A stretch of DNA of 64,000 bases, from assembly GCA_005881595.1 (NCBI GenBank), contig VBBY01000002.1, forward strand, positions 5,390 through 69,389, given 5' to 3'. Below are positions 1-64,000 of this stretch, one piece after another. Source of the DNA: Betaproteobacteria bacterium. GTDB taxonomy: Bacteria > Pseudomonadota > Gammaproteobacteria > Burkholderiales > SG8-39. A model generated the notes under the pieces. The model had not been told where the DNA came from. It searched no databases and saw only the letters and a program-made list of their open reading frames with translations. Position numbers and translations under genes: made by a program. Each line of letters starts with the position of its first letter. The first letter of the stretch is position 1.

Positions 1-935
1 CTCTGCCCTCGGCGGGCGTGGCGCAGCCAAAACAGGTGTGGAAGGCGTCAGACGTTCACCCGCTCGGCTACCCGACGGTCGAGGCAATCGTGCGCATGGG
101 CAAGAAGCTCGAGGCGCAGACCGGCGGCCGCTATTCGATCCAGATGTTCCCGTCGATGCAGCTCGGCGGCGAGAAGGAGATGATCGAGCAGGCCCAGGTC
201 GGCGCGCTGCAGATCGCGCGCATCTCGGTGGGCGCCATGGGCCCGGTGGTGGACGATCTGAACGTGTTCAACATGCCGTTCATCTTTCGCGACGAGCAGC
301 ACATGCGCAAAGTGATCGACGGCCCGATCGGCCAGGAGCTGCTTGAGCGCACTTCGAACGCGCCGACCTCGCGGCTGATCGTGCTCGGCTGGATGGACGC
401 CGGCACGCGCAATGTCTACTCGAACAAGCCAGTCACCAAGCCCGCCGACTTGAAGGGCATGAAGATCCGCATGATGGGCAACCCGCTGTTCGTCGAAACG
501 ATGAACGCGATGGGCGGCAACGGCGTCGCGATGGGCTTCAACGAGCTCTACTCCGCCCTGCAGACCGGCGTGGTGGACGGCGCGGAGAACAACCCGCCGA
601 CGCTGCTCGCGCAGAACCACTACCAGGTGAGCAAGGTGTACAGCCTCACCGGCCACCTGATCATCCCCGAGATCTTCGTTTTCTCGAAAAAGAACTGGGA
701 GATGCTCCCTAAGGCCGACCAGGCGCTCGTCAGGAAGCTCTCGCGCGAGGCGCAGCTCGAGCAGAGGAAGCTCTGGGATGCGTATGTCGGGGAGGCCGAG
801 TCGAAGCTCAAGGCCGCGGGCATCCAGTTCGTTCGCGCGGACAAGGAAGCCTTCTACAAGGCGACTCAGCCCGTGCGGGACAAGTACGGCGCCAAGTACG
901 GCGCGCTGCTGAAGCGCATCCAGGACACGAAATAG
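1..935 (+). CDS. TRAP transporter solute-binding protein (DctP family), 5' end cut by window edge
   Basis: ORF 18..935 shows DctP-family sequence (FPSMQLGGEKEMIEQAQVGALQ, NMPFIFRD). The frame stays open back to nt 3 and no signal peptide is present, so the real start lies upstream of the window. DctQ and DctM genes follow. Confidence 0.85.
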   Translation, partial: LPSAGVAQPKQVWKASDVHPLGYPTVEAIVRMGKKLEAQTGGRYSIQMFPSMQLGGEKEMIEQAQVGALQIARISVGAMGPVVDDLNVFNMPFIFRDEQHMRKVIDGPIGQELLERTSNAPTSRLIVLGWMDAGTRNVYSNKPVTKPADLKGMKIRMMGNPLFVETMNAMGGNGVAMGFNELYSALQTGVVDGAENNPPTLLAQNHYQVSKVYSLTGHLIIPEIFVFSKKNWEMLPKADQALVRKLSREAQLEQRKLWDAYVGEAESKLKAAGIQFVRADKEAFYKATQPVRDKYGAKYGALLKRIQDTK

Positions 936-954
936 CCGTTTTCACGATGAATGA

Positions 955-982
955 ACGGGCCGCCGCAGCGGCCCGTTTTTTT
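955..982 (+). terminator. Intra-operon hairpin plus T-tract between dctP and dctQ (possible partial terminator/attenuator)
   Basis: acgggccgc (955-963), loop cgca, gcggcccgt (968-976) form a perfect 9-bp stem that runs into ttttttt (976-982). The dctQ ATG is at 985. Confidence 0.55.
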
Positions 983-984
983 GT

Positions 985-1503
985 ATGAAGCAGAGTTATC
1001 AAAAAGCCATGGAGTGGCTGTACCTGGCGTGCATCGTGCTCTCCGGGACGGCGCTCGTCGCCATCACGCTCATCATCCCGCTCGGCGTGTTCATGCGCTA
1101 CGCGATGAACAATCCGCTGTCCTGGCCCGAGCCGGCCTCGGTCGTGATGATGGTGATGTTTTCGTTCATCGGCGGCGCAGCGGTGTACCGCGCCAACGCG
1201 CAGATCGCGGTCGAGGCGCTGCTCAAGGCCGTCGGGCCGAAGGCGCAGGTCGCAATGACCTGGGGCGTGCATGCCTGCATGGCGCTCACCGCGCTGTTCA
1301 TGCTCGGCTACGGCGTGCACCTGTGCGAGCTCACCTGGTACAACACGATGGCTGAATTTCCCGACCTGCGCGTCGGCATCGTCTATATGCCGATTCCTGT
1401 CGGCGGCCTGCTTACCTTCCTGTTCCTGGTCGAGAAGGCGTGGATCGGCGACCCGCCGAAGACCGACGTCATGTACAGCGACCAGGCCGCGGAGCTCGAA
1501 TAG
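985..1503 (+). CDS. TRAP transporter small permease (DctQ family)
   Basis: 172-aa hydrophobic protein of about 4 TM segments, located between the DctP and DctM genes. Its stop abuts the dctM ATG (TAGATG at 1501-1506). Confidence 0.85.
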   Translation: MKQSYQKAMEWLYLACIVLSGTALVAITLIIPLGVFMRYAMNNPLSWPEPASVVMMVMFSFIGGAAVYRANAQIAVEALLKAVGPKAQVAMTWGVHACMALTALFMLGYGVHLCELTWYNTMAEFPDLRVGIVYMPIPVGGLLTFLFLVEKAWIGDPPKTDVMYSDQAAELE

Positions 1504-2784
1504 ATGGACATCCTCGTTCTGCTTGGCTCTTTCACGGTTCTGTGCGCGCTCGCGGTGCCGGTCGCCTACGCCCTGGGCCTCGCGGCCCTGATCGCTGCCC
1601 TCTACGTCGACATCCCGCTCGAGGCGGTGATGCTCAAGATCTCCGACGGCACCGACGACTTCGCGCTGCTTGCCATCCCGTTCTTCGTGCTGGCGGGGGC
1701 GATCATGGCCGAAGGCGGCATGGCGGCGCGCCTGGTGAACCTCGCAAGAGTATTCGTCGGCTTCATCCGCGGCGGCATGGCGATCGTCAACATCCTCGCG
1801 AGCACGCTGTTCGGCTGCATCTCGGGCTCCTCGGTCGCGGACACCGCGTCGATCGGCTCGGTGATGATCCCGCAGATGATCAAGCAGGGCTACCCGCGCG
1901 TCTTCGCCACCAACGTGACCATCTGCGGCTCGGTCCAGGCGCTGATGATCCCGCCTTCGCACAACGCGGTGATCTACTCGGTCGCCGCCGGCGGCACGAT
2001 CTCCGTCGCCAGCCTGTTCCTCGCCGGCATCCTGCCGGGGCTCCTGTTCGGCGCCTGCCTGATCGGCCTGGTCGTGTGGACCGCGCATCGGCGCAGCTTT
2101 CCGGTATCCGAGCCCACCCCGCTCAAAGATGTGCCGAGGATCGTGCGCGAGGCGCTGTGGGGGCTGGTGACCGTCATCATCATCATGGGCGGAATCCTTT
2201 CCGGCGTGTTCACGCCCACCGAGTCGGCCGCCGTCGCCTGCGTGTATGCATTCCTGGTCACCTTCCTCGTGTATCGCGACTACAGGTGGCGCGACCTCCC
2301 GCATCTGATCCATCGCGTCATCAAGACCGTCGCGATGGTGATGATGCTGATCGGCTTCTCGGTCGGCTTCGGCTACATGATGGCGATCATGCAGATTCCC
2401 GCGAAGATCACGGTCTTCTTCCTCAGCATCTCGGAGAACAAGTACGTCTTTCTGCTGCTGGTGAACATCGTGCTGCTTCTGCTGGGTACCTTCATGGATC
2501 TCGCGCCGATGCTTCTCATCTGCACGCCGATCTTCCTGCCGGTGGTCTACAAGCTCGGCATCGACCCGGTGCATTTCGGCATGATCATGATCCTCAATCT
2601 CGGCATCGGTCTCATCACGCCGCCGGTGGGGCCGACGCTGTTCGTCGGCTGCGCCATAGGCAAGGTAACCATGGAGGAGGTCTCCAAGGAGCTCTGGCCG
2701 TTCTACGGCGCGATGTGCTTCGCGCTGCTGCTGGTGACCTACATTCCGGCAATCTCTCTGTGGATTCCGGGCCTGGCGAGGTGA
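1504..2784 (+). CDS. TRAP transporter large permease (DctM family)
   Basis: 426-aa polytopic membrane protein with typical DctM sequence (FALLAIPFFVLAGAIMAEGGMA, GSSVADTASIGSVMIP). Confidence 0.9.
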   Translation: MDILVLLGSFTVLCALAVPVAYALGLAALIAALYVDIPLEAVMLKISDGTDDFALLAIPFFVLAGAIMAEGGMAARLVNLARVFVGFIRGGMAIVNILASTLFGCISGSSVADTASIGSVMIPQMIKQGYPRVFATNVTICGSVQALMIPPSHNAVIYSVAAGGTISVASLFLAGILPGLLFGACLIGLVVWTAHRRSFPVSEPTPLKDVPRIVREALWGLVTVIIIMGGILSGVFTPTESAAVACVYAFLVTFLVYRDYRWRDLPHLIHRVIKTVAMVMMLIGFSVGFGYMMAIMQIPAKITVFFLSISENKYVFLLLVNIVLLLLGTFMDLAPMLLICTPIFLPVVYKLGIDPVHFGMIMILNLGIGLITPPVGPTLFVGCAIGKVTMEEVSKELWPFYGAMCFALLLVTYIPAISLWIPGLAR

Positions 2785-2788
2785 GCGC

Positions 2789-3832
2789 TCAAAAGCAGAT
2801 GACGCCCTTGCCGGTCGACTGGGTATCGAACACGCGGTAGGCCTCTTCTGCCTGCTCGAGCTTCCAGCGGTGCGAGAAGATCTTCTCTAGCGAAATGCGA
2901 TTGTCGACCACGAAGCGTGCGCATTCGGCCTGCCCCATCGCGCTGAACGTCCACGAACCGATCAGGGTGAGCTGCTTGCGCAGCAGGTCGCGGCTCACAT
3001 CGAGCGTGACTTCGCCTCCTTCTCCCACGAAGCACACGGTGCCCCAGGTTTTCGCCGAGCGAACTGCGGCGAGCCGCGCGGCGGCAATCCCGGTGCAATC
3101 GAGGGCCAGGTCCACGCCTTCGCCGCGGGTCAGGTCCTTCAATGCCTTTTCAGAATCATCGGCGTGAACGGCCGCCTCGGCGCCGAACTGCTTCGCTAGC
3201 GCGAGGCGCTCGGGGTTGGTTTCGACCGCGATGACCCGCGCCCCCATCTTCGCCCCCAGCAGGGTGGCGCTCAATCCGACCGGCCCCTGGCCGAACACGG
3301 CAAGGGTCGAGCCTCCCGCCAGATGCATGCGCCGCAGCGCGCCATAAGCCGTGCCGGTCCCGCAGGACACCGCGGCGCCCTCGACGAAGCTCAGCTCATC
3401 TGGCAGCGGAACGAGGGTACGCGCGGGCACTTTGAGGTATCCGGCATGGCCTCCGTTCGCGGTCACGCCATAGACGGTGATTCCGGCTTTGCATAGCTGC
3501 GACCAGCCGACCCGGCAGTGCTTGCACACGCCGCAACCCGAGTAATGATGGTCCATGACGCGCTGGCCGATGGGCGCTTCGCGTTCCGGCACCCCGGGGC
3601 CGCGCGCCGCGACCACGCCGCAGGGCTCGTGCCCGGCGATGAACGGCCCGGCATTGCCGCCCAGGCCGAGCGCCGCCTGCGCAGCGCCGGGCGGCGAGCG
3701 GTAGAACTTGAGATCGCTGCCGCACATGCCCGAGGCCTTCATCTCGATCACCACCTCGCCGGGACCTGGCGTCGGGTCCGGGAAATTGCGAACCTCGATT
3801 TTTCGGTCGCCCAGGAATACCGCGCCTTTCAT
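2789..3832 (-). CDS. Zinc-dependent alcohol/polyol dehydrogenase (MDR family)
   Basis: MKGAVFLGDRKIEVRNFPDP..., GHEPCGVV zinc motif, structural-zinc Cys cluster (CGVCKHCRVGWSQLC) and GxGxxG (VFGQGPVG). Start trimmed to ATG 3832, which overlaps the upstream stop as ATGA. Confidence 0.88.
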   Translation of the reverse strand: MKGAVFLGDRKIEVRNFPDPTPGPGEVVIEMKASGMCGSDLKFYRSPPGAAQAALGLGGNAGPFIAGHEPCGVVAARGPGVPEREAPIGQRVMDHHYSGCGVCKHCRVGWSQLCKAGITVYGVTANGGHAGYLKVPARTLVPLPDELSFVEGAAVSCGTGTAYGALRRMHLAGGSTLAVFGQGPVGLSATLLGAKMGARVIAVETNPERLALAKQFGAEAAVHADDSEKALKDLTRGEGVDLALDCTGIAAARLAAVRSAKTWGTVCFVGEGGEVTLDVSRDLLRKQLTLIGSWTFSAMGQAECARFVVDNRISLEKIFSHRWKLEQAEEAYRVFDTQSTGKGVICF

Positions 3833-4623
3833 GTAAACCTCACGTAACGATCCTTGCAGATTCGGAGCACCTCGTCGGGGTCGCGCTGCCACCAGTCGAG
3901 CTCGGAGAAGATCTCGACCTCGTGAAAGCCCGAGTATCCCGCGCCTTCGACCCAGGAGCGGATACGCGGCAGGTCGATCACGCCGTCGCCCATCATGCCG
4001 CGGTCGTTCAGCAGGTCACGCGTCGGCACCAGCCAGTCGCAGATGTGGTACGCGAGGATGCGCTTCTTTCCGGCGCGCTTGATCTGTTGCTCCAGCTTCG
4101 GATCCCACCAGACGTGGTAGACGTCGACCGCGACGCCGATTCCATCCTGGAGCAGTTCACAAAGATCCAAAGCCTGTTCCAGCGTATTGATGCACGCGCG
4201 CTCGGCCGCCTGCATGGGATGCAACGGCTCGATCGCCAGCGGCACGCCGGCCTTTCTTGCCTCCGGAAGGATGGTTGCAATGCCCTCTCTTACCCTCTCG
4301 CGGGATGAAATCAAGTCCTTCGATCCCTCGGCGAGGCCACCGACGACCAGCACCAGGCATTGCGCGCCGAGCGCATGCGCCTCCTCGATGGCGCGCCGGT
4401 TGTCGTCCCTCCAGTTCCTGGCAGTGAAGAAGCCGCCGCGGCACAGGCCGGTCACGCTCAGGCCATGCGAGTTGATGGATTTCACAGCTTCCTTCAAACC
4501 CATTTGCGCGACCTGGTCGCGCCAGGGCGAGATGCCGCGGATCTCATGGCGCGCGCAGCCCTCGATCATCTGGGCGAGGTTCCATTGCTTCTTCACCGTC
4601 GCGGTGTTGAGCGAAAGCTTCAC
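3829..4623 (-). CDS. Sugar phosphate isomerase/epimerase (xylose-isomerase-like TIM barrel)
   Basis: VKLSLNTATVKKQWNL..., typical TIM-barrel AP-endonuclease-2/IolE-like family sequence. GTG start at 4623 overlaps the dctM stop (GTGA). Confidence 0.75.
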   Translation of the reverse strand: MKLSLNTATVKKQWNLAQMIEGCARHEIRGISPWRDQVAQMGLKEAVKSINSHGLSVTGLCRGGFFTARNWRDDNRRAIEEAHALGAQCLVLVVGGLAEGSKDLISSRERVREGIATILPEARKAGVPLAIEPLHPMQAAERACINTLEQALDLCELLQDGIGVAVDVYHVWWDPKLEQQIKRAGKKRILAYHICDWLVPTRDLLNDRGMMGDGVIDLPRIRSWVEGAGYSGFHEVEIFSELDWWQRDPDEVLRICKDRYVRFT

Positions 4624-5939
4624 TTCAGCAGTTCGGGGGCGATCAGCTTGGGAAGGATCAGGGGAATCTCGGGCCAGATGATGATCGCCGCCAGCATCAG
4701 CAGCATCGGTATCAGCATGATCATGGTGTCCTTGAGCGCGAACTTGAGGGGCACCTTGGCCACTGCGCACGAGATCATCAGGCACAAGCCGTAAGGCGGC
4801 GTCACCAGGCCGAAGGCGAGCGAGACGATGCCGATGATGGCGAAGTGGATCGGATGCATGTGCACCGAATTGGCCAGCGGCTGCAGGATCGTGCCGACGA
4901 TGATGATCGCCGGTATGGCATCGAGGAAACAGCCGACCACCAGGAACACGAAGGCGATGAAAAAGCCGACGCCGGTAATTCCCATTCCCCAGCCGGTCAC
5001 GTTCTCGAGCAGCGCCTTCGGGATCTGGTAATAGGCGAGCAGCCAGCCGAATGCGGACGCCGTGCCGACGCAGAACAGGGCCACCGACGCGAGCCTCCCG
5101 GTTTCCGCGAACGCGTGGTAGAGCTGCTTCAGGTCCATCTCGCGGTAGATGAAGATGGAGAGGAGGGCCGCGTAGATCACCGCGACCGCGGCCGATTCGG
5201 TGGCAGTGAACCAGCCGAGCAGGATGCCGCCGACGATGATGAACGGGGTGAACAACGCCGGCAATGACTGCCAGGCCGAGACGAAGAACTCTTTCAGGTT
5301 AGAACGCGGATAGACCGGGTAGTGGTAAATCTTGGAATACACGTGGACGGTGACCATCTGCGCCGCCGCGATCAGCAGGCCCGGCAGGATGCCTGCCAGG
5401 TACATCGCGCCGATCGAGGTCGAGATCACCCCGCCCCAGACGATCATCAGGATGGAAGGCGGGATGATGACCGCGAGGACCGCCGAAACGGCGGTGATCG
5501 CTATGGAGAACGACAGGCCATAGCCTTCCTTCACCTGCGCCTCGATGAAGATCTTCGACTGGCTTGCCGCGTCCGCGGTGGAGGAGCCCGAGATGCCGGC
5601 GAAGAACACCGAGAGCAGCACGTTGATCTGGGCGAGCGCGCCGGGAAAGTGGCCCACCATGGTACGCGACAGGCGCACCAGCCGGTCGGTAATGCCGCCG
5701 ACGTTCATCAGGTTGGCGGTGAGCAGGAAGAACGGCACCGCGAGCAGGATGAACGAGTTGTACGCCTTGAAGGTCTCGTTGAAGAGCATCATCGGCGACA
5801 GGCGCGGCTCCGTGATCACCACCGGAAGGCACGCAAGCCCGAGCGCGAAGGCAACCGGCACGCGCGCCACCAGCAGCGCAAAGAACACGCCGAACAGCAC
5901 GAGCGCGGCCATCCCCGGGGCAAGGGCGACCGAGCTCAT
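4620..5939 (-). CDS. TRAP transporter large permease (DctM family)
   Basis: MSSVALAPGMAALVLFGVFFALLVARVPVAFALG..., GSSTADAASQSKIFI. Start trimmed to ATG 5939, which overlaps the dctQ stop (ATGA). Confidence 0.88.
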   Translation of the reverse strand: MSSVALAPGMAALVLFGVFFALLVARVPVAFALGLACLPVVITEPRLSPMMLFNETFKAYNSFILLAVPFFLLTANLMNVGGITDRLVRLSRTMVGHFPGALAQINVLLSVFFAGISGSSTADAASQSKIFIEAQVKEGYGLSFSIAITAVSAVLAVIIPPSILMIVWGGVISTSIGAMYLAGILPGLLIAAAQMVTVHVYSKIYHYPVYPRSNLKEFFVSAWQSLPALFTPFIIVGGILLGWFTATESAAVAVIYAALLSIFIYREMDLKQLYHAFAETGRLASVALFCVGTASAFGWLLAYYQIPKALLENVTGWGMGITGVGFFIAFVFLVVGCFLDAIPAIIIVGTILQPLANSVHMHPIHFAIIGIVSLAFGLVTPPYGLCLMISCAVAKVPLKFALKDTMIMLIPMLLMLAAIIIWPEIPLILPKLIAPELLK

Positions 5940-6406
5940 GAGCGCAAGATGCGGAAGTTGTCGACGAACGACTCGCCGAGGAACAGGATCCAGGTAAACC
6001 CGGCGAGCGGCCAGGCGATGAAAATCCACGGCATCGGCAGCTCCGCGAGCTCGGAGAGCTGGTCCCAGCCGAAGCGCACGAACTCGATGCCCCACCAGAC
6101 GAAAACCAGAGCGAATGCCAGGACGCACACCTGCGAGACGATGCGCAGCAGCGCGGTGGACTTCGGCCCGAGATCAGGCCAGACGTCGACCTCGAAGTGC
6201 GAGTGCTCGCGGATGCCGATCATCGCTCCGAGCATCACCATCCAGATGAACAGGAAGCGCGACAGCTCCTCGGTCCAGATCCAGGACGGGATCAGCTCGG
6301 TGTAGCGCGAGATGATCTGCAGCGTCACCGGGACGATCAGGATCGCGACCGTCCCCACCATCAGCCAGGTCAGCAGCCGATGGTACAGCTCGATGAAGCG
6401 CCTCAC
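5936..6406 (-). CDS. TRAP transporter small permease (DctQ family)
   Basis: The hydrophobic C-terminal 157 aa of ORF 5936..6673 is the plausible gene. GTG 6406 overlaps the dctP stop (GTGA). The upstream part of that ORF is Arg/Gly-rich run-on. Confidence 0.75.
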   Translation of the reverse strand: MRRFIELYHRLLTWLMVGTVAILIVPVTLQIISRYTELIPSWIWTEELSRFLFIWMVMLGAMIGIREHSHFEVDVWPDLGPKSTALLRIVSQVCVLAFALVFVWWGIEFVRFGWDQLSELAELPMPWIFIAWPLAGFTWILFLGESFVDNFRILRS

Positions 6407-7374
6407 TTGATCGCGTTGATCTTCGCGAAAATCGCGTCGGCGCCGATCTCCTTGGCGTAAGCCTCGATCACCGGGTCCACCGCTTTCTTCATCTGCGCCC
6501 GGTCCGAGAATGCAATGCGCTTGAGCTTGCCGGCCTTCTCCAGCGCGACCAGCTTCTGCTCGTCCTCGCTCGACTCGATTCTCCGGCCGTACGCGCCTGC
6601 TTCCTTGCCCGCCCTGAGCACCGCCGCCTGCAGGTCCTTGTCGAGGCCCTTGAACGTCTTGCCGGAGAAGCACAGCGGCCGGATGGTGATCGCGTGCTGC
6701 GTCATGTTGAGGTTGGGGCCCACCTCGTAGAACTTCATCTGCTCGACGCCCGCCGCCTCGTTCTCGCCGGCCTGGATGACGCCGTTCTGGATCGCGTTGT
6801 AGACCTCGTTATAGGCGATCACCGTAGGGGACATGCCTGCCGCGGCGAAGGTGCGGCTCCAGATCGGCGCGCCCTGCACGCGGACTTTCAGGTTCTTCAT
6901 CTCGGCCATGTTGCGCACCGGCTTGTTGGCGAAGATGTTGCGCGTGCCGCCGCCGGCGTAGCCGATCAGCATCACGTCGGCCTTCTGCGCGATCTCGTCG
7001 GCGATCGGTTTCAGGAGGTCGGCGTCGAGCACCTTGTTCCAGTGATCGAGGTCGCGGAAGATGAACGGCGCGTCGATGAACGGCGCCGCCTTCGAAAACG
7101 TCGACATGTGCGCCGGCGACACGATCGCGTAGTCGACCGCCTTGCCCTGGTTCATGTAGGCGAAATAGTCCTTCTCCAGGCCGAGCTCGCTGTTCTTGTG
7201 CAGCACGAAGCTGACCGGCTTGCCGTAGTACTTCTTCACCAGCTCCTCGAACCGCACCATCGCCTTGGTGAAGGCGTGCTCGTCGCTGAACTGCGAGGCG
7301 CCGTGCAGCGTGAGCTGCGCTGCGGCGGGAACAGCGATCAGAAGCAAGATGATTGCCGCGATAAACCGCTTCAT
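6403..7374 (-). CDS. TRAP transporter solute-binding protein (DctP family)
   Basis: MKRFIAAIILLLIAVPAAAQ signal peptide followed by a DctP-like body (APFIFRDLDHWNKV). ATG 7374 overlaps the upstream stop (ATGA). Confidence 0.88.
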   Translation of the reverse strand: MKRFIAAIILLLIAVPAAAQLTLHGASQFSDEHAFTKAMVRFEELVKKYYGKPVSFVLHKNSELGLEKDYFAYMNQGKAVDYAIVSPAHMSTFSKAAPFIDAPFIFRDLDHWNKVLDADLLKPIADEIAQKADVMLIGYAGGGTRNIFANKPVRNMAEMKNLKVRVQGAPIWSRTFAAAGMSPTVIAYNEVYNAIQNGVIQAGENEAAGVEQMKFYEVGPNLNMTQHAITIRPLCFSGKTFKGLDKDLQAAVLRAGKEAGAYGRRIESSEDEQKLVALEKAGKLKRIAFSDRAQMKKAVDPVIEAYAKEIGADAIFAKINAIK

Positions 7375-8192
7375 GATTTTCCCTCCTCCTTGACGGTGAT
7401 GCGCCACAGTGTACGCGGATCGTCCGGTTCGGTGAGCGTCGCCGCGTGCAGCAGCGACGCATTGTCCCAGATCACCACATCGCCGACCCCGTATTTGAGC
7501 CGGTACTGATACTTCTCCTGCGTCGCGTGGTCCCGCAGCTCATCGAGCAGGTCGATGGCTTCGTCCTGCGGCATGCCTTCGATGCCGAAGGAGCTGCCCG
7601 AGACGGCATAGAGCGCCTTGCGCCCGGTGACCGGGTGGCGGCGCACCACCGGATGGCGCACCCAGGTCACTTTCTTCTCCTGCTCCTCGGAAAGCACCGA
7701 GGCGACGGTGCGCGAGCCCTTGTCGAGGTCATCGCGGTTGCCGTAGTGATGCAGCGCAACGAGGCTTTCCAGCTTGTGCTTCATTGTCCCCGGAAGGGCG
7801 TCGTACGCGGCGTACTGGTTCGCGAACAGCGTATCGCCACCCTTGCTCGGCACCTGGATTGAATACAGCAGCGTCGCGCGCGCCGGCACTTCGAGATAGG
7901 AGTAGTCGGTGTGAAAGTACGTGCCGGCGTCCGCCAGGCCGGTCGGCGCGCCGTCCTTCTTCACGTTGGACAGGATCAGGATGTCGGCGTGCTCTGGATG
8001 GTGGAACTGGTCAATGACGTGCGGCTCGGGCCTGCCGAACTGGCGCGCGAACTCGAGGAACTGCGCCGCCTTCAGCTGCAGATTTCTGAACACCAGGATC
8101 TGCCCGGCAAAGAACGCATCCCAGACCTCCCGGAAATCGGGGCTGATCGCGTCAGCCTGCAGCCCGAAACCGCCGAGCTTCGTCAGCCGCAT
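7371..8192 (-). CDS. TauD/TfdA-family Fe(II)/2-oxoglutarate dioxygenase
   Basis: MRLTKLGGFGLQADAIS..., YFHTDYSY (HxD iron-binding motif) and GDTLFANQ. Start trimmed to ATG 8192, a 10-nt overlap with the upstream gene. Confidence 0.8.
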   Translation of the reverse strand: MRLTKLGGFGLQADAISPDFREVWDAFFAGQILVFRNLQLKAAQFLEFARQFGRPEPHVIDQFHHPEHADILILSNVKKDGAPTGLADAGTYFHTDYSYLEVPARATLLYSIQVPSKGGDTLFANQYAAYDALPGTMKHKLESLVALHHYGNRDDLDKGSRTVASVLSEEQEKKVTWVRHPVVRRHPVTGRKALYAVSGSSFGIEGMPQDEAIDLLDELRDHATQEKYQYRLKYGVGDVVIWDNASLLHAATLTEPDDPRTLWRITVKEEGKS

Positions 8193-9358
8193 CCGTGCAC
8201 CGCGAGAAGTTGCTTCATGCGCGCGCAGGCGAGCGGCGGATCCGACAGCAGCCCGGCGGCGTCGGCGAGCCTGAACAGCTCGCAGAAATGCAGCAGGTGG
8301 CGCGCCGACTGCTGGCCGCCGACCATCACGAAGTGGTCCTGGTGCCCGTTGAGCCACGCCATGAACACGACGCCGGTCTTGTAGAAGCGTGTCGGCGCAC
8401 AGAAGATATGGCGCGCAAGCGCCACGGTGGGAGCGAGCACCTCGTGGTATTCATCTTTTTTGTTAATGGTCAAAGCCGATAGCGCGTGCGAGGCGGCGGG
8501 GGCGATCGAGTCGAAGATGCCGAGCAGCGCATCCGAGTAGCCCTCGGCATCGCCCTCGATCAGCTCGGCGAAGTTGAAGTCGTCGCCGGTGTACATGCGC
8601 ACGCCCCTGGGCAGCCTGCGGCGCATGGCGACCTCCTTGCCTTTGTCGAGCAGGGAGATTTTGATCCCATCGACCTTGGCTTTGTTTCTTTTCAAAATCT
8701 CTAAACAGTTTTCCACCGCCGCATGGTGATCCCTGTTGCCCCAATATCCCTCCAGCGCCGGGTCGAACATCTCGCCCAGCCAGTGGATGATCACCGGCTC
8801 TTTGACCTGCGACAGGATGCGGTCGTACACGCGCGCGTAGTCCTCGGGCGACTTGGCGCGGGCCGCCAGCGCGCGGCTCGCCATGAGGATGATGCGGCCG
8901 CCTAGCTTCTCGATCGAAGCGCATTGGGCTTCGTACGCGGAAATGATTTCCTCGATTGAAAACTCTTTATGCAAAGACAAGTGGTCCGTTCCCGCCCCTG
9001 AAGCGACGAAGGCACCCGGTGCATCTCTCGCTGCATCCAGGGTTTTCTTTATTAATTCCAAAGAGCTTGGCCAGTCGAGCCCCATGCCGCGCTGCGCCGT
9101 GTCCATCGCTTCGGCGATCCCCAGCCCCCAGGACCACAGGTGCCTGCGGTACGCGATCGTTGCCTCCCAGTCGATCGCCGGCTCGAGCCAGGGCTCCCTG
9201 GTCGAGAAAGGATCGGCGACGACATGCGCCGCGGCCAGGGCACGCCGGGTAAACGGTTTCGCCGGCCTGCGAAAGGACTTGGGCTCCCGGACCGCATAGT
9301 CTTCGAGCGAGCCGCCAGCGCCGGGAAGCTTGATGGCTAGAATCGTGTCGCGTTTCAT
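8183..9358 (-). CDS. DUF993-family protein (DHDPS-like TIM-barrel fold, function unknown)
   Basis: AAAHVVADPFS...IDWEATIAYRRHLWSWGLGIAEAMDTAQRGMGLDW matches my memory of the conserved DUF993 core. ATG 9358 overlaps the upstream stop (ATGA). Confidence 0.65.
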   Translation of the reverse strand: MKRDTILAIKLPGAGGSLEDYAVREPKSFRRPAKPFTRRALAAAHVVADPFSTREPWLEPAIDWEATIAYRRHLWSWGLGIAEAMDTAQRGMGLDWPSSLELIKKTLDAARDAPGAFVASGAGTDHLSLHKEFSIEEIISAYEAQCASIEKLGGRIILMASRALAARAKSPEDYARVYDRILSQVKEPVIIHWLGEMFDPALEGYWGNRDHHAAVENCLEILKRNKAKVDGIKISLLDKGKEVAMRRRLPRGVRMYTGDDFNFAELIEGDAEGYSDALLGIFDSIAPAASHALSALTINKKDEYHEVLAPTVALARHIFCAPTRFYKTGVVFMAWLNGHQDHFVMVGGQQSARHLLHFCELFRLADAAGLLSDPPLACARMKQLLAVHGCG

Positions 9359-10503
9359 GCTTTCAGCCTCGGCACATCGAGCCACTTTTTCCGCTGCCAG
9401 CTCCTCCAGCCCAGCTCCGCGAGCTGCACGCCTCTCGCGCCCTCGAGCAGGTTCCAGCGGAAGGCGCCTTCGCCGGCGACGTGCTTGAGAAAGAGCTCCC
9501 ACTGCACCTTGAAGGCGTTGTCGTAGCCGGCGTCGGGCACCTCATGCCAGCCTTCGAAGAAATTGATCGGTTGCGGAATGTCCGGGTTCCACACCGGCTT
9601 CGGAGTTCTTTCATACGGTTGAATCAAACAACGTCGTAGGCCTGCGACCGCGCTGCCGTGCGTGCCGTCCACTTGCAGCGTGAGCAGGTCGTCGCGCCGC
9701 ACGCGCACGGCCCAGGAAGAGTTGAAATGCGCGATGACCCCGCCGGCGAGCTTGAACGTCGCGTAGGCAGCGTCATCGGCCGTCGCCCTGTACCTCTTGC
9801 CGTTCTCGTCCCAGCGATACGGGATGTGGGTCGCGCCCAGGCATGAAAGCGCTTTGACTTCCCCGAACAGGTTGTCGAGCACGTAGCGCCAGTGGCACAG
9901 CATGTCGAGGATGATGCCGCCGCCGTCCTGCTTGCGGTAGTTCCACGACGGGCGCTGCGCGGGCTCGCGGTCGCCCTCGAACACCCAGTAGCCGAACTCG
10001 CCGCGCACCGACAGCAGCCTGCCGAAAAAGCCCGCGTCGCGCAGCTTCTGCAGCTTCAGCAGCCCCGGCAGCCAGAGCTTGTCCTGCACCACGCCGTGCT
10101 TCACCCGCGCCTTTTTCGCCGCCTGGTACAGGTCCATGGACTCGGCGAGCGAGGTGGCGAGCGGCTTCTCGCAGTACACGTGCTTGCCCGCCGCGATCGC
10201 CCGCTTGAGGAGCCTTGGCCTGAGCTGGGTCGAGGCGGCGTCGAAGAAGACTTCATCTTTCTCGCGCGCAAGCGCCTGATCCAGATCCGTCGTCCAGCGC
10301 TCCACGCCATGCTTCTTCGCCAGCTCCTCGACCTTCGCCGCATTTCGTCCGACCAGCAACGGGTCGGGCATGACGCGCGTGCCGTCCTTCAGCGCCACGC
10401 CGCCCTGCTTGCGGATCTCCAGGATCGAGCGCACCAGGTGCTGGTTCATGCCCATGCGCCCGGTGACGCCGTGCATGATGATGCCGATTCGCCTTTCGCT
10501 CAC
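9355..10503 (-). CDS. Gfo/Idh/MocA-family NAD(P)-dependent oxidoreductase
   Basis: RIGIIMHGVTGRMG Rossmann N-terminus and the EKP motif (VYCEKPLA). GTG 10503 overlaps the upstream stop (GTGA). Confidence 0.82.
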   Translation of the reverse strand: MSERRIGIIMHGVTGRMGMNQHLVRSILEIRKQGGVALKDGTRVMPDPLLVGRNAAKVEELAKKHGVERWTTDLDQALAREKDEVFFDAASTQLRPRLLKRAIAAGKHVYCEKPLATSLAESMDLYQAAKKARVKHGVVQDKLWLPGLLKLQKLRDAGFFGRLLSVRGEFGYWVFEGDREPAQRPSWNYRKQDGGGIILDMLCHWRYVLDNLFGEVKALSCLGATHIPYRWDENGKRYRATADDAAYATFKLAGGVIAHFNSSWAVRVRRDDLLTLQVDGTHGSAVAGLRRCLIQPYERTPKPVWNPDIPQPINFFEGWHEVPDAGYDNAFKVQWELFLKHVAGEGAFRWNLLEGARGVQLAELGWRSWQRKKWLDVPRLKA

Positions 10504-11903
10504 TGCATTCTCCTCATCGCCTCCCAGTCCGGCATCGCCGCGCTGGCAAAGCCGGGGCAATCGAGCGAGCCGATCTGGAGGTCGCCATCGCTTATTTTCA
10601 ATCTGACGGCGCCGTGGCTGCGCTCGTACAGATCCGGGTGCGCTTCAAGGAACGCCGCCTGTTCCGCGAGCGGCAACCCCGCCATGCCGTTGACGTAGTG
10701 ATGGCCGTTGCGCTCGGCGTGGGCCAGGCCGAGGAGCGAGACGAGCGCGAGGTCCTGCTGCAGCGCAAGGCCGGCCTGCAGCGTCAGGTCCTCGCCCGAC
10801 ATGAAGTAGCGCGCGGCGCCTTCCTCGCGGTTCCACAGCCGGCAGCGCGCCGCGTTGAGCAGCGACTTGTAGAGGCCCTTGCAGGTCTTGGACGAGACCC
10901 CGGTATAACCCAGGCGCCGCGCCCGCGGAAACGCCTCGAGCGAATCGTCCGACTCGTCGATGATCACCGGCTTTTCCTCCGCCAGCGCCGACACGTCGCC
11001 GGAGAGCGCGTGCTGCCGGTTCACCGGCTGCTCGATGAAGGCGATGCTCGAGGCGAGGCGCTTGAGGCGCGGCTCCGCCCGGATGCGCCGCCACAGCTCG
11101 AGCGCGCCGGCGGCGCTGGCGTACTGCTCGTTGCCGTCGAGCGTCGCCTGGTACGGCTCCTCGTTGCGATCGAGGACTGCCGCGATGGCGAGCAGGCGCT
11201 CCACGTCGGCCTTCGCATCGCCGCCGACCTTGAGCTTGAACCAGCGGTGCCCGTAGCGCGCGACGACCTCGCCGAGCGTCTCGGGCAGGCCGTCGTTGAC
11301 CTTCTTGTCGGCAGGGGTCACCGGATCCAGCAGGCCGACGGTGTGCCGGGCCGCGATCTGCGTCGCGGGCGAGAGCTGCGATAGAAACTCGTCCATGTCG
11401 AACCCCGCCAGGTCAGCCTGCCAGCCCGGTGCCGAGATGCCGGGCAGGTTGCTGCGGACCGCCTCGTAGAACGAGACGCCGAGCGCGCGGCACAGCGCGT
11501 CGAGCAGGGCGCGGTCGATGAGCGCCGGGCCGAAGCAGGCGGTGAGGCTGTTCATGCCTTGCGTGGCCCCGAGCGCGATTTGCGGGCCGTAGTTGTCGAT
11601 CCAGTGGCCGAATGCGGTGTTGTCGCCGGCGGCGAGGTAGGCGTCGCGCGCCAGCGCCAGCGAGGCGCGCAACTGATCGATGTTCTGCTCGTTGCTGAGC
11701 GCCGGGTCCTTGTCGAACCATTTCGGCACCAGCATTTCGGCCGCCGCGCCTTCGTCCTCCTTGCCGTCCTCGAGGGCGATGCGGGCGCGCACGAAGGCCT
11801 GCGGCGCCGAGGTGAGCGTCACGACCCCGAACCGGAACGGCAGCCTGAGCCGCACCTCGCGCTCGAAAAAGGAAATTTCTTTTATTGAAAACCGTATTCG
11901 CAC
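10500..11903 (-). CDS. Enolase-superfamily enzyme (mandelate racemase/muconate lactonizing-like)
   Basis: FKLKVGGD, LDGNEQY, IEQPV and IIDESD match the KxK / DxN / E / DE metal and base ligands. Start is uncertain; GTG 11903 was chosen because it lies 7 nt after the upstream stop. Confidence 0.72.
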   Translation of the reverse strand: MRIRFSIKEISFFEREVRLRLPFRFGVVTLTSAPQAFVRARIALEDGKEDEGAAAEMLVPKWFDKDPALSNEQNIDQLRASLALARDAYLAAGDNTAFGHWIDNYGPQIALGATQGMNSLTACFGPALIDRALLDALCRALGVSFYEAVRSNLPGISAPGWQADLAGFDMDEFLSQLSPATQIAARHTVGLLDPVTPADKKVNDGLPETLGEVVARYGHRWFKLKVGGDAKADVERLLAIAAVLDRNEEPYQATLDGNEQYASAAGALELWRRIRAEPRLKRLASSIAFIEQPVNRQHALSGDVSALAEEKPVIIDESDDSLEAFPRARRLGYTGVSSKTCKGLYKSLLNAARCRLWNREEGAARYFMSGEDLTLQAGLALQQDLALVSLLGLAHAERNGHHYVNGMAGLPLAEQAAFLEAHPDLYERSHGAVRLKISDGDLQIGSLDCPGFASAAMPDWEAMRRMQ

Positions 11904-11910
11904 GGTAGGG

Positions 11911-12753
11911 TCAAGGCGTCGGATTGTCGAGAGCTTCGAGCACGCCGCGCACGTAGCCGATGGCGCGCGCCGCGGCGCCGGGGCCATCGGGAACATAGTC
12001 GAAGGGTTCCACCGCGACGTCGCCGTCATAGCGATGTCGCCTCAGCGCGGCGAACAGCGGAGCGAATTTCTGCTCGCCCTGTCCCGGGCCGCGGCGGTTG
12101 CGATCGTTCAGCTGCACGTGCGCGATCACGCCCTCCGGCAGCCAGCGCTCGACCAGCGCTGCAAGCGGCTGCTTCTCCATGCGGCCCGCGGCGCTGCAAT
12201 CGAGCATGCTCTTGATTGAAGTGCTGCCGATGTCCTTCACGATGCGGGCGGCCTCCTCCAGCGTGTTGATGAGCGGCGTCTGCTCGGCCGAGAGCGCCTC
12301 GATGCAATACAGAACGCCTGCCTTCTCGGCGCGCTCGGCCACTGCCGCAAAGCTGTCCCGCGCGCGTGCCAGCGCGGCCGCGCGCGTCTCGCCGGGCTCG
12401 ACGCGCCGCTGGTGCGGCGAGCCGTGCACCAGGTAGCGGCCGCCGAGTTCGGCGCATTGGTCGATGAGCGCGAGCATGACGTCGATGCTGCGCCGGCGTA
12501 CCGCGTCGTCGCGCGTCGAGATCGAAAGCCCCGCCGGCTTGACCAGCAGCCAGTGCAGGCCGGTGATGGCGATGCCCGCGTCGGCGGCCGCGGCGCGCGC
12601 CGCGGCGAGCTGGGCGCTGCCCAGGCGGTGCGGTTCGTCGGACAGGGTATAGGGCGCAATCTCGAGGCCATCGTAGCCGAGCTTGGCGGCGTAGGCGCAT
12701 TGCGCCGGGAACGGCATCGGCGCGATCACCTCGTTGCACAGCGCAATTCTCAC
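11911..12753 (-). CDS. Sugar phosphate isomerase/epimerase (xylose-isomerase-like TIM barrel), first gene of the operon
   Basis: MRIALCNEVIA..LGYDGLEIAP.., LYCIEAL and VQLNDRN are typical of the family. A 95-nt divergent intergenic region lies upstream. Confidence 0.75.
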   Translation of the reverse strand: MRIALCNEVIAPMPFPAQCAYAAKLGYDGLEIAPYTLSDEPHRLGSAQLAAARAAAADAGIAITGLHWLLVKPAGLSISTRDDAVRRRSIDVMLALIDQCAELGGRYLVHGSPHQRRVEPGETRAAALARARDSFAAVAERAEKAGVLYCIEALSAEQTPLINTLEEAARIVKDIGSTSIKSMLDCSAAGRMEKQPLAALVERWLPEGVIAHVQLNDRNRRGPGQGEQKFAPLFAALRRHRYDGDVAVEPFDYVPDGPGAAARAIGYVRGVLEALDNPTP

Positions 12754-12848
12754 GCCGATCTCCTCAGCGGAGACATTATCACGGGAGGTTTTATCTTTGC
12801 GGGCGCGGTGGTATGTTTTGCCCTACCGCAGGTCAGGGGGAGGGGCCC

Positions 12849-14087
12849 ATGAGACTACCGACGCTCGCCGTGTCGCTGTGCGCGCTTGTGTTGGGTCCGG
12901 CATGGGCGGACCACGAGTCCCGCCTGCCACGCAACGCTTCGTTCACCACGCTCAGCGTCACCCCGTTCGCGATCGAGGGCCTCACCGGCGATGCGGCCGG
13001 CAACCTGTACACCACAGGCCGGCAACCCGATACCACCAGGAGCTGCCCGGTGTGGCGGATCGGCGTCGACGGCTCGCGCGCTACCGTGGGCTTCATCCCG
13101 AACTCCACGGGCTGCAATCCGTCCGGGATCACGTTCGACCGCGGCGGCGATCTCTATATCGCCGATGCGGCGACCATCTCGGGGGTCAGCGGCTTTGTCT
13201 GGAAAGTGACTCCTCACCCCATCGGTTGCCAGTCCGACGACTCGGCGGCCACGCTTTGCGCTGCGGTTCCATTGGCGAGCGCGTTTGTGTCCGGGGTGCC
13301 GGGAACGAACGGCCTGGCATTCGATCGCGATGGCAATCTCTGGACTGGCGACGGAACGACGGGACTGGGGCGCGTCTGGAGGATCGGCGCTGCGGGAGGC
13401 GTGTGCGAGCCCGCGTTCAACAGATGCGCAGAAGCGTTCCGCATTCAACCGATGGCGAACACCGCCAGTGTGGGGAGGCAGGCAAATACACTGCAGCCGC
13501 CTCAAACGCCCACCGCCGGTCCGAATCCCCAGCCTCTCGTGGCGAACGGTGTGGCCTTTGACCCTGAAGGGGACCTTTACGTCGCCGACACTGCGCGGGG
13601 TGCCCTCTGGAAGGTCGAGTTCGACCGCCGCGGCAATCTGCGCAGCGCGACCGGCTGCGATGCCACGTTCACCGCGAATACGCTCTGCCTGGACAACATC
13701 CTGGTCGCACATCCGTACCTGGAGGGCACCGACGGCATCGCGCTGGACCGGGCGGGAAACATCTGGAACGCGACCAACGAGCGCAACGCCGTCGTTGTCG
13801 TGACGAGGCACCGCCACGTCGTCGAGGTGTTCCGCAATCCCGTTAACGCCGCCGGACTGAGGAACGCGGCCGATACGGCGGAAGGCAACAAGCACATTCT
13901 CGAGCTTCCGACGAGCCCGTTCCTGCACGGCAGGAAGTTCTGCACCGCCAATTCGGACGGCAACCGGCGCGACAACTCGCCGCGCAGCGCCGGCGAAATC
14001 AATGCTGGCACCGGCGGCGCAAGAGGGAAGATTTCGTGCATGGACCAGGAGCTTCCGATTCCCGGGCTGACGCTGCCCGTGCATTGA
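12849..14087 (+). CDS. Secreted beta-propeller protein (SMP-30/gluconolactonase/NHL-like)
   Basis: MRLPTLAVSLCALVLGPAWA signal peptide with a GGGGGAGGGG Shine-Dalgarno upstream. Repeated motifs of the type GNLYT, GDLYIAD, GNLWTGD, GDLYVAD and GNIWNA are typical of 6-bladed propellers. Confidence 0.7.
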   Translation: MRLPTLAVSLCALVLGPAWADHESRLPRNASFTTLSVTPFAIEGLTGDAAGNLYTTGRQPDTTRSCPVWRIGVDGSRATVGFIPNSTGCNPSGITFDRGGDLYIADAATISGVSGFVWKVTPHPIGCQSDDSAATLCAAVPLASAFVSGVPGTNGLAFDRDGNLWTGDGTTGLGRVWRIGAAGGVCEPAFNRCAEAFRIQPMANTASVGRQANTLQPPQTPTAGPNPQPLVANGVAFDPEGDLYVADTARGALWKVEFDRRGNLRSATGCDATFTANTLCLDNILVAHPYLEGTDGIALDRAGNIWNATNERNAVVVVTRHRHVVEVFRNPVNAAGLRNAADTAEGNKHILELPTSPFLHGRKFCTANSDGNRRDNSPRSAGEINAGTGGARGKISCMDQELPIPGLTLPVH

Positions 14088-14095
14088 AGCCGGGT

Positions 14096-14515
14096 TTACC
14101 GCAGCTTCGCGCCCCAGGTCTTCTCCCAGTCCTTGCCGAGGAAATCGGTCTCGCGCCCGTCGGGCCGATAGAACTTGTTCGGGATCTGGAACATGGCGAG
14201 CATCAGGCCGCCTTGCGGCCCGGCCCAGGCTTCGTGCCGGCTGCCGGCGGGGCGCCAGACGAATTCGCCCGCCTTGCACACGCCTTCGCCGCAGACCAGG
14301 CTGCCCTCGAGCACGTAGGTCTGCTCGATCCTCACGTGCTCGTGGTCCGGCAGCCGCGCGCCCGGCGCCATTTTCATGAGCAGCGTCATCACCCCGGTGG
14401 CGCGATCGACGAGCAGCGATTTGGTCTCGACGCCCGGATACGGCGTCTTTTCCCAGGGCAGGCGCTCGACGTCGACGAAGCGTGAGGCCTTGGGCGGCAG
14501 GCTGGCGTGGGTCAT
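14096..14515 (-). CDS. Cupin-domain protein (ChrR-like cupin)
   Basis: The last 139 codons of ORF 14096..15757 read PGARLPDHEHVRIEQTYVLEGSL...RPAGSRHEAWA, a cupin motif. ATG 14515 overlaps the pyk stop (ATGA). Confidence 0.7.
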   Translation of the reverse strand: MTHASLPPKASRFVDVERLPWEKTPYPGVETKSLLVDRATGVMTLLMKMAPGARLPDHEHVRIEQTYVLEGSLVCGEGVCKAGEFVWRPAGSRHEAWAGPQGGLMLAMFQIPNKFYRPDGRETDFLGKDWEKTWGAKLR

Positions 14516-15951
14516 GGCGTGCGATGCTCCCCGACTCTGACGATCTTCATCGTGTTGGTGCCTCCGGCCTTGCCGATCGGCTCGCCGATGGTGAGCACGA
14601 TCAGGTCGCCCGCCTTCACGACCTTGTTCTCGACCAGCACCTTCTCCGCCTCGCGCAGCAGCTCCTCGCGGTCGTGCCCGACGTACTTCACCATCAACGG
14701 AAAGACTTCGCGGAACAGCGCGCAGCGATAGCGCGTCGAGGTCTGCGAGGTGAGGGCGTAGATCGGCACGCCGGCATTTAGGCGGCTCATCCACAGCGCG
14801 GTCGAGCCCGATTCCGTGAGCGAGGCGATCGCCTTGACCTTCAGGTGATAGGCGGTGAACAGGGCCGCCATGGCGATCGACTGGTCCACCCGCGTGAACA
14901 CGCGGTTGAAGAAGTCCTGGTCGAGGTTGAGCGGCTGCGTCTGCTCGGCCTCGATGCAGATTCGGTCCATCGCCTGGACCACTTCCACCGGGTATCTTCC
15001 GCTCGCCGTCTCCGCCGAGAGCATCACCGCGTCGGTGCCGTCGAGCACCGCGTTCGCCACGTCCGACACCTCGGCGCGCGTCGGCACCGGGCTCGAGATC
15101 ATCGACTCCATCATCTGGGTCGCGGTGATGGTGAGCCTGTTGTGCTCGCGCCCGAGCCGGATCATCTTCTTCTGCAGCGCCGGCACCGCGGCGTCGCCGA
15201 CCTCCACGGCGAGATCGCCGCGCGCCACCATGATGCCGTCGGAGCCGCGCATGATGTCGACGAGCGCGCTTTCGGCCACCGCCTCGGCGCGCTCGATCTT
15301 GGCGATGAGGAAGGCGTTGCCGCCGGCGGCACGCATCAGCTCCCGCGCCATGTACATGTCGGCGCCGGACTTCGGGAACGACACGGCGAGGTAATCCGCC
15401 TGGATCTTCACCGCGGTCCTGATGTCCTCCATGTCCTTGGAGGTGAGCGCCGCTGCGGTCAGGCCGCCGCCTTGCCGGTTGATGCCCTTGTTGTTCGACA
15501 GCACGCCGCCGTGGCGGACCACCGTTTGCACCTCGTCGCCTTTGACGCCCGTGACCTCGAGCACGATCTTGCCGTCGTCGAGCAGCAGCACCGCGCCGGG
15601 CTCGACGTCGCGCGGCAGCTCCTTGTAATCGAGGCCGGAGCGCTCGCTGTCGCCCAGCTCGCAGGCCGCGTCGAGGACGAAGCGCTGCCCCCTCTCGAGC
15701 GTGATCTTGCCGTCCTTGAACCTGCCGACGCGGATCTTCGGCCCCTGCAGGTCGCACATGATGGCCACCGTGCGGCCGGTCTTCGAGGCGATGCTCTTCA
15801 CCAGCGCCGCGCGCTGCTCGTGGTCCGCGGCGCTGCCGTGCGAGAAGTTGAGCCGCACCACGTCCACGCCGGCGCGGAGCATGCGTTCGAGCACCGTTGA
15901 GTCGCTGGAAGCCGGACCGAGGGTGGCCACGATCTTGGTGCTGCGGGGCAT
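14512..15951 (-). CDS. pyk: Pyruvate kinase
   Basis: MPRSTKIVATLGPAS..., NFSHG, MVARGDLAVE and ATQMMESM are canonical pyruvate kinase motifs. Confidence 0.95.
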   Translation of the reverse strand: MPRSTKIVATLGPASSDSTVLERMLRAGVDVVRLNFSHGSAADHEQRAALVKSIASKTGRTVAIMCDLQGPKIRVGRFKDGKITLERGQRFVLDAACELGDSERSGLDYKELPRDVEPGAVLLLDDGKIVLEVTGVKGDEVQTVVRHGGVLSNNKGINRQGGGLTAAALTSKDMEDIRTAVKIQADYLAVSFPKSGADMYMARELMRAAGGNAFLIAKIERAEAVAESALVDIMRGSDGIMVARGDLAVEVGDAAVPALQKKMIRLGREHNRLTITATQMMESMISSPVPTRAEVSDVANAVLDGTDAVMLSAETASGRYPVEVVQAMDRICIEAEQTQPLNLDQDFFNRVFTRVDQSIAMAALFTAYHLKVKAIASLTESGSTALWMSRLNAGVPIYALTSQTSTRYRCALFREVFPLMVKYVGHDREELLREAEKVLVENKVVKAGDLIVLTIGEPIGKAGGTNTMKIVRVGEHRTP

Positions 15952-16000
15952 TCGGGTAACCTTAACCAGTCAGGCTGCGATGTGCAAGAAGCTGATCCGT

Positions 16001-17143
16001 TCAATCATCCGCACGCGCTTCAAGAGCCGCCACGGCAGGCAAGGTCTTGCCCTCGAGAAACTCCAGAAACGCGCCGCCTGCCGTGGAAACGTAGTCGATC
16101 TTGCCGCCGATGCCGAACCTGTTGATCGCCGCGACGGTATCTCCGCCGCCGGCGATGGAATAAGCCTCCGAGTTCGCGATCGCCTCGGCGATAGTGCGGG
16201 TGCCGTTCGCGAACTGGTCCTTCTCGAACAGACCCACCGGACCGTTCCAGACGATCGTTCCAGCCTTGGCGATCCCATCGGCATAGGCGCGTGCGGTCTT
16301 CGGGCCGATGTCCAGGATGACGTCGCCGGCGGCCACGTCATCAACGCTTTTCACTTTTGCGTCGGTAACGACGACATCTGCCGGAAGGCGCACCTTTCCG
16401 GTCGCCATGATCCTCTTCGCTTCGCGCGTGAGCTCGGGCTCGGCCAGCGACTTGCCGATCGGTTTCCCCGCCGCGAGCAGAAAAGTATTCGCGATGCCGC
16501 CGCCGACGATCAGGCTGTCGACTTTTTTCGCCAGCTCGCCGAGCACCGAGAGCTTGGTCGATACCTTCGAGCCGCCGACGATCGCCATCAGCGGGCGCGC
16601 GGGATGCGCGAGCGCGTGCCCGAGCGCGTCCAGCTCAGCCGCCATCAGCGGCCCGGCGCAGGCAACGAGCGCGAATCGCGCAACAGCGTGCGTGGTCGCT
16701 TCCGCGCGATGCGCGGCTCCGAAAGCGTCGTTCACATAGACGTCGCAAAGCGCGGCGATTTTCCTGGCCAGAGCTGCGTCGTCTTTTTTCTCGCCCTTGT
16801 TGACCCGGCAGTTCTCCAGCATGACCACGTGTCCTGGCTCGACCTTCACCCCATTTACCCAGTTGGAAATCAGAGGAACTTCAACACCTAAAATCTCTGC
16901 CAGCCTCTTCGCTACCGGAGCGAGGGAGTCCTCGGGCTTGAGCACGCCTTCCTTGGGCCTGCCCAGGTGCGAAGTCACCATCACGGCGGCGTTCTGCTCC
17001 AGCGCACGGCGGATGCCTGGCAGCGAAGCGCGAATGCGCGTGTCGTCGGTGATCCTGCCGTTGTCGATCGGCACGTTGAGATCGGCGCGGATGAACACCC
17101 GCTTGCCGGTGAGCGGCACTTCGGTCATGCGTTTGAAGCGCAC
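16001..17143 (-). CDS. pgk: Phosphoglycerate kinase
   Basis: [19 protein letters not shown] and [14 protein letters not shown]. The first ATG was taken; ATG at codon 6 is an alternative. Confidence 0.95.
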
Positions 17144-17147
17144 GGCC

Positions 17148-18161
17148 CTACTTCGCGTTCATCAGCGCCACGGTGGCGTCGAGCATGCGGTTGGAGAAGC
17201 CCCACTCGTTGTCGTACCAGGCGCAGACTTTCACCAGCGTGCCCTCGGCCACACGGGTCAGCCCGGCGTCGAGAATGGCGCTCGCCGGGTGGTGGTTGAA
17301 GTCCGAGGACACCAGCGGCTCGCTGGTGTACTCGAGCAGGCCCTTCAGGTCGGTCTCGGAGGCCTGTTTCACCGCCTTGTTGACCTCGTCGACGCTGGTC
17401 GGCCTTTTCGCGACGAACGAAAGATCGACGAGCGAGACGTTGATCGTCGGCACCCGGATCGAAAAGCCGTCGAGCTTGCCCTTCAGGTGCGGCAGCACCA
17501 GGCCGACCGCGGCGGCGGCGCCGGTCTTCGTCGGGATCATGTTGTGGGTCGCCGAGCGCGCCCGGCGCAGGTCCTTGTGGTACACGTCGGTCAGGACCTG
17601 GTCGTTGGTGTAGGAGTGCACCGTGTTCATCAACCCCGAGACCATGCCGATGCGGTCGTCGAGCGCCTTGACGAGCGTCGCGAGGCAGTTCGTGGTGCAC
17701 GACGCGTTCGAGATCACCGTGTCCGAGCCCTGCAGCGACTGGTGGTTGACGCCGCAGACGATGGTGCGGTCGACGTCGCTTTCGCCCGGCGCCGAAATGA
17801 TCACCTTCCTTGCTCCCGCCTGCAGGTGCGCGCCCGCCCTGGCCTTGCTGGTGAACAGCCCCGTGCATTCGAGCACCACGTCGATGCCGAGCTGCTTCCA
17901 CGGCAGCTTCGCGGGATCGCGCTCCGCCGCCACGCGAATGCGCTCGTCGTCGACCACCATGCTCTCTCCGTCCACGCGCACGCTGCCCGGGAACCTGCCG
18001 TGCGCGGTGTCGTACTTCAGCAGGTGGGCGTTGGTCCGGGCGTCGCCCAGGTCGTTGATCGCCAGGAACTGCAGGCCGTGCTTCTTGCCGCCCTCGTAAT
18101 GGGCGCGCAGCACCATGCGCCCGATCCGGCCGAAGCCGTTGATCGCCACCTTGATAGTCAT
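17148..18161 (-). CDS. gap: Glyceraldehyde-3-phosphate dehydrogenase
   Basis: [24 protein letters not shown] active site and WYDNEWGFS. Confidence 0.96.
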
Positions 18162-20158
18162 TTCAAAATGCTCCTCACTGCCTTAGCCACGTTTTCCGGC
18201 GTAAAACCAAAAAATTTGAAAAGATCACCCGCCGGCGCCGATTCACCGAAGCGGTCGATGCCGACCACCGCGCCTTCCAGGCCGACGTACTTTCTCCAGT
18301 AGTCGGTGGCGCCGGCCTCGACCGCGACGCGCGGCATGCCCGGCGGCAGCACCGACTTGCGATAGTCCTCGCTCTGCCGGTCGAACACGCTGGTCGAGGG
18401 CATCGACACCACGCGCAGCGCAACGCCTTCGGCAGCGAGCAGCGCCTGCGCGCCGACCGCGAGGTGGACTTCTGACCCGGTCGCGATCACCACGGCGCGC
18501 GGCTGCCCGGGATCCGAAACCACGTAGCCGCCGCGCTCGATGTCGCTCGCCGAATTCCTTTTCACGAAGGGAACGTTCTGGCGCGTCAGCAAAAGGGCGG
18601 TCGGCCCGTCCTTCCTGCGCAAGGCCGCCGCCCAGGCGACCGCCGTCTCGGCGCCGTCGCAGGGACGCCAGAGCTCCATGTTCGGCATCAGGCGCAGGCT
18701 CGCCGCATGCTCGATCGGCTGGTGCGTCGGCCCGTCCTCGCCCAGCCCGATCGAGTCGTGCGTGAAGACGTAGGTGACGCGAATGCCCATCAGCGCCGCC
18801 AGCCGCAGCGCGTTTCGCGCGTAGTCCGAGAACACCAGGAAGGTGCCGCCGTACGGGATCAGGCCGCCATGCAGGGACACGCCGTTCATCGTCGCGCACA
18901 TGCCGAACTCGCGCACGCCGTAGAACACGTAATTGCCGCCGCCCTCGCGCCCGACCACCCGGGAGGCCTTCACCATCGTGAGGTTCGACCCGGTGAGGTC
19001 TGCCGAGCCGCCGAGCAGCTCCGGCAGCGCGGGCACCAGCACCTCGAGCACCTGCTGCGAAGCCTTGCGCGTCGCCATGGGCTCGGCCTTCTCGCTTGCT
19101 TCCTTCAGGAGGGACGAAACTTTCGCGTCGAAATCAACGGGCAGCTGGCCTGCCATCCGGCGCTTGAATTCCGCGGCCTCGGCCGGGTACTGCTTCTCGT
19201 ACGCGGCGAGCAGCCGGTTCCAGCGCCGCTCGGCGCGCTTGCCCGCTTCGCGGGCGTCCCAGCCGCGGTACACGTTCTCCGGGATCTCGAAGGGTGGATA
19301 GCTCCAGCCGAGCGCCTGCCGGGCGGCGGCAACCTCCTTGTCGCCGAGCGGCGCGCCGTGCGCCGCCCCGGTGTCGGCCTTGGTAGGAGCGCCTTTCGCG
19401 ATGACGGTCTTGGCGCAGATCAGCGTCGGGCGCGACTTTTCGCGCTTCGCCCGGCGCAGCGCGCGGTCGACCGCCTCCAGATCATGGCCGTCGACCTCCG
19501 GGATCACCTGCCAGCCGTACGCCTCGAAGCGCCGCCGCACGTCGTCGGTGAACCACTGCTTGATCCGGCCCTTGTCCGAGTCGATCGAGATGCCGTTGTC
19601 GTCGTACACGGCGATCAGCTTGCCCAGCCCGAGAGTGCCGGCGAGCGAGCAGGCCTCGTGCGACAGGCCTTCCATCATGCAGCCGTCGCCCATGAAGACA
19701 TAGGTGTGGTGATCGACGATCGCGTGGCCCGGGCGGTTGAACTCGGCAGCCAGCAGGCGTTCAGCCAGCGCCATGCCGACGGCGTTCGCGATCCCCTGCC
19801 CGAGCGGCCCGGTGGTGGTCTCGACGCCCGGCGCAAGCCCGCGCTCCGGGTGGCCCGGCGTCCTGGAATGCAGCTGCCGGAAGCGCCGCAGCTCGTCCAT
19901 CGGCAGCGCGTAGCCGGTAAGGTGCAGCAGGCTGTAGAGCAGCATCGAGCCGTGGCCGTTGGACAGCACGAAGCGGTCGCGATCGGGCCAGGCGGGGTTG
20001 GCCGGGTTGTGGCGCAGGTGGCGCTTCCAGAGCGCCACCGCGATCTCCGCCATTCCCATGGGCATGCCGGGATGGCCGGACTTCGCCGCCTCCACGGCAT
20101 CCATCGCGAGCGCGCGAATCGAGTTGGCGAGCTCGCCTTCAGACGCAGGGAGATTCAT
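18158..20158 (-). CDS. tkt: Transketolase
   Basis: [25 protein letters not shown] and the [16 protein letters not shown](I) motif. ATG 20158 is preferred over TTG 20170. The stop overlaps the gap ATG (ATGA). Confidence 0.95.
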
Positions 20159-20184
20159 CGGAGGCCGCAAATTATACTCGGCGC

Positions 20185-21084
20185 ATGCTGCTGCTCCCCT
20201 TCAGCCGCCCGGTGGATTACGAGCCCCTCGTTTCGGCGCAGGCGCCCGGCGGCGGACACTGGTTCGTGTTCCGCGGCACCGACCTGCTGGTCGAGATGGG
20301 GCCGCCCGATCCGCGCCCGAGCGACGACCCGCGGGTGCGGCAGCGGCCGTCGTGGGCCCGGCTGCCGTTGCAGAAAAACCACAACTGGTTGGGGGCGCTG
20401 CCGCTCAGAACCCTATACCTAGGGCGGTTGCGTGGAGTCGACTGCTGGGCTGCCGAGGCCGCGCCGCAGGCCGTGGCGCCCGCCGGGATGGCCTGGGAGG
20501 GGCTGCGCGCGCTGTTCTCGGTGCTCGACGATGCGCACTTCGCGCTGGCCGGCCGGGCGCTGCAGCTCGTCGAATGGGACCGCACGCACCAGTACTGCGG
20601 GCGCTGCGGCACGCCCACCGAGGCCAGGCGCGACGAGCGCGTACGCGTCTGCCCCGCCTGCAAGCTGGCTGCCTATCCGAGAGTGGCGCCGGCGGTGATG
20701 GCGCTGGTGCAGCGCGGCCGCGAGCTGCTCCTCGCGCGCAGCCCGCATTTCCCGCCCGGCATGTATAGCGCGCTGGCGGGCTTCGTCGAGCCCGGCGAGT
20801 CGCTCGAGCAGTGCCTGGCGCGCGAAGTCGCCGAGGAAGTCGGCGTGCAAATAGGCAACATCCGCTACTTCGCGAGCCAGCCGTGGCCGTTCCCGCATTC
20901 GCTGATGATCGCCTTCGTCTGCGACTGGGCGAGCGGCGAGATCCGGCTGCAGCCGGCGGAAATTGCCGATGCAAAATGGTTCGAAGTATTGCAATTGCCT
21001 AGACTTCCAAGCAAAATCTCGATCGCTCGCCGCCTGATCGACGCAGTGTCTGCGCAGATCCGCGGCGAGTTTGCAAGCGGGTAG
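20185..21084 (+). CDS. nudC: NAD(+) diphosphatase / NADH pyrophosphatase (Nudix)
   Basis: Zinc ribbon CGRCG...CPAC followed by a Nudix box ([22 protein letters not shown]) and SQPWPFPHS. Confidence 0.88.
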
Positions 21085-21145
21085 GAGGTTTTGCACGAGT
21101 TGAACAAGATCGAAGAGCGCTGTCTTGCGCCGCAAGGGGCGAATG

Positions 21146-21194
21146 GAAGGCGTAGCCTGGACTTTCTCACGGCAGGCTGCGCCTTCGCATTTTG
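21146..21194 (+). terminator. Hairpin downstream of nudC and upstream of the speDE fusion (terminator or 5'-UTR structure)
   Basis: gaaggcgtagcc (21146-57) pairs with ggctgcgccttc (21175-86), giving 12 bp including one G-U pair, with a 17-nt loop. It is followed by gcatttt. It lies 62 nt after the nudC stop and 13 nt before the SD/ATG at 21207. Confidence 0.4.
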
Positions 21195-21206
21195 GGGGAT
21201 ACTGGA

Positions 21207-22466
<1,260 letters not shown>

Positions 22467-22496
22467 TCAATGAAGTAATCGGGGTCAGAGCCCGAT

Positions 22497-23825
22497 CTAA
22501 TCCAGCGCGCTGAGGATCGACCGGGTAGTTTCGAAAATCCTGTCGATCTGCGGTTTCTCTATGATCAGCGGCGGCGAGAACGCGATCGTGTCACCGGTAT
22601 AGCGGATCAGCACCCCGGCCTCGAAGCTCTTGACGAACGTCTCGTAGGCGCGGCGTCCGGGCGCGCCTTTGCGCGGCTCGAGCTCGATGCCGGCGACCAG
22701 CCCGAGGTTGCGGATGTCGACCACGTGGCGCGCGTCCTTGAGCGCGTGGGCGGCGTCCTGCCAGTACGCGTCCAGGGCAGCGGCGCGCTCGAACAGGCCT
22801 TCCTCCTCGAAGGTCTCCAGCGTGCCCAGGCCTGCGGCACAGGCAAGCGGATGCCCCGAGTAGGTGTAGCCGTGGAACAGCTCGATGCCGTCGGGTCCCT
22901 GCATGAAAGCGTCGTAGATCGTATCCCGCACGAACACCGCGCCCATGGGCACCGTACCGTTGGTGAGCCCCTTCGCCGCCGTGCACAGATCGGGCAGGAC
23001 GCCGAAGCGCTGGGAAGCGAACGCCTTGCCGAGGCGGCCGAAACCGGTGATGACTTCGTCGAAGATGAGCAGGATGCCATGCTTGGTGCAGATTTCGCGC
23101 AAGCGCTCTAGATAGCCCTGCGGCGGGACCAGCACCCCGGTCGACCCGGCGACCGGCTCAACGATCACCGCGGCGATGCTCGAGGGATCGTGCAGCTGGC
23201 AGACGCGCTCCAGATCGTCGGCGAGCTCGGCGCCGTGCGCAGGCTGGCCGCGCGAGAAGGCATTGCGCGCCGGGTCGTGCGTATGGCGGATGTGGTCGAC
23301 CCCGGCGACACCCGGCCCGAAGGTCTTGCGGTTGAACGGAATGCCGCCCACGGACATGCCGCCGAAGTTCACGCCGTGATAGCCGCGCTCGCGGCCGATC
23401 AGCCGGAAGCGCTGGCCTTCACCCCGGGCGCGCTGGTAGGCCAGGGCGATCTTGAGCGCGGTGTCGACCGCTTCGGAGCCGGAGTTGGTGAAGAACACCC
23501 GTGACAAGCCCGGCGGGGCGATGCGCGCCAGCCGGTCGGCGAACTCGAATGCGATCGGATGCCCCATCTGGAAGGTCGGCGCAAAGTCCATCGTCGCCAC
23601 CTGGCGCCTTACGGCTTCCACGATCTTCGGCCGGGAGTGACCGGCGTTCACGCACCACAGGCCGGCACATCCGTCGAGGACCTTGCGGCCTTCGGGAGTC
23701 CAGTAATACATGCCCTCGGCACGGGCGAGCAGGCGTGGCGCCTTCTTGAATTGCCGGTTGGCCGTATACGGCATCCAGAAGGCCGACTGCTCCAGCCCTG
23801 TCATGATTTCGGCACGCTTATTCAT
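22497..23825 (-). CDS. Class-III (omega) aminotransferase, beta-alanine/putrescine--pyruvate type
   Basis: MNKRAEIMTG..., WCVNAGHSRP, FTNSGSEAVDTALK, LIFDEVITGFGRLG and TAAKGLTNG (PLP lysine). Start trimmed from the run-on ORF to ATG 23825. Confidence 0.88.
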   Translation of the reverse strand: MNKRAEIMTGLEQSAFWMPYTANRQFKKAPRLLARAEGMYYWTPEGRKVLDGCAGLWCVNAGHSRPKIVEAVRRQVATMDFAPTFQMGHPIAFEFADRLARIAPPGLSRVFFTNSGSEAVDTALKIALAYQRARGEGQRFRLIGRERGYHGVNFGGMSVGGIPFNRKTFGPGVAGVDHIRHTHDPARNAFSRGQPAHGAELADDLERVCQLHDPSSIAAVIVEPVAGSTGVLVPPQGYLERLREICTKHGILLIFDEVITGFGRLGKAFASQRFGVLPDLCTAAKGLTNGTVPMGAVFVRDTIYDAFMQGPDGIELFHGYTYSGHPLACAAGLGTLETFEEEGLFERAAALDAYWQDAAHALKDARHVVDIRNLGLVAGIELEPRKGAPGRRAYETFVKSFEAGVLIRYTGDTIAFSPPLIIEKPQIDRIFETTRSILSALD

Positions 23826-23872
23826 GGCCTTAAGCTTACTCCAAGCCCCCCTCGCGGCAAGTGCAGAATGCC

Positions 23873-24721
23873 CTAGGCCGCGTAGGCCACGACTTTCTGG
23901 CGTTGTTCGCCCAGCCCCTGTATCCGCAGCGTCATCACGTCGCCGGGCTTGAGGAACACCGGGGTCGGCTTGATGCCCAGGCCGACGCCCGGCGGGGTGC
24001 CGGTGGCAATGATGTCGCCGGGCAGCAGCGTCATGTAGTGGCTTACATGGGAGATGATCTTCGCCACGTTGAAGACCATGGTGCGCGTGTTTCCGGTCTG
24101 CATGCGCTTGCCGTTGACGTCGAGCCACATGTCGAGGTTCTGCGGGTCGCGAATCTCGTCGCTGGTGACGAGCCATGGCCCGATCGGGCCTGCACTGTCG
24201 AAGCCCTTGCCCTTGTCCCACTGGCTGGTCGCCATCTGGAAGGCGCGTTCCGAGACGTCGTTCACCACGCAGTAGCCGGCGACGTGGTTGAGCGCGGCTG
24301 CCTCCTCGACATACCTGGCCTGGGTGCCGATCACCACGCCGAGCTCGATTTCCCAGTCGAGTTTGGTGGAATTTTTCGGCTGGATGACGTCGTCGTGCGG
24401 GCCGTTGATGCAGGTCGTGGCCTTCATGAACACGATCGGCTCCGATGGAATCGGCAGCCCGGCTTCCTTGGCGTGGTCGGAGTAGTTGAGCCCGATGGCG
24501 ACGAACTTGCCGATCCCCACGCAGGGGACGCCGAACCTCGGGGCGGCGTTCACCAGCGGCAACGACTCGGGCTTGTGCTTGCTGAGCATGTTCAGCCCGC
24601 GCGGCGAAATCTCGTTCGGGCCGATGTCGTCGACGATTTTCGAGAGGTCGCGTACTCGCCCGTCGGCGTCGACCAGCCCCGGCTTCTCGTAGCCCAGCTT
24701 GCCGTAGCGGCACAGCTTCAT
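23873..24721 (-). CDS. Fumarylacetoacetate hydrolase (FAH)-family hydrolase/isomerase
   Basis: MKLCRYGK..., NYSDHAKE, LDWEIELGVVIG and GDIIATGTPPGVG. ATG 24721 overlaps the SDR stop (ATGA). Confidence 0.88.
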   Translation of the reverse strand: MKLCRYGKLGYEKPGLVDADGRVRDLSKIVDDIGPNEISPRGLNMLSKHKPESLPLVNAAPRFGVPCVGIGKFVAIGLNYSDHAKEAGLPIPSEPIVFMKATTCINGPHDDVIQPKNSTKLDWEIELGVVIGTQARYVEEAAALNHVAGYCVVNDVSERAFQMATSQWDKGKGFDSAGPIGPWLVTSDEIRDPQNLDMWLDVNGKRMQTGNTRTMVFNVAKIISHVSHYMTLLPGDIIATGTPPGVGLGIKPTPVFLKPGDVMTLRIQGLGEQRQKVVAYAA

Positions 24722-25458
24722 ATCGTCATTCCCCCGTCGATCGGATAGGCGTTGCCCGTGGCGAACAGCGACTCGTCGGAAGCCAGAAAGATCAGCAATC
24801 CGGTGATGTCGTCCACCGTGCCGAGCCGCCCCATGGGCTGGCGCGCGATGAAGTCCTTGCGCGCCTGCACCGGGTCGGGCAGGGCGTTGATCCGCTCCTG
24901 CAGCGAGGGCGTATCCACGGTGCCCGGGCAGACGGCGTTGCAGCGGATCCCTTGCCGCACGAAGTCGGCGGCGATCGACTTGGTGAGACCGATCACGGCC
25001 GCCTTGCTCGAGCCGTAGGCGAAGCGGTTGGGCAGGCCGCGGACCGAGGAGGCGACCGAGGACATGTTGATGATCGAGCCGCCGCCCTTGCGCAGCATCC
25101 CCGGGAGAAAAGCCCTGGTCGCGAGGAACATCGACGTGACGTTGACCCTGAAGGCCAGGTTCCACTGCTCGGGGGCGCAATCGAGGATCGTGCCGTGCTG
25201 CACGATCCCCGCGCAGTTGAACAGCACGTTGACCTCGCCCGTCTCCTCGGCCGTTTTCGCGATCCCCGCCGGGTCGGTGACATCCAGCACGCGCGTGCGG
25301 ATGCCGTCCCTGCCCTCGATCTCGGCGAGCGTTTTCGCGTTGAGGTCGGTCGCCCAGACGCGGGCGCCTTCGCGCGCGAAGGCGAGCGCCGCGGCCCGGC
25401 CCATGCCCTGCGCGGCCGCGGTGATGAACGCGGTCTTGCCTGCCAGCCTGCCCGCCAT
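24718..25458 (-). CDS. Short-chain dehydrogenase/reductase (SDR)
   Basis: GKTAFITAAAQGMG Rossmann motif, NCAG and YGSSKAAV (YxxxK). Confidence 0.9.
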   Translation of the reverse strand: MAGRLAGKTAFITAAAQGMGRAAALAFAREGARVWATDLNAKTLAEIEGRDGIRTRVLDVTDPAGIAKTAEETGEVNVLFNCAGIVQHGTILDCAPEQWNLAFRVNVTSMFLATRAFLPGMLRKGGGSIINMSSVASSVRGLPNRFAYGSSKAAVIGLTKSIAADFVRQGIRCNAVCPGTVDTPSLQERINALPDPVQARKDFIARQPMGRLGTVDDITGLLIFLASDESLFATGNAYPIDGGMTI

Positions 25459-25532
25459 GGAAGTTCGCCTTGAGGTGAGCGAAATTATACGGCACGATAC
25501 ACGCCCTCGCGTTCTCCCGAGGAGGGGAAACG

Positions 25533-26576
<1,044 letters not shown>

Positions 26577-26585
26577 GGAGAAAAC

Positions 26586-27899
26586 ATGAGTCAGTTCAAG
26601 CGTAGGGATTTTCTGAAGATGTCGGCCGGCCTGGCGGCAGGCGTGCCCCTGCTCGCGCATGGGCAGGCGAAACCGGCGGCGTTTGCCTACCGCCCTGAAA
26701 AAGGCGCGAGGCTGCGCGTGCTGCGCTGGAAGCGCTTCGTCCAGGGCGACGAGGACGCTTTCATGGCCCACACCAGGCGGTTCGAGCAGAAATTCGGCGT
26801 CCAGGTGCGCGTCGACCACGAGGGCTTCGAGGACGTGCGCCCGAAAGCGGCGGTGGCGGCGAACGTCGGCTCCGGCCCGGATGTCATCTACGGCTTCTTC
26901 GACGATCCGCATCTGTACCCCGACAAGCTGGTCGACGTGACCGACGTCGCCAACTACCTGGGCGCGAAGTACGGCGGCTGGTACGACGTCTGCCGCACCT
27001 ACGGCATGTCGGGCGGCAAGTGGATCGCCGTTCCGCTCGGTGCCGCAGGCGCCTGCTTCACGCATCGCATCAGCCACGTGCAGGCGGCCGGCTTCAGGGA
27101 GTTTCCCAAGGACACGGCCGGCTTCCTCGAGCTGTGCAAGGCGCTGAAGGCGAAAGGCACGCCACCCGGGTTCGCGCTCGGCAACGCCACCGGCGACGCG
27201 AATTCCTGGTGCCACTGGCTGGTGTGGGCGTTCGGCGGCAAGATGGTCGACGAGAAGAACAACGTCGTCATCAACAGCCCGGAAACCATCAGGGCGCTCG
27301 AGTACGGCAAGGAGCTGTATCAGACTTTCGTGCCGGGCACGCTGTCGTGGCTCGACCCGAACAACAACAAGGCGTTCCTCGACGGGCAGATCAGCGTCAC
27401 CAACAACGGCATTTCGATCTACTACGCGGCCAAGAATGCGACCGACCCCAAGGTGAAGGAGCTGGCGCCCGACATCGGCCATGCCAACTTCCCGATCGGC
27501 CCGATCGGCCGCGCCACCGAGCTGCACCTGTTCAGCCAGGCGATGATCTTCAAGTACTCGAAGGTGCAGCAGGCGGCGAAGGCGTATGTCGCATTCATGA
27601 TGGAAAAGGAGCAGTACGAGCCCTGGCAGCAGGCGGCGATCGGCTACGTCACCCAGCCGCTCAAGGCCTACGAGTCGAACCCCATCTGGACGGTCGATCC
27701 CAAGCACACGCCTTACCGCGATTGCGTCAAGAACATGACGCCGAACAGCTATGCCGGCAGGCTCGGGTACGCCTCGGCGGGAACGATGGCCGATTTCGTG
27801 ATGGTGAACATGGTCGCGGAGGCGGCGAGCGGATCGAGGAGCCCGAAGGAAGCCGCCGAACGCGCGCAAGCGCGCGCGCAGCGCTACTACAAGGTGTAA
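26586..27899 (+). CDS. ABC transporter extracellular solute-binding protein (family 1, sugar type) with Tat-type signal
   Basis: MSQFKRRDFLKMSAGLAAGVPLLAHG twin-arginine signal. Size (437 aa) and operon context fit. Confidence 0.85.
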   Translation: MSQFKRRDFLKMSAGLAAGVPLLAHGQAKPAAFAYRPEKGARLRVLRWKRFVQGDEDAFMAHTRRFEQKFGVQVRVDHEGFEDVRPKAAVAANVGSGPDVIYGFFDDPHLYPDKLVDVTDVANYLGAKYGGWYDVCRTYGMSGGKWIAVPLGAAGACFTHRISHVQAAGFREFPKDTAGFLELCKALKAKGTPPGFALGNATGDANSWCHWLVWAFGGKMVDEKNNVVINSPETIRALEYGKELYQTFVPGTLSWLDPNNNKAFLDGQISVTNNGISIYYAAKNATDPKVKELAPDIGHANFPIGPIGRATELHLFSQAMIFKYSKVQQAAKAYVAFMMEKEQYEPWQQAAIGYVTQPLKAYESNPIWTVDPKHTPYRDCVKNMTPNSYAGRLGYASAGTMADFVMVNMVAEAASGSRSPKEAAERAQARAQRYYKV

Positions 27900-27913
27900 C
27901 AAGATCGGGGAAC

Positions 27914-27935
27914 GGGGCCGCAAGGCCCCTTTTTT
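27914..27935 (+). terminator. Intra-operon hairpin plus T-tract after the SBP gene
   Basis: ggggcc, gcaa (GNRA loop), ggcccc, then tttttt (27930-35). The permease GTG follows at 27945. Confidence 0.5.
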
Positions 27936-27944
27936 GCGCCTCCT

Positions 27945-28850
27945 GTGAGCGTCTCCCGCTTCTTCGACAACCGCAACACGCTCGGGGCTCTGTTCCTGCT
28001 TCCCGCGGCCGCGTTGCTGCTGGTTTTTCTCACCTATCCGCTGGGCCTCGGCACCTGGCTTGGCTTCACCAACGCCAAGATCGGCCGCGCGGGCGAATGG
28101 ATCGGCCTGGAGAACTTCCAGTTCCTGTTCGGCGACGCGGTCGCCCGCCTGTCGCTGTTCAATACCCTTTTCTACACGCTGGTGGCGAGCGTCTTCAAGT
28201 TCGTCCTCGGCCTGTGGCTCGCGCTGCTGCTGAACAAGTCTCTTCCATTCAAGGCGGTGCTGCGCGCCGTGGTGCTGCTGCCGTTCATCGTGCCGACCGC
28301 GCTGTCCGCCCTCGCGTTCTGGTGGCTCTACGATGCGCAGTTCTCGGTGCTGTCCTGGACACTGGCGAAGATGGGCCTGATCGACAGCTATATCAACTTC
28401 CTGGGCGACCCGTGGCTGGCGCGACTGTCCACCATCGCCGCGAATATCTGGCGCGGCGTGCCGTTCGTCGCCATTACCCTGCTGGCCGGATTGCAGACCA
28501 TCTCGCCGTCGCTGTACGAGGCCGCGGCGCTCGACGGCGCCACCGAATGGCAGAAGTTCTGGCACGTGACGCTGCCGATGCTGACGCCGATCATCGCCGT
28601 GGTCATGACATTTTCCGTGCTGTTCACCTTCACCGACTTCCAGCTGATCTACGTGCTGACGCGTGGCGGACCGCTCAACGCCACGCACCTGATGGCGACG
28701 CTGTCGTTCCAGCGCGCGATCCTGGGCGGAGCGCTCGGCGAAGGCGCTGCGCTCGCCACCGCGATGGTGCCGTTTCTGCTGGCGGCGATCACGTTTTCCT
28801 ATTTCGGCCTGCAGCGGCGCGCGTGGCAGCAGGGAGGCGCGGACAAGTGA
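27945..28850 (+). CDS. ABC sugar transporter permease (MalF/UgpA-like)
   Basis: 301-aa, 6-TM protein with the EAA-loop region (YEAAALDGATEWQKFWHVTLP). Confidence 0.9.
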   Translation: MSVSRFFDNRNTLGALFLLPAAALLLVFLTYPLGLGTWLGFTNAKIGRAGEWIGLENFQFLFGDAVARLSLFNTLFYTLVASVFKFVLGLWLALLLNKSLPFKAVLRAVVLLPFIVPTALSALAFWWLYDAQFSVLSWTLAKMGLIDSYINFLGDPWLARLSTIAANIWRGVPFVAITLLAGLQTISPSLYEAAALDGATEWQKFWHVTLPMLTPIIAVVMTFSVLFTFTDFQLIYVLTRGGPLNATHLMATLSFQRAILGGALGEGAALATAMVPFLLAAITFSYFGLQRRAWQQGGADK

Positions 28851-28876
28851 GCGACAAGCTGGAGGAGCGGAGCGGG

Positions 28877-29719
28877 ATGGATTACCTGCAGACGCTGCCG
28901 CGGCGCTGGATCACCCTATATATACCGATGCTGGTGTTCCTGGTGGTGCTTCTTTTCCCTTTCTACTGGATGGCAATGACGGCGTTCAAGCCCAACGAGG
29001 AGCTGGTGTCGCGCGCGACCAACCCGTTCTGGATCGTGAGCCCGACGCTCGCGCACTTCGAGAAGCTGCTGTTCAGGACCGACTACCCGCAATGGATGTG
29101 GAACACCATCGTGGTGTCGGTGGTGTCGACCTTTGCATCGCTGGCTGCCAGCGTGCTCGCAGCCTATGCCATCGAGCGGCTGCGCTTCCGCGGCGCGAAG
29201 CAGACCGGGCTCGCGATTTTCCTCGCCTATCTGGTGCCACCGTCCATCCTGTTCATTCCGCTAGCCGCGATCGTGGTCCAGCTAGGCCTGTTCGACACGC
29301 GCTGGGCGCTGATCCTCACCTATCCGACCTTCCTGATTCCGTTCTGCACCTGGCTGCTGATGGGCTATTTCCGCTCGATTCCCTTCGAGCTCGAGGAGTG
29401 CGCGTTGATCGATGGCGCCACGCGCTGGCAGATTCTGGTGAAGATCATCCTGCCGCTTGCCGTGCCCGGGCTGATCTCGGCGGGCATCTTCGCCTTCACG
29501 CTGTCCTGGAACGAGTTCATCTATGCGCTGACCTTCGTTTCCTCCTCGGAGACGAAGACCGTTCCGGTCGGCGTGGTCACCGAGCTCGTCGAAGGCGACG
29601 TGTACCACTGGGGCTCGCTGATGGCCGGCGCGCTGCTCGGCTCCCTGCCGGTCGCCGTGCTTTACTCGTTCTTCGTGGAGTACTACGTTTCGGGCATGAC
29701 AGGGGCGGTCAAGGAGTAA
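28877..29719 (+). CDS. ABC sugar transporter permease (MalG/UgpE-like)
   Basis: MDYLQTLPRRWITLYIP... with EAA loop (EECALIDGATRWQILVKIILP). ATG 28877 is preceded by GGAGGAG. GTG 28847, which overlaps the upstream stop, is an alternative. Confidence 0.88.
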   Translation: MDYLQTLPRRWITLYIPMLVFLVVLLFPFYWMAMTAFKPNEELVSRATNPFWIVSPTLAHFEKLLFRTDYPQWMWNTIVVSVVSTFASLAASVLAAYAIERLRFRGAKQTGLAIFLAYLVPPSILFIPLAAIVVQLGLFDTRWALILTYPTFLIPFCTWLLMGYFRSIPFELEECALIDGATRWQILVKIILPLAVPGLISAGIFAFTLSWNEFIYALTFVSSSETKTVPVGVVTELVEGDVYHWGSLMAGALLGSLPVAVLYSFFVEYYVSGMTGAVKE

Positions 29720-29727
29720 ATGCGGGA

Positions 29728-30429
29728 ATGAACCAGCTCGACTTCAAGGGGCGCACGGCGATCGTCACCGGCGGCATGCAGGGCATCGGCGCGGCGATCG
29801 TCAAGCGCCTGGAGCAATCCGGCGCCAAAGTGAAGATCTGGGACCTGGAGGGTTCCCCGAAAGTAGATGCTTCCGATCGCAAAGCCGTCGAGCACGCCAC
29901 TTCTCAGGCGCTCTCTGACCTGGGCAGGATCGACATTCTGGTGAACAACGCGGGCATCGCCGGGAAGAACGTCCCCACGGTGGACTATCCGACCGAGGAG
30001 TGGGATCGGGTGCTGCGAGTCAATCTCACCAGCCAGTTCCTGTGCTGCCGCGCGGTCGCGCCGCACATGGTGAAGGCGGGCTACGGCCGCATCGTCAACA
30101 TCGCCTCGATCGCCGGCAAGGAAGGCAATCCCAACGCGGTGGCGTATTCCGCGTCCAAGGCCGGGGTCATCTCGCTCACCAAGTCGCTCGGCAAGGAGCT
30201 GGCGCAATCGGGCGTGCTGGTGAACTGCGTGACGCCGGCGGCGGCGAAGACCGCGATCTTCGACCAGATGACCGAAACGCACATCCAGTACATGCGGTCC
30301 AAGATCCCCATGGGCCGCTTCGTGCAGGTCGAGGAGATCGCGGCGCTCGTGTGCTGGCTCGCCTCCGCGGACTGCTCGTTTTCAACCGGCGCAGTGTTCG
30401 ATATTTCCGGCGGCAGGGCCACGTACTAA
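29728..30429 (+). CDS. Short-chain dehydrogenase/reductase (SDR)
   Basis: GRTAIVTGGMQGIG, NNAG and YSASKAGV. Trimmed from run-on ORF 29092..30429. Confidence 0.9.
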   Translation: MNQLDFKGRTAIVTGGMQGIGAAIVKRLEQSGAKVKIWDLEGSPKVDASDRKAVEHATSQALSDLGRIDILVNNAGIAGKNVPTVDYPTEEWDRVLRVNLTSQFLCCRAVAPHMVKAGYGRIVNIASIAGKEGNPNAVAYSASKAGVISLTKSLGKELAQSGVLVNCVTPAAAKTAIFDQMTETHIQYMRSKIPMGRFVQVEEIAALVCWLASADCSFSTGAVFDISGGRATY

Positions 30430-32160
30430 ATGAAAAAGTCCAACCCAAGGCAGCGCTCGATCCAGTGGTTCGCTCGCCAAGACATCTACGGCTTCATCTA
30501 TCGCAGCTGGATGAAGAACCGCGGCGTGCCGCAGGACATGTTCGACGGCCGCCCGGTGATCGGCATCTGCAATACCTGGTCCGAGCTGACTCCCTGCAAC
30601 ACGCACTTCCGCGTCCTCGCCGACCACGTGCGCCACGGCGTGCTCGATGCCGGTGGCTTTCCGCTCGAGTTCCCGGTGATGTCGCTCGGCGAGACGCTGA
30701 TGCGCCCCACCGCGATGCTCTACCGCAATCTCGCCAGCATGGACGTCGAGGAGTCGATCCGCGCCAATCCGCTCGACGGCGTGGTCCTTCTCGCCGGCTG
30801 CGACAAGACCACGCCCGCCACTCTCATGGGCGCGTGCAGCGTCGACCTGCCCACCATCCTCGTCTCGGGCGGGCCGATGCTCTCGGGCAAGTACCACGGC
30901 AAGGACATCGGCTCGGGGACCAACACCTGGTCGATGTCGGAGGATCTGCGGGCCGGCAGGATCACGCTCGAGGAGTTCCACGAGGCCGAGTCCTGCATGC
31001 ACCGCTCGCACGGCCACTGCATGACTATGGGCACCGCCTCGACGATGGCGTCGATGATCGAGGCGCTCGGCGTCGGCATGCCGGGCAACGCGGCGATTCC
31101 CGCGGTGGACGCGCGCCGCTACGTTCTCGCGCGCATGGCCGGCCGGCGCATCGTCGAGCTCGTGAAAGAGAAGATTTCCGTTTCCAGGATCCTCACCCGG
31201 GAAGCGTTCGAGAACGCAATCCGCGCCCTGGCGGCCATCGGCGGATCCACCAACGCGGTCATCCATCTGACTGCCATCGCGCGCCGCATCGGCGTCGATC
31301 TGGCGCTCGACGACTTTGATCGCCTCGGCCGCGGCGTGCATACGCTGGTCAATCTGATGCCCTCGGGCAAGTACCTGATGGAGGATTTCTACTACGCCGG
31401 CGGCCTGCCGGCCGTGCTGCGGGAGCTGGGCGAGAACCACCTGCTGCACCGCGACGCGCTCACGGTCAACGGCAAGACGATCTGGGAGAACAGCAAGGAC
31501 GCGCCGTGCTGGAATCGCGACGTGATCCACGGCCTCAAGTCGCCGTTCAAGAAAGACGCCGGCATCGCGGTGCTGCGCGGCAACCTGTGCCCCGGGGGTG
31601 CCATCATCAAGCCTTCCGCGGCGACGCCGAAGCTCATGACGCACCGCGCCCGCGCGGTGGTGTTCGAGAGCATCGAGGACTTCCACCGCCGCATCGACGA
31701 CCCCGAGCTCGACATCGACGAGAACTGCGTGATGGTGCTCAAGAACTGCGGCCCCAAGGGCTACCCCGGCATGGCCGAGGTCGGCAACATGCCGCTGCCG
31801 CCCAAGCTGCTGAAGAAAGGCGTCACCGACATGGTGCGCATCTCGGACGCGCGCATGAGCGGGACCGCTTACGGCACCGTGGTGCTGCACGTCTGCCCCG
31901 AAGCTGCGGCCGGCGGCGCGCTCGCGCTGGTCGAGAACGGCGACGTGATCGAGCTGGACGTCGAGAAGCGCAGGCTGGTGCTGCTGGTGGCGGAAGACGT
32001 TCTGCTCAAGAGAAGGAAGAACTGGAAGCTGCCGCCGCCGCCGCTCGAGCGCGGCTACTGGAAGCTGTACTTCGACCACGTGCTGCAGGCGAGCGAAGGC
32101 GCCGACCTCGATTTCCTCGTCGGCAAGAGCGGCGCCTTCGTGCCGCGCGACAACCACTGA
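30430..32160 (+). CDS. IlvD/Edd-family dehydratase (sugar-acid dehydratase type)
   Basis: 576 aa with CDKTTPA, SGGPM and TDARMSGT-like motifs (CDKTTPATLM, ISDARMSGTAYG). Its ATG directly follows the SDR stop. Confidence 0.9.
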   Translation: MKKSNPRQRSIQWFARQDIYGFIYRSWMKNRGVPQDMFDGRPVIGICNTWSELTPCNTHFRVLADHVRHGVLDAGGFPLEFPVMSLGETLMRPTAMLYRNLASMDVEESIRANPLDGVVLLAGCDKTTPATLMGACSVDLPTILVSGGPMLSGKYHGKDIGSGTNTWSMSEDLRAGRITLEEFHEAESCMHRSHGHCMTMGTASTMASMIEALGVGMPGNAAIPAVDARRYVLARMAGRRIVELVKEKISVSRILTREAFENAIRALAAIGGSTNAVIHLTAIARRIGVDLALDDFDRLGRGVHTLVNLMPSGKYLMEDFYYAGGLPAVLRELGENHLLHRDALTVNGKTIWENSKDAPCWNRDVIHGLKSPFKKDAGIAVLRGNLCPGGAIIKPSAATPKLMTHRARAVVFESIEDFHRRIDDPELDIDENCVMVLKNCGPKGYPGMAEVGNMPLPPKLLKKGVTDMVRISDARMSGTAYGTVVLHVCPEAAAGGALALVENGDVIELDVEKRRLVLLVAEDVLLKRRKNWKLPPPPLERGYWKLYFDHVLQASEGADLDFLVGKSGAFVPRDNH

Positions 32161-32789
32161 TGGCAGAATTCAAGCTTTACTGCTTCGCCCAGTCGGGCAA
32201 CGCGTTCAAGGTCGCGCTCATGCTCAACCTGTGCGCTGCCAAGTGGGAGCCGCGGTGGGTGGATTTCTTTGGCGGCGAGACCCGGACGCCCGAGTACCGC
32301 GCGGTCAACGAAATGGGCGAGGTGCCGGTGCTCGAGCATCGCGGCAAGCGCCTCAGCCAGTCGGGCGTGATCCTGCATTACCTTGCCGCGCACTTCGGCA
32401 AATTCGCCGGCGGCAACGACGACGAGCGACGCGAGATCCTGCGCTGGATGCTCTGGGACAACCACAAGCTCACCAGCTACATTGCCACGCTGCGCTACAT
32501 GGTGCACCTGGCGAAAGTCGGCGAGCCTCAAGTGCACGACTTCCTGCGCGGGCGCATGAAGACCTCGCTGGGCATCCTGGATTCTCACTTGCAGAATAGA
32601 AGCTTCGCTATCGGCGACAGGCCGACCATTGCCGATCTGTCCTTGTGCGGCTATCTCTACTGGCCAGATGAGTTCGGCATCAGCTGGCCGGATTACCCGG
32701 GTGTCGACGCCTGGCTGGAGCGCATACGCGCGCTTCCCGGCTGGGTGCACCCTTATGAGCTGATGCCCGGGCATCCAAGAAAGGGGTGA
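32160..32789 (+). CDS. Glutathione S-transferase family protein
   Basis: MAEFKLYCFAQSGNAFKVALML... has a thioredoxin-like N-domain (EVPVLEHRGKRLSQSGVIL) and an alpha-helical C-domain. The ATG overlaps the ilvD-family stop by 1 nt (TGATG). Confidence 0.85.
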   Translation: MAEFKLYCFAQSGNAFKVALMLNLCAAKWEPRWVDFFGGETRTPEYRAVNEMGEVPVLEHRGKRLSQSGVILHYLAAHFGKFAGGNDDERREILRWMLWDNHKLTSYIATLRYMVHLAKVGEPQVHDFLRGRMKTSLGILDSHLQNRSFAIGDRPTIADLSLCGYLYWPDEFGISWPDYPGVDAWLERIRALPGWVHPYELMPGHPRKG

Positions 32790-32855
32790 ATCATGCCGCA
32801 AGAATTGATCGGCGTGGCCGCTAATTTCCTATCGCTTGTTGCGCTCGGCTAACCC

Positions 32856-34133
32856 ATGTATCAAGCAGAAACCCCGGCCGATTTACTCAAAAAAAAACGC
32901 AAACTTCCCGGCTCGCGCAGCAGTTGGACGCGTGTAGCGTCCACTGTCTTTCTGCTTGGGACGACGAGCCTACTCACCGATATTTCCTCTGAAATGGTGA
33001 GCGCGATGCTGCCGCTCTATTTGCTGGTGGCGCTACGCTTCTCGCCCTTTCAAGTGGGCGTGATGGATGGCCTCTATCAAGGCGCAACCGTGTTGGTCAG
33101 GGTGATGAGCGGACTGGTGGCGGATCGTTGGCGGCGACCCAAACAGGTCGCCGCAGTCGGCTATGGGTTATCGGCCGTTTGTAAGCTGGGACTTCTGATT
33201 GCGAGCAGCAGTTGGACTGCGATAGCCGGTGTGATGTTGTTGGATCGCGTTGGCAAAGGCATTCGCACTGCCCCGCGCGATGCCATGATCGCCGCTAGCA
33301 GTCAACCGGAGCAATTGGCTACGGCCTTTGGGGTGCACCGCGCCATGGACACGGCCGGCGCCATGATTGGTCCGCTGCTTGCTGTCGCGATTTTGAGCAT
33401 CGCCCCCGAACAATATGATGCCATTTTTGTCGTCAGTTTCTGTGTGGCCCTGATCGGACTGGCCGTGATCGTGCTGTTTGTCGACAATCCCGCGGACAGG
33501 GCAGTTGACGAATCGGAAGATGGCTCATCAGTCAGCCAAGCCGCTGTATCCTTGCGCAGCATGATCGCGTTGCTCTGGCAAGCCGAGTTTCGCACTTTGA
33601 TCATCGTCGGCAGCGCCTTGGCACTTGTTACAGTGAGTGACAGCCTCCTCTACCTCGTACTTCGGCAGCGCATGACGATTCCCAATGGCTTGTTCCCATT
33701 GCTCTACGTTGTCACCGCGCTGATGTTCATGATTTTCGCGATTCCGGCGGGCTGGCTTGCTGATCGCATTGGGCACAAGCCGGTTTTTTTTCTCGGCTAT
33801 GGACTGCTGGCAGGAGCCTACGGCATACTTTTAGTGCTGCAGATGAATTATCTAACTGCGGTTCTGATGTTGATTTTGTTGGGCTCGTATTACGCTGCCA
33901 CAGATGGAGTGTTCATGGCGATGGCGACTCGTGTGTTGCCAACGCATCTGCGCACCACAGGGTTGGCGCTGTTAACCACCGGGACAGGATTGGCGCGTTT
34001 GCTTGCTTCAACTCTGTATGGAATCGTCTGGAGTTGGTTTGGCGCTGAACGGGCATTGATGATCTTTATTGGTGGTCTGGTCGCGGTATTGTTGCTCGCC
34101 TGGCCCACCGTCCAGCGAGTTCTGGAGAACTGA
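32856..34133 (+). CDS. MFS transporter
   Basis: 425 aa with about 12 TM segments and an MFS loop motif (GLVADRWRRPKQV). The DNA is visibly AT-richer than the flanks. Confidence 0.85.
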   Translation: MYQAETPADLLKKKRKLPGSRSSWTRVASTVFLLGTTSLLTDISSEMVSAMLPLYLLVALRFSPFQVGVMDGLYQGATVLVRVMSGLVADRWRRPKQVAAVGYGLSAVCKLGLLIASSSWTAIAGVMLLDRVGKGIRTAPRDAMIAASSQPEQLATAFGVHRAMDTAGAMIGPLLAVAILSIAPEQYDAIFVVSFCVALIGLAVIVLFVDNPADRAVDESEDGSSVSQAAVSLRSMIALLWQAEFRTLIIVGSALALVTVSDSLLYLVLRQRMTIPNGLFPLLYVVTALMFMIFAIPAGWLADRIGHKPVFFLGYGLLAGAYGILLVLQMNYLTAVLMLILLGSYYAATDGVFMAMATRVLPTHLRTTGLALLTTGTGLARLLASTLYGIVWSWFGAERALMIFIGGLVAVLLLAWPTVQRVLEN

Positions 34134-34140
34134 GCGGGCA

Positions 34141-35298
34141 ATGTCAGCGTCATCCAACAACGTAAAGAAGCTGGTCTTTTTGCTGATTACGTTGCTATGT
34201 GTCGTTGTCGCCGTGCTTTACACTCGTTTCGCCGCCCGCACAGCCAATGTAACGGTGGGCAACCTCGCATCTGCGCCGACCGTCCAATCGCTGTCCGTTG
34301 TGCCGTTAGGTTCGCCATCGGCTAACCCTCCGGCTCATTCGCAGCGTGAGCCACTGCAACGGCCATTGGTTTCGCCGTTAGCTTCCAGATCGGATAACCC
34401 TGCCCCTCCATCGCATGAGCTAGGAGGGCAAAGCCAGGCAAAACCGCATTTGGTAGCGTTGAACTTGCGCGACTCGGCTGAGCTGGGCAAGGTGACGCTT
34501 TCAGCCCTGGACGCGGTCGACGGGCCCAGGACCACGATAAATCTGCGCTGTGAGAAAATCTATTTTGCTGCCGACAAAGGAATTTGTCTAAGCCGCGAGA
34601 TTCGCGGGTTCAGTGCACGGACTGTCGCCACCCTGGTCGACGCAAACTTTCAGCCTCTATCCAGCGTGCGCACTGATGGCATCCCGACGCGCGCCCGCAT
34701 CTCGCCAGACGGTCGCTATGCTGCGTTCACCGTCTTTGTCAGCGGCCACTCCTACGCCGATGCTCAGATGTCAACCGCCACTTTGCTGTTGGATGCAGCA
34801 GCAGGCGCCAGCCTTGGCAACCTAGAGGAATTCAAAGTGCTGCAAGATGGCAATGTCATTAAGTCGCTCGACTTCAACTACTGGGGCGTCACGTTTCAAC
34901 ACGACAGCAACTTCTTCTATGCGACCCTGCGGACGGGCGGGGTGAATTACTTGGTGCATGGCGATATCAAGGCCAAGACAGTTACAGTCACGTACAGAGG
35001 CGTCGAGTGTCCCTCGCTGTCGCCCGATGAGTCGCGCATCGCCTTCAAAAAGATGATCTCGCGCGGCAACTGGCGCTTGACTGTCCTTAATTTGACCACC
35101 TTTGAGGAAATTCCGTTAGCGGAAACAAGAAGCGTGGACGATCAAGCGGAATGGCTGGACAACGACCACGTTCTATACACCCGGCTCGAACCCGCTGCGC
35201 CACCGCCTGGGATGAGCATTATGGTTGTGTCTGCAGATGGCAGCGGTCAGGCGAAGCTGTTTGCCAAAGGCGCGGCGTCACCAGCCGTGGTTCGATGA
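34141..35298 (+). CDS. Membrane-anchored TolB-like (PD40 beta-propeller repeat) protein
   Basis: MSASSNNVKKLVFLLITLLCVVVAVLY is an N-terminal anchor. A Pro/Ser-rich linker follows, then PD40-type repeats (RISPDGRYAAF, SLSPDESRIAF). ATG 34141 lies 8 nt after the MFS stop. Confidence 0.7.
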   Translation: MSASSNNVKKLVFLLITLLCVVVAVLYTRFAARTANVTVGNLASAPTVQSLSVVPLGSPSANPPAHSQREPLQRPLVSPLASRSDNPAPPSHELGGQSQAKPHLVALNLRDSAELGKVTLSALDAVDGPRTTINLRCEKIYFAADKGICLSREIRGFSARTVATLVDANFQPLSSVRTDGIPTRARISPDGRYAAFTVFVSGHSYADAQMSTATLLLDAAAGASLGNLEEFKVLQDGNVIKSLDFNYWGVTFQHDSNFFYATLRTGGVNYLVHGDIKAKTVTVTYRGVECPSLSPDESRIAFKKMISRGNWRLTVLNLTTFEEIPLAETRSVDDQAEWLDNDHVLYTRLEPAAPPPGMSIMVVSADGSGQAKLFAKGAASPAVVR

Positions 35299-35425
35299 CG
35301 ACCGACGATTCAGCAATTCCTCTTGTAGGTTTATAAGCCGTTGGAATTAATGGCGATCGCCTGGTCATTAGAATGGGCGACGGTTCGCCGTCGAGGAAAG
35401 TTCGATCACAAAGAGGGGGTATTTC

Positions 35426-38400
35426 GTGAAACAAATAAAAGCTTCGACGATCCCTGTTCGCTTGATATCGTTGCTCGCGTGCGCGGCGCTCGTTGGGGGC
35501 GCAGCCTACGTGGGCGCCGATGACAGAGATGACGATCGAGATGCACGAGAGCATGAACATCACGGTCGAGATGCACACAAACTCGGTTTCGCGGGACCGG
35601 AGAACCAGAACGAGCTCTCGCGTCCGACCAATGACATCACCCTCGAGATGCACGAGGGCACGAACATGGCGGCGTCGCCATCGCCGGATGGCACAAAGAT
35701 GGTCTTGTCGCTCCAAGGCGGTTTATGGACCGTCCACGCGGGCGGCGGCACGGCGACGAAGATCACGCCGTGGGACGTCGAGGCGACGCAGCCCGTGTGG
35801 TCGCCCGACGGCCGGTGGATCGCATTCCAGAACTATTCGACGGATGCAAACTACGCGATCTGGGTCGTGAAGTCCGACGGGTCGCAACTGCACCCGCTGA
35901 CGAGCGGTCCTTTCGACGACCGCGAGCCGTCGTGGTACCCGGACTCGACCAAGGTCATCTTCTCGTCGGATCGAAGCAACGACAAGCAATACAAGATCTG
36001 GTCGGTGACGCTCGGCGGCGTGCTTAAGCAGCTCACGACGGGCACGGGCGCGGAGAGCTACCCCGTCGTCTCGCCCGACGGCACCAAGATCGCGTTCGTC
36101 AACAACGGCGACACGATCTTCACGCTGCCTGCCAACCTGAGCTCGGCGCCGACGCGGTTTGGCGGCGGCAACTATCCGCAGTGGACGCCGAACAGCGCGA
36201 ACCTCGTGTACCAGAACGGCGGCAATCTCATCGTGAACGGCAGCGCGGTCACGAGCGGCGAGGACCTATTCCCGTTCCCGGTGCAGTACATGGGTCAGAA
36301 CAAGTTCGTCTATACAGCGGACGGCAAGATTCGCACGCGCGACGCCACTGGCGGCAACCTGCAGGACATGGCATTCAGCGCGACGCAGGTCGTACGTCGG
36401 CCAAAGTTTACGCGATCCATGATCCGGTCTAGCTTGGGCGCGACGGAAACCCAGCGCGTGAAGGGCATCAACGGCGCCGTCATCTCGCCTGACGGTCAGC
36501 GGGTCGCGTTCATCGCGCTGAACGACCTATGGGTCATGAAGATCGGCTCGGCGCCGGAGCGTCTCACCAACGACATCGACCGCGACGTCGACCCGCGCTG
36601 GACCGCCGACGGCCAATTCATCTACTGGTCTAGCGACAAGAACAACGCCGGAAGCCTCGCCGTCGACAAGATCGACATCGTCACCAAGCGGCGCACGCGC
36701 GTTGCGGCGATCGAGAGCGTTTCGATGATCCAGCCGACGCTGTCGCCAGACGGGAACCGCTTTGCCTATACGACCGGTTCGGGTCTCACCGAGGTTATGG
36801 ACATCGCGACGCGCACACGCACGGCGCTCGTCCCGCAGGTTTCGCCGCAACCGCAGGTGAGCCGGCCGTTCTGGTCGCGCGACGGCAGCAAGCTCATGGT
36901 CGTCGACAACGAGCGCATCAATCCCCGGTTCCGCGAGGGTTACAACAAGCTGCGCGTCATCGACATCGCCACCAAGACCGCCACGTTCTACGCGGTCGGG
37001 CCCGCGCCGGCGGTGGTCTCCGACCGCACGGAAGGCGCAGCCGCGTGGTCGCCCGACGGCACGAAGGTCGCTTTCATCAGCGACTCGGTGCTCAAGGTCA
37101 TGCCCACCAACGCTGACGGCTCGCCCTCCGGTGCCGCCGTGCAGCTCACGAGCGAAGCGTCCGACATGCCGTCATGGCAGGCCGATTCCCAGACGCTCCT
37201 GTACATGGCGAGCGGCAAGCTGAAGAAGATAAAGGCGGACGGAACAGGGCAGGAGGACGTCCCGCTCCACCTGAGCTACAAGCCGGCCGCGCCGAAGGGC
37301 AGGACCGTCATCCACGCGGGCGCGCTCTGGAACGGTCTCGATCCGGTGCTGCAGCGCAACGTCGACATCGTCATCCAGGACAACAGGATCATCTCGATCG
37401 AGCCGCAGAAAAACCGTTCGCAGCCGCCGGGGACGACGATCATCGACGCCTCCAACCAGACGGTGCTGCCGGGCTACTGGGATCCGCACTTCCATCCGCT
37501 GAACGTCTACCAGGGCAGCCAGTTCAACTTGGTGTGGGCGGCGATGTTCGCGTACGGGATCACCTCGGTGCAGTCGGTGGCCGGCCCGATCTACGCGAGC
37601 ACGGAGATCCGCGAGGCGCTCGACGCCGGCAACATGGTCGGCCCGCGGCTCTTCACGTCATCGCCGCTCCTCGAAGGCAATCGGGTGTCGTATGACATGT
37701 CGCGCTCGGTGCGGAACGCCGAGGTGGCGGACCGCGAGGTCAGCCGCTATGCCGCAGTCGATATCGACTGGATCAAGACGTATGTGCGCAACCCGATCCC
37801 GGCGATGAGGCGGTTGGCGGCGGGCGCGCACAAGATGGGCATCCCGAGCGGTACGCACCTTTTGAGTCCAGGGTACTGGACCGGTATCCAGGGCCTCACG
37901 CACCTGCAGGCGACGCAGCGGGTGGGGTACGGCTGGGCGAAGTCGCCCGCAGGCGTTGCCTATCAGGACGTGAATGCGCTCGTCGGCCCCGGCGAGGTGC
38001 ACCTCATGGAGACGCTGGGGTCGATCCGGCTCGCCGCGCAAAGTCCCATCCTTCTGAGCGGTGACCGCTTCAACGTGCTGATGCCGATCCCGTACGTGGG
38101 CAACCTGCTGTCGCAGACCCCGCCCACGCCGGCGCAGCTCGCGACGCTCAAGGTGGCCACCGACGACGACGCGCGGGCGATCGAAGCAGGCGCGCTCTTC
38201 GCCATCGGCACGGACGTGCCGCTCAACCCGCCGGGCGTCCAGAACCACGCGAGCCTGATGGCGCTGGGCCTCAGCATGTCGAATCACCAGGCGCTCCAGG
38301 CCATGACGATCAACGCGGCCAAGATGAGCTTCAAAGACAGGGATCTGGGCAGCGTCGAGAAAGGCAAGCTGGCGGACCTGGTGATCGTCGACGGCAATCC

Positions 38401-38605
38401 GCTCGACGACCTCAAGTACGCCGCCGCGGTACGTTACGTCGTGAAGAACGGCGTCGCGTACTCGCTGGACTTGATCATGGCGCCGTTCAAGTCCTCGGCT
38501 CAGCTCGCCGCGCGTCGCAACGCTCTCGTCGCATTCGAGAAGGCCTGCAAGCAGGACGCGAGCAACTGCTACGTCGAGATGAGCCAGATTTGTGCTGGAA
38601 ACTGA
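35426..38605 (+). CDS. Secreted multidomain protein: about 11 PD40 repeats (two TolB-like propellers) fused to a C-terminal amidohydrolase-superfamily domain
   Basis: Signal peptide, then an Asp/His-rich stretch (DDRDDDRDAREHEHHGRDAH). Repeated SPDG motifs follow (SPDGTKM, SPDGRWIAF, SPDGTKIAF, SPDGQRVAF, SPDGNRFAY, SPDGTKVAF...). The C-terminal domain has LPGYWDPHFHP (HxH metal motif) and GSVEKGKLADLVIVDGNPL. GTG start has an AGAGGGGG Shine-Dalgarno. Confidence 0.82.
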   Translation: MKQIKASTIPVRLISLLACAALVGGAAYVGADDRDDDRDAREHEHHGRDAHKLGFAGPENQNELSRPTNDITLEMHEGTNMAASPSPDGTKMVLSLQGGLWTVHAGGGTATKITPWDVEATQPVWSPDGRWIAFQNYSTDANYAIWVVKSDGSQLHPLTSGPFDDREPSWYPDSTKVIFSSDRSNDKQYKIWSVTLGGVLKQLTTGTGAESYPVVSPDGTKIAFVNNGDTIFTLPANLSSAPTRFGGGNYPQWTPNSANLVYQNGGNLIVNGSAVTSGEDLFPFPVQYMGQNKFVYTADGKIRTRDATGGNLQDMAFSATQVVRRPKFTRSMIRSSLGATETQRVKGINGAVISPDGQRVAFIALNDLWVMKIGSAPERLTNDIDRDVDPRWTADGQFIYWSSDKNNAGSLAVDKIDIVTKRRTRVAAIESVSMIQPTLSPDGNRFAYTTGSGLTEVMDIATRTRTALVPQVSPQPQVSRPFWSRDGSKLMVVDNERINPRFREGYNKLRVIDIATKTATFYAVGPAPAVVSDRTEGAAAWSPDGTKVAFISDSVLKVMPTNADGSPSGAAVQLTSEASDMPSWQADSQTLLYMASGKLKKIKADGTGQEDVPLHLSYKPAAPKGRTVIHAGALWNGLDPVLQRNVDIVIQDNRIISIEPQKNRSQPPGTTIIDASNQTVLPGYWDPHFHPLNVYQGSQFNLVWAAMFAYGITSVQSVAGPIYASTEIREALDAGNMVGPRLFTSSPLLEGNRVSYDMSRSVRNAEVADREVSRYAAVDIDWIKTYVRNPIPAMRRLAAGAHKMGIPSGTHLLSPGYWTGIQGLTHLQATQRVGYGWAKSPAGVAYQDVNALVGPGEVHLMETLGSIRLAAQSPILLSGDRFNVLMPIPYVGNLLSQTPPTPAQLATLKVATDDDARAIEAGALFAIGTDVPLNPPGVQNHASLMALGLSMSNHQALQAMTINAAKMSFKDRDLGSVEKGKLADLVIVDGNPLDDLKYAAAVRYVVKNGVAYSLDLIMAPFKSSAQLAARRNALVAFEKACKQDASNCYVEMSQICAGN

Positions 38606-38634
38606 GGCGCGTTAACCGCGATCCGACGAAAAAG

Positions 38635-38670
38635 GCCCGCCGATCCAAGCTTTAGTCGGCGGGCTTTTCG
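38635..38670. terminator. Bidirectional rho-independent terminator between convergent genes
   Basis: gcccgccga (38635-43) pairs with tcggcgggc (38656-64). It is flanked by aaaa on the left and ttttcg on the right. Confidence 0.7.
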
Positions 38671-38716
38671 CTTGGGCCTCGCGCTCCGGCGTTACCTCCG
38701 GGCCGCAGAAGGGGTT

Positions 38717-39232
38717 TCATTTCTTCCATTTGATGGAGCAGCCGATCGACGCGATCTGCTCCTTCGGGCCGATGCCGGTGTTGGCGATCTGCACCATCGC
38801 CTCAAACAGCTCGCGGCGCGCGTTCGGCACCGGATCGCGGCGCGAGGCGTCGAGCCGGCCGCGGTACTGCAGCTCGAGCCCGGCATTGAAGCCGAAGAAA
38901 TCCGGCGTGCACGCCGCGCCATAGGCGCGCGCCACATCCTGCGTCTCGTCGAGAAGGTACTGAAACGGAAACCTTTTCTCGCGGGCGATGCGCTTCATGT
39001 TCTCGAAGGAGTCCTCCGGATACTCGGTGGGATCGTTCGACATCACGGCTACAGAGGCGACCCCTTGCGCCGAGAGCTCCCTGCAGTCGCGGATAATGCG
39101 GTCGATCACCGCCTTGACGTACGGACAATGGTTGCAGATGAACATCACCACCAGCCCTTTCGGGCCGCGCACGGCGGCGAGGTCGTGGCGCTTGCCGTCG
39201 ACGCCCGGCAGATCGAAGTCTGGCGCCTGCAT
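38717..39232 (-). CDS. Thioredoxin-fold protein (AhpC/TSA-like, CxxC)
   Basis: MQAPDFDLPGVDGKRHDL...VVMFICNHCPYV (CxxC). 171 aa. Confidence 0.85.
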   Translation of the reverse strand: MQAPDFDLPGVDGKRHDLAAVRGPKGLVVMFICNHCPYVKAVIDRIIRDCRELSAQGVASVAVMSNDPTEYPEDSFENMKRIAREKRFPFQYLLDETQDVARAYGAACTPDFFGFNAGLELQYRGRLDASRRDPVPNARRELFEAMVQIANTGIGPKEQIASIGCSIKWKK

Positions 39233-39275
39233 GCAAAGATCGTAACATGAAGGATACCGTCGCCCGCGCCCCGCG
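39215..39275. repeat. Direct repeat copy A (61 bp), containing the trx-like start codon and a 10-codon vestige of the rsmE 5' end
   Basis: Manual alignment to 43689..43749 gives 51/61 identical positions without gaps. It contains atgaaggataccgtcgcccgcgccccgcggtga, which encodes MKDTVARAPR-stop, compared with the rsmE N-terminus MKDTAARAPRFYV. Confidence 0.8.
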
Positions 39276-39285
39276 GTGATGATCC

Positions 39286-40350
39286 TCAGTCATCCGAATG
39301 ATCACGATAACCGCTCTTTTTCATCCAGCTCGGCACTGGCGGCGTCGGCACGCGCGCCGGCTTGGGAGCGACTCGCTGGACCGGAGTCACCGGAGTCGAC
39401 GCCGGAATCGAGGTAGGGACTTTGGAGCTCGCCGGATAGCTCGCCGGATTTTTGAGAACGCTATCGAGATTGCCGACCTTCATCGGATGCTGCTGCACCA
39501 TGGCCGCCACGGCAGCGGCGAGTTGATCGATTTCCCGCGATCCGATACGACGTAATTGTTGCCAAATCGCCGATCGATCCAACTGGTGGAAATCTTCGCG
39601 CACGAAGATCAGATTGTCGCCGGTATGAAAACGTTCCCATAGGGTGAGATCCCTCTCCAGCGCCGCCAGCGAGAGATAGATGACGAGAGCTGAAAACCGA
39701 TCGATCTCTTGGCCGTAGTCGCGCTCGCTACGTTCGGGATGTTGGTAGGCACGGTGGCCGAGCTCCGTGGCGTTGCGGCCCTTTAAGGCCGGTACCCACG
39801 TGCCGTCGTAGTCCACCAAATGGATCGATCCGCCGCGCACCAGGATATTACCGTGCTGTAAATCGCCGTGCGCCACCTGAGCGGCTTCGAGGTGGCGAAC
39901 TAGGGTGACCCATTTTGCCCGCAATGCCGCCAGTAATGCCGGAAAGCGTAAATGCTTCTCGATATGAGTGTGCAGAAGGTCGCCCTCCGCCCATTGCATC
40001 TTGACGATCGGGAACCAGTTGGAGCGAATTTGGATGCCCTGCTTGAGAAACTGAAAATTGACGTCATAGGGCAGGTGGACCTTGCGAAGATGTTTGGAGA
40101 TCGCCTCATAACGTTCGGCATGGTCGCTGATCGGGCGCAGGAAGCAGCGAATCGCCCAGGTCTTCTTGAATGATAAAAACCTGCCCGGTTCGCTGGCCTT
40201 GTAGACCACGGCGTTGCCGCCGGTGGCCGGCTTGGGCATACCGAACCGATCGAGCTCGAGGGTGACCGCTTTTAATCCCGGGTCAGCAAAGGCCCTTTGC
40301 GGGTGCTGAACCGCCTCATGGTATTCGGTCAGGTCTGGCCATGCCCCCAT
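39286..40350 (-). CDS. Ser/Thr protein-kinase-like protein with Pro-rich C-terminal tail (third gene of the vWA-PP2C-kinase triad)
   Basis: Gly-loop-like TGGNAVVYKA, catalytic loop HGDLQHGN, Mg-binding-loop-like LVDYDG and GHRAYQHPER. The beta3 position reads AIRCF (Arg). AAGGAG Shine-Dalgarno lies 9 nt upstream of the ATG, and the ATG is 2 nt after the PP2C stop. Confidence 0.75.
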   Translation of the reverse strand: MGAWPDLTEYHEAVQHPQRAFADPGLKAVTLELDRFGMPKPATGGNAVVYKASEPGRFLSFKKTWAIRCFLRPISDHAERYEAISKHLRKVHLPYDVNFQFLKQGIQIRSNWFPIVKMQWAEGDLLHTHIEKHLRFPALLAALRAKWVTLVRHLEAAQVAHGDLQHGNILVRGGSIHLVDYDGTWVPALKGRNATELGHRAYQHPERSERDYGQEIDRFSALVIYLSLAALERDLTLWERFHTGDNLIFVREDFHQLDRSAIWQQLRRIGSREIDQLAAAVAAMVQQHPMKVGNLDSVLKNPASYPASSKVPTSIPASTPVTPVQRVAPKPARVPTPPVPSWMKKSGYRDHSDD

Positions 40351-40352
40351 CG

Positions 40353-41138
40353 CTATCTCTCCTTCGCTTCAACCGGTGAACCGTGATGAATGACACGGAC
40401 GAGGGTAAAGTCGTCGTTGCGCAATCCATTTTTGCGGCCGTAGGCGACCATTGCGGCAAAGCTCTCTGGCGTACCGAGCTTCCGGTAAAGCCACTTCCAT
40501 AATGGCCGCCCCTCTTCATGCTGTCTAAGCAGCCAGGCGGCCACCGCATCGGTGGCGAGCAGAAGCATGTCTCCATCGCGCAGGCTGCCCTTGCTGATTT
40601 GTATCCGTTCGTTCAGTGATTCGCCGTCCGACCTGGAGCCGATGAGATAAGGGCTCATCGTGAATTGCGAAGATTTCTGTAAGGGAAACGCTTCCACCAC
40701 CCGCATCCCTTTACCGACGTCATCGACCTGCATAAGGCAACAGTCACCCACGGCCAGCGCCGTCCAACGGTTCTTGTGAGCGTCAATCTGAACACCGAGA
40801 AAAGCCGCAAAGGCGCCCTGCTCGGCCTTTTCGCTGGCGAACCAGGGGAGAGGTCGGCCCGCCAATCTTCGCCGCCAGAGGCGGCGCGCCGGCTTCAACC
40901 GCGCAAAAAACTCTGCCCCGGCGACCTCACTTCGCATATAGCTTTCGGCCAACAGCACTGCCCATAACTTGGCAAAACTGCTTTCGGTGGCGCCGTCAGC
41001 CACCGCCACGCGGATGCCGACCGGGGTGCGAGTTTGCCGATGCGCCCAGGCGTCCTCGTACTCCTCAAGACTGTTGCCCGACTTCGGGCAGCAGAAGACC
41101 TTTATGTCGCACTCGTTGGCCGCCGTGGCGTGCTTCAC
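40353..41138 (-). CDS. PP2C-family Ser/Thr protein phosphatase
   Basis: EEYEDAWA, VAVADGATES, AVGDCCLM, GDMLLLATDAV and NDDFTLV correspond to the metal-binding Asp motifs of PP2C. GTG start at 41138. Confidence 0.72.
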   Translation of the reverse strand: MKHATAANECDIKVFCCPKSGNSLEEYEDAWAHRQTRTPVGIRVAVADGATESSFAKLWAVLLAESYMRSEVAGAEFFARLKPARRLWRRRLAGRPLPWFASEKAEQGAFAAFLGVQIDAHKNRWTALAVGDCCLMQVDDVGKGMRVVEAFPLQKSSQFTMSPYLIGSRSDGESLNERIQISKGSLRDGDMLLLATDAVAAWLLRQHEEGRPLWKWLYRKLGTPESFAAMVAYGRKNGLRNDDFTLVRVIHHGSPVEAKER

Positions 41139-41165
41139 CGCAGGAGGTGCCCACTGCAGTGGTAC

Positions 41166-42038
41166 TCAGCGCAGACGCACATTAGCCGGCCGCGTGCCGA
41201 TATCGAGAAAATGGATTACGTGCAACGGTTGCGCGTTAAAGATGAATCCGCGCGAGTCTTCCGCCGCCGGCATACCCAGCTCTGTCGCGCGTGCAACCAT
41301 GAACGGCGTGAGCGTCGATGAGGCCTCAAAGAGCTGTTTGGCATGTTGATCCGGGAGCTTGTTGGCGTTGCCCGGTAATTCGATCGATGGTCCGGCCGTC
41401 GACGAAAGATGGATGTTGAAGAGCAACACCGAGCCGTCGTCGCCACTGACCGCCGTTAACTTGCGCGCCTCGGCAATGAGGTCTCCATCCGTTGCCTCGC
41501 CGTCGGTGATGTTGATGACGATCGGCGGAAATCCCGTCGGATGCTCCTCACACCAGGTCTCGACAATCCGGGTTGCCTCCTTGAGCGCGGCGCACATCGG
41601 AGTGCCCCCTTTCCAATATGGGTCGAACCAGACTGGAAATTTCACGGTTTGGTCCACCACTCCGCCGGCGCCATCATCCGATTTCTTTGTTCTCTCTTCG
41701 ATGCGCAACGGCTTATTGGCCAATTCACTGATCGGTACCAAAGAGCGCCCGCTCAGTTCACCGCCGAGCGCTGGTTTACAGCTCTCTTCGCTGTAGCCCA
41801 GCACACCGACATGAAAGTAGTCGTAAATGGAGTCCGATTTGGCGCAACGGATGCTCAGATTGTGAATGAGCTTGTTGAGTATCGTCGCCAGCTCCTCGGC
41901 CTTCTTTCTGCCAGCCTCTCCGCCGCCAAAAGGGTCTTCCATCGACTCTGACTGGTCGACCAAAAACAAGAAACAACCCGGGTTCTTACGACTGATTTCG
42001 GCCTGGTATGCCATGGTTTCCCTCGCCTTTTGCATCAT
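41166..42038 (-). CDS. von Willebrand factor A (vWA) domain protein, TerY-like
   Basis: MIDAS motif LFLVDQSESM (DxSxS), GGTPMCAAL (Thr) and INITDGEATDG (Asp). Start set at ATG 42038, 6 nt after an AAGGAG Shine-Dalgarno. The ORF is open up to GTG 42122. Confidence 0.78.
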   Translation of the reverse strand: MMQKARETMAYQAEISRKNPGCFLFLVDQSESMEDPFGGGEAGRKKAEELATILNKLIHNLSIRCAKSDSIYDYFHVGVLGYSEESCKPALGGELSGRSLVPISELANKPLRIEERTKKSDDGAGGVVDQTVKFPVWFDPYWKGGTPMCAALKEATRIVETWCEEHPTGFPPIVINITDGEATDGDLIAEARKLTAVSGDDGSVLLFNIHLSSTAGPSIELPGNANKLPDQHAKQLFEASSTLTPFMVARATELGMPAAEDSRGFIFNAQPLHVIHFLDIGTRPANVRLR

Positions 42039-42278
42039 GACTCGCTCCTTCGGGGCGCCCTCGCGCGTGAACTTTCGCAATCTTCTCAGAGCGACCTTGA
42101 TATTGCGTGTGCGCGAGTTCACAGAATCGTCTAGATTCCGGTACTCCCGCTGGTCCCAGACCTTGACCGCGGCTCGGTTGCGCGAGCTTTCCTGCCCGAT
42201 GCGGGTGCCCTCGGGGTTGTAGCCATAGGCGCCGGTCGGCTCGCAGCCGCAGCGACTCCGTCAGATCGCCTTCACCGT

Positions 42279-43706
42279 TCACGCCCTTACCAGCCAGCGA
42301 ACGACGCTGTAGTGCGCCGCGGCGAGCTGTTGCGGAAGCTCCAGGTGCCCGTAATGCGTCATCGGCAGGTCCCAGTTGATCAACCGTACCTGCGCCTCCG
42401 GATTTTTCGCCCGGTATTCGTTCGCGATGAACACCTCGATGCTTCTCATCGGCTCCTCGGCATTCCAGTGGTTGCGGTCGAGCTTCGCCGTCGTCCAGAC
42501 CATGCGCTGGAAACCGTCCATGCGGGTGAAATTGGTGGCGTACAGATCCTTCTCGACGTCCTCGACGGCGATGCGCCAGGGATTGCCGGTGCGCTTGAGC
42601 AGGGATTCGATCTCGTTCTCCACCCACGCCTTTTCTCCGAGGTCGGCCCCGTGCTCGAGGTTCTGCAGCTGCTGCTTGAAGTTGGGACGCCGGCGCGCCT
42701 CCGCCGCGAGCCAGCGTTGGGCGATCTGAAGGTGCGTCATGCCCGCTTCGTAGAGCGGATTGAGAAAGCCGCTGTAGCCGCGGGCGTAGCTCGGCGGGTC
42801 GCGTCGTTCCAGAACGTGGAGCGGCGTCTTTCCCGCCTGGCGGGAAGCGCCGGCACGGGCCACGATTTCCTTGCCCCTGACCTTGCGCAACAGCTCGAGC
42901 CGCGCCGGTCCCCCGCTGCCCCAGCCCAGGTAACGACCCTTGAGCCGGGGGCGCAGGTCTGGATCCTCGTAGGCGAGCATCGAAAGCTCGCCGGAGGTCG
43001 AATGCCCGATCAGCAGGATGTCGCCCGAGGTGTGCCTGGTCACCAGCGCCTTCAGCCCCTGCAGGATCAGGCTGTTGGTGTAGATCGCGTTGCGCATCTC
43101 GTACTCGTCCATGGACAGATCGCGATCGAGCAAATATGCGGGCTGGCGCCTGGCGTCCAGGACCGGCAGGTCCCAGCCGCCATATTTGAAGTTGCCGGGA
43201 ATGGTCACGATCATGACGTTGAGCTTCTGCGCCAGGTATTGCGCCCAGCCGGGACGGTTCTTCAGGTCGACGTAGAATTCGTAGAAATTCGCCGCGCCGC
43301 CGTTGATGATGATGAACCACGGATAATTTCTCGCCTCCGGATTGAGGCTCGCGAGGCGCAGGGCCGTGATGTCCCAATCGAGGTTGTAGCGGCGAAAACG
43401 CTCGACGATCCAGTCTGCCTTGTAGCCGAGCTGCTGCGCGGGGAGCCTGGCGACATCGCGCGGATCGAAGGCGCCGCCATCAGCCTTCCCTGCCAGGGCG
43501 GTGATCGATTTTCCGCCGTCCGGCAGATCGAAGCCCGCGCCGAGGGCGCGCAAGTCGGACTCCGCCAGCGAAACGTACGCCGCCTTCCCGTCGTCGAGCA
43601 GAGTCCAGATCTTCTGTTCGAGACCTTGGGATTGCGCCAGGACGAATCCGGCCGGAAGGATTGCCGCGAAAAGAGCGAGCACCGCGCCGAAGCCTTTCGC
43701 CTTCAT
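42279..43706 (-). CDS. Secreted alpha/beta-hydrolase-fold protein, function unknown
   Basis: MKAKGFGAVLALFAAILPAGFVLAQS signal peptide and a GHSTSG nucleophile elbow (GxSxG). Its first 6 codons lie inside repeat copy B. Confidence 0.65.
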   Translation of the reverse strand: MKAKGFGAVLALFAAILPAGFVLAQSQGLEQKIWTLLDDGKAAYVSLAESDLRALGAGFDLPDGGKSITALAGKADGGAFDPRDVARLPAQQLGYKADWIVERFRRYNLDWDITALRLASLNPEARNYPWFIIINGGAANFYEFYVDLKNRPGWAQYLAQKLNVMIVTIPGNFKYGGWDLPVLDARRQPAYLLDRDLSMDEYEMRNAIYTNSLILQGLKALVTRHTSGDILLIGHSTSGELSMLAYEDPDLRPRLKGRYLGWGSGGPARLELLRKVRGKEIVARAGASRQAGKTPLHVLERRDPPSYARGYSGFLNPLYEAGMTHLQIAQRWLAAEARRRPNFKQQLQNLEHGADLGEKAWVENEIESLLKRTGNPWRIAVEDVEKDLYATNFTRMDGFQRMVWTTAKLDRNHWNAEEPMRSIEVFIANEYRAKNPEAQVRLINWDLPMTHYGHLELPQQLAAAHYSVVRWLVRA

Positions 43707-43749
43707 GCAAAAATCCTACCATGAAGGATACGGCTGCCCGCGCCCCGCG
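43689..43749. repeat. Direct repeat copy B (61 bp), containing the hydrolase start codon and the functional rsmE start
   Basis: See copy A: 51/61 identity, same orientation, 4474 bp apart. Confidence 0.8.
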
Positions 43750-44458
43750 CTTCTACGTGGCCGCTGCGCTGCGCGCCGGCGGCGCTTGCGTGCTGCCCGA
43801 GGACGCGGCGCACCATGCAGTGCGCGTGCTGCGCGTGCGCGCCGGTGACGCGATCACGCTCTTCAACGGTCGCGGCGGAGAGTTTGCGGCTCGCGTCGCG
43901 GCCATCGAGCGTCTGCGCATCAGCGTCGAGGTGCTGGAGCATCACGCCATCGAGCGCGAGTCGCCGTTGCATCTGGTGCTCGTGCAGGGCGTATCCTCCG
44001 GCGAGCGCATGGACTTTACGGTGCGCAAGGCGGTCGAGCTGGGCGTGGCCGAGATCAGGCCGGTGCTGGCGGCGGCGTCCGTGGCGCGGCCCAGGGGCGA
44101 GCGCGCAGCGGCGCGCCACGTTCACTGGCAGAAAGTCGCGATCGCCGCCTGCGAGCAATGCGGGCGCAACCGGGTGCCTGCAGTGCAGCCGATGGTGAAT
44201 GCGGCCGAGTACCGCGAAGACGGCGCAGGGACAAGAATCCTGCTGTCGCCGCGCGCCGAGCTCGCGCTCTCGAAAGTGGGAATCGAGCGGGCCGTGACGA
44301 TCGCCGCGGGGCCGGAGGCGGGATTCAATGCACGGGAGGAAGCCGCCTTTCTGGAAAGCGGCTTCGTGCCGGCCAGCCTCGGTCCGCGCATCCTGCGGAC
44401 CGAGACCGCGGCGCTCGCCGCGCTCGCCGCGCTCGGCGCTTTGCGGGGAGACTTTTAG
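43721..44458 (+). CDS. rsmE: 16S rRNA (uracil1498-N3)-methyltransferase
   Basis: MKDTAARAPRFYV...EDAAHHAVRVLRVRAGDAITLFNGRGGEFAARV and a C-terminal SPOUT region (GPEAGF..E, LGPRILRTETA). Confidence 0.88.
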   Translation: MKDTAARAPRFYVAAALRAGGACVLPEDAAHHAVRVLRVRAGDAITLFNGRGGEFAARVAAIERLRISVEVLEHHAIERESPLHLVLVQGVSSGERMDFTVRKAVELGVAEIRPVLAAASVARPRGERAAARHVHWQKVAIAACEQCGRNRVPAVQPMVNAAEYREDGAGTRILLSPRAELALSKVGIERAVTIAAGPEAGFNAREEAAFLESGFVPASLGPRILRTETAALAALAALGALRGDF

Positions 44459-44492
44459 TTAGAATTTAAAAAAATCACAACGCGGGGAACCC

Positions 44493-45812
44493 GTGGCCGC
44501 ACCGCAACACCCGGAAGCCTTCGTGCGCTGGCTGCGCCAGGTCACGCCCTACGTGCACGCGTTCCGCGGGCGCACCTTCGTCGTCGGCTTCGGCGGCGAG
44601 ATGTTCGCCGAGCGCGCGCGCTTTGCGAGCTTCATTCACGACGTGAATCTGCTCGCCGCCCTCGGCATCCGGCTGGTGCTGGTGCCCGGCGCCCGGCCGC
44701 AGATCGAGGCCGAGCTGAAGGCGAAGGGCTTGCGCTCGCGCTACGCCCAGGGCCTGAGGATCACCGACGACGCGGCACTGATGGCGGTGAAGCACGCCGC
44801 CGGCGTGCTGCGCGTGGAGCTCGAGGCGCAGCTCTCCCAGGGGCTGCCGGGCTCGCCGATGGCCGGGGCGCAGATTCGGGTGGCCTCGGGCAACTTCATC
44901 ACTGCACGCCCGATCGGCGTGCTGAAGGGGACGGATTTCCAGTACACGGGAACGGTGCGCAAGGTCGACGCCGAGGAGATCGCGCGGCGGCTCGACGCCG
45001 GCGAGGTGGTGCTGGTGCCGCACCTCGGCTACTCGCCGACCGGCGAGGTCTTCAATCTGGCGTGGGAGGACGTCGCGGAAAACGTCGCCGTGTCGCTCAA
45101 GGCCGACAAGCTGCTCTTGTACGCGGACCGGCTGCCCACCAACCGAAAGGGCGAGGTGCTGGGCGAGCTGACGGCGCGCGAAGCCGAAACGCTCGCGAAG
45201 AAAGGCCCGCTCACGCCGCAGAGCGCTCGCGCGATCGAGCACGCCGTGCGTGCCGTCGGCGGCGGCGTCGCGCGCGCGCATGTAATCACGCGCAGCGTGC
45301 GGGGCGCGCTGCTGCTCGAGCTGTTTACCCGCACCGGCGTCGGCACGATGATCACGGCGGATGCGGTGGAGAAGCTGCGCCCGGCGCGCATCGAGGACGT
45401 GCGCGGCATGCTCGAGCTGATCGAGCCGCTCGAGGCCGACGGCACGCTGGTGAAGCGCAGCCGCGAGCTGCTGGAGGCCGAGATCGGCAACTTCCTGGTG
45501 GTGGATCACGACGGGACGATCGTCGGCTGTGCGGCGCTGTATCCGGTCCCCGAGGACAAGAGCGCGGAATTCGCCTGCCTGGCCGTCGCCGGGGAGTACC
45601 GCGACGCGGGCTATGGCGAGCGGCTGCTCAAGGCTTGCGAGGAGCGTGCCAAGGCGCTGCGCCTGCGGCGGCTTTTCGCGCTCACCACTCGCGCCGCCCA
45701 CTGGTTCCTCGAGCAGGGGTTCCGCGCCGCCGCCGTGTCGGCCCTGCCGCAGCGCCGCCAGGCGCTCTACAACTGGCGCCGCGGCTCGAAGGTGTTCCTC
45801 AAGAGAATATAA
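44493..45812 (+). CDS. argA: Amino-acid N-acetyltransferase (N-acetylglutamate synthase)
   Basis: An amino-acid-kinase-like domain ([27 protein letters not shown]) is followed by a C-terminal GNAT domain ([22 protein letters not shown]). Confidence 0.92.
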
Positions 45813-45820
45813 TCCACGCC

Positions 45821-46093
45821 ATGGCGCGAATGGTGAAGTGCGTGAAGCTCGGCCGCGAGGCCGAAGGGCTCGCTTTCCCGCCCTACCCCGGAGCGCTCGG
45901 CCAGCGGATCTGGGAAAACGTGTCGAAGGAAGCCTGGCAGCAATGGCTGAAGCACCAGACCATGCTGGTGAACGAGAACCGGCTCAACCTCGCCGATCCC
46001 AAGGCCCGCAAGTACCTGATGGACCAGACCGAGCGCCACTTCTTCGGCGAAGGCGCCGAGGTGGCGTCGGGCTACGTCCCGCCTAAAGAGTAA
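45821..46093 (+). CDS. yggX: Oxidative damage protection protein / Fe(2+)-trafficking protein
   Basis: [56 protein letters not shown] is a near-canonical YggX sequence. Confidence 0.92.
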
Positions 46094-46742
46094 CCGTCCG
46101 GACCCCGGAATCCGCAGCGAGCAGCAGCACGTCGGCCGGCCGCCGCGCGAAGATGCCGTTCGCCACCAGGCCGGCGATATTGTTGAGCTCGGCCTCGAGT
46201 CTGGGCGGGTCGAGCAGCGTCAGGCCGTGGCAATCGATGATCAGGTTGCCGTTGTCGGTCTTGAAGTTCTCGCGCAGCACCGGCTGCGCGCCCCGCTTCA
46301 GCATCTCGCGGCCGACGTGGCTGCGCGCCATCGGGATCACCTCGAGCGGCAGCGGGAACCTGCCGAGCACCGGCACCAGCTTGGAGGCGTCGCAGATGCA
46401 GACAAACTTCCGCGCCACCGCGGCGACGATCTTCTCGCGCGTCAGCGCACCGCCGCCGCCCTTGATCATGTGCAGGTGCTCGGTCACCTCGTCGGCGCCG
46501 TCGACGTAGACCGGCAGCTCGTCGACGCTGTTCAGGTCGAAGACGCGGATGCCGTGCTTGCGCAGGCGTTCGGCGCTCGCGCCGGAGGCGGCCACCGCGC
46601 CTTCGATGCGGCCCTTGATCGAGGCGAGCGCGTCGATGAACAGATTCACGGTGGAGCCCGAGCCGACGCCGACCACGCGGTCTTCCACGACGTGCTTCAA
46701 CGCCGCGTCCGCAACCAGCTTCTTTAGTTGATCCTGATTCAC
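46083..46742 (-). CDS. rpiA: Ribose-5-phosphate isomerase A
   Basis: [32 protein letters not shown] and KGGGGAL(T)REK. GTG 46742 overlaps the lpdA stop (GTGA). The 3' end overlaps convergent yggX by 11 nt. Confidence 0.9.
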
Positions 46743-48433
46743 TTCTTGCGCTGCGGCGGCAGGTCGGTGCACACGCCCTCGAACAGCTCCGCCGCCATGC
46801 CGACCGATTCGCTGAGCGTCGGGTGCGGGTGGATGGTCTTGCCGAGGTCGGTCGCGTCGGACCCCATCTCGACCGCGTGCGCAATCTCGCTGATCAGGTC
46901 GCCGGCGCCGGTGCCGACGATGCCGCCGCCGATGATGCGGTGCGTCTCGCCGTCGAAGATCAGCTTGGTGAAGCCTTCATCGCGCGCGTTGGCAATCGCC
47001 CGCCCCGAGGCCGCCCACGGGAATTTCGCGACGCCGATCTGCATGCCGTTCTTTTTCGCCTCGTCCTCGGTGACGCCGGCCCAGGCGATCTCGGGGTCCG
47101 TGAAGGCCACCGAGGGAATGACGCGCGCGTCGAAGTGCGCTTTCTGGCCGGCGGCCGCCTCGGCTGCGACATGGCCCTCGTGCACCGCCTTGTGCGCGAG
47201 CATCGGGTTGCGGGCGATATCGCCGATGGCATAGATATGCGGCACGTTGGTGCGCATCTGGGAGTCGGTCTCGATGAAGCCGCGCTCGGTCACCGCGATG
47301 CCCGCCTTGTCGGCGCCGATCTTCCCGCCGTTCGGCACCCGGCCGACCGAGACGAGCACCAGGTCGTAGGTCTTCGAGTCCTTGCCGTCGAAAAAGATCC
47401 TGATGCCGTCTTTGGCCGCTTCCGCTTTGGTCGTCCTGGTCCTCAGCATCACCTCGTCGAAGCGGCCGGCATTGAATCTCTGCCACACCGCGACCAGATC
47501 GCGGTCGGCGCCGAGCATCAGCCCATCCATCATCTCGACCACGTCGAGCCGCGCGCCGAGCGTCGAGTAGACGGTGCCCATCTCCAGGCCGATGATGCCG
47601 CCGCCGATCACCAGCATCTTTTTCGGCACGCCCTTGAGCTCCAGCGCCGCCGTGGAATCGACGATGCGCGGGTCGTCGGGAAGGAAGGGAAGCTTCGCCG
47701 CCTGCGAGCCGGCGGCGATGATAGCGGACGCGAAGCGCACGGTTTTACTGCCGTCCTTGCCTTCCACCTGTAGACGATTCTTATCCAGAAAAGTCCCGAC
47801 CCCCTGGACCACCGTGACCTTGCGCATCTTCGCCATCGAGGCGAGCCCGCCGGTGAGCTTTCCGACCACCTTGTCCTTGAACGCGCGCAGCTTGGCGAGG
47901 TCGAGCTTCGGCTGGCCAAACGTGACGCCGTGGTCGGCGAGACCGCGCGCGGCGTCCATGACGGCCGCGGTATGCAGGAGCGCCTTCGAGGGAATGCAGC
48001 CGACGTTGAGGCACACGCCGCCCAGCGTCGGATAGCGCTCGACCAGCACCGTCTTCAGCCCGAGGTCGGCGGCACGAAATGCCGCCGAATAGCCGCCCGG
48101 CCCGGCGCCCAGGACGACGATGTCGCATTCGAGATCCGCTGAGGCGGAAGGCGCAGGCGGCGCCGGCTGGGGCGCTGCAGGCCTTTTTTGGGGTTGCGCC
48201 GATTCCAGGACCAGGATCGGCGAGCCCTGCGAGACCTTGTCGCCGAGCTTGATTCTCAGCTCCTTGACTACTCCCGCGCCCGGCGACGGAATCTCCATCG
48301 TCGCCTTGTCGGACTCGAGCGTGATGAGGGACTGCTCCTTCGCCACTGCGTCGCCGAGCTTGACCAGGACCTCGATGACCTCGACGTCCTTGAAGTCCCC
48401 GATGTCGGGGACCTTCACTTCGATTCCGGGCAT
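46739..48433 (-). CDS. lpdA: Dihydrolipoyl dehydrogenase (E3) with N-terminal lipoyl domain
   Basis: An N-terminal lipoyl domain ([11 protein letters not shown]) is followed by GAGPGGY, the redox disulfide [10 protein letters not shown] and the C-terminal HPHPTLSE. Confidence 0.95.
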
Positions 48434-50026
48434 CTAGAGAATCAACTTTCTGATGTCCGAGAGCACCGACACGAGGTAGCTGGAGAAGCGGGCGGCGGTC
48501 GCGCCATCGATGACGCGATGGTCGTAGGAGAGCGATAGCGGCAGCATCAACCGGGCTTTGAAGCTGTCTTTGTCCTTCTCGTCCTTCCCGGCAAATACGG
48601 GACGGAATGCGGACCGCGAGACGCCCAGGATCGCCACCTCGGGCGCGTTGATGATCGGCGTGAAAGCGGTGCCGCCGATGCCGCCCAGGCTCGAGATCGA
48701 GAAGGTCCCGCCCTGCATGTCGCCGGGCTTGAGCTTGCCGTCGCGCGCCAGCTTGGAGATGTCGGCCAGCTCGTGCGCGAGGTCGAACACGCCCTTGCGG
48801 TCCGCATCGCGCACCACCGGCACCACCAGCCCGCCGGGCGTGTCGACCGCCACGCCGATGTGAAAGTACTTCTTGATGACGATGCTTTCGCCCGACCTGT
48901 CGAGCGACGAGTTGAACACCGGGTACTGTCGCAGCGCGGTGACGCAGGCCTTGATCATGAAGGCCAGCATCGTGAGCTTGAAGCCCTGCTTCTCGGTCTC
49001 GACCGTCTGCGCCTTGCGAAAGGCCTCGAGCTCGGTGATGTCGGCCTCATCGAACTGCGTGACGTGCGGGATCGAGATCCAGTTGCGGTGCAGGTAGGGC
49101 CCTGACAGCTTCTGGATGCGCGACAGCGGCTTCACCTCGACCGGGCCGAACTTCGCGAAATCGACTTCCGGCCAGGAGGGAAGGCTGAAGGGCAAGGCGC
49201 CGCCGGCCTTTGCCGCAGGCGCAGACGCGGGCGCGCCCTGCAGCACGCCTTTCACGAAGGCCTGCACGTCGGATTGCAGGATGCGGCCCTTCGGCCCGCT
49301 GCCGCGCAGCCTCGTCAGATCGACGCCGAGCTCGCGTGCGAACTTGCGCACCGACGGGCTGGCATGAGGCTTCGCCGTCGCTTCCTCTTGCGGCTCGCGC
49401 GGCACTGGACGCGAGGCAGGAGCCGCAGCGATCGGCGCAGGGGCCGGCGCGGGCGCCGCCGCCTTTGGGGCAGCGGGCTTTGGCGCCCCGGCAAGCGCCT
49501 GGTCTTTCGACTTGAGCACGAGGATCGGCGTATCCCTGGAAACCTTGTCGCCGATCTTGACCCTGATCTCCTTCACCACGCCCGCAGCGGGGGAGGGGAT
49601 TTCCATCGTCGCCTTGTCCGACTCGAGCGTGATCAGCGACTGCTCCTTGGAAACGGCGTCGCCCGGCTTGACGAGCACCTCGATGACCTCGACCTCCTTG
49701 AAATCGCCGATATCCGGCACGGGAACGGTCAGGTCGCTGGACGCCTCGGTCTTCGGTTTCTGTTCTCCTCTCTTCTCCCCGCTCTTGGGCTTTTCCTCCG
49801 CATCGAGCTCGAGGATCGGCGTGCCCTGCGACACCTTGTCGCCCATCTTTACCTTCAATTCCTTGACCACGCCGGCCGCAGGCGACGGTATCTCCATCGT
49901 CGCCTTGTCCGACTCCAGCGTGATCAGCGACTGCTCCTTGGACACGGCGTCGCCCGGCTTCACTAGTACCTCGATGACCTCGACTTCCTTGAAGTCGCCG
50001 ATGTCCGGAACGACCACTTGACTCAT
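48434..50026 (-). CDS. aceF: Dihydrolipoamide acetyltransferase (PDH E2) with two lipoyl domains
   Basis: Two lipoyl domains ([10 protein letters not shown] twice), an E3-binding domain (ASPSVRKFARELGVDL) and a catalytic domain (LSLSYDHRVIDGA). ATG 50026 overlaps the aceE stop (ATGA). Confidence 0.95.
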   Translation of the reverse strand: MSQVVVPDIGDFKEVEVIEVLVKPGDAVSKEQSLITLESDKATMEIPSPAAGVVKELKVKMGDKVSQGTPILELDAEEKPKSGEKRGEQKPKTEASSDLTVPVPDIGDFKEVEVIEVLVKPGDAVSKEQSLITLESDKATMEIPSPAAGVVKEIRVKIGDKVSRDTPILVLKSKDQALAGAPKPAAPKAAAPAPAPAPIAAAPASRPVPREPQEEATAKPHASPSVRKFARELGVDLTRLRGSGPKGRILQSDVQAFVKGVLQGAPASAPAAKAGGALPFSLPSWPEVDFAKFGPVEVKPLSRIQKLSGPYLHRNWISIPHVTQFDEADITELEAFRKAQTVETEKQGFKLTMLAFMIKACVTALRQYPVFNSSLDRSGESIVIKKYFHIGVAVDTPGGLVVPVVRDADRKGVFDLAHELADISKLARDGKLKPGDMQGGTFSISSLGGIGGTAFTPIINAPEVAILGVSRSAFRPVFAGKDEKDKDSFKARLMLPLSLSYDHRVIDGATAARFSSYLVSVLSDIRKLIL

Positions 50027-52713
50027 ACGGTCGTCGGGTCCGGCTTGTCGGCATCGATGCCGTACTTTTTCATCGCGTCGGCGACGCTCTTCGCTTTGCC
50101 ATCGCCCTGGTCCGCCAGCGCCTTCAGGGCCGCGACCGCAACGAAGTGGCGACTGACCTCGAAGAAGTGCCGCAGCTTGGGACGCGTATCGGAGCGGCCG
50201 AAGCCGTCGGTGCCGAGAACCCGGTACACGCGGTCCCTCGGCATGAGCAGCCTCAGCTGGTCGGCGAAGATCTTCATGTAGTCGCTCGCCGCGACCACCG
50301 GACCGGCGGGCCGCTTTTGCAGAATCTCGGTTACATAGGGAACCCGGGGCTTCGCTTCCGGATGCAGCATGTTCCAGCGGTCGGCCGCCAGGCCGTCGCG
50401 CCGCAGCTCGGTCAAGCTGGTCGCGCTCCACACGTCGGCGGCGACGCCCCAGTCGGTCTCGAGCAGATCGGCCGCGGCAAGCACTTCGCGCAGGATCGTG
50501 CCCGAGCCGAGCAGTTGCACTCGCAGCTTATTTTTGGTCTTTGTTTCTCTAAGTAAATACATTCCCTTGAGGATTCCCTGCTCGACCCCCTGCGGCATCG
50601 CCGGGTGCTCGTAGTTCTCGTTCATCAGGGTGATGTAGTAGAAGACATCTTCCTGGCTGGTCACCATGCGCCGCAGGCCGTCCTGGATGATGACTGCCAG
50701 CTCGTAGCCGTAGGTCGGATCGTACGAGACGCAATTCGGGATCACCGAGGCGAGGACATGGGAGTGCCCGTCTTCGTGCTGCAGCCCTTCGCCGTTCAGC
50801 GTGGTCCTTCCCGCGGTCGCGCCGAGCAGAAAGCCGCGCGCACGCTGATCGCCCGCCGCCCAGGCCAGGTCGCCGATGCGCTGCAGGCCGAACATCGAGT
50901 AGAAAACGTAGAACGGGATCGTGACGCGGTTGGAATGGCTGTACGAGGTGGCCGCCGCGATCCACGAGGAGAACGCTCCGGCCTCGTTGATGCCTTCCTC
51001 GAGGATCTGCCCCTGCTTGTCCTCGCGGTAGTACATCACCTGGTCCTTGTCGACCGGCTCGTACTTCTGCCCCTCGGCGGCGAAGATGCCGAGCTGGCGG
51101 AACATGCCTTCCATGCCGAAGGTGCGCGCCTCGTCGGGGACGATCGGCACGATGTGCCTGCCGATGTCCTTGTCGCGCACGAGCGCGGTAAGCGCGCGCA
51201 CGAACGCCATCGTGGTCGAGATCTCGCGGCCTTCGCCCGAGCCCTTCAGCAGCGCGTCGAAAGCCGCGAGCGGCGGCACCGCCGGAACCGTGTCGGCCTT
51301 GCGGCGCCGCTGCGGGAGGAAGCCGCCCAGCGCCTGGCGGCGCTCGTGCAAATACGTCATTTCCGGCGCGTCCGCCGGCGGAATGTAGAACGGCAGCTCC
51401 TCGAGCTTCTCGTCCGGGATCGGAATGTTGAACTGGTCGCGCATCTCCCTGATGGTGGCGATCTCGACCTTCTTCAGCTGGTGCGTCGGGTTCTTCGACT
51501 GGCCCGCCTTGCCCAGGCCGTAGCCCTTGATGGTCTTGGCGAGGATCACCGTCGGCTGCCCCTTGTGCTTCACGGCCGCGGCGTACGCGGCGTACACCTT
51601 GTGCGGGTCGTGGCCGCCGCGGTTCAGGCGCCAGATGTCCTCGTCGGTCATGTTGGCAACCATCTCGAGGAGCTTCGGGTGCTTGCCGAAGAAATGCTTG
51701 CGCACGAACGCGCCGTCGTTCGCCTTGTAGTTCTGGTACTCGCCGTCGACGGTTTCCTCCATCACGCGCAGCAGGATGCCGTCCTTGTCTTTCGCGAGCA
51801 GCGGGTCCCAGTACGAGCCCCAGATCACCTTGATCACGTTCCAGCCCGCGCCGCGGAACTCGCCCTCCAGCTCCTGGATGATCTTGCCGTTGCCCCGCAC
51901 CGGCCCGTCGAGCCGCTGCAGGTTGCAGTTGACGACGAAAATCAGGTTGTCGAGCTTCTCGCGCGCCGCCAATCCGATTGCGCCGAGCGATTCGGGCTCG
52001 TCCATCTCGCCGTCGCCGCAGAACACCCACACCTTGCGGTTCGCGGTCTGCGCCAGGCCGCGTGCCTCCAGGTACTTCAGGTAGCGCGCCATGTAGATCG
52101 CCTGGATCGGCCCCAATCCCATCGACACCGTCGGGAACTGCCAGTAGTCGGGCATGAGCCACGGGTGCGGATAGGACGAAACGCCTTTGCCGTCCACTTC
52201 GCGGCGAAAGTTGAGCAGCCGCTCCTGGGGCAATCGCCCTTCCATGAGGGAGCGCGCATAGACACCGGGCGAGGAATGCCCCTGGAAATAGATCAGGTCG
52301 CCGCCGTGGTCGTCATGCGGTGCATGCCAGAAATGCTGCTGCCCCGTGCCGAACAGGGTCCCGACCGAAGCGAAGCTCGCGATGTGGCCGCCGAGCTCAT
52401 CGTCGTTCTTGTTCGCGCGCACGACCATCACCATGGCGTTCCAGCGGCAGATGGAGCGGATGCGTTCCTCGAGGGCCACGTTGCCGGGCGAGCGTTCCTC
52501 CATGTGCGGCGGAATGCTGTTGATGTACGCCGTGTTCGGCGAGAACGGAATGTAGGCGCCGGAGCGGCGCGCCTTGTCGATCAGCCTCTCGAGCAGGTAG
52601 TGCGCGCGCTCCGGACCTTCACGCTCGAGCACCGCCTCGAGCGCGTCGAGCCATTCCTGCGTCTCTAGCGCGTCGGGATCGTTCGCGGCCGGAAATTGAG
52701 GGAGCGCGGACAT
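50023..52713 (-). CDS. aceE: Pyruvate dehydrogenase E1 component (homodimeric type)
   Basis: MSALPQFPAANDPDALETQEWLDALEAVL..., GGHIASFAS and GDGEMDEPES. Trimmed from the run-on ORF to ATG 52713. Confidence 0.95.
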   Translation of the reverse strand: MSALPQFPAANDPDALETQEWLDALEAVLEREGPERAHYLLERLIDKARRSGAYIPFSPNTAYINSIPPHMEERSPGNVALEERIRSICRWNAMVMVVRANKNDDELGGHIASFASVGTLFGTGQQHFWHAPHDDHGGDLIYFQGHSSPGVYARSLMEGRLPQERLLNFRREVDGKGVSSYPHPWLMPDYWQFPTVSMGLGPIQAIYMARYLKYLEARGLAQTANRKVWVFCGDGEMDEPESLGAIGLAAREKLDNLIFVVNCNLQRLDGPVRGNGKIIQELEGEFRGAGWNVIKVIWGSYWDPLLAKDKDGILLRVMEETVDGEYQNYKANDGAFVRKHFFGKHPKLLEMVANMTDEDIWRLNRGGHDPHKVYAAYAAAVKHKGQPTVILAKTIKGYGLGKAGQSKNPTHQLKKVEIATIREMRDQFNIPIPDEKLEELPFYIPPADAPEMTYLHERRQALGGFLPQRRRKADTVPAVPPLAAFDALLKGSGEGREISTTMAFVRALTALVRDKDIGRHIVPIVPDEARTFGMEGMFRQLGIFAAEGQKYEPVDKDQVMYYREDKQGQILEEGINEAGAFSSWIAAATSYSHSNRVTIPFYVFYSMFGLQRIGDLAWAAGDQRARGFLLGATAGRTTLNGEGLQHEDGHSHVLASVIPNCVSYDPTYGYELAVIIQDGLRRMVTSQEDVFYYITLMNENYEHPAMPQGVEQGILKGMYLLRETKTKNKLRVQLLGSGTILREVLAAADLLETDWGVAADVWSATSLTELRRDGLAADRWNMLHPEAKPRVPYVTEILQKRPAGPVVAASDYMKIFADQLRLLMPRDRVYRVLGTDGFGRSDTRPKLRHFFEVSRHFVAVAALKALADQGDGKAKSVADAMKKYGIDADKPDPTTV

Positions 52714-52824
52714 GATGGGTTCGCTCTTTGAAAGTCTGGATTGCGCCTTGCGAGCGCGGAGGGAGCGCGCCCCAAGCTTAATACGGGGAACCGGGTGGCT
52801 CAAGTGGTAGACTGCCCGCCCTCC

Positions 52825-53560
52825 ATGGCTGCGCGCATCCTCGACGGGAAGGCTCTCGCGGCTGCGGTGCGCGCTTCGGTCAAGGAGACTGTGGCGCGGC
52901 TCGCGGCGCGCGGTGTCCGTCCCGGGCTCGCGGTGATCCTGGCAGGCGACGACCCGGCGTCCGCGGTCTATGTGCGCAACAAGACGCGCGCGTGCGAGGA
53001 GACCGGCGTGCGCTCCGAGGTGCACCGGTACGGCGCCGACGTCACCGAGCGCGCGCTGCTCGATCGCATCGCAGCACTGAACGCCGACCCGGGCGTGCAC
53101 GGCATCCTCGTGCAGCTTCCGCTGCCGGGCCGGATCAATGCCCGGCGCGTGCTCGAAGCGGTCGCGCCGGCAAAGGATATCGACGGCTTCCGCTTCGAGA
53201 ACCTCGGCGCCCTCGTCGCCGGGCAGACGAAGCTCGTGCCCTGCACGCCCGCCGGCGTGATGCGGCTCATCGAGCACGCAGCTGTGGCGCTTGCCGGCCG
53301 CCATGCCGTGGTGATCGGCCGCTCCAGCATCGTCGGCAAGCCGCTCGCCCTGCTCCTCTTGCAGAAGGACGCCACCGTCACCATCTGCCATTCGAAGACC
53401 ATGGAGCTGCACAAGCTCAGCCGCGAAGCCGATGTACTCGTTGCCGCTGTCGGGCGGCCGAAACTCGTCACCACGGCGATGGTCAAACCGGGCGCCTGCG
53501 TCATCGACGTGGGCATCAACCGCCTCGCCGACGGGACAATTGCGTGCGCGCTGCTTCGAC
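52825..53560 (+). pseudogene. folD: folD (methylenetetrahydrofolate dehydrogenase/cyclohydrolase), apparently 3'-truncated
   Basis: MAARILDGKALA...YVRNKTRACEE..GILVQLPLP..VIGRSSIVGKPLA..VIDVGINRLADG is good FolD sequence for about 238 codons. Homology then stops. The conserved PVPGGVGPMT region is absent from all three + frames, and the frame has no stop until 54654, running over prlC. Confidence 0.6.
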
Positions 53561-55594
53561 ATGAATCCATTGTTGGATTTTTCCGCTCTACCCCGTTTTC
53601 AGGATTTGAAACCGGAGCATGTCACCCCGGCGGTGGAGCAGCTGCTCGCCGAAGGCCGCGCCACGACTGCGGCGGTGACCCACGCGAGCCCCAGCTGGGA
53701 TGCGTTCGTCGCCCCGCTGGAAGACGCGAACGAGCGCGTCGCGCGGGCCTGGGGCCAGGTTTCGCACCTGCATGCGGTGCTCGACAGCCCGGCGCTGCGC
53801 GAGGTCTACAACGCCAACCTGCCGAAGGTCTCCCGGTACTGGACCGACCTCGGGCAGAACCAGGCGCTGTTCGAGAAGTACAAGGCGCTGCGCGATTCCC
53901 CCGAATTTGCCCAGTTGTCGAACGCCAGGCGAAAAATCGTCGACAACGCGCTGCGCGACTTCCGCCTGGGCGGCGCCGAGCTGCCGCCGGACGGGAAGGC
54001 GCGCTTCGCCGCGATCCAGGAGGAGCTGGCAAGGCTGGGCGCGAAGTTCTCCGAGAACCTGCTCGACGCGACCAACGCGTTCTCGGTCGTGGTCGACGAG
54101 AAAAGAATTGCAGGGCTTCCCGAGGACGTGCTGCATGCGGCGCGCGAAGCGGCGCAAGCCGAGGGCAAGGCGGGCTGGAAATTCACGCTGCATGCGCCGT
54201 CGTACCTGCCGGTGATGCAATACGCCGACGACCGCAGGCTGCGCGAGACGATGTATCGCGAAAGCGTGACCCGCGCCTCGGAATTCGGCCGGCCGGAATG
54301 GGACAACACGCCGCTCATCGCGCGCATCGTCGCCCTGCGCCGCGAGCTGGCGCAGCTGCTCGGCTACGGCAGCTACGCCGAGGTGTCGCTCGTGCCGAAG
54401 ATGGCCGAGTCGCCCGGGCAGGTGCTGCGGTTCCTGGACGACCTGGCGCGCCGCGCGCGCCCGTTCGCCGAGCGCGACGTCGAGGAGCTGCGCGAGTTTG
54501 CCCGCAACGAATTGCACATCCAGGACCTTCAGGCCTGGGACGTCGCGTACGCGTCCGAGAAGCTGCGCGCCAAGCGCTACGCTTTCTCCGACCAGGAGGT
54601 GAAGCAATACTTTCCGGAGGATGCCGCCGTCGCCGGGCTGTTCAGGGTGGCTGAGAGGCTCTACGGAATCAGGATCCTCCCCTCGAAGGCGCCGGTGTGG
54701 CACGAGGATGTGCGCTTCTTCGAGATCCGCGACAGCGCCGGCACCGCCTCCAATCCCGTTATCGGCCAGTTTTATACCGACCTCTATGCGCGCGACACCA
54801 AGCGCGGCGGCGCCTGGATGGACGACGCCATCACGCGCCGGCGCAGGGGCGGGCAGTTGCAGACCCCGGTCGCCTACCTGAACTGCAATTTTTCCAGACC
54901 GGTCGGCGGCAAACCCGCGCTATTCACGCACGACGACGTGCTCACGCTGTTCCACGAGTTCGGCCACGGCCTGCATCACCTGCTGACCCGCATCGATGAC
55001 CTCGGCGTCTCGGGCCTCAACGGCGTCGAATGGGACGCGGTGGAGCTGCCGAGCCAGTTCATGGAGAACTTCTGCTGGGAATGGGACGTGCTCCGCAACA
55101 TGGCGCGCCACGCCGGCAGCGGAGCGCCGCTGCCGCGCGAGCTGTTCGACAAGATGGTCGCGGCGAAGAACTTCCACAGCGGGCTGGCGATGCTGCGCCA
55201 GATCGAGTTCGCGGTGTTCGACATGCGGCTGCATTCGGATTTCGATCCGGCATCGGGGCAAACCCCGCTCGCCCTGCTGCAGGAAGTGCGCGAGCGCGTC
55301 GCGGTGCTGCACCCGCCCGGGTACAACCGCTTTCCGAACAACTTCTCGCACATCTTCGCCGGCGGCTACGCTGCCGGTTACTACAGCTACAAGTGGGCGG
55401 AGGTGCTTTCGGCCGACGCGTACAGCTTCTTCGAGGAAAACGGCGTGCTCGACGCCCGATCCGGCCAGAAATTCCGCGACGAGATCCTCGCCGTCGGCGG
55501 CAGCCGGCCGGCCGCGGAGTCGTTCCGCGCGTTCCGCGGCCGCGAGCCGCGCGTCGAAGCGCTGCTGAAGCACAATGGTATGATTTCCGCATGA
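53561..55594 (+). CDS. prlC: Oligopeptidase A (M3 family zinc metallopeptidase)
   Basis: MNPLLDFSALPRFQDLKPEHV... and the zinc motif FHEFGHGLHH. Confidence 0.93.
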   Translation: MNPLLDFSALPRFQDLKPEHVTPAVEQLLAEGRATTAAVTHASPSWDAFVAPLEDANERVARAWGQVSHLHAVLDSPALREVYNANLPKVSRYWTDLGQNQALFEKYKALRDSPEFAQLSNARRKIVDNALRDFRLGGAELPPDGKARFAAIQEELARLGAKFSENLLDATNAFSVVVDEKRIAGLPEDVLHAAREAAQAEGKAGWKFTLHAPSYLPVMQYADDRRLRETMYRESVTRASEFGRPEWDNTPLIARIVALRRELAQLLGYGSYAEVSLVPKMAESPGQVLRFLDDLARRARPFAERDVEELREFARNELHIQDLQAWDVAYASEKLRAKRYAFSDQEVKQYFPEDAAVAGLFRVAERLYGIRILPSKAPVWHEDVRFFEIRDSAGTASNPVIGQFYTDLYARDTKRGGAWMDDAITRRRRGGQLQTPVAYLNCNFSRPVGGKPALFTHDDVLTLFHEFGHGLHHLLTRIDDLGVSGLNGVEWDAVELPSQFMENFCWEWDVLRNMARHAGSGAPLPRELFDKMVAAKNFHSGLAMLRQIEFAVFDMRLHSDFDPASGQTPLALLQEVRERVAVLHPPGYNRFPNNFSHIFAGGYAAGYYSYKWAEVLSADAYSFFEENGVLDARSGQKFRDEILAVGGSRPAAESFRAFRGREPRVEALLKHNGMISA

Positions 55595-56175
55595 CGCGCA
55601 TCGGCGCTGTCCTGGTTCTCGCGCTGGCCGCGGGCGCGGTGGCGGCGCAGCAGCTCTATCGCTGGACCGACGAAAAGGGCCGGCTGAACGTCTCCGACAC
55701 GCCGCCGCCGCCCGGTGCGAGAGATGTGCACCAGTGGCGCGTCACCGCTTCGAGCGCTGCCGAGGGCGGCTCCGAACCTTACGCCCTGCGACAGGCGCGC
55801 AAGGAATCGCCGGTAACGCTCTACACCGCTGCCGACTGCGAGCCCTGCAACGATGCGCGCAAGCTGCTCAACTCGCGCGGCATCCCGTTCAAGGAAGTGA
55901 GCGTGACCGAGAAGGAGGTCAACGACCTCGTCAAGCTCGCCGGCAGCGCCTCGGTGCCGGTCATCGTCGTCGGCAGCGCGACGCAGAAGGGTTTCGAGGA
56001 ACGCACTTATCACGGCATTCTGGACGCCGCAGGCTACCCGAAAGCCGGCATCCTGCCGCGCCGCAGCCAAGCGGAACCGAAGCCTGGCGCGGAGGTTAAA
56101 CCGGCGCCTGAAGAGGAGGCGCCGCGCGGTCCGTACGCGCCCGGCGCGCCGCCTCAGCGCTTGCAAAGGAAGTGA
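55591..56175 (+). CDS. DUF4124 / glutaredoxin-like fusion protein (exported)
   Basis: Signal peptide MTRIGAVLVLALAAGAVAAQ, a DUF4124-like segment (LYRWTDEKGRLNVSDTPPP) and a glutaredoxin-like fold (VTLYTAADCEPCNDARKLLNSRGIPFKE). The ATG overlaps the prlC stop (ATGA). Confidence 0.75.
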   Translation: MTRIGAVLVLALAAGAVAAQQLYRWTDEKGRLNVSDTPPPPGARDVHQWRVTASSAAEGGSEPYALRQARKESPVTLYTAADCEPCNDARKLLNSRGIPFKEVSVTEKEVNDLVKLAGSASVPVIVVGSATQKGFEERTYHGILDAAGYPKAGILPRRSQAEPKPGAEVKPAPEEEAPRGPYAPGAPPQRLQRK

Positions 56176-56219
56176 CACAGGATAGGGGGAGATTCAGGCT
56201 CGCCCTCGCGCGCTCGGCG

Positions 56220-57818
56220 TTAATCGATCAGCGCGTACGCGGGAAGCGTTAGGAACTCGACGTACTCGCCGGCGGTGAGCTTCTCGAACAGCCTTGCGCC
56301 TTCCTCGTACTTCCCGGCCTGGTACGCGCTTTCGCCGAGGTAAGCGCGCACCTTCGGCAGCTCTTCGGCAAGCAGCCGCTTGAACAGCTCTGCCGTGACC
56401 TTGCGGCCGTCGTCGAGCGCGCCCTTCGGCGAGCGGATCCACTGCCAGATCTGCGAGCGCGAGATCTCGGCGGTGGCGGCGTCTTCCATCAGGTTGAACA
56501 CCGGGACGCAGCCGTTGCCGGCGAGCCAGGCGCCGAGGTACTGGATGCCCACCGAGATGTTGTTGCGCAGCCCGGCTTCGGTGATCGGCTTCTCGGGCTG
56601 GAAATCGAGCAGCTCCCTGGCGGTGACGCGCACGTCCGGGCGCTGGCGGCCGTACTGGTTCGGCTGGGGCATGTGCCGGTCGAAGATCTCCTTCGCGACC
56701 GGCACCAGCCCGGGATGAGCGACCCAGGTGCCGTCGCAGCCGTCGGTCACTTCACGCAGCTTGTCCTGCCGCACTTTTTCGAGCGCCGCTTCGTTGGCCT
56801 TCGCGTCGTTCTTGATCGGGATCTGCGCCGCCATGCCGCCCATCGCCGGCGCGCCGCGCCGGTGGCAGGTCTTGATCAGCAGCAGCGCGTACGCGCGCAT
56901 GAACGGCGCGGTCATCGTGACCTGGGCGCGGTCGGCGAGGCAGAACTCCTGGTTGGCGCGGAATTTCTTGATGCACGAAAAGATGTAATCCCAGCGGCCG
57001 ATGTTGAGGCCGGCGCAGTGCTCGCGCAGCTCGTGAAGGATCTCGTCCATCTCGAACGCCGCGACGACGGTCTCGATCAGCGCGGTGGCTTTGATGCTGC
57101 TGCGTGGAATTTTTAATTCCTCTTGTGAAAACACAAAAATATCGTTCCACAGCCGCGCTTCCAGGTGCGACTCCATCTTCGGCAGGTAGAAGTACGGGCC
57201 CGAGCCGCGGGCGATCAGCTCTTTCGCGTTGTGGAAGAAGAACAGCCCGAAGTCGAACAGCGCCCCCGATACGGCCTTGCCGTCGACGTGCACGTGCTTC
57301 TCATCGAGGTGCCAGCCGCGCGGGCGCGGAATCAGCACCGCGGTCCTGTCCTGCAGGCGGTATCGCTTGCCGCTCTGCTCGAAGCTGATGGTGCGCCGCA
57401 CTGCGTCGCGCAGGTTGATCTGCCCATCCACCATGTTGTGCCAGGTCGGGCAGTTTGCATCCTCGAAGTCCGCCATGAAGGTGGAGGCGCCCGAATTCAG
57501 CGCGTTGATCACCATCTTGCGGTCGGTGGGGCCGGTGAGCTCGACGCGGCGGTCGAGCAGATCCTTCGGCTGCGGCGCTACGCGCCACTCCTGCTCTCTT
57601 ATTTCCCGGGTGTCTCGAAGAAAATCAGGCAGCGCGCCGCGGTCGAATTCTTTTTGCCGCGCAGCGCGGCGCGCGAGCAAGTCCTGGCGCCGCGCCTCGA
57701 AATGCCGATGCAGATTCGCTATGAAATCGAGCGCTTCCCCGGTGAGGATCTCGGCGAACCCGGCGCTGACGCCACCAAGTACGCTGATGTCCCGCGAGCG
57801 AGGAACAACTCTTTGCAT
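56220..57818 (-). CDS. aceB: Malate synthase A
   Basis: 532 aa with [31 protein letters not shown] and [21 protein letters not shown]. Confidence 0.94.
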
Positions 57819-57908
57819 CGCAGCATTTTACGTGATGAAATGCGGCACTGCAAAATGAAATCGCGCGGCGTTTGGGAGTAGCCTCGCCGTCTTTTATCGG
57901 AGCTTTCC

Positions 57909-58991
57909 ATGCCACGCCAAATTCTGATTTTCGGCGCTTCCTACGGTTCGCTGCTGGCGATCAAGCTGCTGCTCGCTGGGCATACTGTCAAGCTGGTATG
58001 CCTCCCCGCCGAGGCCGAGCTGATCAACAAGGAAGGCGCCCGCGTGCGCATGCCCGTCAAGGGTCGAGAAGGGCTGGTCGAGGTCGACTCGCGCAAGCTG
58101 CCGGGCAAGCTGTCCGCTTCGCTGCCGGCCGAGGTCAAGCCGGCGGACTACGACCTGGTAGCCCTCGCCATGCAGGAGCCGCAGTATCGTTCGCCCGGCG
58201 TGCGCGAGCTGCTCGAGGCGGTGGCCAAGGCCAGGGTTCCGTGCATGTCGATCATGAACATGCCGCCGCTGCCCTACCTCGCGCGCATTCCGGGCGTCTC
58301 CGCCGACGCATGCAGAAGCTGCTATACCGACCCCACGGTCTGGGACCGCTTCGACCCCGCGCTGATGACCCTGTGCAGCCCGGATCCGCAGGCTTTCCGC
58401 CCGCCTGAAGAAAAGCTGAACGTGCTGCAAGTCAGGCTGCCGACCAATTTCAAGTCGGCGCGCTTTCCTTCGGATGCGCACACGGCGATCCTGCGCCGGC
58501 TGGAAGCCGACATCGAAGCCGCCCGCTTCGAGAACATCGAGCTGCCGGTGAAGCTGAAGGTGCACGAGTCGGTCTTCGTGCCGCTCGCGAAGTGGGCGAT
58601 GCTGATGGCGGGCAATTACCGCTGCATCACGAAGGACGGAATCCGCTCCATCAAGGAAGCCGTGCACACAGACATCGAGGCCTCGCGCTCGGTGTACAAC
58701 TGGGTGGTCACGCTTTGCCAGTCTCTCGGCGCCCGAAAAGACGACCTGGTGCCGTTCGAGAAATACGCTGCCGCGGCACAGGGGCTCACCACTGCGTCTT
58801 CCGCGGCGCGGGCCTTGTTCGGCGGTGCGCCCAATATCGAGCGCGTCGACCGCCTGGTGAAAACCATCGCAGCGCAGAAGGGCACGCGGTCCGACGCCGT
58901 CGACGAGATAGTTGCCTTGGTCGATGCACGCCTGGAGGCGAATCGACGCGCCGCTGACCGGTCCGCTGGCAAGGCTGCTGTGGGACGGTAA
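57909..58991 (+). CDS. NAD(P)-binding Rossmann-type protein (ketopantoate-reductase/ApbA-like N-terminus), function unknown
   Basis: MPRQILIFGASYGSLLAIKLLLAGHTVKLV is a dinucleotide-binding motif. I do not recognise the remainder. Codon usage is consistent with a real gene. Confidence 0.55.
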   Translation: MPRQILIFGASYGSLLAIKLLLAGHTVKLVCLPAEAELINKEGARVRMPVKGREGLVEVDSRKLPGKLSASLPAEVKPADYDLVALAMQEPQYRSPGVRELLEAVAKARVPCMSIMNMPPLPYLARIPGVSADACRSCYTDPTVWDRFDPALMTLCSPDPQAFRPPEEKLNVLQVRLPTNFKSARFPSDAHTAILRRLEADIEAARFENIELPVKLKVHESVFVPLAKWAMLMAGNYRCITKDGIRSIKEAVHTDIEASRSVYNWVVTLCQSLGARKDDLVPFEKYAAAAQGLTTASSAARALFGGAPNIERVDRLVKTIAAQKGTRSDAVDEIVALVDARLEANRRAADRSAGKAAVGR

Positions 58992-58998
58992 AAGTGGT

Positions 58999-60399
58999 TT
59001 AGCTTTCCGGCTCGGGGTCGTCCTCGATGCCGAGCTCCTGGATTTTTCGCGTGATGGTGTTGCGCCCCATGCCGAGCAGATTCGCCGCTTCGATGCGCCG
59101 GCCGCCGGTGCGCTGCAGCGCCTTCGAGATCAGCGTGCGCTCGAACTGCCGGCCCAGATCATCAAGGATTCCCGTCTGCCCGCGCGCGAGCCGGCGCTCG
59201 GCTTCCTGCTCGAGCGCCGAGAGCCAGTCCGAGGCGACGGCGGTGGACTGATCGCGGAACTCCGCCGGGAGATCGCCCACCTCGATCACCTGGCCCGGCG
59301 CCATCACCGTCAGCCAATGGCACAGGTTTTCCAGCTGGCGGACGTTGCCGGGCAGCTCGAGCCGCGACAGGTGTTGCAGCGCCTCGTCGGCGAGCCGCTT
59401 AGGCTCGACGCCGAGCTGCTGCGCGCTAGCGGCAAGAAAATGTTTTGATAATAAAGGTATGTCTTCCGCGCGTTCGCGCAAACTCGGCAGCCGCAGGCGA
59501 ATCACGTTCAGCCGGTGAAACAGGTCCTCGCGGAACGAGCCGTCGCGCACGCGCTGCTCCAGGTTCTGGTGCGTGGCAGCGATGACGCGCACGTTCACCT
59601 TTATCTGCTGGTGGCCGCCGACGCGGTAGAACGTGCCGTCGGAGAGCACGCGCAGCAGCCGCGTCTGCAGCTCGGCCGGCATGTCGCCGATCTCGTCCAG
59701 GAACAGCGTGCCGCCCTCGGCCTGCTCGAAGCGCCCGCGCCGCTGCTGCTGCGCGCCGGTGAACGAGCCGCGCTCGTGGCCGAACAGCTCCGACTCGAGC
59801 AGGTCCTTCGGGCTCGCCGCGGTGTTGATCGCCACGAACGGCCGCGACGCGCGCGCACTGTGCCGGTGCAAGGCGCGCGCCACAAGCTCCTTTCCGGTTC
59901 CTGATTCGCCGGTGATCAGCACCGTCGCGCTCGATTGCGAAAGCCGCCCGATGGCGCGGAACACGTCCTGCATGGCAGGGGCCTGCCCCAGGATCTCGGG
60001 CGTCTCGCCCATGGGCTCTATTACTTCGGATTCCCTTCTGCTCTCGTCGAGCGCGCGGCGGATGAGCTCCACCGCCTGGTCGACGTCGAAGGGCTTGGGC
60101 AGATATTCGTAGGCGCCGCCCTGGAACGCGGCCACCGCGGAATCGAGATCCGAATAGGCGGTCATCACGATGACCGGCACCGCGGGATGCCGCTGCTTGA
60201 CTGCCTGCAGCAGCTCCAGCCCCGAAAGCCCGGGCATGCGGATATCCGAGACCAGGACCTCCGGTGCACCGCCGGAGAGCGCATCGAGCGCCTCCTGCGC
60301 GGAGGAGAACGAGTTGAAGGCTATGCCTTCGCGGCTGAGCGCCTTTTCGATCACCCAGCGGATGGAGCGATCGTCGTCGACGATCCAGACCGGTTTCAT
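58999..60399 (-). CDS. ntrC: Nitrogen regulation response regulator, sigma-54-dependent activator
   Basis: Receiver domain (VWIVDDDRSIRWV), AAA+ domain (GESGTGKE, GAFTGA-like GSFTGA, ESELFGHE) and a C-terminal HTH. It overlaps ntrB by 4 nt. Confidence 0.93.
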   Translation of the reverse strand: MKPVWIVDDDRSIRWVIEKALSREGIAFNSFSSAQEALDALSGGAPEVLVSDIRMPGLSGLELLQAVKQRHPAVPVIVMTAYSDLDSAVAAFQGGAYEYLPKPFDVDQAVELIRRALDESRRESEVIEPMGETPEILGQAPAMQDVFRAIGRLSQSSATVLITGESGTGKELVARALHRHSARASRPFVAINTAASPKDLLESELFGHERGSFTGAQQQRRGRFEQAEGGTLFLDEIGDMPAELQTRLLRVLSDGTFYRVGGHQQIKVNVRVIAATHQNLEQRVRDGSFREDLFHRLNVIRLRLPSLRERAEDIPLLSKHFLAASAQQLGVEPKRLADEALQHLSRLELPGNVRQLENLCHWLTVMAPGQVIEVGDLPAEFRDQSTAVASDWLSALEQEAERRLARGQTGILDDLGRQFERTLISKALQRTGGRRIEAANLLGMGRNTITRKIQELGIEDDPEPES

Positions 60400-61409
60400 G
60401 TTATCGGCAGCAGGATCCTGAATGTAGTGCGGCCCGGACGGGACTCGAACTCGATCACGCCCTGGTGATACTGGATGAACGTCTGCGCGAGCGAGAGTCC
60501 CAAGCCGCTACCGCCTTCCCTCCCGGACACCAGCGGACTGAAGATCCGGTCCTGGATCTCTTCCGGCACGCCGGGGCCGTCGTCGACCACCTGCAATTCT
60601 AGTGCCAGCTTGAAGCGCTGGCGCAGGATGGTGAGCTGGCGCACGGCACGCGTGCGAAAGACGATGTTCTTGCCGCCCGCCTGGGCCGCATTGCGCGCGA
60701 TGTTGAGGACTGCCTGGATCAGCAGCTCGCGGTCACCGAACATCTCCGGCAGGCTCGGGTCGTAGTCCTGGCAAATTTCAATTCCATATTCCGATTTGAC
60801 CAGGATGCGCACCCGCTCGAGTACCTCGTGGATGCCGAGCGGCTCGACGCGCGGCGCGCGATGCGGCGTGAGCATGCGGTCCATCAGCGCCTGCAGCCGG
60901 TCGGCTTCCTTGATGATCACCTGCGTGTATTCGCGCAGCTCGGGCCGCTCGAGCTCGCGCTCGAGCAGCTGCGCCGAGCCGCGCAGGCCCCCGAGCGGAT
61001 TCTTGATCTCGTGCGCGAGATTGCGGATCAGCTCGCGGTTGGTCTGCTGCTCGAACAGCATGCGCTCTTCGCGCGCCTGGCGCAGCTGCCGGTCGAGCGG
61101 GCGCAGCTCGGCGAGCAACGCCAGGCCCTGCGCTTCGATGCGGGTGACGACGCACGAAAGCGGCAATCCGGTCCGGGCGTAGGTCGCGTCCTGCGCCGAG
61201 TAATCCCAGTGCGTGACGCGCGCCTCGTCGAGCGTGCGCTCGAGCTCGGCGCGCTCCGAGAAAAGGCCGAGAAAAGGCTGGCCGATCAGGCTGCGCGCGC
61301 CCGTGGCCAGCAGATTTTCAGCCGCGGGATTGGCATAGCGCACGACAAACCTGTCGTCGAGCGCCACCACCGCCGTGGCGAGCAGATCCAGGCCGGGGAA
61401 CGAGGCCAC
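60396..61409 (-). CDS. ntrB: Nitrogen regulation sensor histidine kinase
   Basis: PAS-like N-terminus, H-box (LAHEIKNPLGG), N-box (NIARNAAQA) and G-boxes (DDGPGVP, GSGLGLS). Confidence 0.9.
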   Translation of the reverse strand: MASFPGLDLLATAVVALDDRFVVRYANPAAENLLATGARSLIGQPFLGLFSERAELERTLDEARVTHWDYSAQDATYARTGLPLSCVVTRIEAQGLALLAELRPLDRQLRQAREERMLFEQQTNRELIRNLAHEIKNPLGGLRGSAQLLERELERPELREYTQVIIKEADRLQALMDRMLTPHRAPRVEPLGIHEVLERVRILVKSEYGIEICQDYDPSLPEMFGDRELLIQAVLNIARNAAQAGGKNIVFRTRAVRQLTILRQRFKLALELQVVDDGPGVPEEIQDRIFSPLVSGREGGSGLGLSLAQTFIQYHQGVIEFESRPGRTTFRILLPIT

Positions 61410-61901
61410 CTAGCGGTTGAGGTTGCTGAGCTCTCGGCGCAGCGCTTCTACGTTTTTCTGATGGACTTCGAGGCTGTCTTTGTACGGCTGGAGCCGCTCC
61501 AGCACGCGCGCGTAATTGCGCTCGTCGCCCGAGCGCACCGATTCCTGCTCCGCCAGGTCCTGCTGCGCCTTCCCCAGAAGCTGCTGCTCGGTGGTGAGCT
61601 CCTTTTCCAGGATTTCGCGCTGGCGTTCCTTCGCGCTGGCGCGATCCGAGGCCGACTCCCTCGGGAAGCCGGCTCTGGAGCTGGAGGCCGACGGCCTCTG
61701 CACCGGGATCTGCTGGGCCGGGACTACATTGATCTCGCGCGACACAAGGTCGCACTTCTTGCCCGCCGTGTCGCGCTTGTCGCTGGTGTACAGCGACCGG
61801 CCGGTCCCATCGACGCACTTGTAGATTTCCGTGACCTGGGCGTAGGCGGGCGCGGCCAACACGCCGATTACCATCCATCCCAGCGCCCACGGGCGGTGCA
61901 T
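61410..61901 (-). CDS. DUF4124-domain exported protein with coiled-coil tail
   Basis: Signal peptide, IYKCVDGTGRSLYTSD (DUF4124-like), then a charged helical region. It sits between glnA and ntrB. Confidence 0.7.
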   Translation of the reverse strand: MHRPWALGWMVIGVLAAPAYAQVTEIYKCVDGTGRSLYTSDKRDTAGKKCDLVSREINVVPAQQIPVQRPSASSSRAGFPRESASDRASAKERQREILEKELTTEQQLLGKAQQDLAEQESVRSGDERNYARVLERLQPYKDSLEVHQKNVEALRRELSNLNR

Positions 61902-61916
61902 GAGCTAAGTCTATCA

Positions 61917-61951
61917 AACAAAAAGAAAAGGGGCGGACAAACCGCCCCTTT
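61917..61951 (-). terminator. Rho-independent terminator of glnA
   Basis: On the minus strand: aaaggggcgg, tttgt, ccgccccttt, followed by a T-rich run (tcttttt). It starts 17 nt after the glnA stop. Confidence 0.8.
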
Positions 61952-61967
61952 CCTGCACCGGAAACCG

Positions 61968-63383
61968 TCAAGAAGAGTAATACATGTCGAATTCGACCGG
62001 GTGAGTGGTCATGCGGAAGCGGGTCAGCTCCTCTTCCTTGAGCGTGATGTAGGACTCCAGGAAATCGTCCGAGAACACGCCGCCCTTGGTCAGGAACGCG
62101 TGGTCGTCGCGCAGGCAATCGAGCGCCTGCTCGAGCGAGGCGCAGACGTGCGGCACCTTGGCGGCCTCCTCGGGCGGCAGGTCGTACATGTTCTTGTCGA
62201 TCGGGTCGCCCGGGTGGATCTTGTTCTGCACGCCGTCCAGGCCCGCCAGCAGCATCGCGGCGAACGCCAGGTAGGAATTCGTGGTGGGGTCGGGGAAGCG
62301 CACTTCTACTCGTCGGCCGTTCGGGCTCGACACGTAAGGGATGCGGCATGCCGCGGAGCGGTTACGCGCCGAGTAGGCGAGGTTGATCGGCGCCTCGAAG
62401 CCCGGCACCAGCCGCTTGTACGAGTTGGTGCCCGGGTTGGTAATGGCGTTGAGCGCGTTGGCGTGCTTGATGATGCCGCCGATGTAGTAGACGGCGAAGT
62501 CCGACAGCCCGGCGTAGCCGTTGCCGGCGAATAAGTTCTTGCCGCCCTTCCATACCGACTGGTGCACGTGCATCCCCGAGCCGTTGTCGCCCACCACCGG
62601 TTTGGGCATGAAGGTCGCGGTCTTGCCGTAGGACTGCGCCACGTTCCACACCGTGTACTTGTAGATCTGCATCCAGTCGGCGCGCTGCACCAGCGGCGCA
62701 AAACGCGTGCCGATCTCGTTCTGGCCCATCGCGCCCACTTCGTGGTGATGCACCTCGACGTCGACGCCCTGCTGCTCCATCGCGAGCGCCATCGCGTTGC
62801 GGATGTCGAGCAGCGTGTCGGTCGGCGGCACCGGGAAGTAGCCGCCCTTGACCGGCGCGCGGTGGCCCATGTTGCCCGACTCGTAGTCGATGCCCGAGGA
62901 CCAGGGCGCTTCTTCGGACTTGATCTTCACGAAGCAGCCCGACATGTCGACGTTCCAGGTGACGCCGTCGAAGATGAAAAACTCGGGCTCCGGGCCGAAG
63001 TACGCCACTTCGCCGAGGCCGGTCGACTTCAGGTGGGCCTCGGCGCGCTTGGCGATCGAGCGCGGGTCGCGGTCGTAGGGCTTGCCGTCCATCGGCTCGT
63101 ACACGTCGCAGGTGATGTTGAGCACCGGCTCATCGGTAAACGGGTCCATGCGCGCGCTGACCGCGTCCGGCATCAGCAGCATGTCGGAGGACTGGATGCC
63201 CTTCCAGCCGGCGATCGACGAGCCGTCGAAGGCGTGGCCGAGCTCGAACTTGTCCTTGGTGAAGTGCTTGACCGGGACGGTGACGTGCTGCTCCTTGCCG
63301 CGCGTATCGGTGAAGCGGAGGTCGACGAACTTCACCTCCTTGTCCTTGATAAGCTTCAATACGTCATCGGGCGTCGTCGCCAT
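61968..63383 (-). CDS. glnA: Glutamine synthetase type I
   Basis: 471 aa with [37 protein letters not shown] and the adenylylation-site region (NMYDLPPEE). Confidence 0.96.
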
Positions 63384-63441
63384 CTGCGGTTCTCCTGGCT
63401 TGGATGGATTGCGAGTAGGTGTAGTAGGTAAGTCGGCGGTG

Positions 63442-63457
63442 AGCAGTTTCCATGCCT
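63442..63457 (-). promoter_or_regulatory. Candidate sigma-54 promoter of glnA
   Basis: The minus strand reads aGGCATggaaacTGCt, that is GG-N10-GC with consensus spacing (TGGCAC-N5-TTGC). It lies about 60 nt upstream of the glnA ATG, and an ntrBC operon is downstream. Confidence 0.4.
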
Positions 63458-63499
63458 AATGTCACCGCCCGGAGCCGGGGCATTTTACCCGCCCGCGGC

Positions 63500-63515
63500 G
63501 CACCGTCTAGGGGCA
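63500..63515. promoter_or_regulatory. Candidate NtrC-binding dyad upstream of glnA
   Basis: GCACC-gtcta-GGGGCA resembles the TGCACC-N5-GGTGCA NtrC consensus, with one mismatch in the right half. It lies about 45 nt upstream of the sigma-54-like element. Confidence 0.3.
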
Positions 63516-63537
63516 TTTTGAGGGCTCGCGCACTATA

Positions 63538-63987
63538 ATGCGGCAGCACATGGACGACATCAAGAAAAAAGCCGCCGAGCGTGCCCGGAAAATGGGGCTG
63601 ACGTACGCCGGCGCCCTGCTTCCTTCCGAAGCTCACGCGCTGATGAAGGCCGGCGCCAAGCTGGTCGACGTACGCACGAAGCCCGAGCTGCTGTACGTCG
63701 GCCACATCCCCGGGAGTATCGCCCTCGAGTGGCAGACCTATCCCGGCAGCCGGCCGAACCCCGAGTTCATCGGCGAGCTGGCAGCGGTAACGAAAAAGGA
63801 CGAACCGGTCATGTTCATCTGCCGCTCAGGAGCCCGCTCGCACGGCGCTGCTGAAGCGGCCATGCAGGCCGGATGGCGCGAGACCTACAACGTGCTCGAA
63901 GGCTTCGAGGGCGACAAGGACGACCAGCAGCATCGCAACACCGTCGGCGGCTGGAGAAAAGCCGGCCTGCCCTGGGTGCAAGGCTAA
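63538..63987 (+). CDS. Rhodanese-domain sulfurtransferase
   Basis: The active-site loop FICRSGARS sits in a single rhodanese domain. A TATAAT hexamer (63534-39) overlaps the first ATG, so the ATG at 63550 (MDDIKKK) may be the real start. Confidence 0.8.
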   Translation: MRQHMDDIKKKAAERARKMGLTYAGALLPSEAHALMKAGAKLVDVRTKPELLYVGHIPGSIALEWQTYPGSRPNPEFIGELAAVTKKDEPVMFICRSGARSHGAAEAAMQAGWRETYNVLEGFEGDKDDQQHRNTVGGWRKAGLPWVQG

Positions 63988-64000
63988 GCCCTCCAGCTTA

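Follow-up and report, generated by a model that had tools for sequence, protein, structure and literature searches.

The window analyzed here, a 64,000-nucleotide stretch of DNA from an uncultured soil member of the Burkholderiales, contains ten minus-strand genes that form one tightly packed catabolic operon, which raises the question of what this gene set degrades. All ten ORFs (2789-12753) are open and in frame, and alignments with homologues start at or near residue 1 of the chosen starts. A previous sequence-only reading had described the genes as chained by stop/start overlaps, and every junction matched exactly: 4-nt ATGA/GTGA overlaps at 3829-32, 4620-23, 5936-39, 6403-06, 7371-74, 9355-58 and 10500-03, a 10-nt overlap at 8183-92 and a 7-nt gap at 11904-10. 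The family called for each of the ten products was also confirmed by Pfam, as follows.

11911..12753, minus strand: gene 1, TIM1, xylose-isomerase-like TIM-barrel epimerase/isomerase, 280 aa (AP_endonuc_2, 2.9e-36)
10500..11903, minus strand: gene 2, ENOL, enolase-superfamily outlier, MLE-subgroup-like, 467 aa (MR_MLE_C, weak, 5.8e-10)
9355..10503, minus strand: gene 3, GFO, Gfo/Idh/MocA NAD(P) oxidoreductase, 382 aa (GFO_IDH_MocA N- and C-terminal domains)
8183..9358, minus strand: gene 4, DUF993, 391 aa (DUF993, 2e-180)
7371..8192, minus strand: gene 5, TauD/TfdA-family Fe(II)/2-oxoglutarate dioxygenase, 273 aa (TauD, 4.4e-60)
6403..7374, minus strand: gene 6, DctP, TRAP solute-binding protein, 323 aa, signal peptide (DctP, 3.1e-53)
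5936..6406, minus strand: gene 7, DctQ, TRAP small permease (DctQ, 1.7e-29)
4620..5939, minus strand: gene 8, DctM, TRAP large permease (DctM, 5.3e-90; TIGR00786, 1e-100, above cut-off)
3829..4623, minus strand: gene 9, TIM2, second xylose-isomerase-like TIM barrel, 264 aa (AP_endonuc_2, 6.6e-35)
2789..3832, minus strand: gene 10, Zn-dependent alcohol dehydrogenase (Zn-ADH), 347 aa (ADH_N and ADH_zinc_N)

A GAGGAG Shine-Dalgarno sequence is found 6 nt 5´ of the first GTG, and terminator-like sites within the operon occur at chance level (7 observed vs 6.7 expected). Three soil metagenomes, each from a separate study, contain near-identical contigs, with 30/30 bins of the stretch covered. The region between the operon and a divergent beta-propeller gene is presumed to be the operon's promoter/operator; no match to the sigma-70 consensus was found in these 95 bp, and no regulator gene is adjacent to the operon.

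12754..12848, unstranded: divergent intergenic region, 95 bp, between the first GTG (12753) and the propeller ATG (12849)
12849..14087, plus strand: secreted SGL/NHL beta-propeller, lactonase-like, with a signal-peptide-like N-terminus (Pfam SGL, 4e-12, and NHL)

The genes had previously been taken for a single catabolic operon, a view that holds for the tight gene chain but not for one dedicated pathway unit, since the dioxygenase and its TRAP importer also occur as a standalone cassette and the Zn-ADH and transporters have been exchanged among relatives. The ten genes are a three-part composite, rather than one evolutionary unit, of a DUF993 module (TIM1-ENOL-GFO-DUF993-TIM2), a TauD-TRAP cassette, here located between DUF993 and TIM2, and a Zn-ADH at the operon end. 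This five-gene core is present in 16/301 sampled Burkholderiales, and other families of the phylum have GFO-DUF993-TIM2, in some cases with ENOL and in others without it. GFO adjoins DUF993 at 63-84% identity in loci of several families and classes, TIM2 directly follows DUF993 in loci without the TauD-TRAP cassette (55-76% identity), and in 9 of 13 related Burkholderiales loci TIM1 lies upstream of ENOL. The importers found with the core vary by genome and are all of the acid type (TctCBA, an NitT/TauT ABC system, other TRAP systems). Zn-ADH orthologues with 83-86% identity are operon-terminal in three loci (L020, L093 and L099), with other genes intervening.

The surroundings of the operon are of a uronate type. 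It is part of a ~19-kb island that also encodes uronate dehydrogenase (Udh), a lactone isomerase resembling Gli and another TRAP importer, which is convergent with the operon.

1..2784, plus strand: second TRAP importer, comprising DctP2 (5´ end off-window; Pfam DctP, 2.2e-77), DctQ2 (985-1503) and DctM2 (1504-2784; Pfam DctM, 8.6e-118)

DctP2 matches PDB 4xfe (1.8e-117) and 4x04 (3.3e-108), which we take to be D-glucuronate complexes, and we read this importer as hexuronate-type; DctQ2 is 21% identical to DctQ. Divergent from the second TRAP genes, and 8-10 kb from the operon on the same contig, are genes for a full-length Udh homologue (matching three solved Udh structures, PDB 6mfh, 3ay3 and 3rft, at 5.5e-62 to 1.9e-59) and an Amidohydro_2 lactone enzyme that matches PDB 4mup (7.4e-58), presumably Gli. 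Among related loci, Udh-Gli genes directly follow the TauD orthologue in two (L126 and L120), with a 4-nt Udh/Gli overlap, and are close downstream of TauD in two others (L123 and L109). Homologues of Gli, 2-Hacid_dh and GFO2 flank the cassette in L138 and L156, and Udh is 1 kb from TauD in Ramlibacter lithotrophicus. In a 400-genome sample of the phylum, Udh was detected in 16/30 genomes with DUF993 vs 35/370 others, counts that are inflated by shared ancestry, and one other family (f107) includes five genomes in which Udh and the module are 13-22 kb apart.

We compared the locus with the oxidative D-glucuronate/D-galacturonate pathway of Agrobacterium tumefaciens and Pseudomonas, which comprises Udh, Gli, Gci, KdgD and KGSA dehydrogenase. 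The Udh and 4mup homologues are on the same contig beside a TRAP importer read as hexuronate-type, the operon's enolase-superfamily enzyme and DHDPS-like barrel have the folds of Gci and KdgD, and, as in the known pathway, there is no kinase. With these counterparts, the earlier statement that no pathway could be named was too strong. The AF2 model of ENOL (pLDDT 95.4) gave MLE, NSAR/OSBS, dipeptide epimerases and 3,6-anhydro-L-galactonate cycloisomerase as its best Foldseek matches (12-19% identity, TMt 0.64-0.77), and no NCBIfam match was obtained. Across 48 sequences, residues K223, K225, D256, E291, D316 and K339 do not vary; the family has 551 representatives at 1e-30, and the MLE-type KxK, D/E/D and K residues sit at barrel strand ends. 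DUF993 is probably a DHDPS/NAL-like TIM barrel; the feature clusters closest to it in the ESM-Atlas are those of DHDPS (score 0.85), and hhalign, a weak link here (probability 10.8%, E 0.003), aligned the invariant K233 to the DHDPS Schiff-base Lys. That DUF993 has no assigned function, as had been noted, is borne out: no paper on DUF993, PF06187 or 4DNH was found, and its profile match, PDB 4dnh (1.5e-168), is titled 'uncharacterized protein'. In contrast to the uronate pathway, the 467-aa ENOL stands apart from the solved members of the enolase superfamily (12-19% identity to any of them), DUF993 is not KdgD and has no PF00701 match, and the Gfo/Idh/MocA enzyme, two TIM barrels, Zn-ADH and TauD-family oxygenase of the operon have no place there. 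In favor of the uronate reading given below, no DHDPS-family protein of the genome reached the KdgD model cut-off; against it, the true Gci may be among three canonical MR-type enolases encoded at other sites of the genome.

We favor, with moderate confidence, a role for the operon in importing a hexuronate-type sugar acid, plain or substituted, and breaking it down oxidatively with no kinase step. An acidic polyol, a cyclitol or a sugar-acid derivative had been suggested as the substrate; the sugar-acid derivative fits best, whereas for a cyclitol or polyol there are below-threshold family matches only. Taking gene order, families, catalytic residues, modularity and the Udh/Gli association as observed, we infer every substrate and reaction as follows. 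DctPQM would take up an anionic sugar, and TauD would act on this uronate or derivative in a step that depends on O2 and 2-oxoglutarate, most simply removing or oxidizing a substituent to give a product that enters the uronate route. Udh and the Gli-like lactone isomerase would lead to an aldarolactone, GFO and TIM1/TIM2 would adjust oxidation state and stereochemistry, and ENOL would give a 2-keto-3-deoxy acid by Gci-like ring opening or dehydration. DUF993 may carry out a KdgD- or aldolase-like step, and the Zn-ADH may handle an aldehyde or alcohol product. If true, this would be an undescribed route for plant-type sugar acids, in which the DUF993 module is combined with an O2-dependent TauD-type enzyme that has its own importer.

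Two features of the cassette, the catalytic residues of TauD and the solved relatives of DctP, support this reading. The TauD residues H94, D96, H249, T121, R260 and R264 correspond in the alignment to H99, D101, H255, T126, R266 and R270 of the E. coli enzyme, and the Fe, 2-oxoglutarate and anion-binding residues are kept. Among 531 relatives found in all, TauD orthologues with 63-82% identity define 80 kept loci, with TRAP genes beside TauD in 59/80 and module genes in 28/80. DctP matches PDB 4nx1/4ovp (1e-103), with an identity to 4nx1 of only about 58% by eye in the profile match and 50% in the structure alignment. The best structural match of the DctP model is 4ovp (Z 37.1), from Sulfitobacter sp. 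NAS-14.1 EFI-510292, a protein (4ovp/4nx1) that we take to have been solved with D-mannuronate and D-taluronate.

One alternative, which we regard as improbable, is that TauD-TRAP is a functional analogue of sulfo-ASDO. Imported sulfoquinovose or another sulfonated or sulfated sugar would be converted to sulfite or sulfate and a C6 aldehyde, which the Zn-ADH or a dehydrogenase would reduce to glucose or oxidize to a uronate for the Udh/DUF993 enzymes. The sulfo-ASDO clusters of Marinomonas and Marinobacterium encode the SqoD dioxygenase, the SqoKLM TRAP importer and the SquF reductase (PMC10507154, PMC12951627), and the published combination (PMC10507154) of a PF02668 Fe/2-oxoglutarate dioxygenase with TRAP as a unit, and a reductase-type gene nearby, is also seen here. 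Both units would act on an anionic sugar, as we propose for the window cassette. R264 corresponds to the sulfonate-binding R270 of E. coli TauD, both proteins have no Cys and only 2 internal Met, and a hexodialdose product, one oxidation short of a uronate, would account for the Udh neighbors. However, SqoD, which has 15.5% identity to E. coli TauD and At3g21360 as its closest structure, belongs to another family branch and holds the sulfonate without Arg or Lys (PMC12951627), whereas the window TauD is in the classic TauD/TfdA/AtsK branch and has the cationic Arg. No SqoD entry was among the PDB profile-search matches, and none of the 80 loci showed a sulfoquinovosidase, an SquF-type reductase, a sulfite exporter or a sulfite dehydrogenase. 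The window neighbors are uronate enzymes, not SquF or GntR, and the cassette is in soil Burkholderiales, not marine Oceanospirillaceae. In addition, the same Arg is present in TfdA and RdpA, carboxylate-using members of the family.

It is likewise unlikely, in our view, that TauD and TRAP are a self-contained scavenging unit that came to lie within the DUF993 operon and is co-transcribed without a metabolic link to the other genes. Such a unit might, in the manner of tauABCD or atsK, release sulfur from a sulfonate or a sulfate ester. The four-gene cassette does occur without the module in ~30 other Burkholderiales loci, among unrelated housekeeping genes (CtaA, PCuAC, ZnuA, UPF0149), and of ten genomes with the standalone cassette, five have no DUF993 match and five no Udh match, which shows that neither is required for the cassette to occur. 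Inside the module its order is TauD-DctPQM in most loci and DctPQM-TauD in L124, and TauD is sulfur-poor (Cys+Met 0.73% vs a window mean of 4.1%). DctP, however, is not sulfur-poor (3.4%), and its nearest solved relatives appear to be sugar-acid binders. Furthermore, at least 23 loci share the embedded arrangement, even where TauD identity falls to ~72%, and at least five further lineages have Udh/Gli-type genes attached to the cassette, in two cases with overlapping stop/start codons, which would be unexpected for sulfur scavenging.

Gfo/Idh/MocA enzymes together with xylose-isomerase-like barrels are a hallmark of inositol and keto-glycoside pathways. The operon shares three or four families (Gfo/Idh/MocA, Zn-ADH, xylose-isomerase-like barrels) with the inositol pathways of Thermotoga maritima and Bacillus subtilis (IolG, IolM, IolN, IolO; IolE, IolI), in which IolO yields a uronate, D-tagaturonate, from 5-keto-L-gluconate. 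The best named NCBIfam matches were IolG/levoglucosan dehydrogenase for GFO, D-psicose 3-epimerase and the IolO 5-keto-L-gluconate epimerase for TIM1, and the IolM scyllo-inosose 3-dehydrogenase for the Zn-ADH (167 bits vs a cut-off of 450). Breakdown of an inositol-like cyclitol, polyol or 3-keto-glycoside, in which GFO would be IolG-like, TIM1 and TIM2 would resemble IolE, IolI or IolO and the Zn-ADH would serve as IolM, comes close to the earlier polyol/cyclitol suggestion but is very unlikely, given that all Iol-type matches are 3- to 10-fold below curated cut-offs, no IolB/C/D/J/N-type genes were seen in the loci inspected, the importers found with the core are all for anions, enolase-superfamily enzymes require a carboxylate substrate, the operon's enolase, DUF993 and TauD have no counterpart there, and the Udh/Gli association favors uronates.

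The divergent beta-propeller gene, whose tie to the function of the operon is uncertain, has the same position in L096, at 69% identity, and is missing in other relatives.

The ten minus-strand ORFs at 2789-12753, proposed in the sequence-only reading to form one chain, are all open and in frame, and every claimed junction matches (seven 4-nt ATGA or GTGA overlaps, a 10-nt overlap at 8183-92 and a 7-nt gap at 11904-10). Pfam confirmed the family proposed for each of the ten products: two xylose-isomerase-like TIM barrels (TIM1 and TIM2), an enolase-superfamily protein (ENOL), a Gfo/Idh/MocA protein (GFO), DUF993 (E-value 2e-180), TauD (4.4e-60), the TRAP subunits DctP, DctQ and DctM, and a Zn-ADH; the MR_MLE_C match was weak. 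Alignments with homologues begin at the first residues of the chosen starts, and a GAGGAG ribosome-binding site precedes the first gene. Terminator-like hairpins inside the operon occur at chance level (7 found, 6.7 expected), and a promoter scan of the operon region returned no match. The source genome is a 3.79 Mb MAG, 96.6% complete, whose close relatives are soil MAGs of Burkholderiales. Soil metagenomes (19 runs, 14 studies) contain near-identical DNA, and since the stretch is covered in full by contigs of three of these runs, each from a different study, the gene arrangement is not an assembly artefact. The sole RNA run with a small share of matches, a metatranscriptome, yielded short contigs from relatives, 90-95% identical, that speak neither for nor against co-transcription.

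The ten genes are a composite and not one unit. ENOL is carried by 16 of the 301 genomes in a Burkholderiales sample, and the 13 loci fetched have in common the block TIM1-ENOL-GFO-DUF993-TIM2; among these 13, TauD and the operon's TRAP system are present only in a same-genus genome. DUF993 was found in 31 genomes of a 400-genome phylum sample, where copies of at least 59% identity nearly always have GFO and TIM2 on their flanks, and in one other family (f107) ENOL also lies upstream of GFO/DUF993/TIM2. The importers beside this core vary by genome (TctCBA, a NitT/TauT-type ABC system with an NMT1 binding protein, or another TRAP), all of those found being of the anion type. The terminal Zn-ADH is 83-86% identical in relatives, with other genes between it and TIM2.

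We also noted several variants of the module. Five loci with TauD 77-81% identical (L094, L096, L098, L103 and L114) have the arrangement TIM1-GFO-TauD-DctPQM without ENOL and DUF993, indicating that the module can lose both orphans and keep the dehydrogenase and the cassette. In two loci, DUF993 is matched by two overlapping fragments read in different frames (L020 10884-11943, genome G166; L101 8879-9336), which suggests a frameshifted or decaying gene, or else assembly errors. Alongside the module, one family (f61) carries a second, canonical MR/MLE enolase, a MetE-like (Meth_synt_2) protein and a beta-hydroxyacid dehydrogenase as additional regulon members (L023, genome G242, 13323-15739; L022 5438-6661).

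The TauD protein was scanned against species-representative genomes, giving 531 relatives, and the best 80 were mapped as loci. These 80 are 63-82% identical and derive nearly all from uncultured soil or freshwater Burkholderiales, the exceptions including a few Alphaproteobacteria and the isolate Ramlibacter lithotrophicus. The operon's TRAP system adjoins TauD in 59 of the best 80 loci, and DUF993-module genes are present in 28/80. The usual order within the module is DUF993-TauD-DctPQM-TIM2, with one locus (L124) having DUF993-DctPQM-TauD-TIM2. About 30 of the 80 loci have DctPQM-TauD alone, next to unrelated housekeeping genes (CtaA, PCuAC, ZnuA, UPF0149). A 770-aa gene upstream of the stand-alone cassettes, suspected to encode a TonB receptor, proved to encode a BTAD/SARP regulator. 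In other families, the TRAP orthologues (65-75% identity) lack a neighbouring TauD and adjoin unrelated genes, for example those for a beta-lactamase-fold protein, an HWE kinase and an enoyl-CoA hydratase, which give no hint of the substrate. No TauD orthologue above 42% identity was detected in the 400-genome phylum sample. Given the stand-alone copies, the TauD-free TRAP orthologues and this last result, TauD and DctPQM are a unit of their own that joined the DUF993 operon in this lineage.

The surroundings of the operon identify its locus as a uronate island. At the window start lies a second, convergent TRAP importer, whose DctP starts at contig position 5341, 48 nt before the window, and whose solute-binding protein (SBP) matches PDB entries 4xfe (1.8e-117) and 4x04 (3.3e-108), which we take to be the D-glucuronate complexes from the EFI TRAP-SBP screen. 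The 5.4 kb of contig before the window encode four proteins, divergent from this second TRAP.

Genes upstream of the window (source contig G000:C172, in its own coordinates; locus L174, G000:C172:1-6400)
G000:C172:4274-5296, minus strand, D-2-hydroxyacid dehydrogenase
G000:C172:3462-4277, minus strand, uronate dehydrogenase (Udh), 271 aa, full-length match to three solved Udh structures
G000:C172:2650-3471, minus strand, Amidohydro_2 protein like galactarolactone isomerase (Gli), matching 4mup (7.4e-58), with LigI lactonases as the next matches
G000:C172:1662-2819, minus strand, GFO2, a second Gfo/Idh/MocA protein

The Udh gene, ~8 kb from the 3´ end of the operon, encodes a protein matching 6mfh (5.5e-62), 3ay3 (3.1e-60) and 3rft (1.9e-59), and the structure matched by the Gli-like protein, 4mup, is presumably Atu3138, the galactarolactone isomerase Gli.

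This association recurs elsewhere. One locus (L126) reads DctP-DctQ-DctM-TauD-Udh-Gli on one strand and another (L120) reads TauD-Udh-Gli, with a 4-nt Udh/Gli overlap in both. Udh-Gli also lie a short distance downstream of TauD in L123 and L109, and homologues of Gli, the 2-hydroxyacid dehydrogenase or GFO2 adjoin the cassette in L138 and L156. Udh is 1 kb from TauD in R. lithotrophicus, whose genome encodes DUF993 elsewhere, and ~3 kb downstream of the DUF993 module in a TauD-free genome of the same family (G209). Across the 400-genome phylum sample, 16/30 DUF993 genomes have Udh, compared with 35/370 of the others (odds ratio ~11); these counts ignore phylogeny, and with related genomes treated as independent the p-value is overstated. 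Of the Udh matches with a DUF993 module, the five best come from another family and lie 13-22 kb from the module. Two Udh matches contain in-frame TGA codons (one in G688:C30:108040-108831, two in G058:C1:983276-984070) and may be pseudogenes or sequencing errors.

Cassette-only genomes carry DUF993 in 5/10 cases and Udh in 5/10, figures that establish neither a strict link nor independence. That just half of them have DUF993, together with the existence of stand-alone copies, fits an alternative in which TauD-TRAP is a scavenging cassette merely hitch-hiking in the operon, but the repeated joins of the cassette to Udh-Gli speak against this, and we consider it improbable.

The TRAP importer is complete, with its three subunit genes adjacent to one another (Pfam E-values of 3.1e-53 for DctP, 1.7e-29 for DctQ and 5.3e-90 for DctM, with TRAP_S1 and TIGR00786 scores exceeding the cut-off). 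Its SBP matches EFI-510292 of Sulfitobacter sp. NAS-14.1 (4nx1/4ovp) at 1e-103, with a Z score of 37.1 and an identity of ~58% by eye or 50% in the structure alignment. EFI-510292 was reportedly solved with D-taluronate and D-mannuronate. Literature searches on 4NX1/4OVP/EFI-510292, taluronate/mannuronate TRAP systems and other TRAP SBP PDB codes found nothing relevant, and a homologue search with the SBP returned only relatives of at least 91% identity, from soil metagenomes and with generic names.

The window TauD is 29% identical to E. coli TauD. Its iron triad, H94, D96 and H249, corresponds to H99, D101 and H255 of the E. coli protein and is invariant in 12 sequences, and T121, R260 and R264 align with E. 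coli T126, R266 and R270. Thr and Arg residues of the T126/R266 type bind 2OG, and the second Arg of E. coli TauD binds the anionic group of the substrate. Assignment as a taurine dioxygenase proper was rejected, with an NCBIfam score of 151.6 bits against a cut-off of 313 and with E. coli His70 and Tyr73 replaced by Ile and Phe in an alignment where gap placement is ambiguous. The protein scores below every NCBIfam equivalog cut-off and is equidistant from taurine dioxygenases, phenoxyalkanoate dioxygenases, alkylsulfatases and ScoE.

A system for a sulfosugar, analogous to sulfo-ASDO, was also considered. The sulfo-ASDO route breaks down sulfoquinovose with a PF02668 dioxygenase (SqoD), a TRAP importer (SqoKLM) and a reductase (PMC10507154). 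However, SqoD belongs to the At3g21360 branch, probably a different one from that of the window enzyme; it has a neutral Gln/backbone sulfonate site and is 15.5% identical to E. coli TauD (PMC12951627), and no further sulfoquinovose or sulfite genes were seen in the loci. A profile of the TauD family gave 37 PDB matches with no SqoD entry (9YUT-9YUX) among them, in a PDB copy that may not contain those entries. Overall, a sulfosugar substrate seems rather unlikely; should the cassette be a sulfonate system after all, it would represent a second, independent TauD-type sulfosugar route in soil Betaproteobacteria.

The window TauD (7371-8192) lacks cysteine and contains only two methionines besides the initial one (0.73%, compared with a window average of 4.1%). 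A similarly low content is seen in E. coli TauD, which is a sulfate-starvation protein, and may either be typical of the family or point to expression when sulfur is limiting. As the SBP of the same cassette does not share the low content, it does not decide between the readings.

For ENOL, the AF2 model (pLDDT 95.4) has a capping domain and a modified TIM barrel, and the top 50 Foldseek matches all belong to the enolase superfamily (probability 1.00, TMt 0.64-0.77). The best of these are muconate-lactonizing enzymes, NSAR/OSBS, dipeptide epimerases and 3,6-anhydro-L-galactonate cycloisomerase, at 12-19% identity. Three carboxylate metal ligands, D256, E291 and D316, lie at the ends of barrel strands 3, 4 and 5, following model strands 252-256, 287-291 and 313-315. 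The acid/base pair is formed by the K223/K225 KxK motif on strand 2 (221-225) and by K339 on strand 6 (after 335-338). All of these residues are invariant in 48 sequences, and in the predicted structure their placement at strand ends is the signature of the MLE subgroup. The ENOL family comprises 551 representative clusters at 1e-30, and ENOL itself has no NCBIfam match.

DUF993 had been said to have no assigned function, and literature searches on DUF993, PF06187 and 4DNH turned up no paper; its solved structure, 4dnh, is of an uncharacterised protein. No other Pfam family matched up to an E-value of 10, PF00701 included. An hhalign comparison with DHDPS gave a weak match over 193 columns (E 0.003), in which the invariant DUF993 residue K233 (DGIKIS) aligns with the Schiff-base lysine of the DHDPS GIKD motif, a suggestive register whose probability of 10.8% is too low to stand alone. 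The nearest ESM-Atlas feature clusters in a language-model feature search are also DHDPS (score 0.85, 173 shared features). Judged from sequence, DUF993 is likely a DHDPS-like barrel.

These folds bear on the closest known system, the oxidative uronate pathway, in which Udh and Gli are the first two enzymes and are followed by Gci, of the enolase superfamily, and KdgD, of the DHDPS family. The locus resembles this pathway in its Udh, its Gli-like enzyme and the folds of the next two steps, but it seems not to share the downstream proteins Gci and KdgD themselves, and it adds five enzyme types absent from the known pathway. The genome encodes three DHDPS-family proteins, with scores of 58-115 bits against TIGR03249, the model for KdgD (5-dehydro-4-deoxyglucarate dehydratase), whose cut-off is 374; at 96.6% completeness, this does not prove KdgD absent. 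Three MR-type enolases are encoded elsewhere in the genome, outside the operon.

From the observed gene order, families, catalytic residues and associations, we infer each reaction of a route in which a hexuronate-type sugar acid is taken up and broken down oxidatively through the operon plus Udh and Gli, a reading that we favor slightly over all others combined. DctPQM would import the anionic hexuronate-type sugar, and TauD, whose gene travels with the importer genes, would take the imported molecule as its substrate. Most simply, given that several operons have Udh-Gli after TauD, this enzyme would convert a substituted or unusual uronate into a compound usable by the uronate route. Udh and Gli would then yield the aldarolactone, ENOL may carry out a Gci-like ring opening or dehydration and DUF993 a KdgD- or aldolase-like step, and GFO, the two TIM barrels and the ADH could tune redox state and stereochemistry. 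A cyclitol or keto-sugar route, for which the sole basis is family matches all far below cut-off, conflicts with the anion type of the importers, with the presence of the enolase and with the link to Udh, and is very unlikely.

Within the hexuronate reading, purely by inference, TauD could oxidatively demethylate 4-O-methyl-D-glucuronate from xylan, to which we assign a small chance. A joint proposal is similarly speculative: TauD would be an undescribed uronate-processing oxygenase (for example a 4-O-methyl-D-glucuronate O-demethylase or an oxidative remover of another substituent), specific for the substrate that its own TRAP imports and giving modified plant uronates access to the oxidative pathway, and ENOL and DUF993 would be non-orthologous replacements of Gci and KdgD. 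If true, it would provide functions for two large orphan families at once.

What is new is that TauD-TRAP forms a conserved cassette, that it has been joined to Udh-Gli repeatedly, and that this copy sits in a uronate island. A large flux of carbon passes through soil as uronic acids derived from pectin, xylan and microbial polymers, and we know of no O2- and 2-oxoglutarate-dependent step described in the catabolism of these acids. If the hexuronate reading is correct, uronate catabolism would gain such a step, DUF993 and the ~470-aa enolase-like family would gain a testable pathway context, and the recurrent TRAP-TauD(-Udh-Gli) cassette would offer a concrete entry point in its binding protein and oxygenase.

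The DNA on the other side of the operon contains a gene for a secreted SGL/NHL beta-propeller with a lactonase-like fold (12849-14087, plus strand), divergent from the operon, and past it a tkt-gap-pgk-pyk operon ending in a ChrR-like cupin (14096-20170, minus strand). The cupin-pyk pair also adjoins the DUF993 operon in several relatives (L019, L020, L030, L094 and L096). The propeller gene is found in the same place in L096 and is absent from most relatives; as a guess, a periplasmic lactonase of this kind would suit aldarolactone chemistry.

What the first reader, a model, noticed from the sequence alone, without database searches (positions are those of the whole stretch)
39215..43749. 61-bp imperfect direct repeat brackets a 4.4-kb four-gene insert and preserves a 10-codon fossil of rsmE
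39215..39275 and 43689..43749 align without gaps at 51/61 positions (my manual count). Each copy contains a minus-strand start codon, 14 nt of spacer and a plus-strand ATGAAGGATAC... start. Copy B drives the real rsmE (MKDTAARAPRFYV...). Copy A encodes only MKDTVARAPR and then a stop. The first six codons of the trx-like gene (MQAPDF, copy A) and of the alpha/beta hydrolase (MKAKGF, copy B) are likewise homologous. The ancestral locus was therefore probably trx-like facing rsmE. The kinase/PP2C/vWA/hydrolase block arrived with duplication of the junction, and the hydrolase now uses a duplicated start region. No integrase or transposase is present, so the insertion mechanism is unclear. It could be att-like recombination with later loss of the integrase, or illegitimate or homology-facilitated recombination.
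Basis: seen in the sequence. Interest (0 to 1): 0.7.

Follow-up and report, generated by a model that had tools for sequence, protein, structure and literature searches.

The report
Integrase-free defence-gene insert beside rsmE
A soil Burkholderiales strain has gained a 4.4-kb block (a TerY-P anti-phage gene trio plus a secreted hydrolase) exactly between the start codons of two housekeeping genes, apparently by ordinary recombination and not by a mobile-element enzyme, leaving a duplicated 52-base start region and a 10-codon gene fossil as a scar.

Summary
The repeat is real: 52/62 ungapped, score 32 against at most 16 in shuffles. Its true extent is 52 nt (39224-39275 and 43698-43749, 45/52 identical). 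It covers peroxiredoxin (prx) codons 1-3, a 14-nt spacer and rsmE codons 1-10.

Fifteen related loci have the empty site, with prx 14 nt from rsmE. One of them (L074) is 97-100% identical in the flanks.

The insert is composite. One part is a GC-poor TerY-PP2C-kinase (TerY-P) defence cassette, 86-88% nt identical to copies in other phyla. The other is a signal-peptide alpha/beta-hydrolase-like gene, 97% nt identical to a copy in a different context. That gene is fused in frame after prx codon 3, which gives a unique MKA|KGF start.

The two copies are not one sequence that diverged. Four of the seven differences are alleles found at empty sites (copy A matches L074, copy B matches L075). Divergence from L074 continues for 284 nt and then falls to 0 in 635 nt.

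Best reading (about 0.45): homology-facilitated illegitimate recombination, with a homologous crossover in rsmE and an illegitimate joint at rsmE codon 10. There is no integrase, no terminal inverted repeats and no recurrent att site. This is a well-resolved example of a known process, of moderate interest.

The parts
It now lies 53 nt downstream of the kinase stop on the same strand.
   Evidence: Pfam PF00578 4e-19 and PF08534 2e-15. 98.1% nt identical to L074 prx. Four unique non-synonymous changes: K2Q, L9P, N25K, P91Q.
39224..39275 (.). Repeat copy A (true 52-nt extent): prx codons 3-1, a 14-nt spacer (39233-39246) and rsmE codons 1-10. The rsmE part carries the L074-type allele. The spacer carries three unique changes (39229, 39238, 39242), one of which destroys the AGGA Shine-Dalgarno.
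   Evidence: Homology to the empty sites L074, L075 and L076 ends exactly at 39275.
39247..39279 (+). rsmE fossil: ATG plus 9 codons (MKDTVARAPR), then TGA TGA.
   Evidence: The 29 nt at 39247-39275 are 29/29 identical to the L074 rsmE start.
39276..39285 (.). Illegitimate junction A: 7-10 nt (GTGATGATCC) between the rsmE fossil and the end of the TerY-P cassette. Origin unknown (donor flank or filler).
   Evidence: Cassette homology to L069, L070 and L071 stops at 39285, 39285 and 39283, which is 1-3 nt past the kinase stop codon.
39286..40350 (-). Ser/Thr kinase of the TerY-P triad, 354 aa, without the OB half of the PADLOC profile.
   Evidence: PADLOC STK_OB 2e-74, profile positions 2-289 of 562. 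Pfam Pkinase 1.7e-6 (28.1 bits, below the 31.7-bit gathering cut-off).
40353..41138 (-). PP2C phosphatase of the TerY-P triad.
   Evidence: PADLOC PP2C 1.9e-30. Pfam PP2C_2.
41166..42038 (-). TerY (vWA) of the TerY-P triad. The start is probably the ATG at 42038 (RBS GAAGGAG) or the MAYQAEIS start 8 codons later.
   Evidence: PADLOC TerY 1e-98. Start context. Homologues about 90% aa identical in Gemmatimonadales and Nitrospirales MAGs.
42039..42261 (-). Leader and linker. 42039-42110 is shared with the TerY upstream region of L070.
42262..43706 (-). Hydrolase segment. The gene 42279-43706 encodes a 475-aa protein with a signal-peptide-like N-terminus and an alpha/beta-hydrolase-like fold (invariant GHSTSG). 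42262-43697 is native hydrolase DNA. 43698-43706 is prx codons 1-3, fused in frame.
   Evidence: 97.2% nt identity to L067 over 1446 nt, confined to the gene plus 17 nt 3' of it. More than 655 homologues, none starting MKAK. AF2 model pLDDT 63 with Foldseek hits to alpha/beta hydrolases.
43698..43749 (.). Repeat copy B: prx codons 3-1 (now the hydrolase start), the conserved 14-nt spacer with intact AGGA, and rsmE codons 1-10. It carries the L075-type allele.
   Evidence: An independent assembly (L078) covers this junction at 99.5% identity.
43721..44458 (+). Functional rsmE (16S rRNA U1498 N3-methyltransferase).
   Evidence: NCBIfam NF008692 1.8e-85. Pfam PF04452 and PF20260.
43698..43981 (.). 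Divergent (donor-type) tract next to the insert. It has 23 differences from L074 in 284 nt, many of them shared with L075. The homologous crossover lies between 43982 and 44031, and from there the window is identical to L074 for 635 nt.
   Evidence: P about 2e-12 for the clustering.

Best explanation
The region is a recent, strain-specific, composite insertion into the 14-nt divergent start region between a peroxiredoxin gene (prx) and rsmE. The cargo is a horizontally mobile TerY-PP2C-kinase (TerY-P) anti-phage cassette plus a signal-peptide alpha/beta-hydrolase-like gene.

Most likely it entered by homology-facilitated illegitimate recombination (HFIR). The incoming DNA came from a diverged relative. 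It carried, in order, the kinase end, the cassette, the hydrolase already fused to prx codons 1-3, the spacer, and about 260-310 nt of that relative's rsmE. Its rsmE end recombined homologously with the recipient rsmE, with the crossover between 43982 and 44031. Its non-homologous end was joined illegitimately to the recipient at rsmE codon 10 (39275|39276).

That joint lies 52 nt inside the stretch that the donor also carried. As a result, prx codons 1-3, the spacer and rsmE codons 1-10 are now present twice. The recipient allele is copy A and the rsmE fossil. The donor allele is copy B and the working starts of the hydrolase and rsmE.

Consequences (inferred). The hydrolase inherits the prx start codon and Shine-Dalgarno, together with the rsmE-side upstream sequence where the native prx promoter would be expected to lie. 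prx itself now sits at the tail of a co-directional array of hydrolase, TerY, PP2C, kinase and prx, with a decayed spacer.

Shown here: the empty site, the insert boundaries, the composite origin, the chimeric hydrolase start, the allelic identity of the two copies, the recombination breakpoint, and the absence of recombinase genes and of terminal repeats.

Inferred: that the divergent tract arrived together with the insert, the structure of the donor, and the expression consequences.
For: Empty site. prx and rsmE start codons are 14 nt apart in 15 related loci. L074 flanks are 97-100% nt identical, with homology ending exactly at 39275 and resuming at 43698.

Foreign cargo. PADLOC gives TerY 1e-98, PP2C 2e-30 and STK 2e-74. 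Cassette DNA is 86-88% identical to copies in unrelated contexts, including a Gemmatimonadales MAG, and that homology ends 1-3 nt after the kinase stop. GC is 55-61%, against 62-71% in the flanks.

Hydrolase. It is 97% nt identical to a gene inside a Liv-type ABC transporter operon in L067, and the homology is confined to the gene. No homologue starts MKAK.

Two alleles. The copy A rsmE part is 29/29 identical to L074 and the copy B rsmE part is 29/29 identical to L075. The same holds for TAAC versus TACC before the ATG.

Breakpoint. There are 23 differences from L074 in 43698-43981 and 0 in 43982-44616, P about 2e-12.

No mobile-element signature. The insert has no terminal inverted repeats, and no part of it recurs elsewhere in the window. 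No integrase or transposase domain was found in the insert or in the neighbouring genes scanned.

Assembly support. Junction B is confirmed in an independent assembly, L078.

Definition of HFIR. It is one homologous end plus one illegitimate end (PMC3240628). Natural analogues that leave orphan fragments are described in PMC5361080.
Against: The donor lineage with the hydrolase fused to the prx start was not found. The one metagenome hit to that junction is the same strain.

HFIR usually deletes recipient DNA and shows 3-10 bp of microhomology (PMC3240628). Here there is a 52-nt duplication, and microhomology at 39275|39276 cannot be assessed without the donor sequence.

The illegitimate joint falls within 10 nt of the kinase stop. 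That is a coincidence under random joining, unless selection trimmed the flank.

The recipient side shows an unexplained cluster of 7 differences from L074 in 39158-39242, against 6 in the other 442 nt (Fisher P = 0.002). This includes 3 unique changes in a spacer that is invariant in the nine more distant empty-site loci (L004-L016) and differs by at most three bases in the other relatives. HFIR alone does not predict this.

The same final allele pattern could arise if the divergent tract was imported after the insertion.
Confidence: 0.45

Rival explanations
1. In-situ insertion with a true 52-nt target duplication. A linear fragment is captured at a staggered break, or a replication template switch (MMBIR-like) copies the hydrolase and the cassette into the site. 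Later, ordinary homologous recombination with an empty-site allele from the population overwrites copy B and the first roughly 260 nt of rsmE, stopping at the border of homology (43698).
For: The insert boundaries lie almost exactly at ORF ends on both sides, as expected if one fragment was inserted and only functional products survived. The hydrolase is 97% identical to a gene from a related betaproteobacterial MAG and so could be a copy from the same or a sister genome. Three unique changes in the copy A spacer look like changes made after the event. The left end of the divergent tract coincides with the end of homology, as a border-limited conversion tract would.
Against: It needs two independent events at the same place. 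A conversion tract whose left crossover has only 20 nt or less of homology is inefficient, and an incoming empty-site allele would be more likely to delete the insert. A 52-nt staggered duplication is far longer than known target-site duplications. The rsmE fossil shows 0/33 changes from L074 although it has been non-functional since the event.
Confidence: 0.25
2. Campbell-type or 'homology handle' integration. A circle, or a fragment from a strain that already carries the structure, brings the cargo plus one 52-nt copy of the prx-start/spacer/rsmE-start segment. It integrates by RecA-dependent crossover within that segment, which produces reciprocal chimeric copies. The block could then excise and re-integrate into any empty site without an integrase.
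For: Single crossovers of circles that carry a homologous segment give direct duplications of that segment flanking the insert (PMC3240628). Relative to L074, copy A is divergent on its left (4/19) and identical on its right (0/33), Fisher P = 0.014. Copy B is the reverse (1/19 and 4/33). The flanking divergence is about 8% on both sides of the site (39158-39242 and 43717-43981). This is the pattern a crossover near 39242-39245 would give.
Against: 52 nt at about 87% identity is a very short and mismatched substrate. The numbers behind the chimera pattern are tiny. The model still needs an unexplained first event to build the circle, with illegitimate joints at rsmE nt 29 and prx codon 3. No second genome with this insert at this site was found among about 75 loci.
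Confidence: 0.15
3. Site-specific (att-like) integration of a small island by a tyrosine or serine recombinase whose gene was later lost. In this reading the 52-nt repeat is attL/attR.
For: Direct repeats of tens of nt that reconstitute the ends of target genes are typical of integrative islands. In two other contigs (L069, L079) the TerY-P cassette lies about 170 nt from a tRNA-3'-end-like fragment.
Against: There is no integrase in the insert or in the syntenic housekeeping flanks. The insert is two units of different origin with no space for a lost gene. The site is not recurrent: 15 empty sites, none occupied, and other TerY-P copies sit at unrelated loci. The repeat occurs only twice in the window. 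The copies differ by standing alleles, not by a conserved core with diverged arms.
Confidence: 0.04
4. Assembly artefact: a chimeric contig joined at a repeat, or strain mixing.
For: The window apparently comes from a metagenome assembly. Junction A (39275|39276) has no independent support in the data available here.
Against: The longest identical runs between the copies are only 13-14 nt, too short to mis-join k-mer graphs. An independent contig (L078, WNGC01005659.1) reproduces hydrolase, copy B, rsmE and 7.6 kb downstream at 99.5-99.9%. All five genes are intact, and the hydrolase fusion is in frame.
Confidence: 0.03

Closest known systems
Homology-facilitated illegitimate recombination (HFIR). 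Described experimentally in Streptococcus pneumoniae, Acinetobacter baylyi, Pseudomonas stutzeri and E. coli (PMC3240628, which cites de Vries & Wackernagel 2002, Prudhomme et al. 2002 and Meier & Wackernagel 2003).
   Same: Foreign DNA is integrated with one homologous crossover in a conserved anchor (here rsmE) and one illegitimate joint. No recombinase gene is involved. The inserted DNA is a few kb long. A donor-type tract runs from the insert into the anchor and ends abruptly.
   Different: Laboratory events usually delete recipient DNA. Here the illegitimate joint lies inside the anchor-homologous stretch, so 52 nt are duplicated. Microhomology could not be checked because the donor is unknown. 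The route of DNA entry (transformation or otherwise) is unknown for this uncultured lineage.
Orphan-fragment arrays at T6SS effector-immunity, Rhs and CDI loci (PMC5361080).
   Same: Incoming modules that share a conserved anchor displace the resident copy, leaving truncated 'orphan' fragments beside the new module. The authors proposed an HFIR-like mechanism with no integrase.
   Different: Those loci are recurrent hotspots with repeated displacement at the 3' ends of toxin genes. Here a single event at the 5' ends of two housekeeping genes leaves a 10-codon 5' fossil. No recurrence was seen in 15 relatives.
TerY-P anti-phage system: the TerY vWA, PP2C phosphatase and Ser/Thr kinase triad. 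It is represented by PADLOC models. The primary sources, Anantharaman et al. 2012 and Gao et al. 2020, are cited from memory and were not read here.
   Same: All three components are present in one co-directional cluster with strong PADLOC matches. The cassette is found as an isolated three-gene unit in many unrelated genomic contexts and phyla.
   Different: The kinase matches only the N-terminal half of the STK_OB profile, so there is no OB domain. Defence activity is untested. Here the triad is coupled to an upstream hydrolase gene and a downstream peroxiredoxin gene.
Campbell-type single-crossover integration of a circle carrying a homologous segment (PMC3240628).
   Same: It produces a direct duplication of the homologous segment on both sides of the inserted DNA.
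   Different: The duplications reported there were 109-950 bp. Here the duplication is 52 nt and about 87% identical. No circular form is known.

Membership tests
TerY-P defence system | TerY-type vWA protein | tested here: met
   PADLOC TerY 9.9e-99, full profile 1-277.
TerY-P defence system | PP2C-family phosphatase adjacent to TerY | tested here: met
   PADLOC PP2C 1.9e-30. Pfam PP2C_2 above its cut-off.
TerY-P defence system | Ser/Thr kinase (STK_OB model) in the same cluster | tested here: inconclusive
   PADLOC STK_OB 2e-74, but only profile positions 2-289 of 562 are matched, so the OB half is absent. Pfam Pkinase scores 28.1 bits, below the 31.7 cut-off. Kinases of the closest cassettes are equally short, at 341-366 aa.
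TerY-P defence system | Protects against phage | not testable with these tools
   Requires a phage challenge of a strain expressing the cassette.
Homology-facilitated illegitimate recombination product | Donor-type tract continuous with the insert that ends in a homologous crossover in a shared gene | tested here: met
   23 differences from L074 in 43698-43981 and 0 in 43982-44616, P about 2e-12.
Homology-facilitated illegitimate recombination product | The other end joined where donor and recipient share no homology | tested here: met
   Empty-site homology ends at 39275. Cassette homology ends at 39283-39285. 7-10 nt of unknown origin lie between them.
Homology-facilitated illegitimate recombination product | 3-10 bp microhomology at the illegitimate joint | not testable with these tools
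   The donor sequence beyond the joint is unknown. Only the same strain was recovered.
Homology-facilitated illegitimate recombination product | Accompanying deletion of recipient DNA (usual, not obligatory) | tested here: not met
   No recipient base is missing relative to L074. Instead 52 nt are duplicated.
Site-specific integrative island (attL/attR) | Integrase or recombinase gene in or next to the element | tested here: not met
   The four insert genes are a kinase, PP2C, TerY and a hydrolase. The neighbouring genes scanned are housekeeping or transport genes, and 29057-32802 and 44459-49174 are syntenic with L076.
Site-specific integrative island (attL/attR) | The same site is used recurrently in other genomes | tested here: not met
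   15 empty sites and 0 occupied sites among about 75 related loci. TerY-P copies elsewhere sit at unrelated sites.
Transposon insertion with target-site duplication | Transposase, terminal inverted repeats and a short target-site duplication (about 2-14 bp, from general knowledge) | tested here: not met
   No transposase domain was found. The best ungapped match between the inverted termini is 21 positions in a 60-nt comparison, about what unrelated sequence gives. The duplication is 52 nt.
Campbell-type single crossover | The two copies are reciprocal chimeras of circle and chromosome alleles | tested here: inconclusive
   Copy A has 4/19 versus 0/33 differences from L074 (P = 0.014). Copy B has 1/19 versus 4/33. 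This is suggestive but rests on very few sites.

The most novel reading that the evidence does not exclude
The 52-nt prx-start/spacer/rsmE-start segment may act as a portable 'homology handle'. The cargo would loop out by RecA-dependent recombination between the two copies and re-enter any empty prx|rsmE site in related genomes. That would make this an integrase-free mobile cassette which also brings its own ready-made promoter, Shine-Dalgarno and start codon. If general, divergent start regions of conserved genes would be a previously unrecognised class of landing pad for defence genes.
Probability: 0.08. Interest if true: 0.7.

Novelty: new member of a known kind. Interest (0 to 1): 0.4.

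Why it matters
Defence systems such as TerY-P are often found as isolated cassettes with no mobile-element genes nearby, and how they move is seldom documented base by base. Here the empty site, both junctions, the composite cargo and a recombination breakpoint are all resolved in natural soil populations. The result points to recombination-driven acquisition (HFIR-like) without any recombinase.

The case also shows two side effects of landing in a 14-nt divergent start region. First, an incoming gene is fused in frame to a resident start codon and ribosome-binding site, and so is placed under resident signals. Second, one copy of the spacer, which is invariant or nearly so across the relatives, decays while the other copy is preserved. 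That is a natural experiment on which gene the spacer serves.

This is a clean illustrative case. It is not a new kind of system.

Tried and rejected
- Searched for the donor junction (hydrolase start fused to prx start plus spacer) in metagenome contigs with a degenerate 32-nt pattern. The only hit was the same strain, L078.
- Looked up the window's TerY by exact sequence. It is not on record.
- Checked whether hydrolase and TerY-P travel together elsewhere. They do not: hydrolase homologues sit in other contexts (L067, L068), and TerY-P cassettes lack the hydrolase (L069-L073, L079).
- Searched all fetched loci and the window for the 151-nt linker 42111-42261. No match.
- Tested for terminal inverted repeats and for further copies of the repeat. 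None found.
- Promoter and terminator consensus scans gave nothing above chance near either junction.
- Rfam found nothing in the window.
- ARAGORN found no tRNA beside the TerY-P copies that carry a tRNA-like fragment.
- Pfam, NCBIfam, PADLOC and PDB sequence searches gave no family for the hydrolase. Only the fold search did.
- The ORF 44475-45701(-), which I first used as a synteny marker, is a shadow of argA on the opposite strand.
- The original HFIR papers (PMC122324, PMC122325) are not held, so they are cited only through PMC3240628 and PMC5361080.

Full report
**1. Observation**

The repeat finder extends this to 39214-39275 / 43688-43749, 52/62. It is by far the best direct repeat in 36-47 kb. 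Its ungapped score is 32 at offset 4474, against 14.3 +/- 0.9 (maximum 16) in 30 composition-preserving shuffles. A 28-nt core pattern with up to 3 mismatches occurs only at these two places in the 64-kb window, where none is expected by chance. Copy A reads MKDTVARAPR followed by two stops. Copy B heads a full rsmE gene (NCBIfam NF008692, 1.8e-85).

**2. Genes**

| Coordinates (strand) | Gene | Evidence |
|---|---|---|
| 39286-40350 (-) | Ser/Thr kinase | PADLOC STK_OB 2e-74, N-terminal half of the profile only |
| 40353-41138 (-) | PP2C phosphatase | PADLOC PP2C 2e-30 |
| 41166-42038 (-) | TerY (vWA) | PADLOC TerY 1e-98 |
| 42279-43706 (-) | 475-aa hydrolase-like protein | see below |
| 43721-44458 (+) | rsmE | |
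| 44493-45812 (+) | argA-like N-acetylglutamate synthase | |

The kinase, PP2C and TerY genes together form the TerY-P anti-phage triad.

The 475-aa protein has a signal-peptide-like N-terminus, judged by eye from its sequence. No sequence family matched it. It has more than 655 close homologues and an invariant GHSTSG motif. A modest AlphaFold model (pLDDT 63) hits only alpha/beta hydrolases in the PDB.

The long ORF at 44475-45701 (-) is a shadow of argA on the opposite strand.

**3. The empty site**

A scan of one genome per species with rsmE returned 66 loci, mostly from uncultured soil Burkholderiales. None has the kinase, PP2C, TerY or hydrolase genes near rsmE.

In L004-8, L011, L013, L014, L016 and L027, prx lies directly opposite rsmE with a 14-nt spacer. 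The closest relatives found through the protein database also have prx, 14 nt, then rsmE. These are L074 (rsmE 96% aa), L075 (91%), L080 (83%) and L076/L077 (80%).

blastn shows that homology of L074, L075 and L076 to the window ends exactly at 39275 and resumes exactly at 43698. The insert is therefore derived and recent. The true repeat is 52 nt (39224-39275 / 43698-43749), comprising prx codons 3-1, the spacer and rsmE codons 1-10, and is 45/52 identical.

**4. The insert is composite**

- **TerY-P cassette.** Its DNA (39283/39285 to 42039-42110) is 86-88% identical to cassettes in entirely different contexts, including a Gemmatimonadales MAG. In every comparison the homology stops 1-3 nt after the kinase stop codon. 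Its GC content is 55-61%, against 62-71% in the flanks.
- **Hydrolase segment.** The segment 42262-43707 is 97.2% nt identical to a gene inside a Liv-type ABC transporter operon of a betaproteobacterial MAG (L067). The homology is confined to the gene plus 17 nt 3' of it.
- **Chimeric start.** Native hydrolases start MKKGF, MKKSF or MRKNL, and none starts MKAK. The window has ATG AAG GCG | AAA GGC TTC. The first three codons are those of the relatives' prx (MKA), fused in frame to hydrolase codon 3.

**5. The two copies are two alleles**

The copy A rsmE part (ATGAAGGATACCGTCGCCCGCGCCCCGCG, preceded by TAAC) is 29/29 identical to the L074 empty site. The copy B rsmE part (…ACGGCTGCC…, preceded by TACC) is 29/29 identical to L075 and matches L080 at the same four variable positions. 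So four of the seven differences between the copies are standing polymorphisms.

The other three differences (39229, 39238, 39242) are unique to copy A. They fall in the spacer and prx codon 2. The spacer is invariant (GCAAAAATCCTAGC) in the nine more distant empty-site loci (L004-L016) and differs by one to three bases in the closer relatives and L027. One of the three changes turns the AGGA Shine-Dalgarno of the minus-strand gene into ACGA.

To the right of the insert, the window differs from L074 at 23 positions in 43698-43981. Many of these are shared with L075. It then differs at none in 43982-44616, P about 2e-12. A recombination breakpoint therefore lies between 43982 and 44031. The divergent tract is contiguous with the insert.

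**6. Mechanism**

The following are absent:

- an integrase or transposase in the insert or among the neighbouring genes annotated here or syntenic with L076;
- terminal inverted repeats;
- any other copy of the repeat;
- any sign that the site is used recurrently (15 empty, none occupied).

Other TerY-P copies sit at unrelated loci. This argues against att-like integration and against transposition.

The pattern is: recipient allele, then illegitimate joint, then foreign DNA, then donor allele, then homologous crossover, then recipient allele. This is what homology-facilitated illegitimate recombination (HFIR) produces (definition in PMC3240628; natural analogues with orphan fragments in PMC5361080). 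Under this model the 52-nt 'repeat' is not a target-site duplication. It is the overlap created because the illegitimate joint in the recipient (rsmE codon 10) lies inside the stretch that the donor fragment also carried.

I give this model about 0.45.

**7. What does not fit, and the rivals**

Four points count against HFIR:

- The donor was not found. The junction pattern recovered only the same strain, L078.
- HFIR usually deletes recipient DNA instead of duplicating it.
- Microhomology at the joint cannot be assessed.
- The recipient side has an unexplained cluster of 7 differences from L074 in 39158-39242, against 6 in the other 442 nt (P = 0.002). The 33-nt fossil has none.

The fourth point, together with the reverse pattern in copy B, is what a crossover inside the 52-nt segment would give. 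That would be Campbell-type integration of a circle, or spread of a fragment that already carried the repeat. Such events are known to duplicate the homologous segment. I give this 0.15, because the site counts are very small and a first illegitimate event is still required.

A third possibility is an in-situ 52-nt duplication with capture of a fragment, followed by border-limited allelic conversion of copy B and the rsmE 5' end. I give this 0.25.

Assembly artefact is unlikely. The identical runs between the copies are at most 13-14 nt. An independent contig reproduces hydrolase, copy B, rsmE and 7.6 kb downstream at 99.5-99.9% identity. Junction A, however, has no independent support.

**8. 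Consequences (inferred)**

With only 14 nt between the start codons, each gene's promoter would be expected to lie within or beyond the other gene's 5' coding region.

- On the copy B side, the hydrolase keeps the prx start codon, the AGGA and the rsmE-side upstream sequence, so it is probably expressed from the former prx signals.
- rsmE keeps the spacer and 9 nt of prx, but its further upstream sequence is now hydrolase coding DNA.
- prx now follows the kinase by 53 nt on the same strand, with no terminator-like site between them. It has lost its Shine-Dalgarno. It also carries four unique non-synonymous changes (K2Q, L9P, N25K, P91Q) at positions conserved in L074-L076. This is consistent with altered or relaxed selection.

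**9. Verdict**

The case is a well-resolved natural example of integrase-free, recombination-driven acquisition of a defence cassette, with start-codon capture. It is a new member of a known kind. It is of moderate interest to people who study how defence islands are assembled, and it is not a new type of element.

Noticed in passing
window 32803-38715: A second variable region lies immediately left of prx. This 5.9 kb (MFS transporter, PD40 beta-propeller protein, 1059-aa PD40/amidohydrolase protein; GC 54-60% in 32.5-35.5 kb) is absent from L075, where only 17 nt separate the GST-like gene from prx. In L076 the same position holds a GD_AH dehydratase plus DUF4126. L074 has yet another, unmatched left flank. 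So prx is bracketed by strain-variable DNA on both sides.
   Followed up: partly
window 44458-44553 vs L078 7577|7578: The otherwise 99.9% identical contig L078 lacks 96 nt that cover the rsmE stop codon, the intergenic region and the first 20 or so codons of argA. This is either a real deletion variant or an assembly error. L074 has the window's version.
   Followed up: partly
window 43017-43182: Eight of the nine window/L078 mismatches in 42598-44457 cluster in 166 nt of the hydrolase gene. Three of them match the L067 allele. This looks like a small gene-conversion patch between hydrolase alleles or paralogues.
   Followed up: partly
L069 ~6640-6680 and L079 ~1-45: About 170 nt upstream of TerY these contigs carry a tRNA-3'-end-like fragment (…CGGGATTTGAACCCGT…). 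ARAGORN finds no complete tRNA there. It may be an att remnant of a tRNA-targeting island that carries the TerY-P cassette in those genomes.
   Followed up: partly
L004-L016 junctions; L018, L021, L023 around the rsmE start: The 14-nt spacer GCAAAAATCCTAGC, within the quasi-palindrome CATGC…GCATG, is invariant in relatives whose rsmE is only 67-75% identical. L018 and L023 keep a prx-start-like CTTCATGCAGAATCC before rsmE although no prx follows. In L021 the same position has lost the CAT. The start region appears to outlive the gene, perhaps because rsmE expression depends on it.
   Followed up: partly
window 43724-43744 and relatives: A 7-codon N-terminal extension of rsmE (MKDTAARA-PRF…) is present in the window, L074-L077, L080, L027 and L017-L024. 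It is absent (M-PRF…) in the L003-L016 group. This is a 21-nt indel or a shifted start.
   Followed up: no
window 44475-45701 (-): This 408-aa ORF with no family hit is a shadow ORF on the strand opposite the real argA-like gene, 44493-45812 (+), which has AA_kinase and GNAT domains. Its apparent conservation in tblastn reflects the gene on the other strand.
   Followed up: yes
window 48207-48420, 49514-49721, 49805-50019: Three direct copies of about 208 nt, 82-87% identical, appeared in the blastn of L078 against the window. From their position they are probably repeated lipoyl-domain coding segments of a 2-oxoacid dehydrogenase component, but the ORFs were not checked.
   Followed up: no
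TerY homologues P0150, P0151, P0158, P0211: TerY proteins 89-92% identical to the window's occur in Gemmatimonadales and Nitrospirales MAGs. This indicates recent transfer of this TerY-P cassette between phyla in soil.
   Followed up: partly

Follow-up and report, generated by a model that had tools for sequence, protein, structure and literature searches.

The closest described relatives of the locus studied here are TerY-P systems, in which a vWA protein, a PP2C phosphatase and a Ser/Thr kinase are encoded together. A sequence-only reading of the DNA had attributed phage resistance to this class, and the cited literature does report it for other members (PMC11090510, PMC7699616, 10.1101/2022.08.12.503731). 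The activity described in PMC7699616 and PMC11090510 is directed against T7-like phages. TerY-P of Pseudomonas aeruginosa acts against Autographiviridae, and the cells survive at high MOI with no toxicity-type collapse (10.1101/2022.08.12.503731). The original comparative-genomics proposal, as cited in PMC11090510, was that TerY-P is a metal-sensing phosphorylation switch. The triad defined by Anantharaman, Iyer and Aravind in 2012, found in the McrBC-related Type II/III-A CoCoNuT systems, likewise consists of vWA, PP2C and Ser/Thr kinase and is proposed to work as a phosphorylation switch (PMC11090510). In Escherichia coli, YegL-PphC(YegK)-YegI combines these three superfamilies and keeps their order. 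The logic of pairing a kinase with a phosphatase is supported there, because PphC dephosphorylates YegI in vitro (10.1101/303594, 10.1101/819920).

The DNA analysed here is a stretch of 64,000 nt (the window) from contig VBBY01000002.1 of a Betaproteobacteria metagenome-assembled genome (MAG; GCA_005881595.1). Three tightly packed, contiguous minus-strand ORFs encode a vWA protein, a PP2C phosphatase and a kinase. They are co-directional, with 27 nt between the vWA stop and the GTG of the PP2C gene and 2 nt between the PP2C stop and the kinase ATG, exactly as first read. The PADLOC TerY-P models match all three proteins (TerY 7.1e-99, PP2C 1.9e-30, STK_OB 2e-74). Pfam recovers VWA (2.6e-5), PP2C_2 (2.2e-6, above the gathering score) and Pkinase (1.7e-6, below it). 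Families, order and tight spacing are those of the stand-alone TerY-P defence system (Gao et al. 2020) as represented by the PADLOC models, and the same arrangement is kept in all close loci. The trio is therefore a real vWA/PP2C phosphatase/protein-kinase triad of TerY-P type, and profile search, order and spacing bear out the initial assignment. Purifying selection acts on each of the genes (dN/dS 0.16 for vWA, 0.22 for PP2C and 0.28 for the kinase). When the vWA protein, the phosphatase and the kinase were searched by sequence against the PDB, nothing related came up.

The TerY-like vWA protein (282 aa; 41166..42014, minus strand) aligns with the entire PADLOC TerY model, positions 1–277 of 277. 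Its motifs DQSESM, GGTPM and TDGE can be read directly in the sequence and compose the intact MIDAS noted earlier (D20-x-S22-x-S24, T138, D171); these five residues are invariant among 49 vWA homologues. An AlphaFold2 (AF2) model (pLDDT 82.4) has a vWA fold, with integrin I-domains and the vWA domain of ANTXR2 as its best fold matches in the PDB. The protein is ∼90 residues longer than classical vWA domains, and the extra sequence includes a β-hairpin at residues 104–128. This insertion had been taken as a mark of divergence, yet it is found in all homologues and is thus a family norm. The start codon had been placed at 42038; that ATG is absent or out of frame in relatives. The conserved start is the ATG at 42014, as shown by alignment with other loci and their gene calls and by where the PADLOC model begins (its position 1). 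The proposed AAGGAG ribosome-binding sites stand in part: AAGGAG lies upstream of the kinase ATG and of the ATG at 42038, but not in the 27-nt spacer ahead of the PP2C gene, and GAGGGA lies ahead of the ATG at 42014.

The PP2C-type Ser/Thr phosphatase (261 aa; 40353..41138, minus strand) starts with GTG and scores 27.8 bits against Pfam PP2C_2, for which the cut-off is 24. The expected Asp motifs are present as YEDAW, VADGA, VGDC, ATDA and NDDFT. The N-terminus varies among relatives, and the metal-binding ED/DG/GD/TD/DD motifs are kept down to ∼28% identity, in alphaproteobacterial triads.

The third gene (39286..40350, minus strand) encodes a member of the TerY-P kinase family. Its kinase domain comprises residues 1 to ∼300 (39451..40350, minus strand), including a conserved N-terminal extension, and carries the previously noted HGDLQHGN and VDYDG, that is H161-G-D163-x4-N168 and D180-Y-D182, together with an AxRCF β3 strand (R68). 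The family-specific motifs AxRCF, HGDLQHGN, DYDG and YQHP are all present. In the AF2 model (pLDDT 90.9, pTM 0.86) the features of a Hanks-type kinase are found, namely a bilobal fold, an HxD...N catalytic loop and a DFG-equivalent Asp. Foldseek with this model retrieves Hanks-type protein kinases at TM 0.5–0.66, including Bacillus subtilis YabT. Across 147 family members the catalytic residues H161, D163, N168 and D182 do not vary. The canonical pair of β3 Lys and αC Glu was not found in the family, which has no invariant αC Glu but does keep R80 and Y81 throughout. Arg at the β3 position had seemed atypical, but it occurs in 126 of 149 family representatives and is the family consensus. This family-wide replacement of the canonical ATP-binding Lys merits biochemical attention. 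We conclude that the protein, with its complete catalytic loop, is a TerY-P family member and a predicted catalyst. Weak similarity in the kinase domain (E = 4e-6 to 5e-7) links it to the PADLOC models of PD-T4-6 and of MkoA from Mokosh, two kinase-based phage defences that, like TerY-P, are conceived as using a Ser/Thr kinase for their immune effect; these belong to different families and lack vWA and PP2C partners.

What sets the locus apart is the C-terminus of the kinase. The match to the PADLOC STK_OB model is confined to model positions 2–289, and positions 290–562 are unmatched. Beyond the kinase domain lies a tail of ∼50 residues with low pLDDT, the Pro-rich tail of the earlier reading. 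It begins with a Pro/Ala/Ser-rich linker of variable length (approximately residues 301–339; 39334..39450, minus strand) that is predicted to be disordered (pLDDT 55–65) and is rich in indels across 27 orthologues. It ends in a conserved motif, PSWMKKSGYRDHSDD, which with the stop codon spans 39286..39333 (minus strand) and occupies the place of the transmembrane, OB, zinc-ribbon or WD40 domains of relatives. The motif, 15 residues of the form PSWMKKxGYRxxSDD, is kept in 27/27 orthologous cassettes, and its dN/dS is 0.23 versus 0.66 for the linker (residues 297–339). No OB-fold, zinc ribbon, transmembrane segment or WD40 domain was found in the tail, nor any hydrophobic segment C-terminal to the kinase domain. 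Residues 300–354 are devoid of Cys, and the tail lacks any clustering of Cys or His; no zinc-ribbon Pfam family matches the kinase, whereas the relative P0155 does match DZR. About 90% of family representatives exceed 520 aa, running on for 200–450 residues where the present kinase stops soon past its linker. Of 132 representatives, 67 carry the sequence P-x-W-[MLIV] C-terminal to the kinase domain (8.7 would be expected by chance), and 53 of these 67 have a TM-like segment.

Kinase homologues of 345–354 aa number in the hundreds among metagenomic clusters. Because of these and the conserved end motif, the short kinase is a stable architecture rather than a one-off truncation. A separate gene for the OB domain was considered and ruled out, as the genes downstream vary by context (AhpC; ORFs of 52, 212 and 223 aa; DUF480; a pilin-like gene) and those checked have host-like GC3. 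The idea of a divergent variant thus holds by virtue of the kinase without a C-terminal domain, and not by the vWA insertion or the β3 residue. This short-kinase form of TerY-P is so far undescribed, and the absent domain is the real distinction of the locus.

Validated TerY-P carries an OB-fold on the kinase, whereas the present kinase has a disordered linker and a 15-residue peptide instead; among triads retrieved with the window's kinase, OB-like C-termini are seen only in distant alphaproteobacterial ones. The CoCoNuT-associated triad has a C-terminal zinc ribbon on its kinase and DNA- or RNA-processing neighbours (PMC11090510), and neither is found at the present locus. The E. coli proteins had been put forward as a related arrangement. 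However, BLASTP of YegL, PphC and YegI against the triad gives E = 1e-4, 0.01 and 0.12, which is no family-level similarity, and none of the three matches the TerY-P models. YegL, at 219 aa, has no counterpart of the hairpin insertion carried by the present vWA protein, and the E. coli kinase is membrane-anchored by two transmembrane passes, a segment that the present kinase lacks. Membership of the same family is therefore ruled out; superfamily motifs are shared and the arrangement is merely analogous.

The triad lies in a cassette of 2.95 kb (39278..42234, minus strand), whose ends are set by the extent of its similarity to copies from other genomes. Copies on Gemmatimonadota, Rokuibacteriota and other soil contigs match it by blastn at 84–95.5% identity, and the sequences that flank them are unrelated. 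The carriers are MAGs of soil bacteria from three phyla, those of the Betaproteobacteria (the window), Gemmatimonadota and Rokuibacteriota. The GC content of the cassette is below that of every host. In the window the third-position GC of the triad is 0.69–0.70 versus 0.84–0.92 in the flanking host genes, in line with the foreign composition first reported. The triad is intact in all ∼30 species-level MAGs whose contig permits the check, and no frameshifts or stops occur in any complete copy. One MAG has two copies, and in one haplotype (L085) this very locus is without the cassette. Taken together, the sequence comparisons indicate that the cassette is an accessory, horizontally moved unit, and its occurrence in nearly identical form in three soil phyla shows that a defence-type cassette has recently been transferred over a long range. 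tRNA genes often adjoin it, at least seven different tRNA loci being represented. No recombinase or mobility genes lie within the cassette. Searches of IMG/VR and INPHARED gave no close relatives, only two cyanobacterial plasmids at 39–45% identity, and thus no support for carriage by phages or plasmids. An integron-type cassette is likewise unsupported: homology stops 0–110 nt past the stop codon, and no attC-like element common to the compared copies was seen. The leader (42015..42234, minus strand) is common to some other copies, with 91% identity to L015 and 95.5% to L116. A promoter and terminator scan gave nothing above chance, and no promoter was recognised. Rfam had no matches in 38500–44000, leader included, and Pfam none in leader and trailer peptides, including an integrase-like fragment of L001.

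A direct repeat of 62 nt does bracket the region, as had been seen, but its copies are only 84% identical. Copy A (39214..39275, unstranded) abuts the 3' end of the cassette and comprises a dead 29-nt rsmE 5' fragment, intergenic sequence and the start of AhpC. Copy B (43688..43749, unstranded) comprises the functional rsmE start, intergenic sequence and the chimeric start of a hydrolase gene. The repeat is best read from sequence as two diverged rsmE-5'/intergenic/AhpC-5' segments in a rearrangement hotspot. The locus has at least three structural variants, in two of which the triad occupies different positions. Together with the low identity of the repeats, this rules out a simple insertion with target-site duplication.

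The hydrolase gene (42279..43706, minus strand) encodes a secreted protein of 475 aa with a GHSTSG motif, a putative α/β-hydrolase without Pfam, PADLOC or NCBIfam match. It lies in the flank outside the cassette and is a separate module, with 96–97% identical copies in unrelated flanks. Its suggested partnership with the triad fails, as it is missing beside the triad in all other contexts and has a host-like GC3 of 0.84; a fourth component is thereby ruled out. Nor was a defence island found. Among 148 flanking ORFs from 18 independent contexts there are no recurrent known defence genes and no recurrent McrBC-, helicase- or nuclease-type families, and the neighbours of the triad in the window have no PADLOC matches. 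Defence-like neighbours occur in only two of the first six contexts (AbiEi/AbiEii in one, a methyltransferase and an AAA_13 ATPase in the other); cassette neighbours are otherwise regulatory, transport and metabolic genes. TerC and Usp genes lie near one copy.

The reading we favour, and consider probable, is that this horizontally acquired 2.95-kb cassette encodes a TerY-P-type three-protein phosphorylation switch in an undescribed short-kinase form. We infer the following roles for each protein and for the tail motif. The vWA protein would serve as sensor or scaffold, with a protein ligand bound at its MIDAS. In uninfected cells, PP2C would hold the kinase and its substrates dephosphorylated. 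A phage- or stress-derived ligand may then engage the complex, so that kinase activity prevails. By analogy with P. aeruginosa TerY-P, phosphorylation of phage or host targets would block infection and not kill the cell. As domains for binding nucleic acid, a membrane or a propeller are all missing from the kinase, recognition of targets or partners would have to come from the vWA protein, the kinase's conserved N-terminal extension and the tethered C-terminal peptide. Speculatively, PSWMKKxGYRxxSDD may dock onto the vWA MIDAS or onto PP2C, or act as a peripheral membrane anchor. A more specific proposal, which we put forward tentatively and regard as rather unlikely as a whole, is a minimal TerY-P. 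Here the whole immune or signalling function would reside in the core of vWA protein, PP2C and kinase, and the tethered PSWMKKxGYRxxSDD would dock onto a partner, replacing the large, hypervariable OB, zinc-ribbon, TM or WD40 domain of other family members; for example, the acidic kinase C-terminus could complete MIDAS coordination in the vWA protein. Such a unit would be mobilised in trans, since it has no recombinase or recognisable promoter and has spread recently through three phyla and at least seven tRNA loci. A short natural TerY-P that has no kinase accessory domain, yet is under strong conservation and has succeeded in several phyla, limits the places where the essential activity can lie to the MIDAS of the vWA protein, PP2C, the core of the kinase and the short motif in its tail. 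The cassette also offers a compact construct for mechanistic work on TerY-P.

Three other explanations were weighed against the favoured anti-phage switch. The lack of defence genes around the cassette would fit a non-immune switch in which the MIDAS vWA protein senses metal or an envelope cue and kinase and phosphatase reversibly regulate a host process. A 'Ter-dependent stress response' was the original comparative-genomics idea (as cited in PMC11090510), and the neighbours are regulatory, transport and metabolic rather than defence genes. In the window the cassette is directly upstream of an AhpC/TSA peroxiredoxin gene with no terminator between them, and TerC and Usp accompany one copy. 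Movement among three phyla into unrelated contexts, however, argues against wiring into a host-specific regulatory circuit. The experimental TerY-P phenotypes reported in the cited literature are anti-phage only, and no TerB/C/D/Z genes were found in the window segment examined. We hold a stress switch to be improbable.

Less likely again is a selfish, addiction-like module, with the kinase as growth-arresting toxin, PP2C as antidote and defence as a by-product. Antagonistic enzymes are indeed paired in a compact unit without recognisable promoter, and the unit has tight boundaries, no mobility genes of its own, a spread across phyla at 84–95% identity and two copies in one MAG. A two-part toxin and antidote would nevertheless leave unexplained why conservation is highest in the vWA gene (dN/dS 0.16); P. 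aeruginosa TerY-P shows no toxicity-type collapse (10.1101/2022.08.12.503731), and the haplotype without the cassette occurs alongside it in one population. The early end of the kinase, shortly after the linker and 200–450 residues before that of 90% of relatives, could also be decay, with an effector or sensor domain lost and the system non-functional, and the window copy does sit among other gene fragments in a rearranging hotspot. We consider such a remnant very improbable, given that no complete copy has a frameshift or stop, that all three genes and the terminal motif are under purifying selection, and that the identical architecture recurs in ∼30 species and hundreds of metagenomic clusters.

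Three ORFs of the same direction occupy the minus strand at 39286-42122, encoding a vWA protein (41166-42014), a PP2C phosphatase (40353-41138) and a kinase (39286-40350), with gaps of 27 nt between the vWA stop and the PP2C GTG and 2 nt between the PP2C stop and the kinase ATG. The motifs listed by the sequence-only reading were all found in the window sequence: DQSESM, GGTPM and TDGE in the vWA protein, YEDAW, VADGA, VGDC, ATDA and NDDFT in PP2C, and HGDLQHGN and VDYDG, followed by a Pro-rich tail, in the kinase. Its AAGGAG Shine-Dalgarno sites were recovered in part, one lying before the kinase ATG and none in the 27-nt spacer ahead of PP2C. The vWA start had been placed at 42038; the conserved start is instead the ATG at 42014 (282 aa), since position 1 of the PADLOC TerY model aligns there, gene calls of related contigs begin there, and the upstream ATGs of relatives are absent or out of frame. 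Pfam scores were weak (VWA 2.6e-5, PP2C_2 2.2e-6, and Pkinase 1.7e-6, below its gathering score), and an NCBIfam search of the three proteins returned no specific model. Decisive matches came from the PADLOC defence library, in which all three proteins matched models of TerY-P, a known anti-phage system, as had been anticipated: TerY at 7.1e-99 over all 277 model positions, PP2C at 1.9e-30, and STK_OB, the kinase model with OB-fold, at 2e-74. We are highly confident that the triad proteins belong to the TerY-P protein families. The protein collection places the PP2C (261 aa) and vWA (282 aa) proteins together in one 90% cluster with 750 members, a grouping that presumably arose artificially from gene calls that were fused or overlapped.

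Relatives of the kinase were searched exhaustively in 1.84 billion representative proteins, giving 6,956 related clusters. Among 149 of the best family representatives (alignment A1), the beta3 residue, previously taken as atypical and a sign of divergence, reads Arg in 126 cases and Lys in 22. The surrounding motif, A-x-R-C-F, is near-invariant, and Arg is thus a hallmark of the whole kinase family. HGDLQHGN, DYDG and YQHP are near-invariant too. The canonical beta3 Lys/alphaC Glu pair is replaced family-wide by A-x-R-C-F and an invariant R80-Y81 (window residues 66-81), and the Gly-loop holds Asn46 in the window clade and Phe in 138/149 relatives. The long vWA insertion, also proposed as divergent, proved family-typical, with homologues of uniform length (279-282 aa) and the PADLOC model matched end to end. 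In an AlphaFold2 model (pLDDT 82.4), the extra segment relative to classical vWA domains forms a beta-hairpin (residues 104-128); the top PDB fold matches were integrin I-domains and the ANTXR2 vWA domain. MIDAS residues D20, S22, S24, T138 and D171 are invariant among vWA homologues, and the PP2C acidic motifs are retained down to alphaproteobacterial triads at ~28% identity.

The peculiar feature of the window triad is the kinase C-terminus. Of the 562 positions in the STK_OB model, the protein aligns only to 2-289. Its AlphaFold2 model, whose fold matches Hanks-type protein kinases, is confident from residue 1 to ~305 (mean pLDDT 90.9, pTM 0.86) and of low confidence in the tail, which holds no Cys and no hydrophobic segment. 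Family members exceed 520 aa in 133 of 147 representatives and have 400 aa or fewer in only 6/147, and their C-terminal regions are hypervariable, with WD40 propellers, a double zinc ribbon, a second kinase-like domain or transmembrane segments. In Bradyrhizobium and Xanthobacteraceae MAGs, distant triads have kinases of 534-629 aa with an OB-fold-like C-terminus, the canonical form. In the 668-aa representative P0133 and similar ones, the first domain is followed by another kinase-like one that is degenerate (AIKCF, HGDLDPSN, VDYDC), a tandem kinase/pseudokinase architecture.

The short kinase is not a one-off truncation, as hundreds of metagenomic homologues have 345-354 aa, and 27 orthologous cassettes (triad plus leader; bounded by homology at window 42234-39278) share a length-variable Pro/Ala/Ser linker followed by a conserved end, PSWMKK[SG]GYR[DN]xSDD. 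Nei-Gojobori dN/dS points the same way, being low in the kinase domain (0.24) and terminal motif (0.23) and 0.66 in the linker; the vWA and PP2C genes gave 0.16 and 0.22. Of 132 family representatives, 67 (8.7 expected from shuffles) also carry P-x-W-[MLIV] at this place after the linker, followed in 53 of these 67 by a transmembrane-like segment. The short kinase thus retains a family-wide juxta-domain motif and loses everything beyond it.

Two forms are described in PMC11090510 and PMC7699616: the kinase of the original triad and of CoCoNuT systems is fused to a zinc ribbon, and that of a stand-alone anti-phage system to an OB-fold. TerY-P protects E. coli from T7-like phages (PMC7699616). 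Unlike both forms, the window kinase has neither zinc ribbon nor OB-fold; the novelty lies in this third kinase architecture and in the spread of the triad between phyla as a 3-kb unit. In P. aeruginosa, TerY-P protects from Autographiviridae at low and high MOI and most cells survive, which argues against abortive infection (10.1101/2022.08.12.503731). E. coli yegL-yegK(pphC)-yegI, earlier called related, has the same three superfamilies in the same order but no family-level kinship: YegL, PphC and YegI gave pairwise BLASTP E values of 1e-4, 0.01 and 0.12, and none matches a TerY-P model. This analogous arrangement is a useful precedent, as PphC dephosphorylates YegI, and YegI has kinase activity although it lacks canonical residues (10.1101/303594, 10.1101/819920).

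The lower GC of the triad was borne out, with GC3 of 0.69-0.70 against 0.84-0.92 in flanking host genes, a contrast that recurs in other hosts. The names of cluster mates of the kinase, the hydrolase and ArgA suggest that the window's host is a Betaproteobacteria/Burkholderiales soil MAG. Cassette copies in Gemmatimonadota and Rokuibacteriota MAGs and in other soil contigs share 84-95.5% nucleotide identity with the window's and lie in unrelated flanks; one Rokuibacteriota MAG carries two copies. A tRNA gene lies within ~500 nt of the cassette in at least 14 of 29 loci (L017, L019, L020, L022, L029, L030, L032, L033, L036, L041, L043, L044, L070 and L071), in seven distinct contexts (Leu, Cys, Ser, Lys/Arg/His, Asn, His+Trp, Met); in L032, L033 and L043 the cassette sits between tRNA-His and tRNA-Trp. 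The window contains no tRNA gene, and no intact integrase recurs within 5.5 kb of the tRNA-adjacent cassettes. A conserved trailer 3' of the kinase is common to many copies and ends at differing points, the window retaining 8 nt. It is found in the 11057-11450 region of contig L001 and also in L021, L022, L016, L044, L045 and L071. In L001 a 52-aa ORF (containing TRSIFDRYNIIDEGDL) comes next, and then an apparent partial tRNA-Cys; the ORF looks like a tyrosine recombinase C-terminus, matched no Pfam family and, if real, would point to an ancestral integrase-borne island.

The analysis establishes the domain identities of the triad, its intact active sites and operon-like packing, the purifying selection on it and its horizontal spread. 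It is a genuine, well conserved, horizontally mobile TerY-P-type module that existing tools already recognise. In our reading, the vWA MIDAS protein would serve as sensor or scaffold, PP2C would keep the system off and the kinase would be the output enzyme; in the short-kinase subtype, the tethered C-terminal peptide and N-terminal extension may replace the accessory domain in partner or target binding. We favour this full reading, anti-phage role included, with moderate confidence. A decaying remnant seems very improbable beside the low dN/dS values, and a selfish kinase/phosphatase addiction module is distinctly unlikely.

Near the triad, PADLOC found nothing in the window beyond the triad itself. 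A scan of 148 ORFs beside cassettes in 18 distinct contexts revealed no recurring defence family; its best matches were to ABC-type ATPases (three) and generic Ser/Thr kinases (two). Defence-like genes (AbiEi/AbiEii; a methyltransferase with an AAA_13 ATPase) appeared in two of the first six contexts. IMG/VR viral contigs and phage records hold no close relative, and the only plasmid-borne relatives are two distant ones on cyanobacterial plasmids. From these flank, virus and plasmid scans, the suggested defence-island enrichment is therefore not seen in this limited sample. The commonest flank Pfam families are response regulators, RibD_C, LuxR/GerE, PAS and ABC transporters. A non-immune stress or metal switch is the least unlikely alternative, if still an improbable one.

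The insert had been called repeat-bounded. The 62-nt direct repeat is real, with copies 84% identical, and target-site duplication is excluded; each copy combines the 5' end of rsmE with 14 nt of divergent intergenic sequence and the opening codons of the leftward gene. The same chromosomal neighbourhood occurs in at least three structural forms, 93-99% identical. In the window, rsmE is divergent from the hydrolase gene (42262-43707) and the order is hydrolase, cassette, 29-nt rsmE fragment and the peroxiredoxin gene AhpC; in the cassette-free contig L085, rsmE and AhpC are divergent and AhpC precedes the hydrolase; L116 has hydrolase, ~240-nt rsmE fragment, AhpC, 630 nt and cassette, the triad thus lying after AhpC and not before it. 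All contigs with identical AhpC carry the kinase adjoining it, which makes the window form a common one in its population. The segment from rsmE to genes near 32800 is a rearrangement hotspot (window 38716-43960; L085, L116, L105).

The hydrolase gene is a discrete module, also found in unrelated flanks. Its product, a 475-aa secreted GHSTSG protein without a match in Pfam, PADLOC or NCBIfam, is 96-97% identical in L076, L078, L079 and L084, where the module has its own conserved leader with a hairpin (AAACCGGGGCGGCCACCGGTTT). The window copy has a chimeric start, ATG-AAG-GCG-AAA joined to the AhpC-type intergenic region. An MFS transporter and a 409-aa PD40-repeat protein (32856-35298) have low GC3 (0.64-0.65), and a PD40-amidohydrolase gene (35426-38605) has 0.87; L085 replaces all three by the hydrolase and 2.9 kb absent from the window. 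This MFS/PD40 region appears to be another accessory block of the hotspot. Only one terminator-like hairpin bearing a T-run lies downstream of the triad (38635-38650, minus strand); it follows AhpC, so cassette and AhpC could be co-transcribed, the terminator and promoter scan overall not exceeding chance. Secondary BLAST hits of L105 marked ~208-nt repeats of 82-87% identity at ~48207-48412, 49515-49720 and 49805-50019, probably lipoyl-domain repeats of pyruvate/2-oxoacid dehydrogenase genes beside lpdA.
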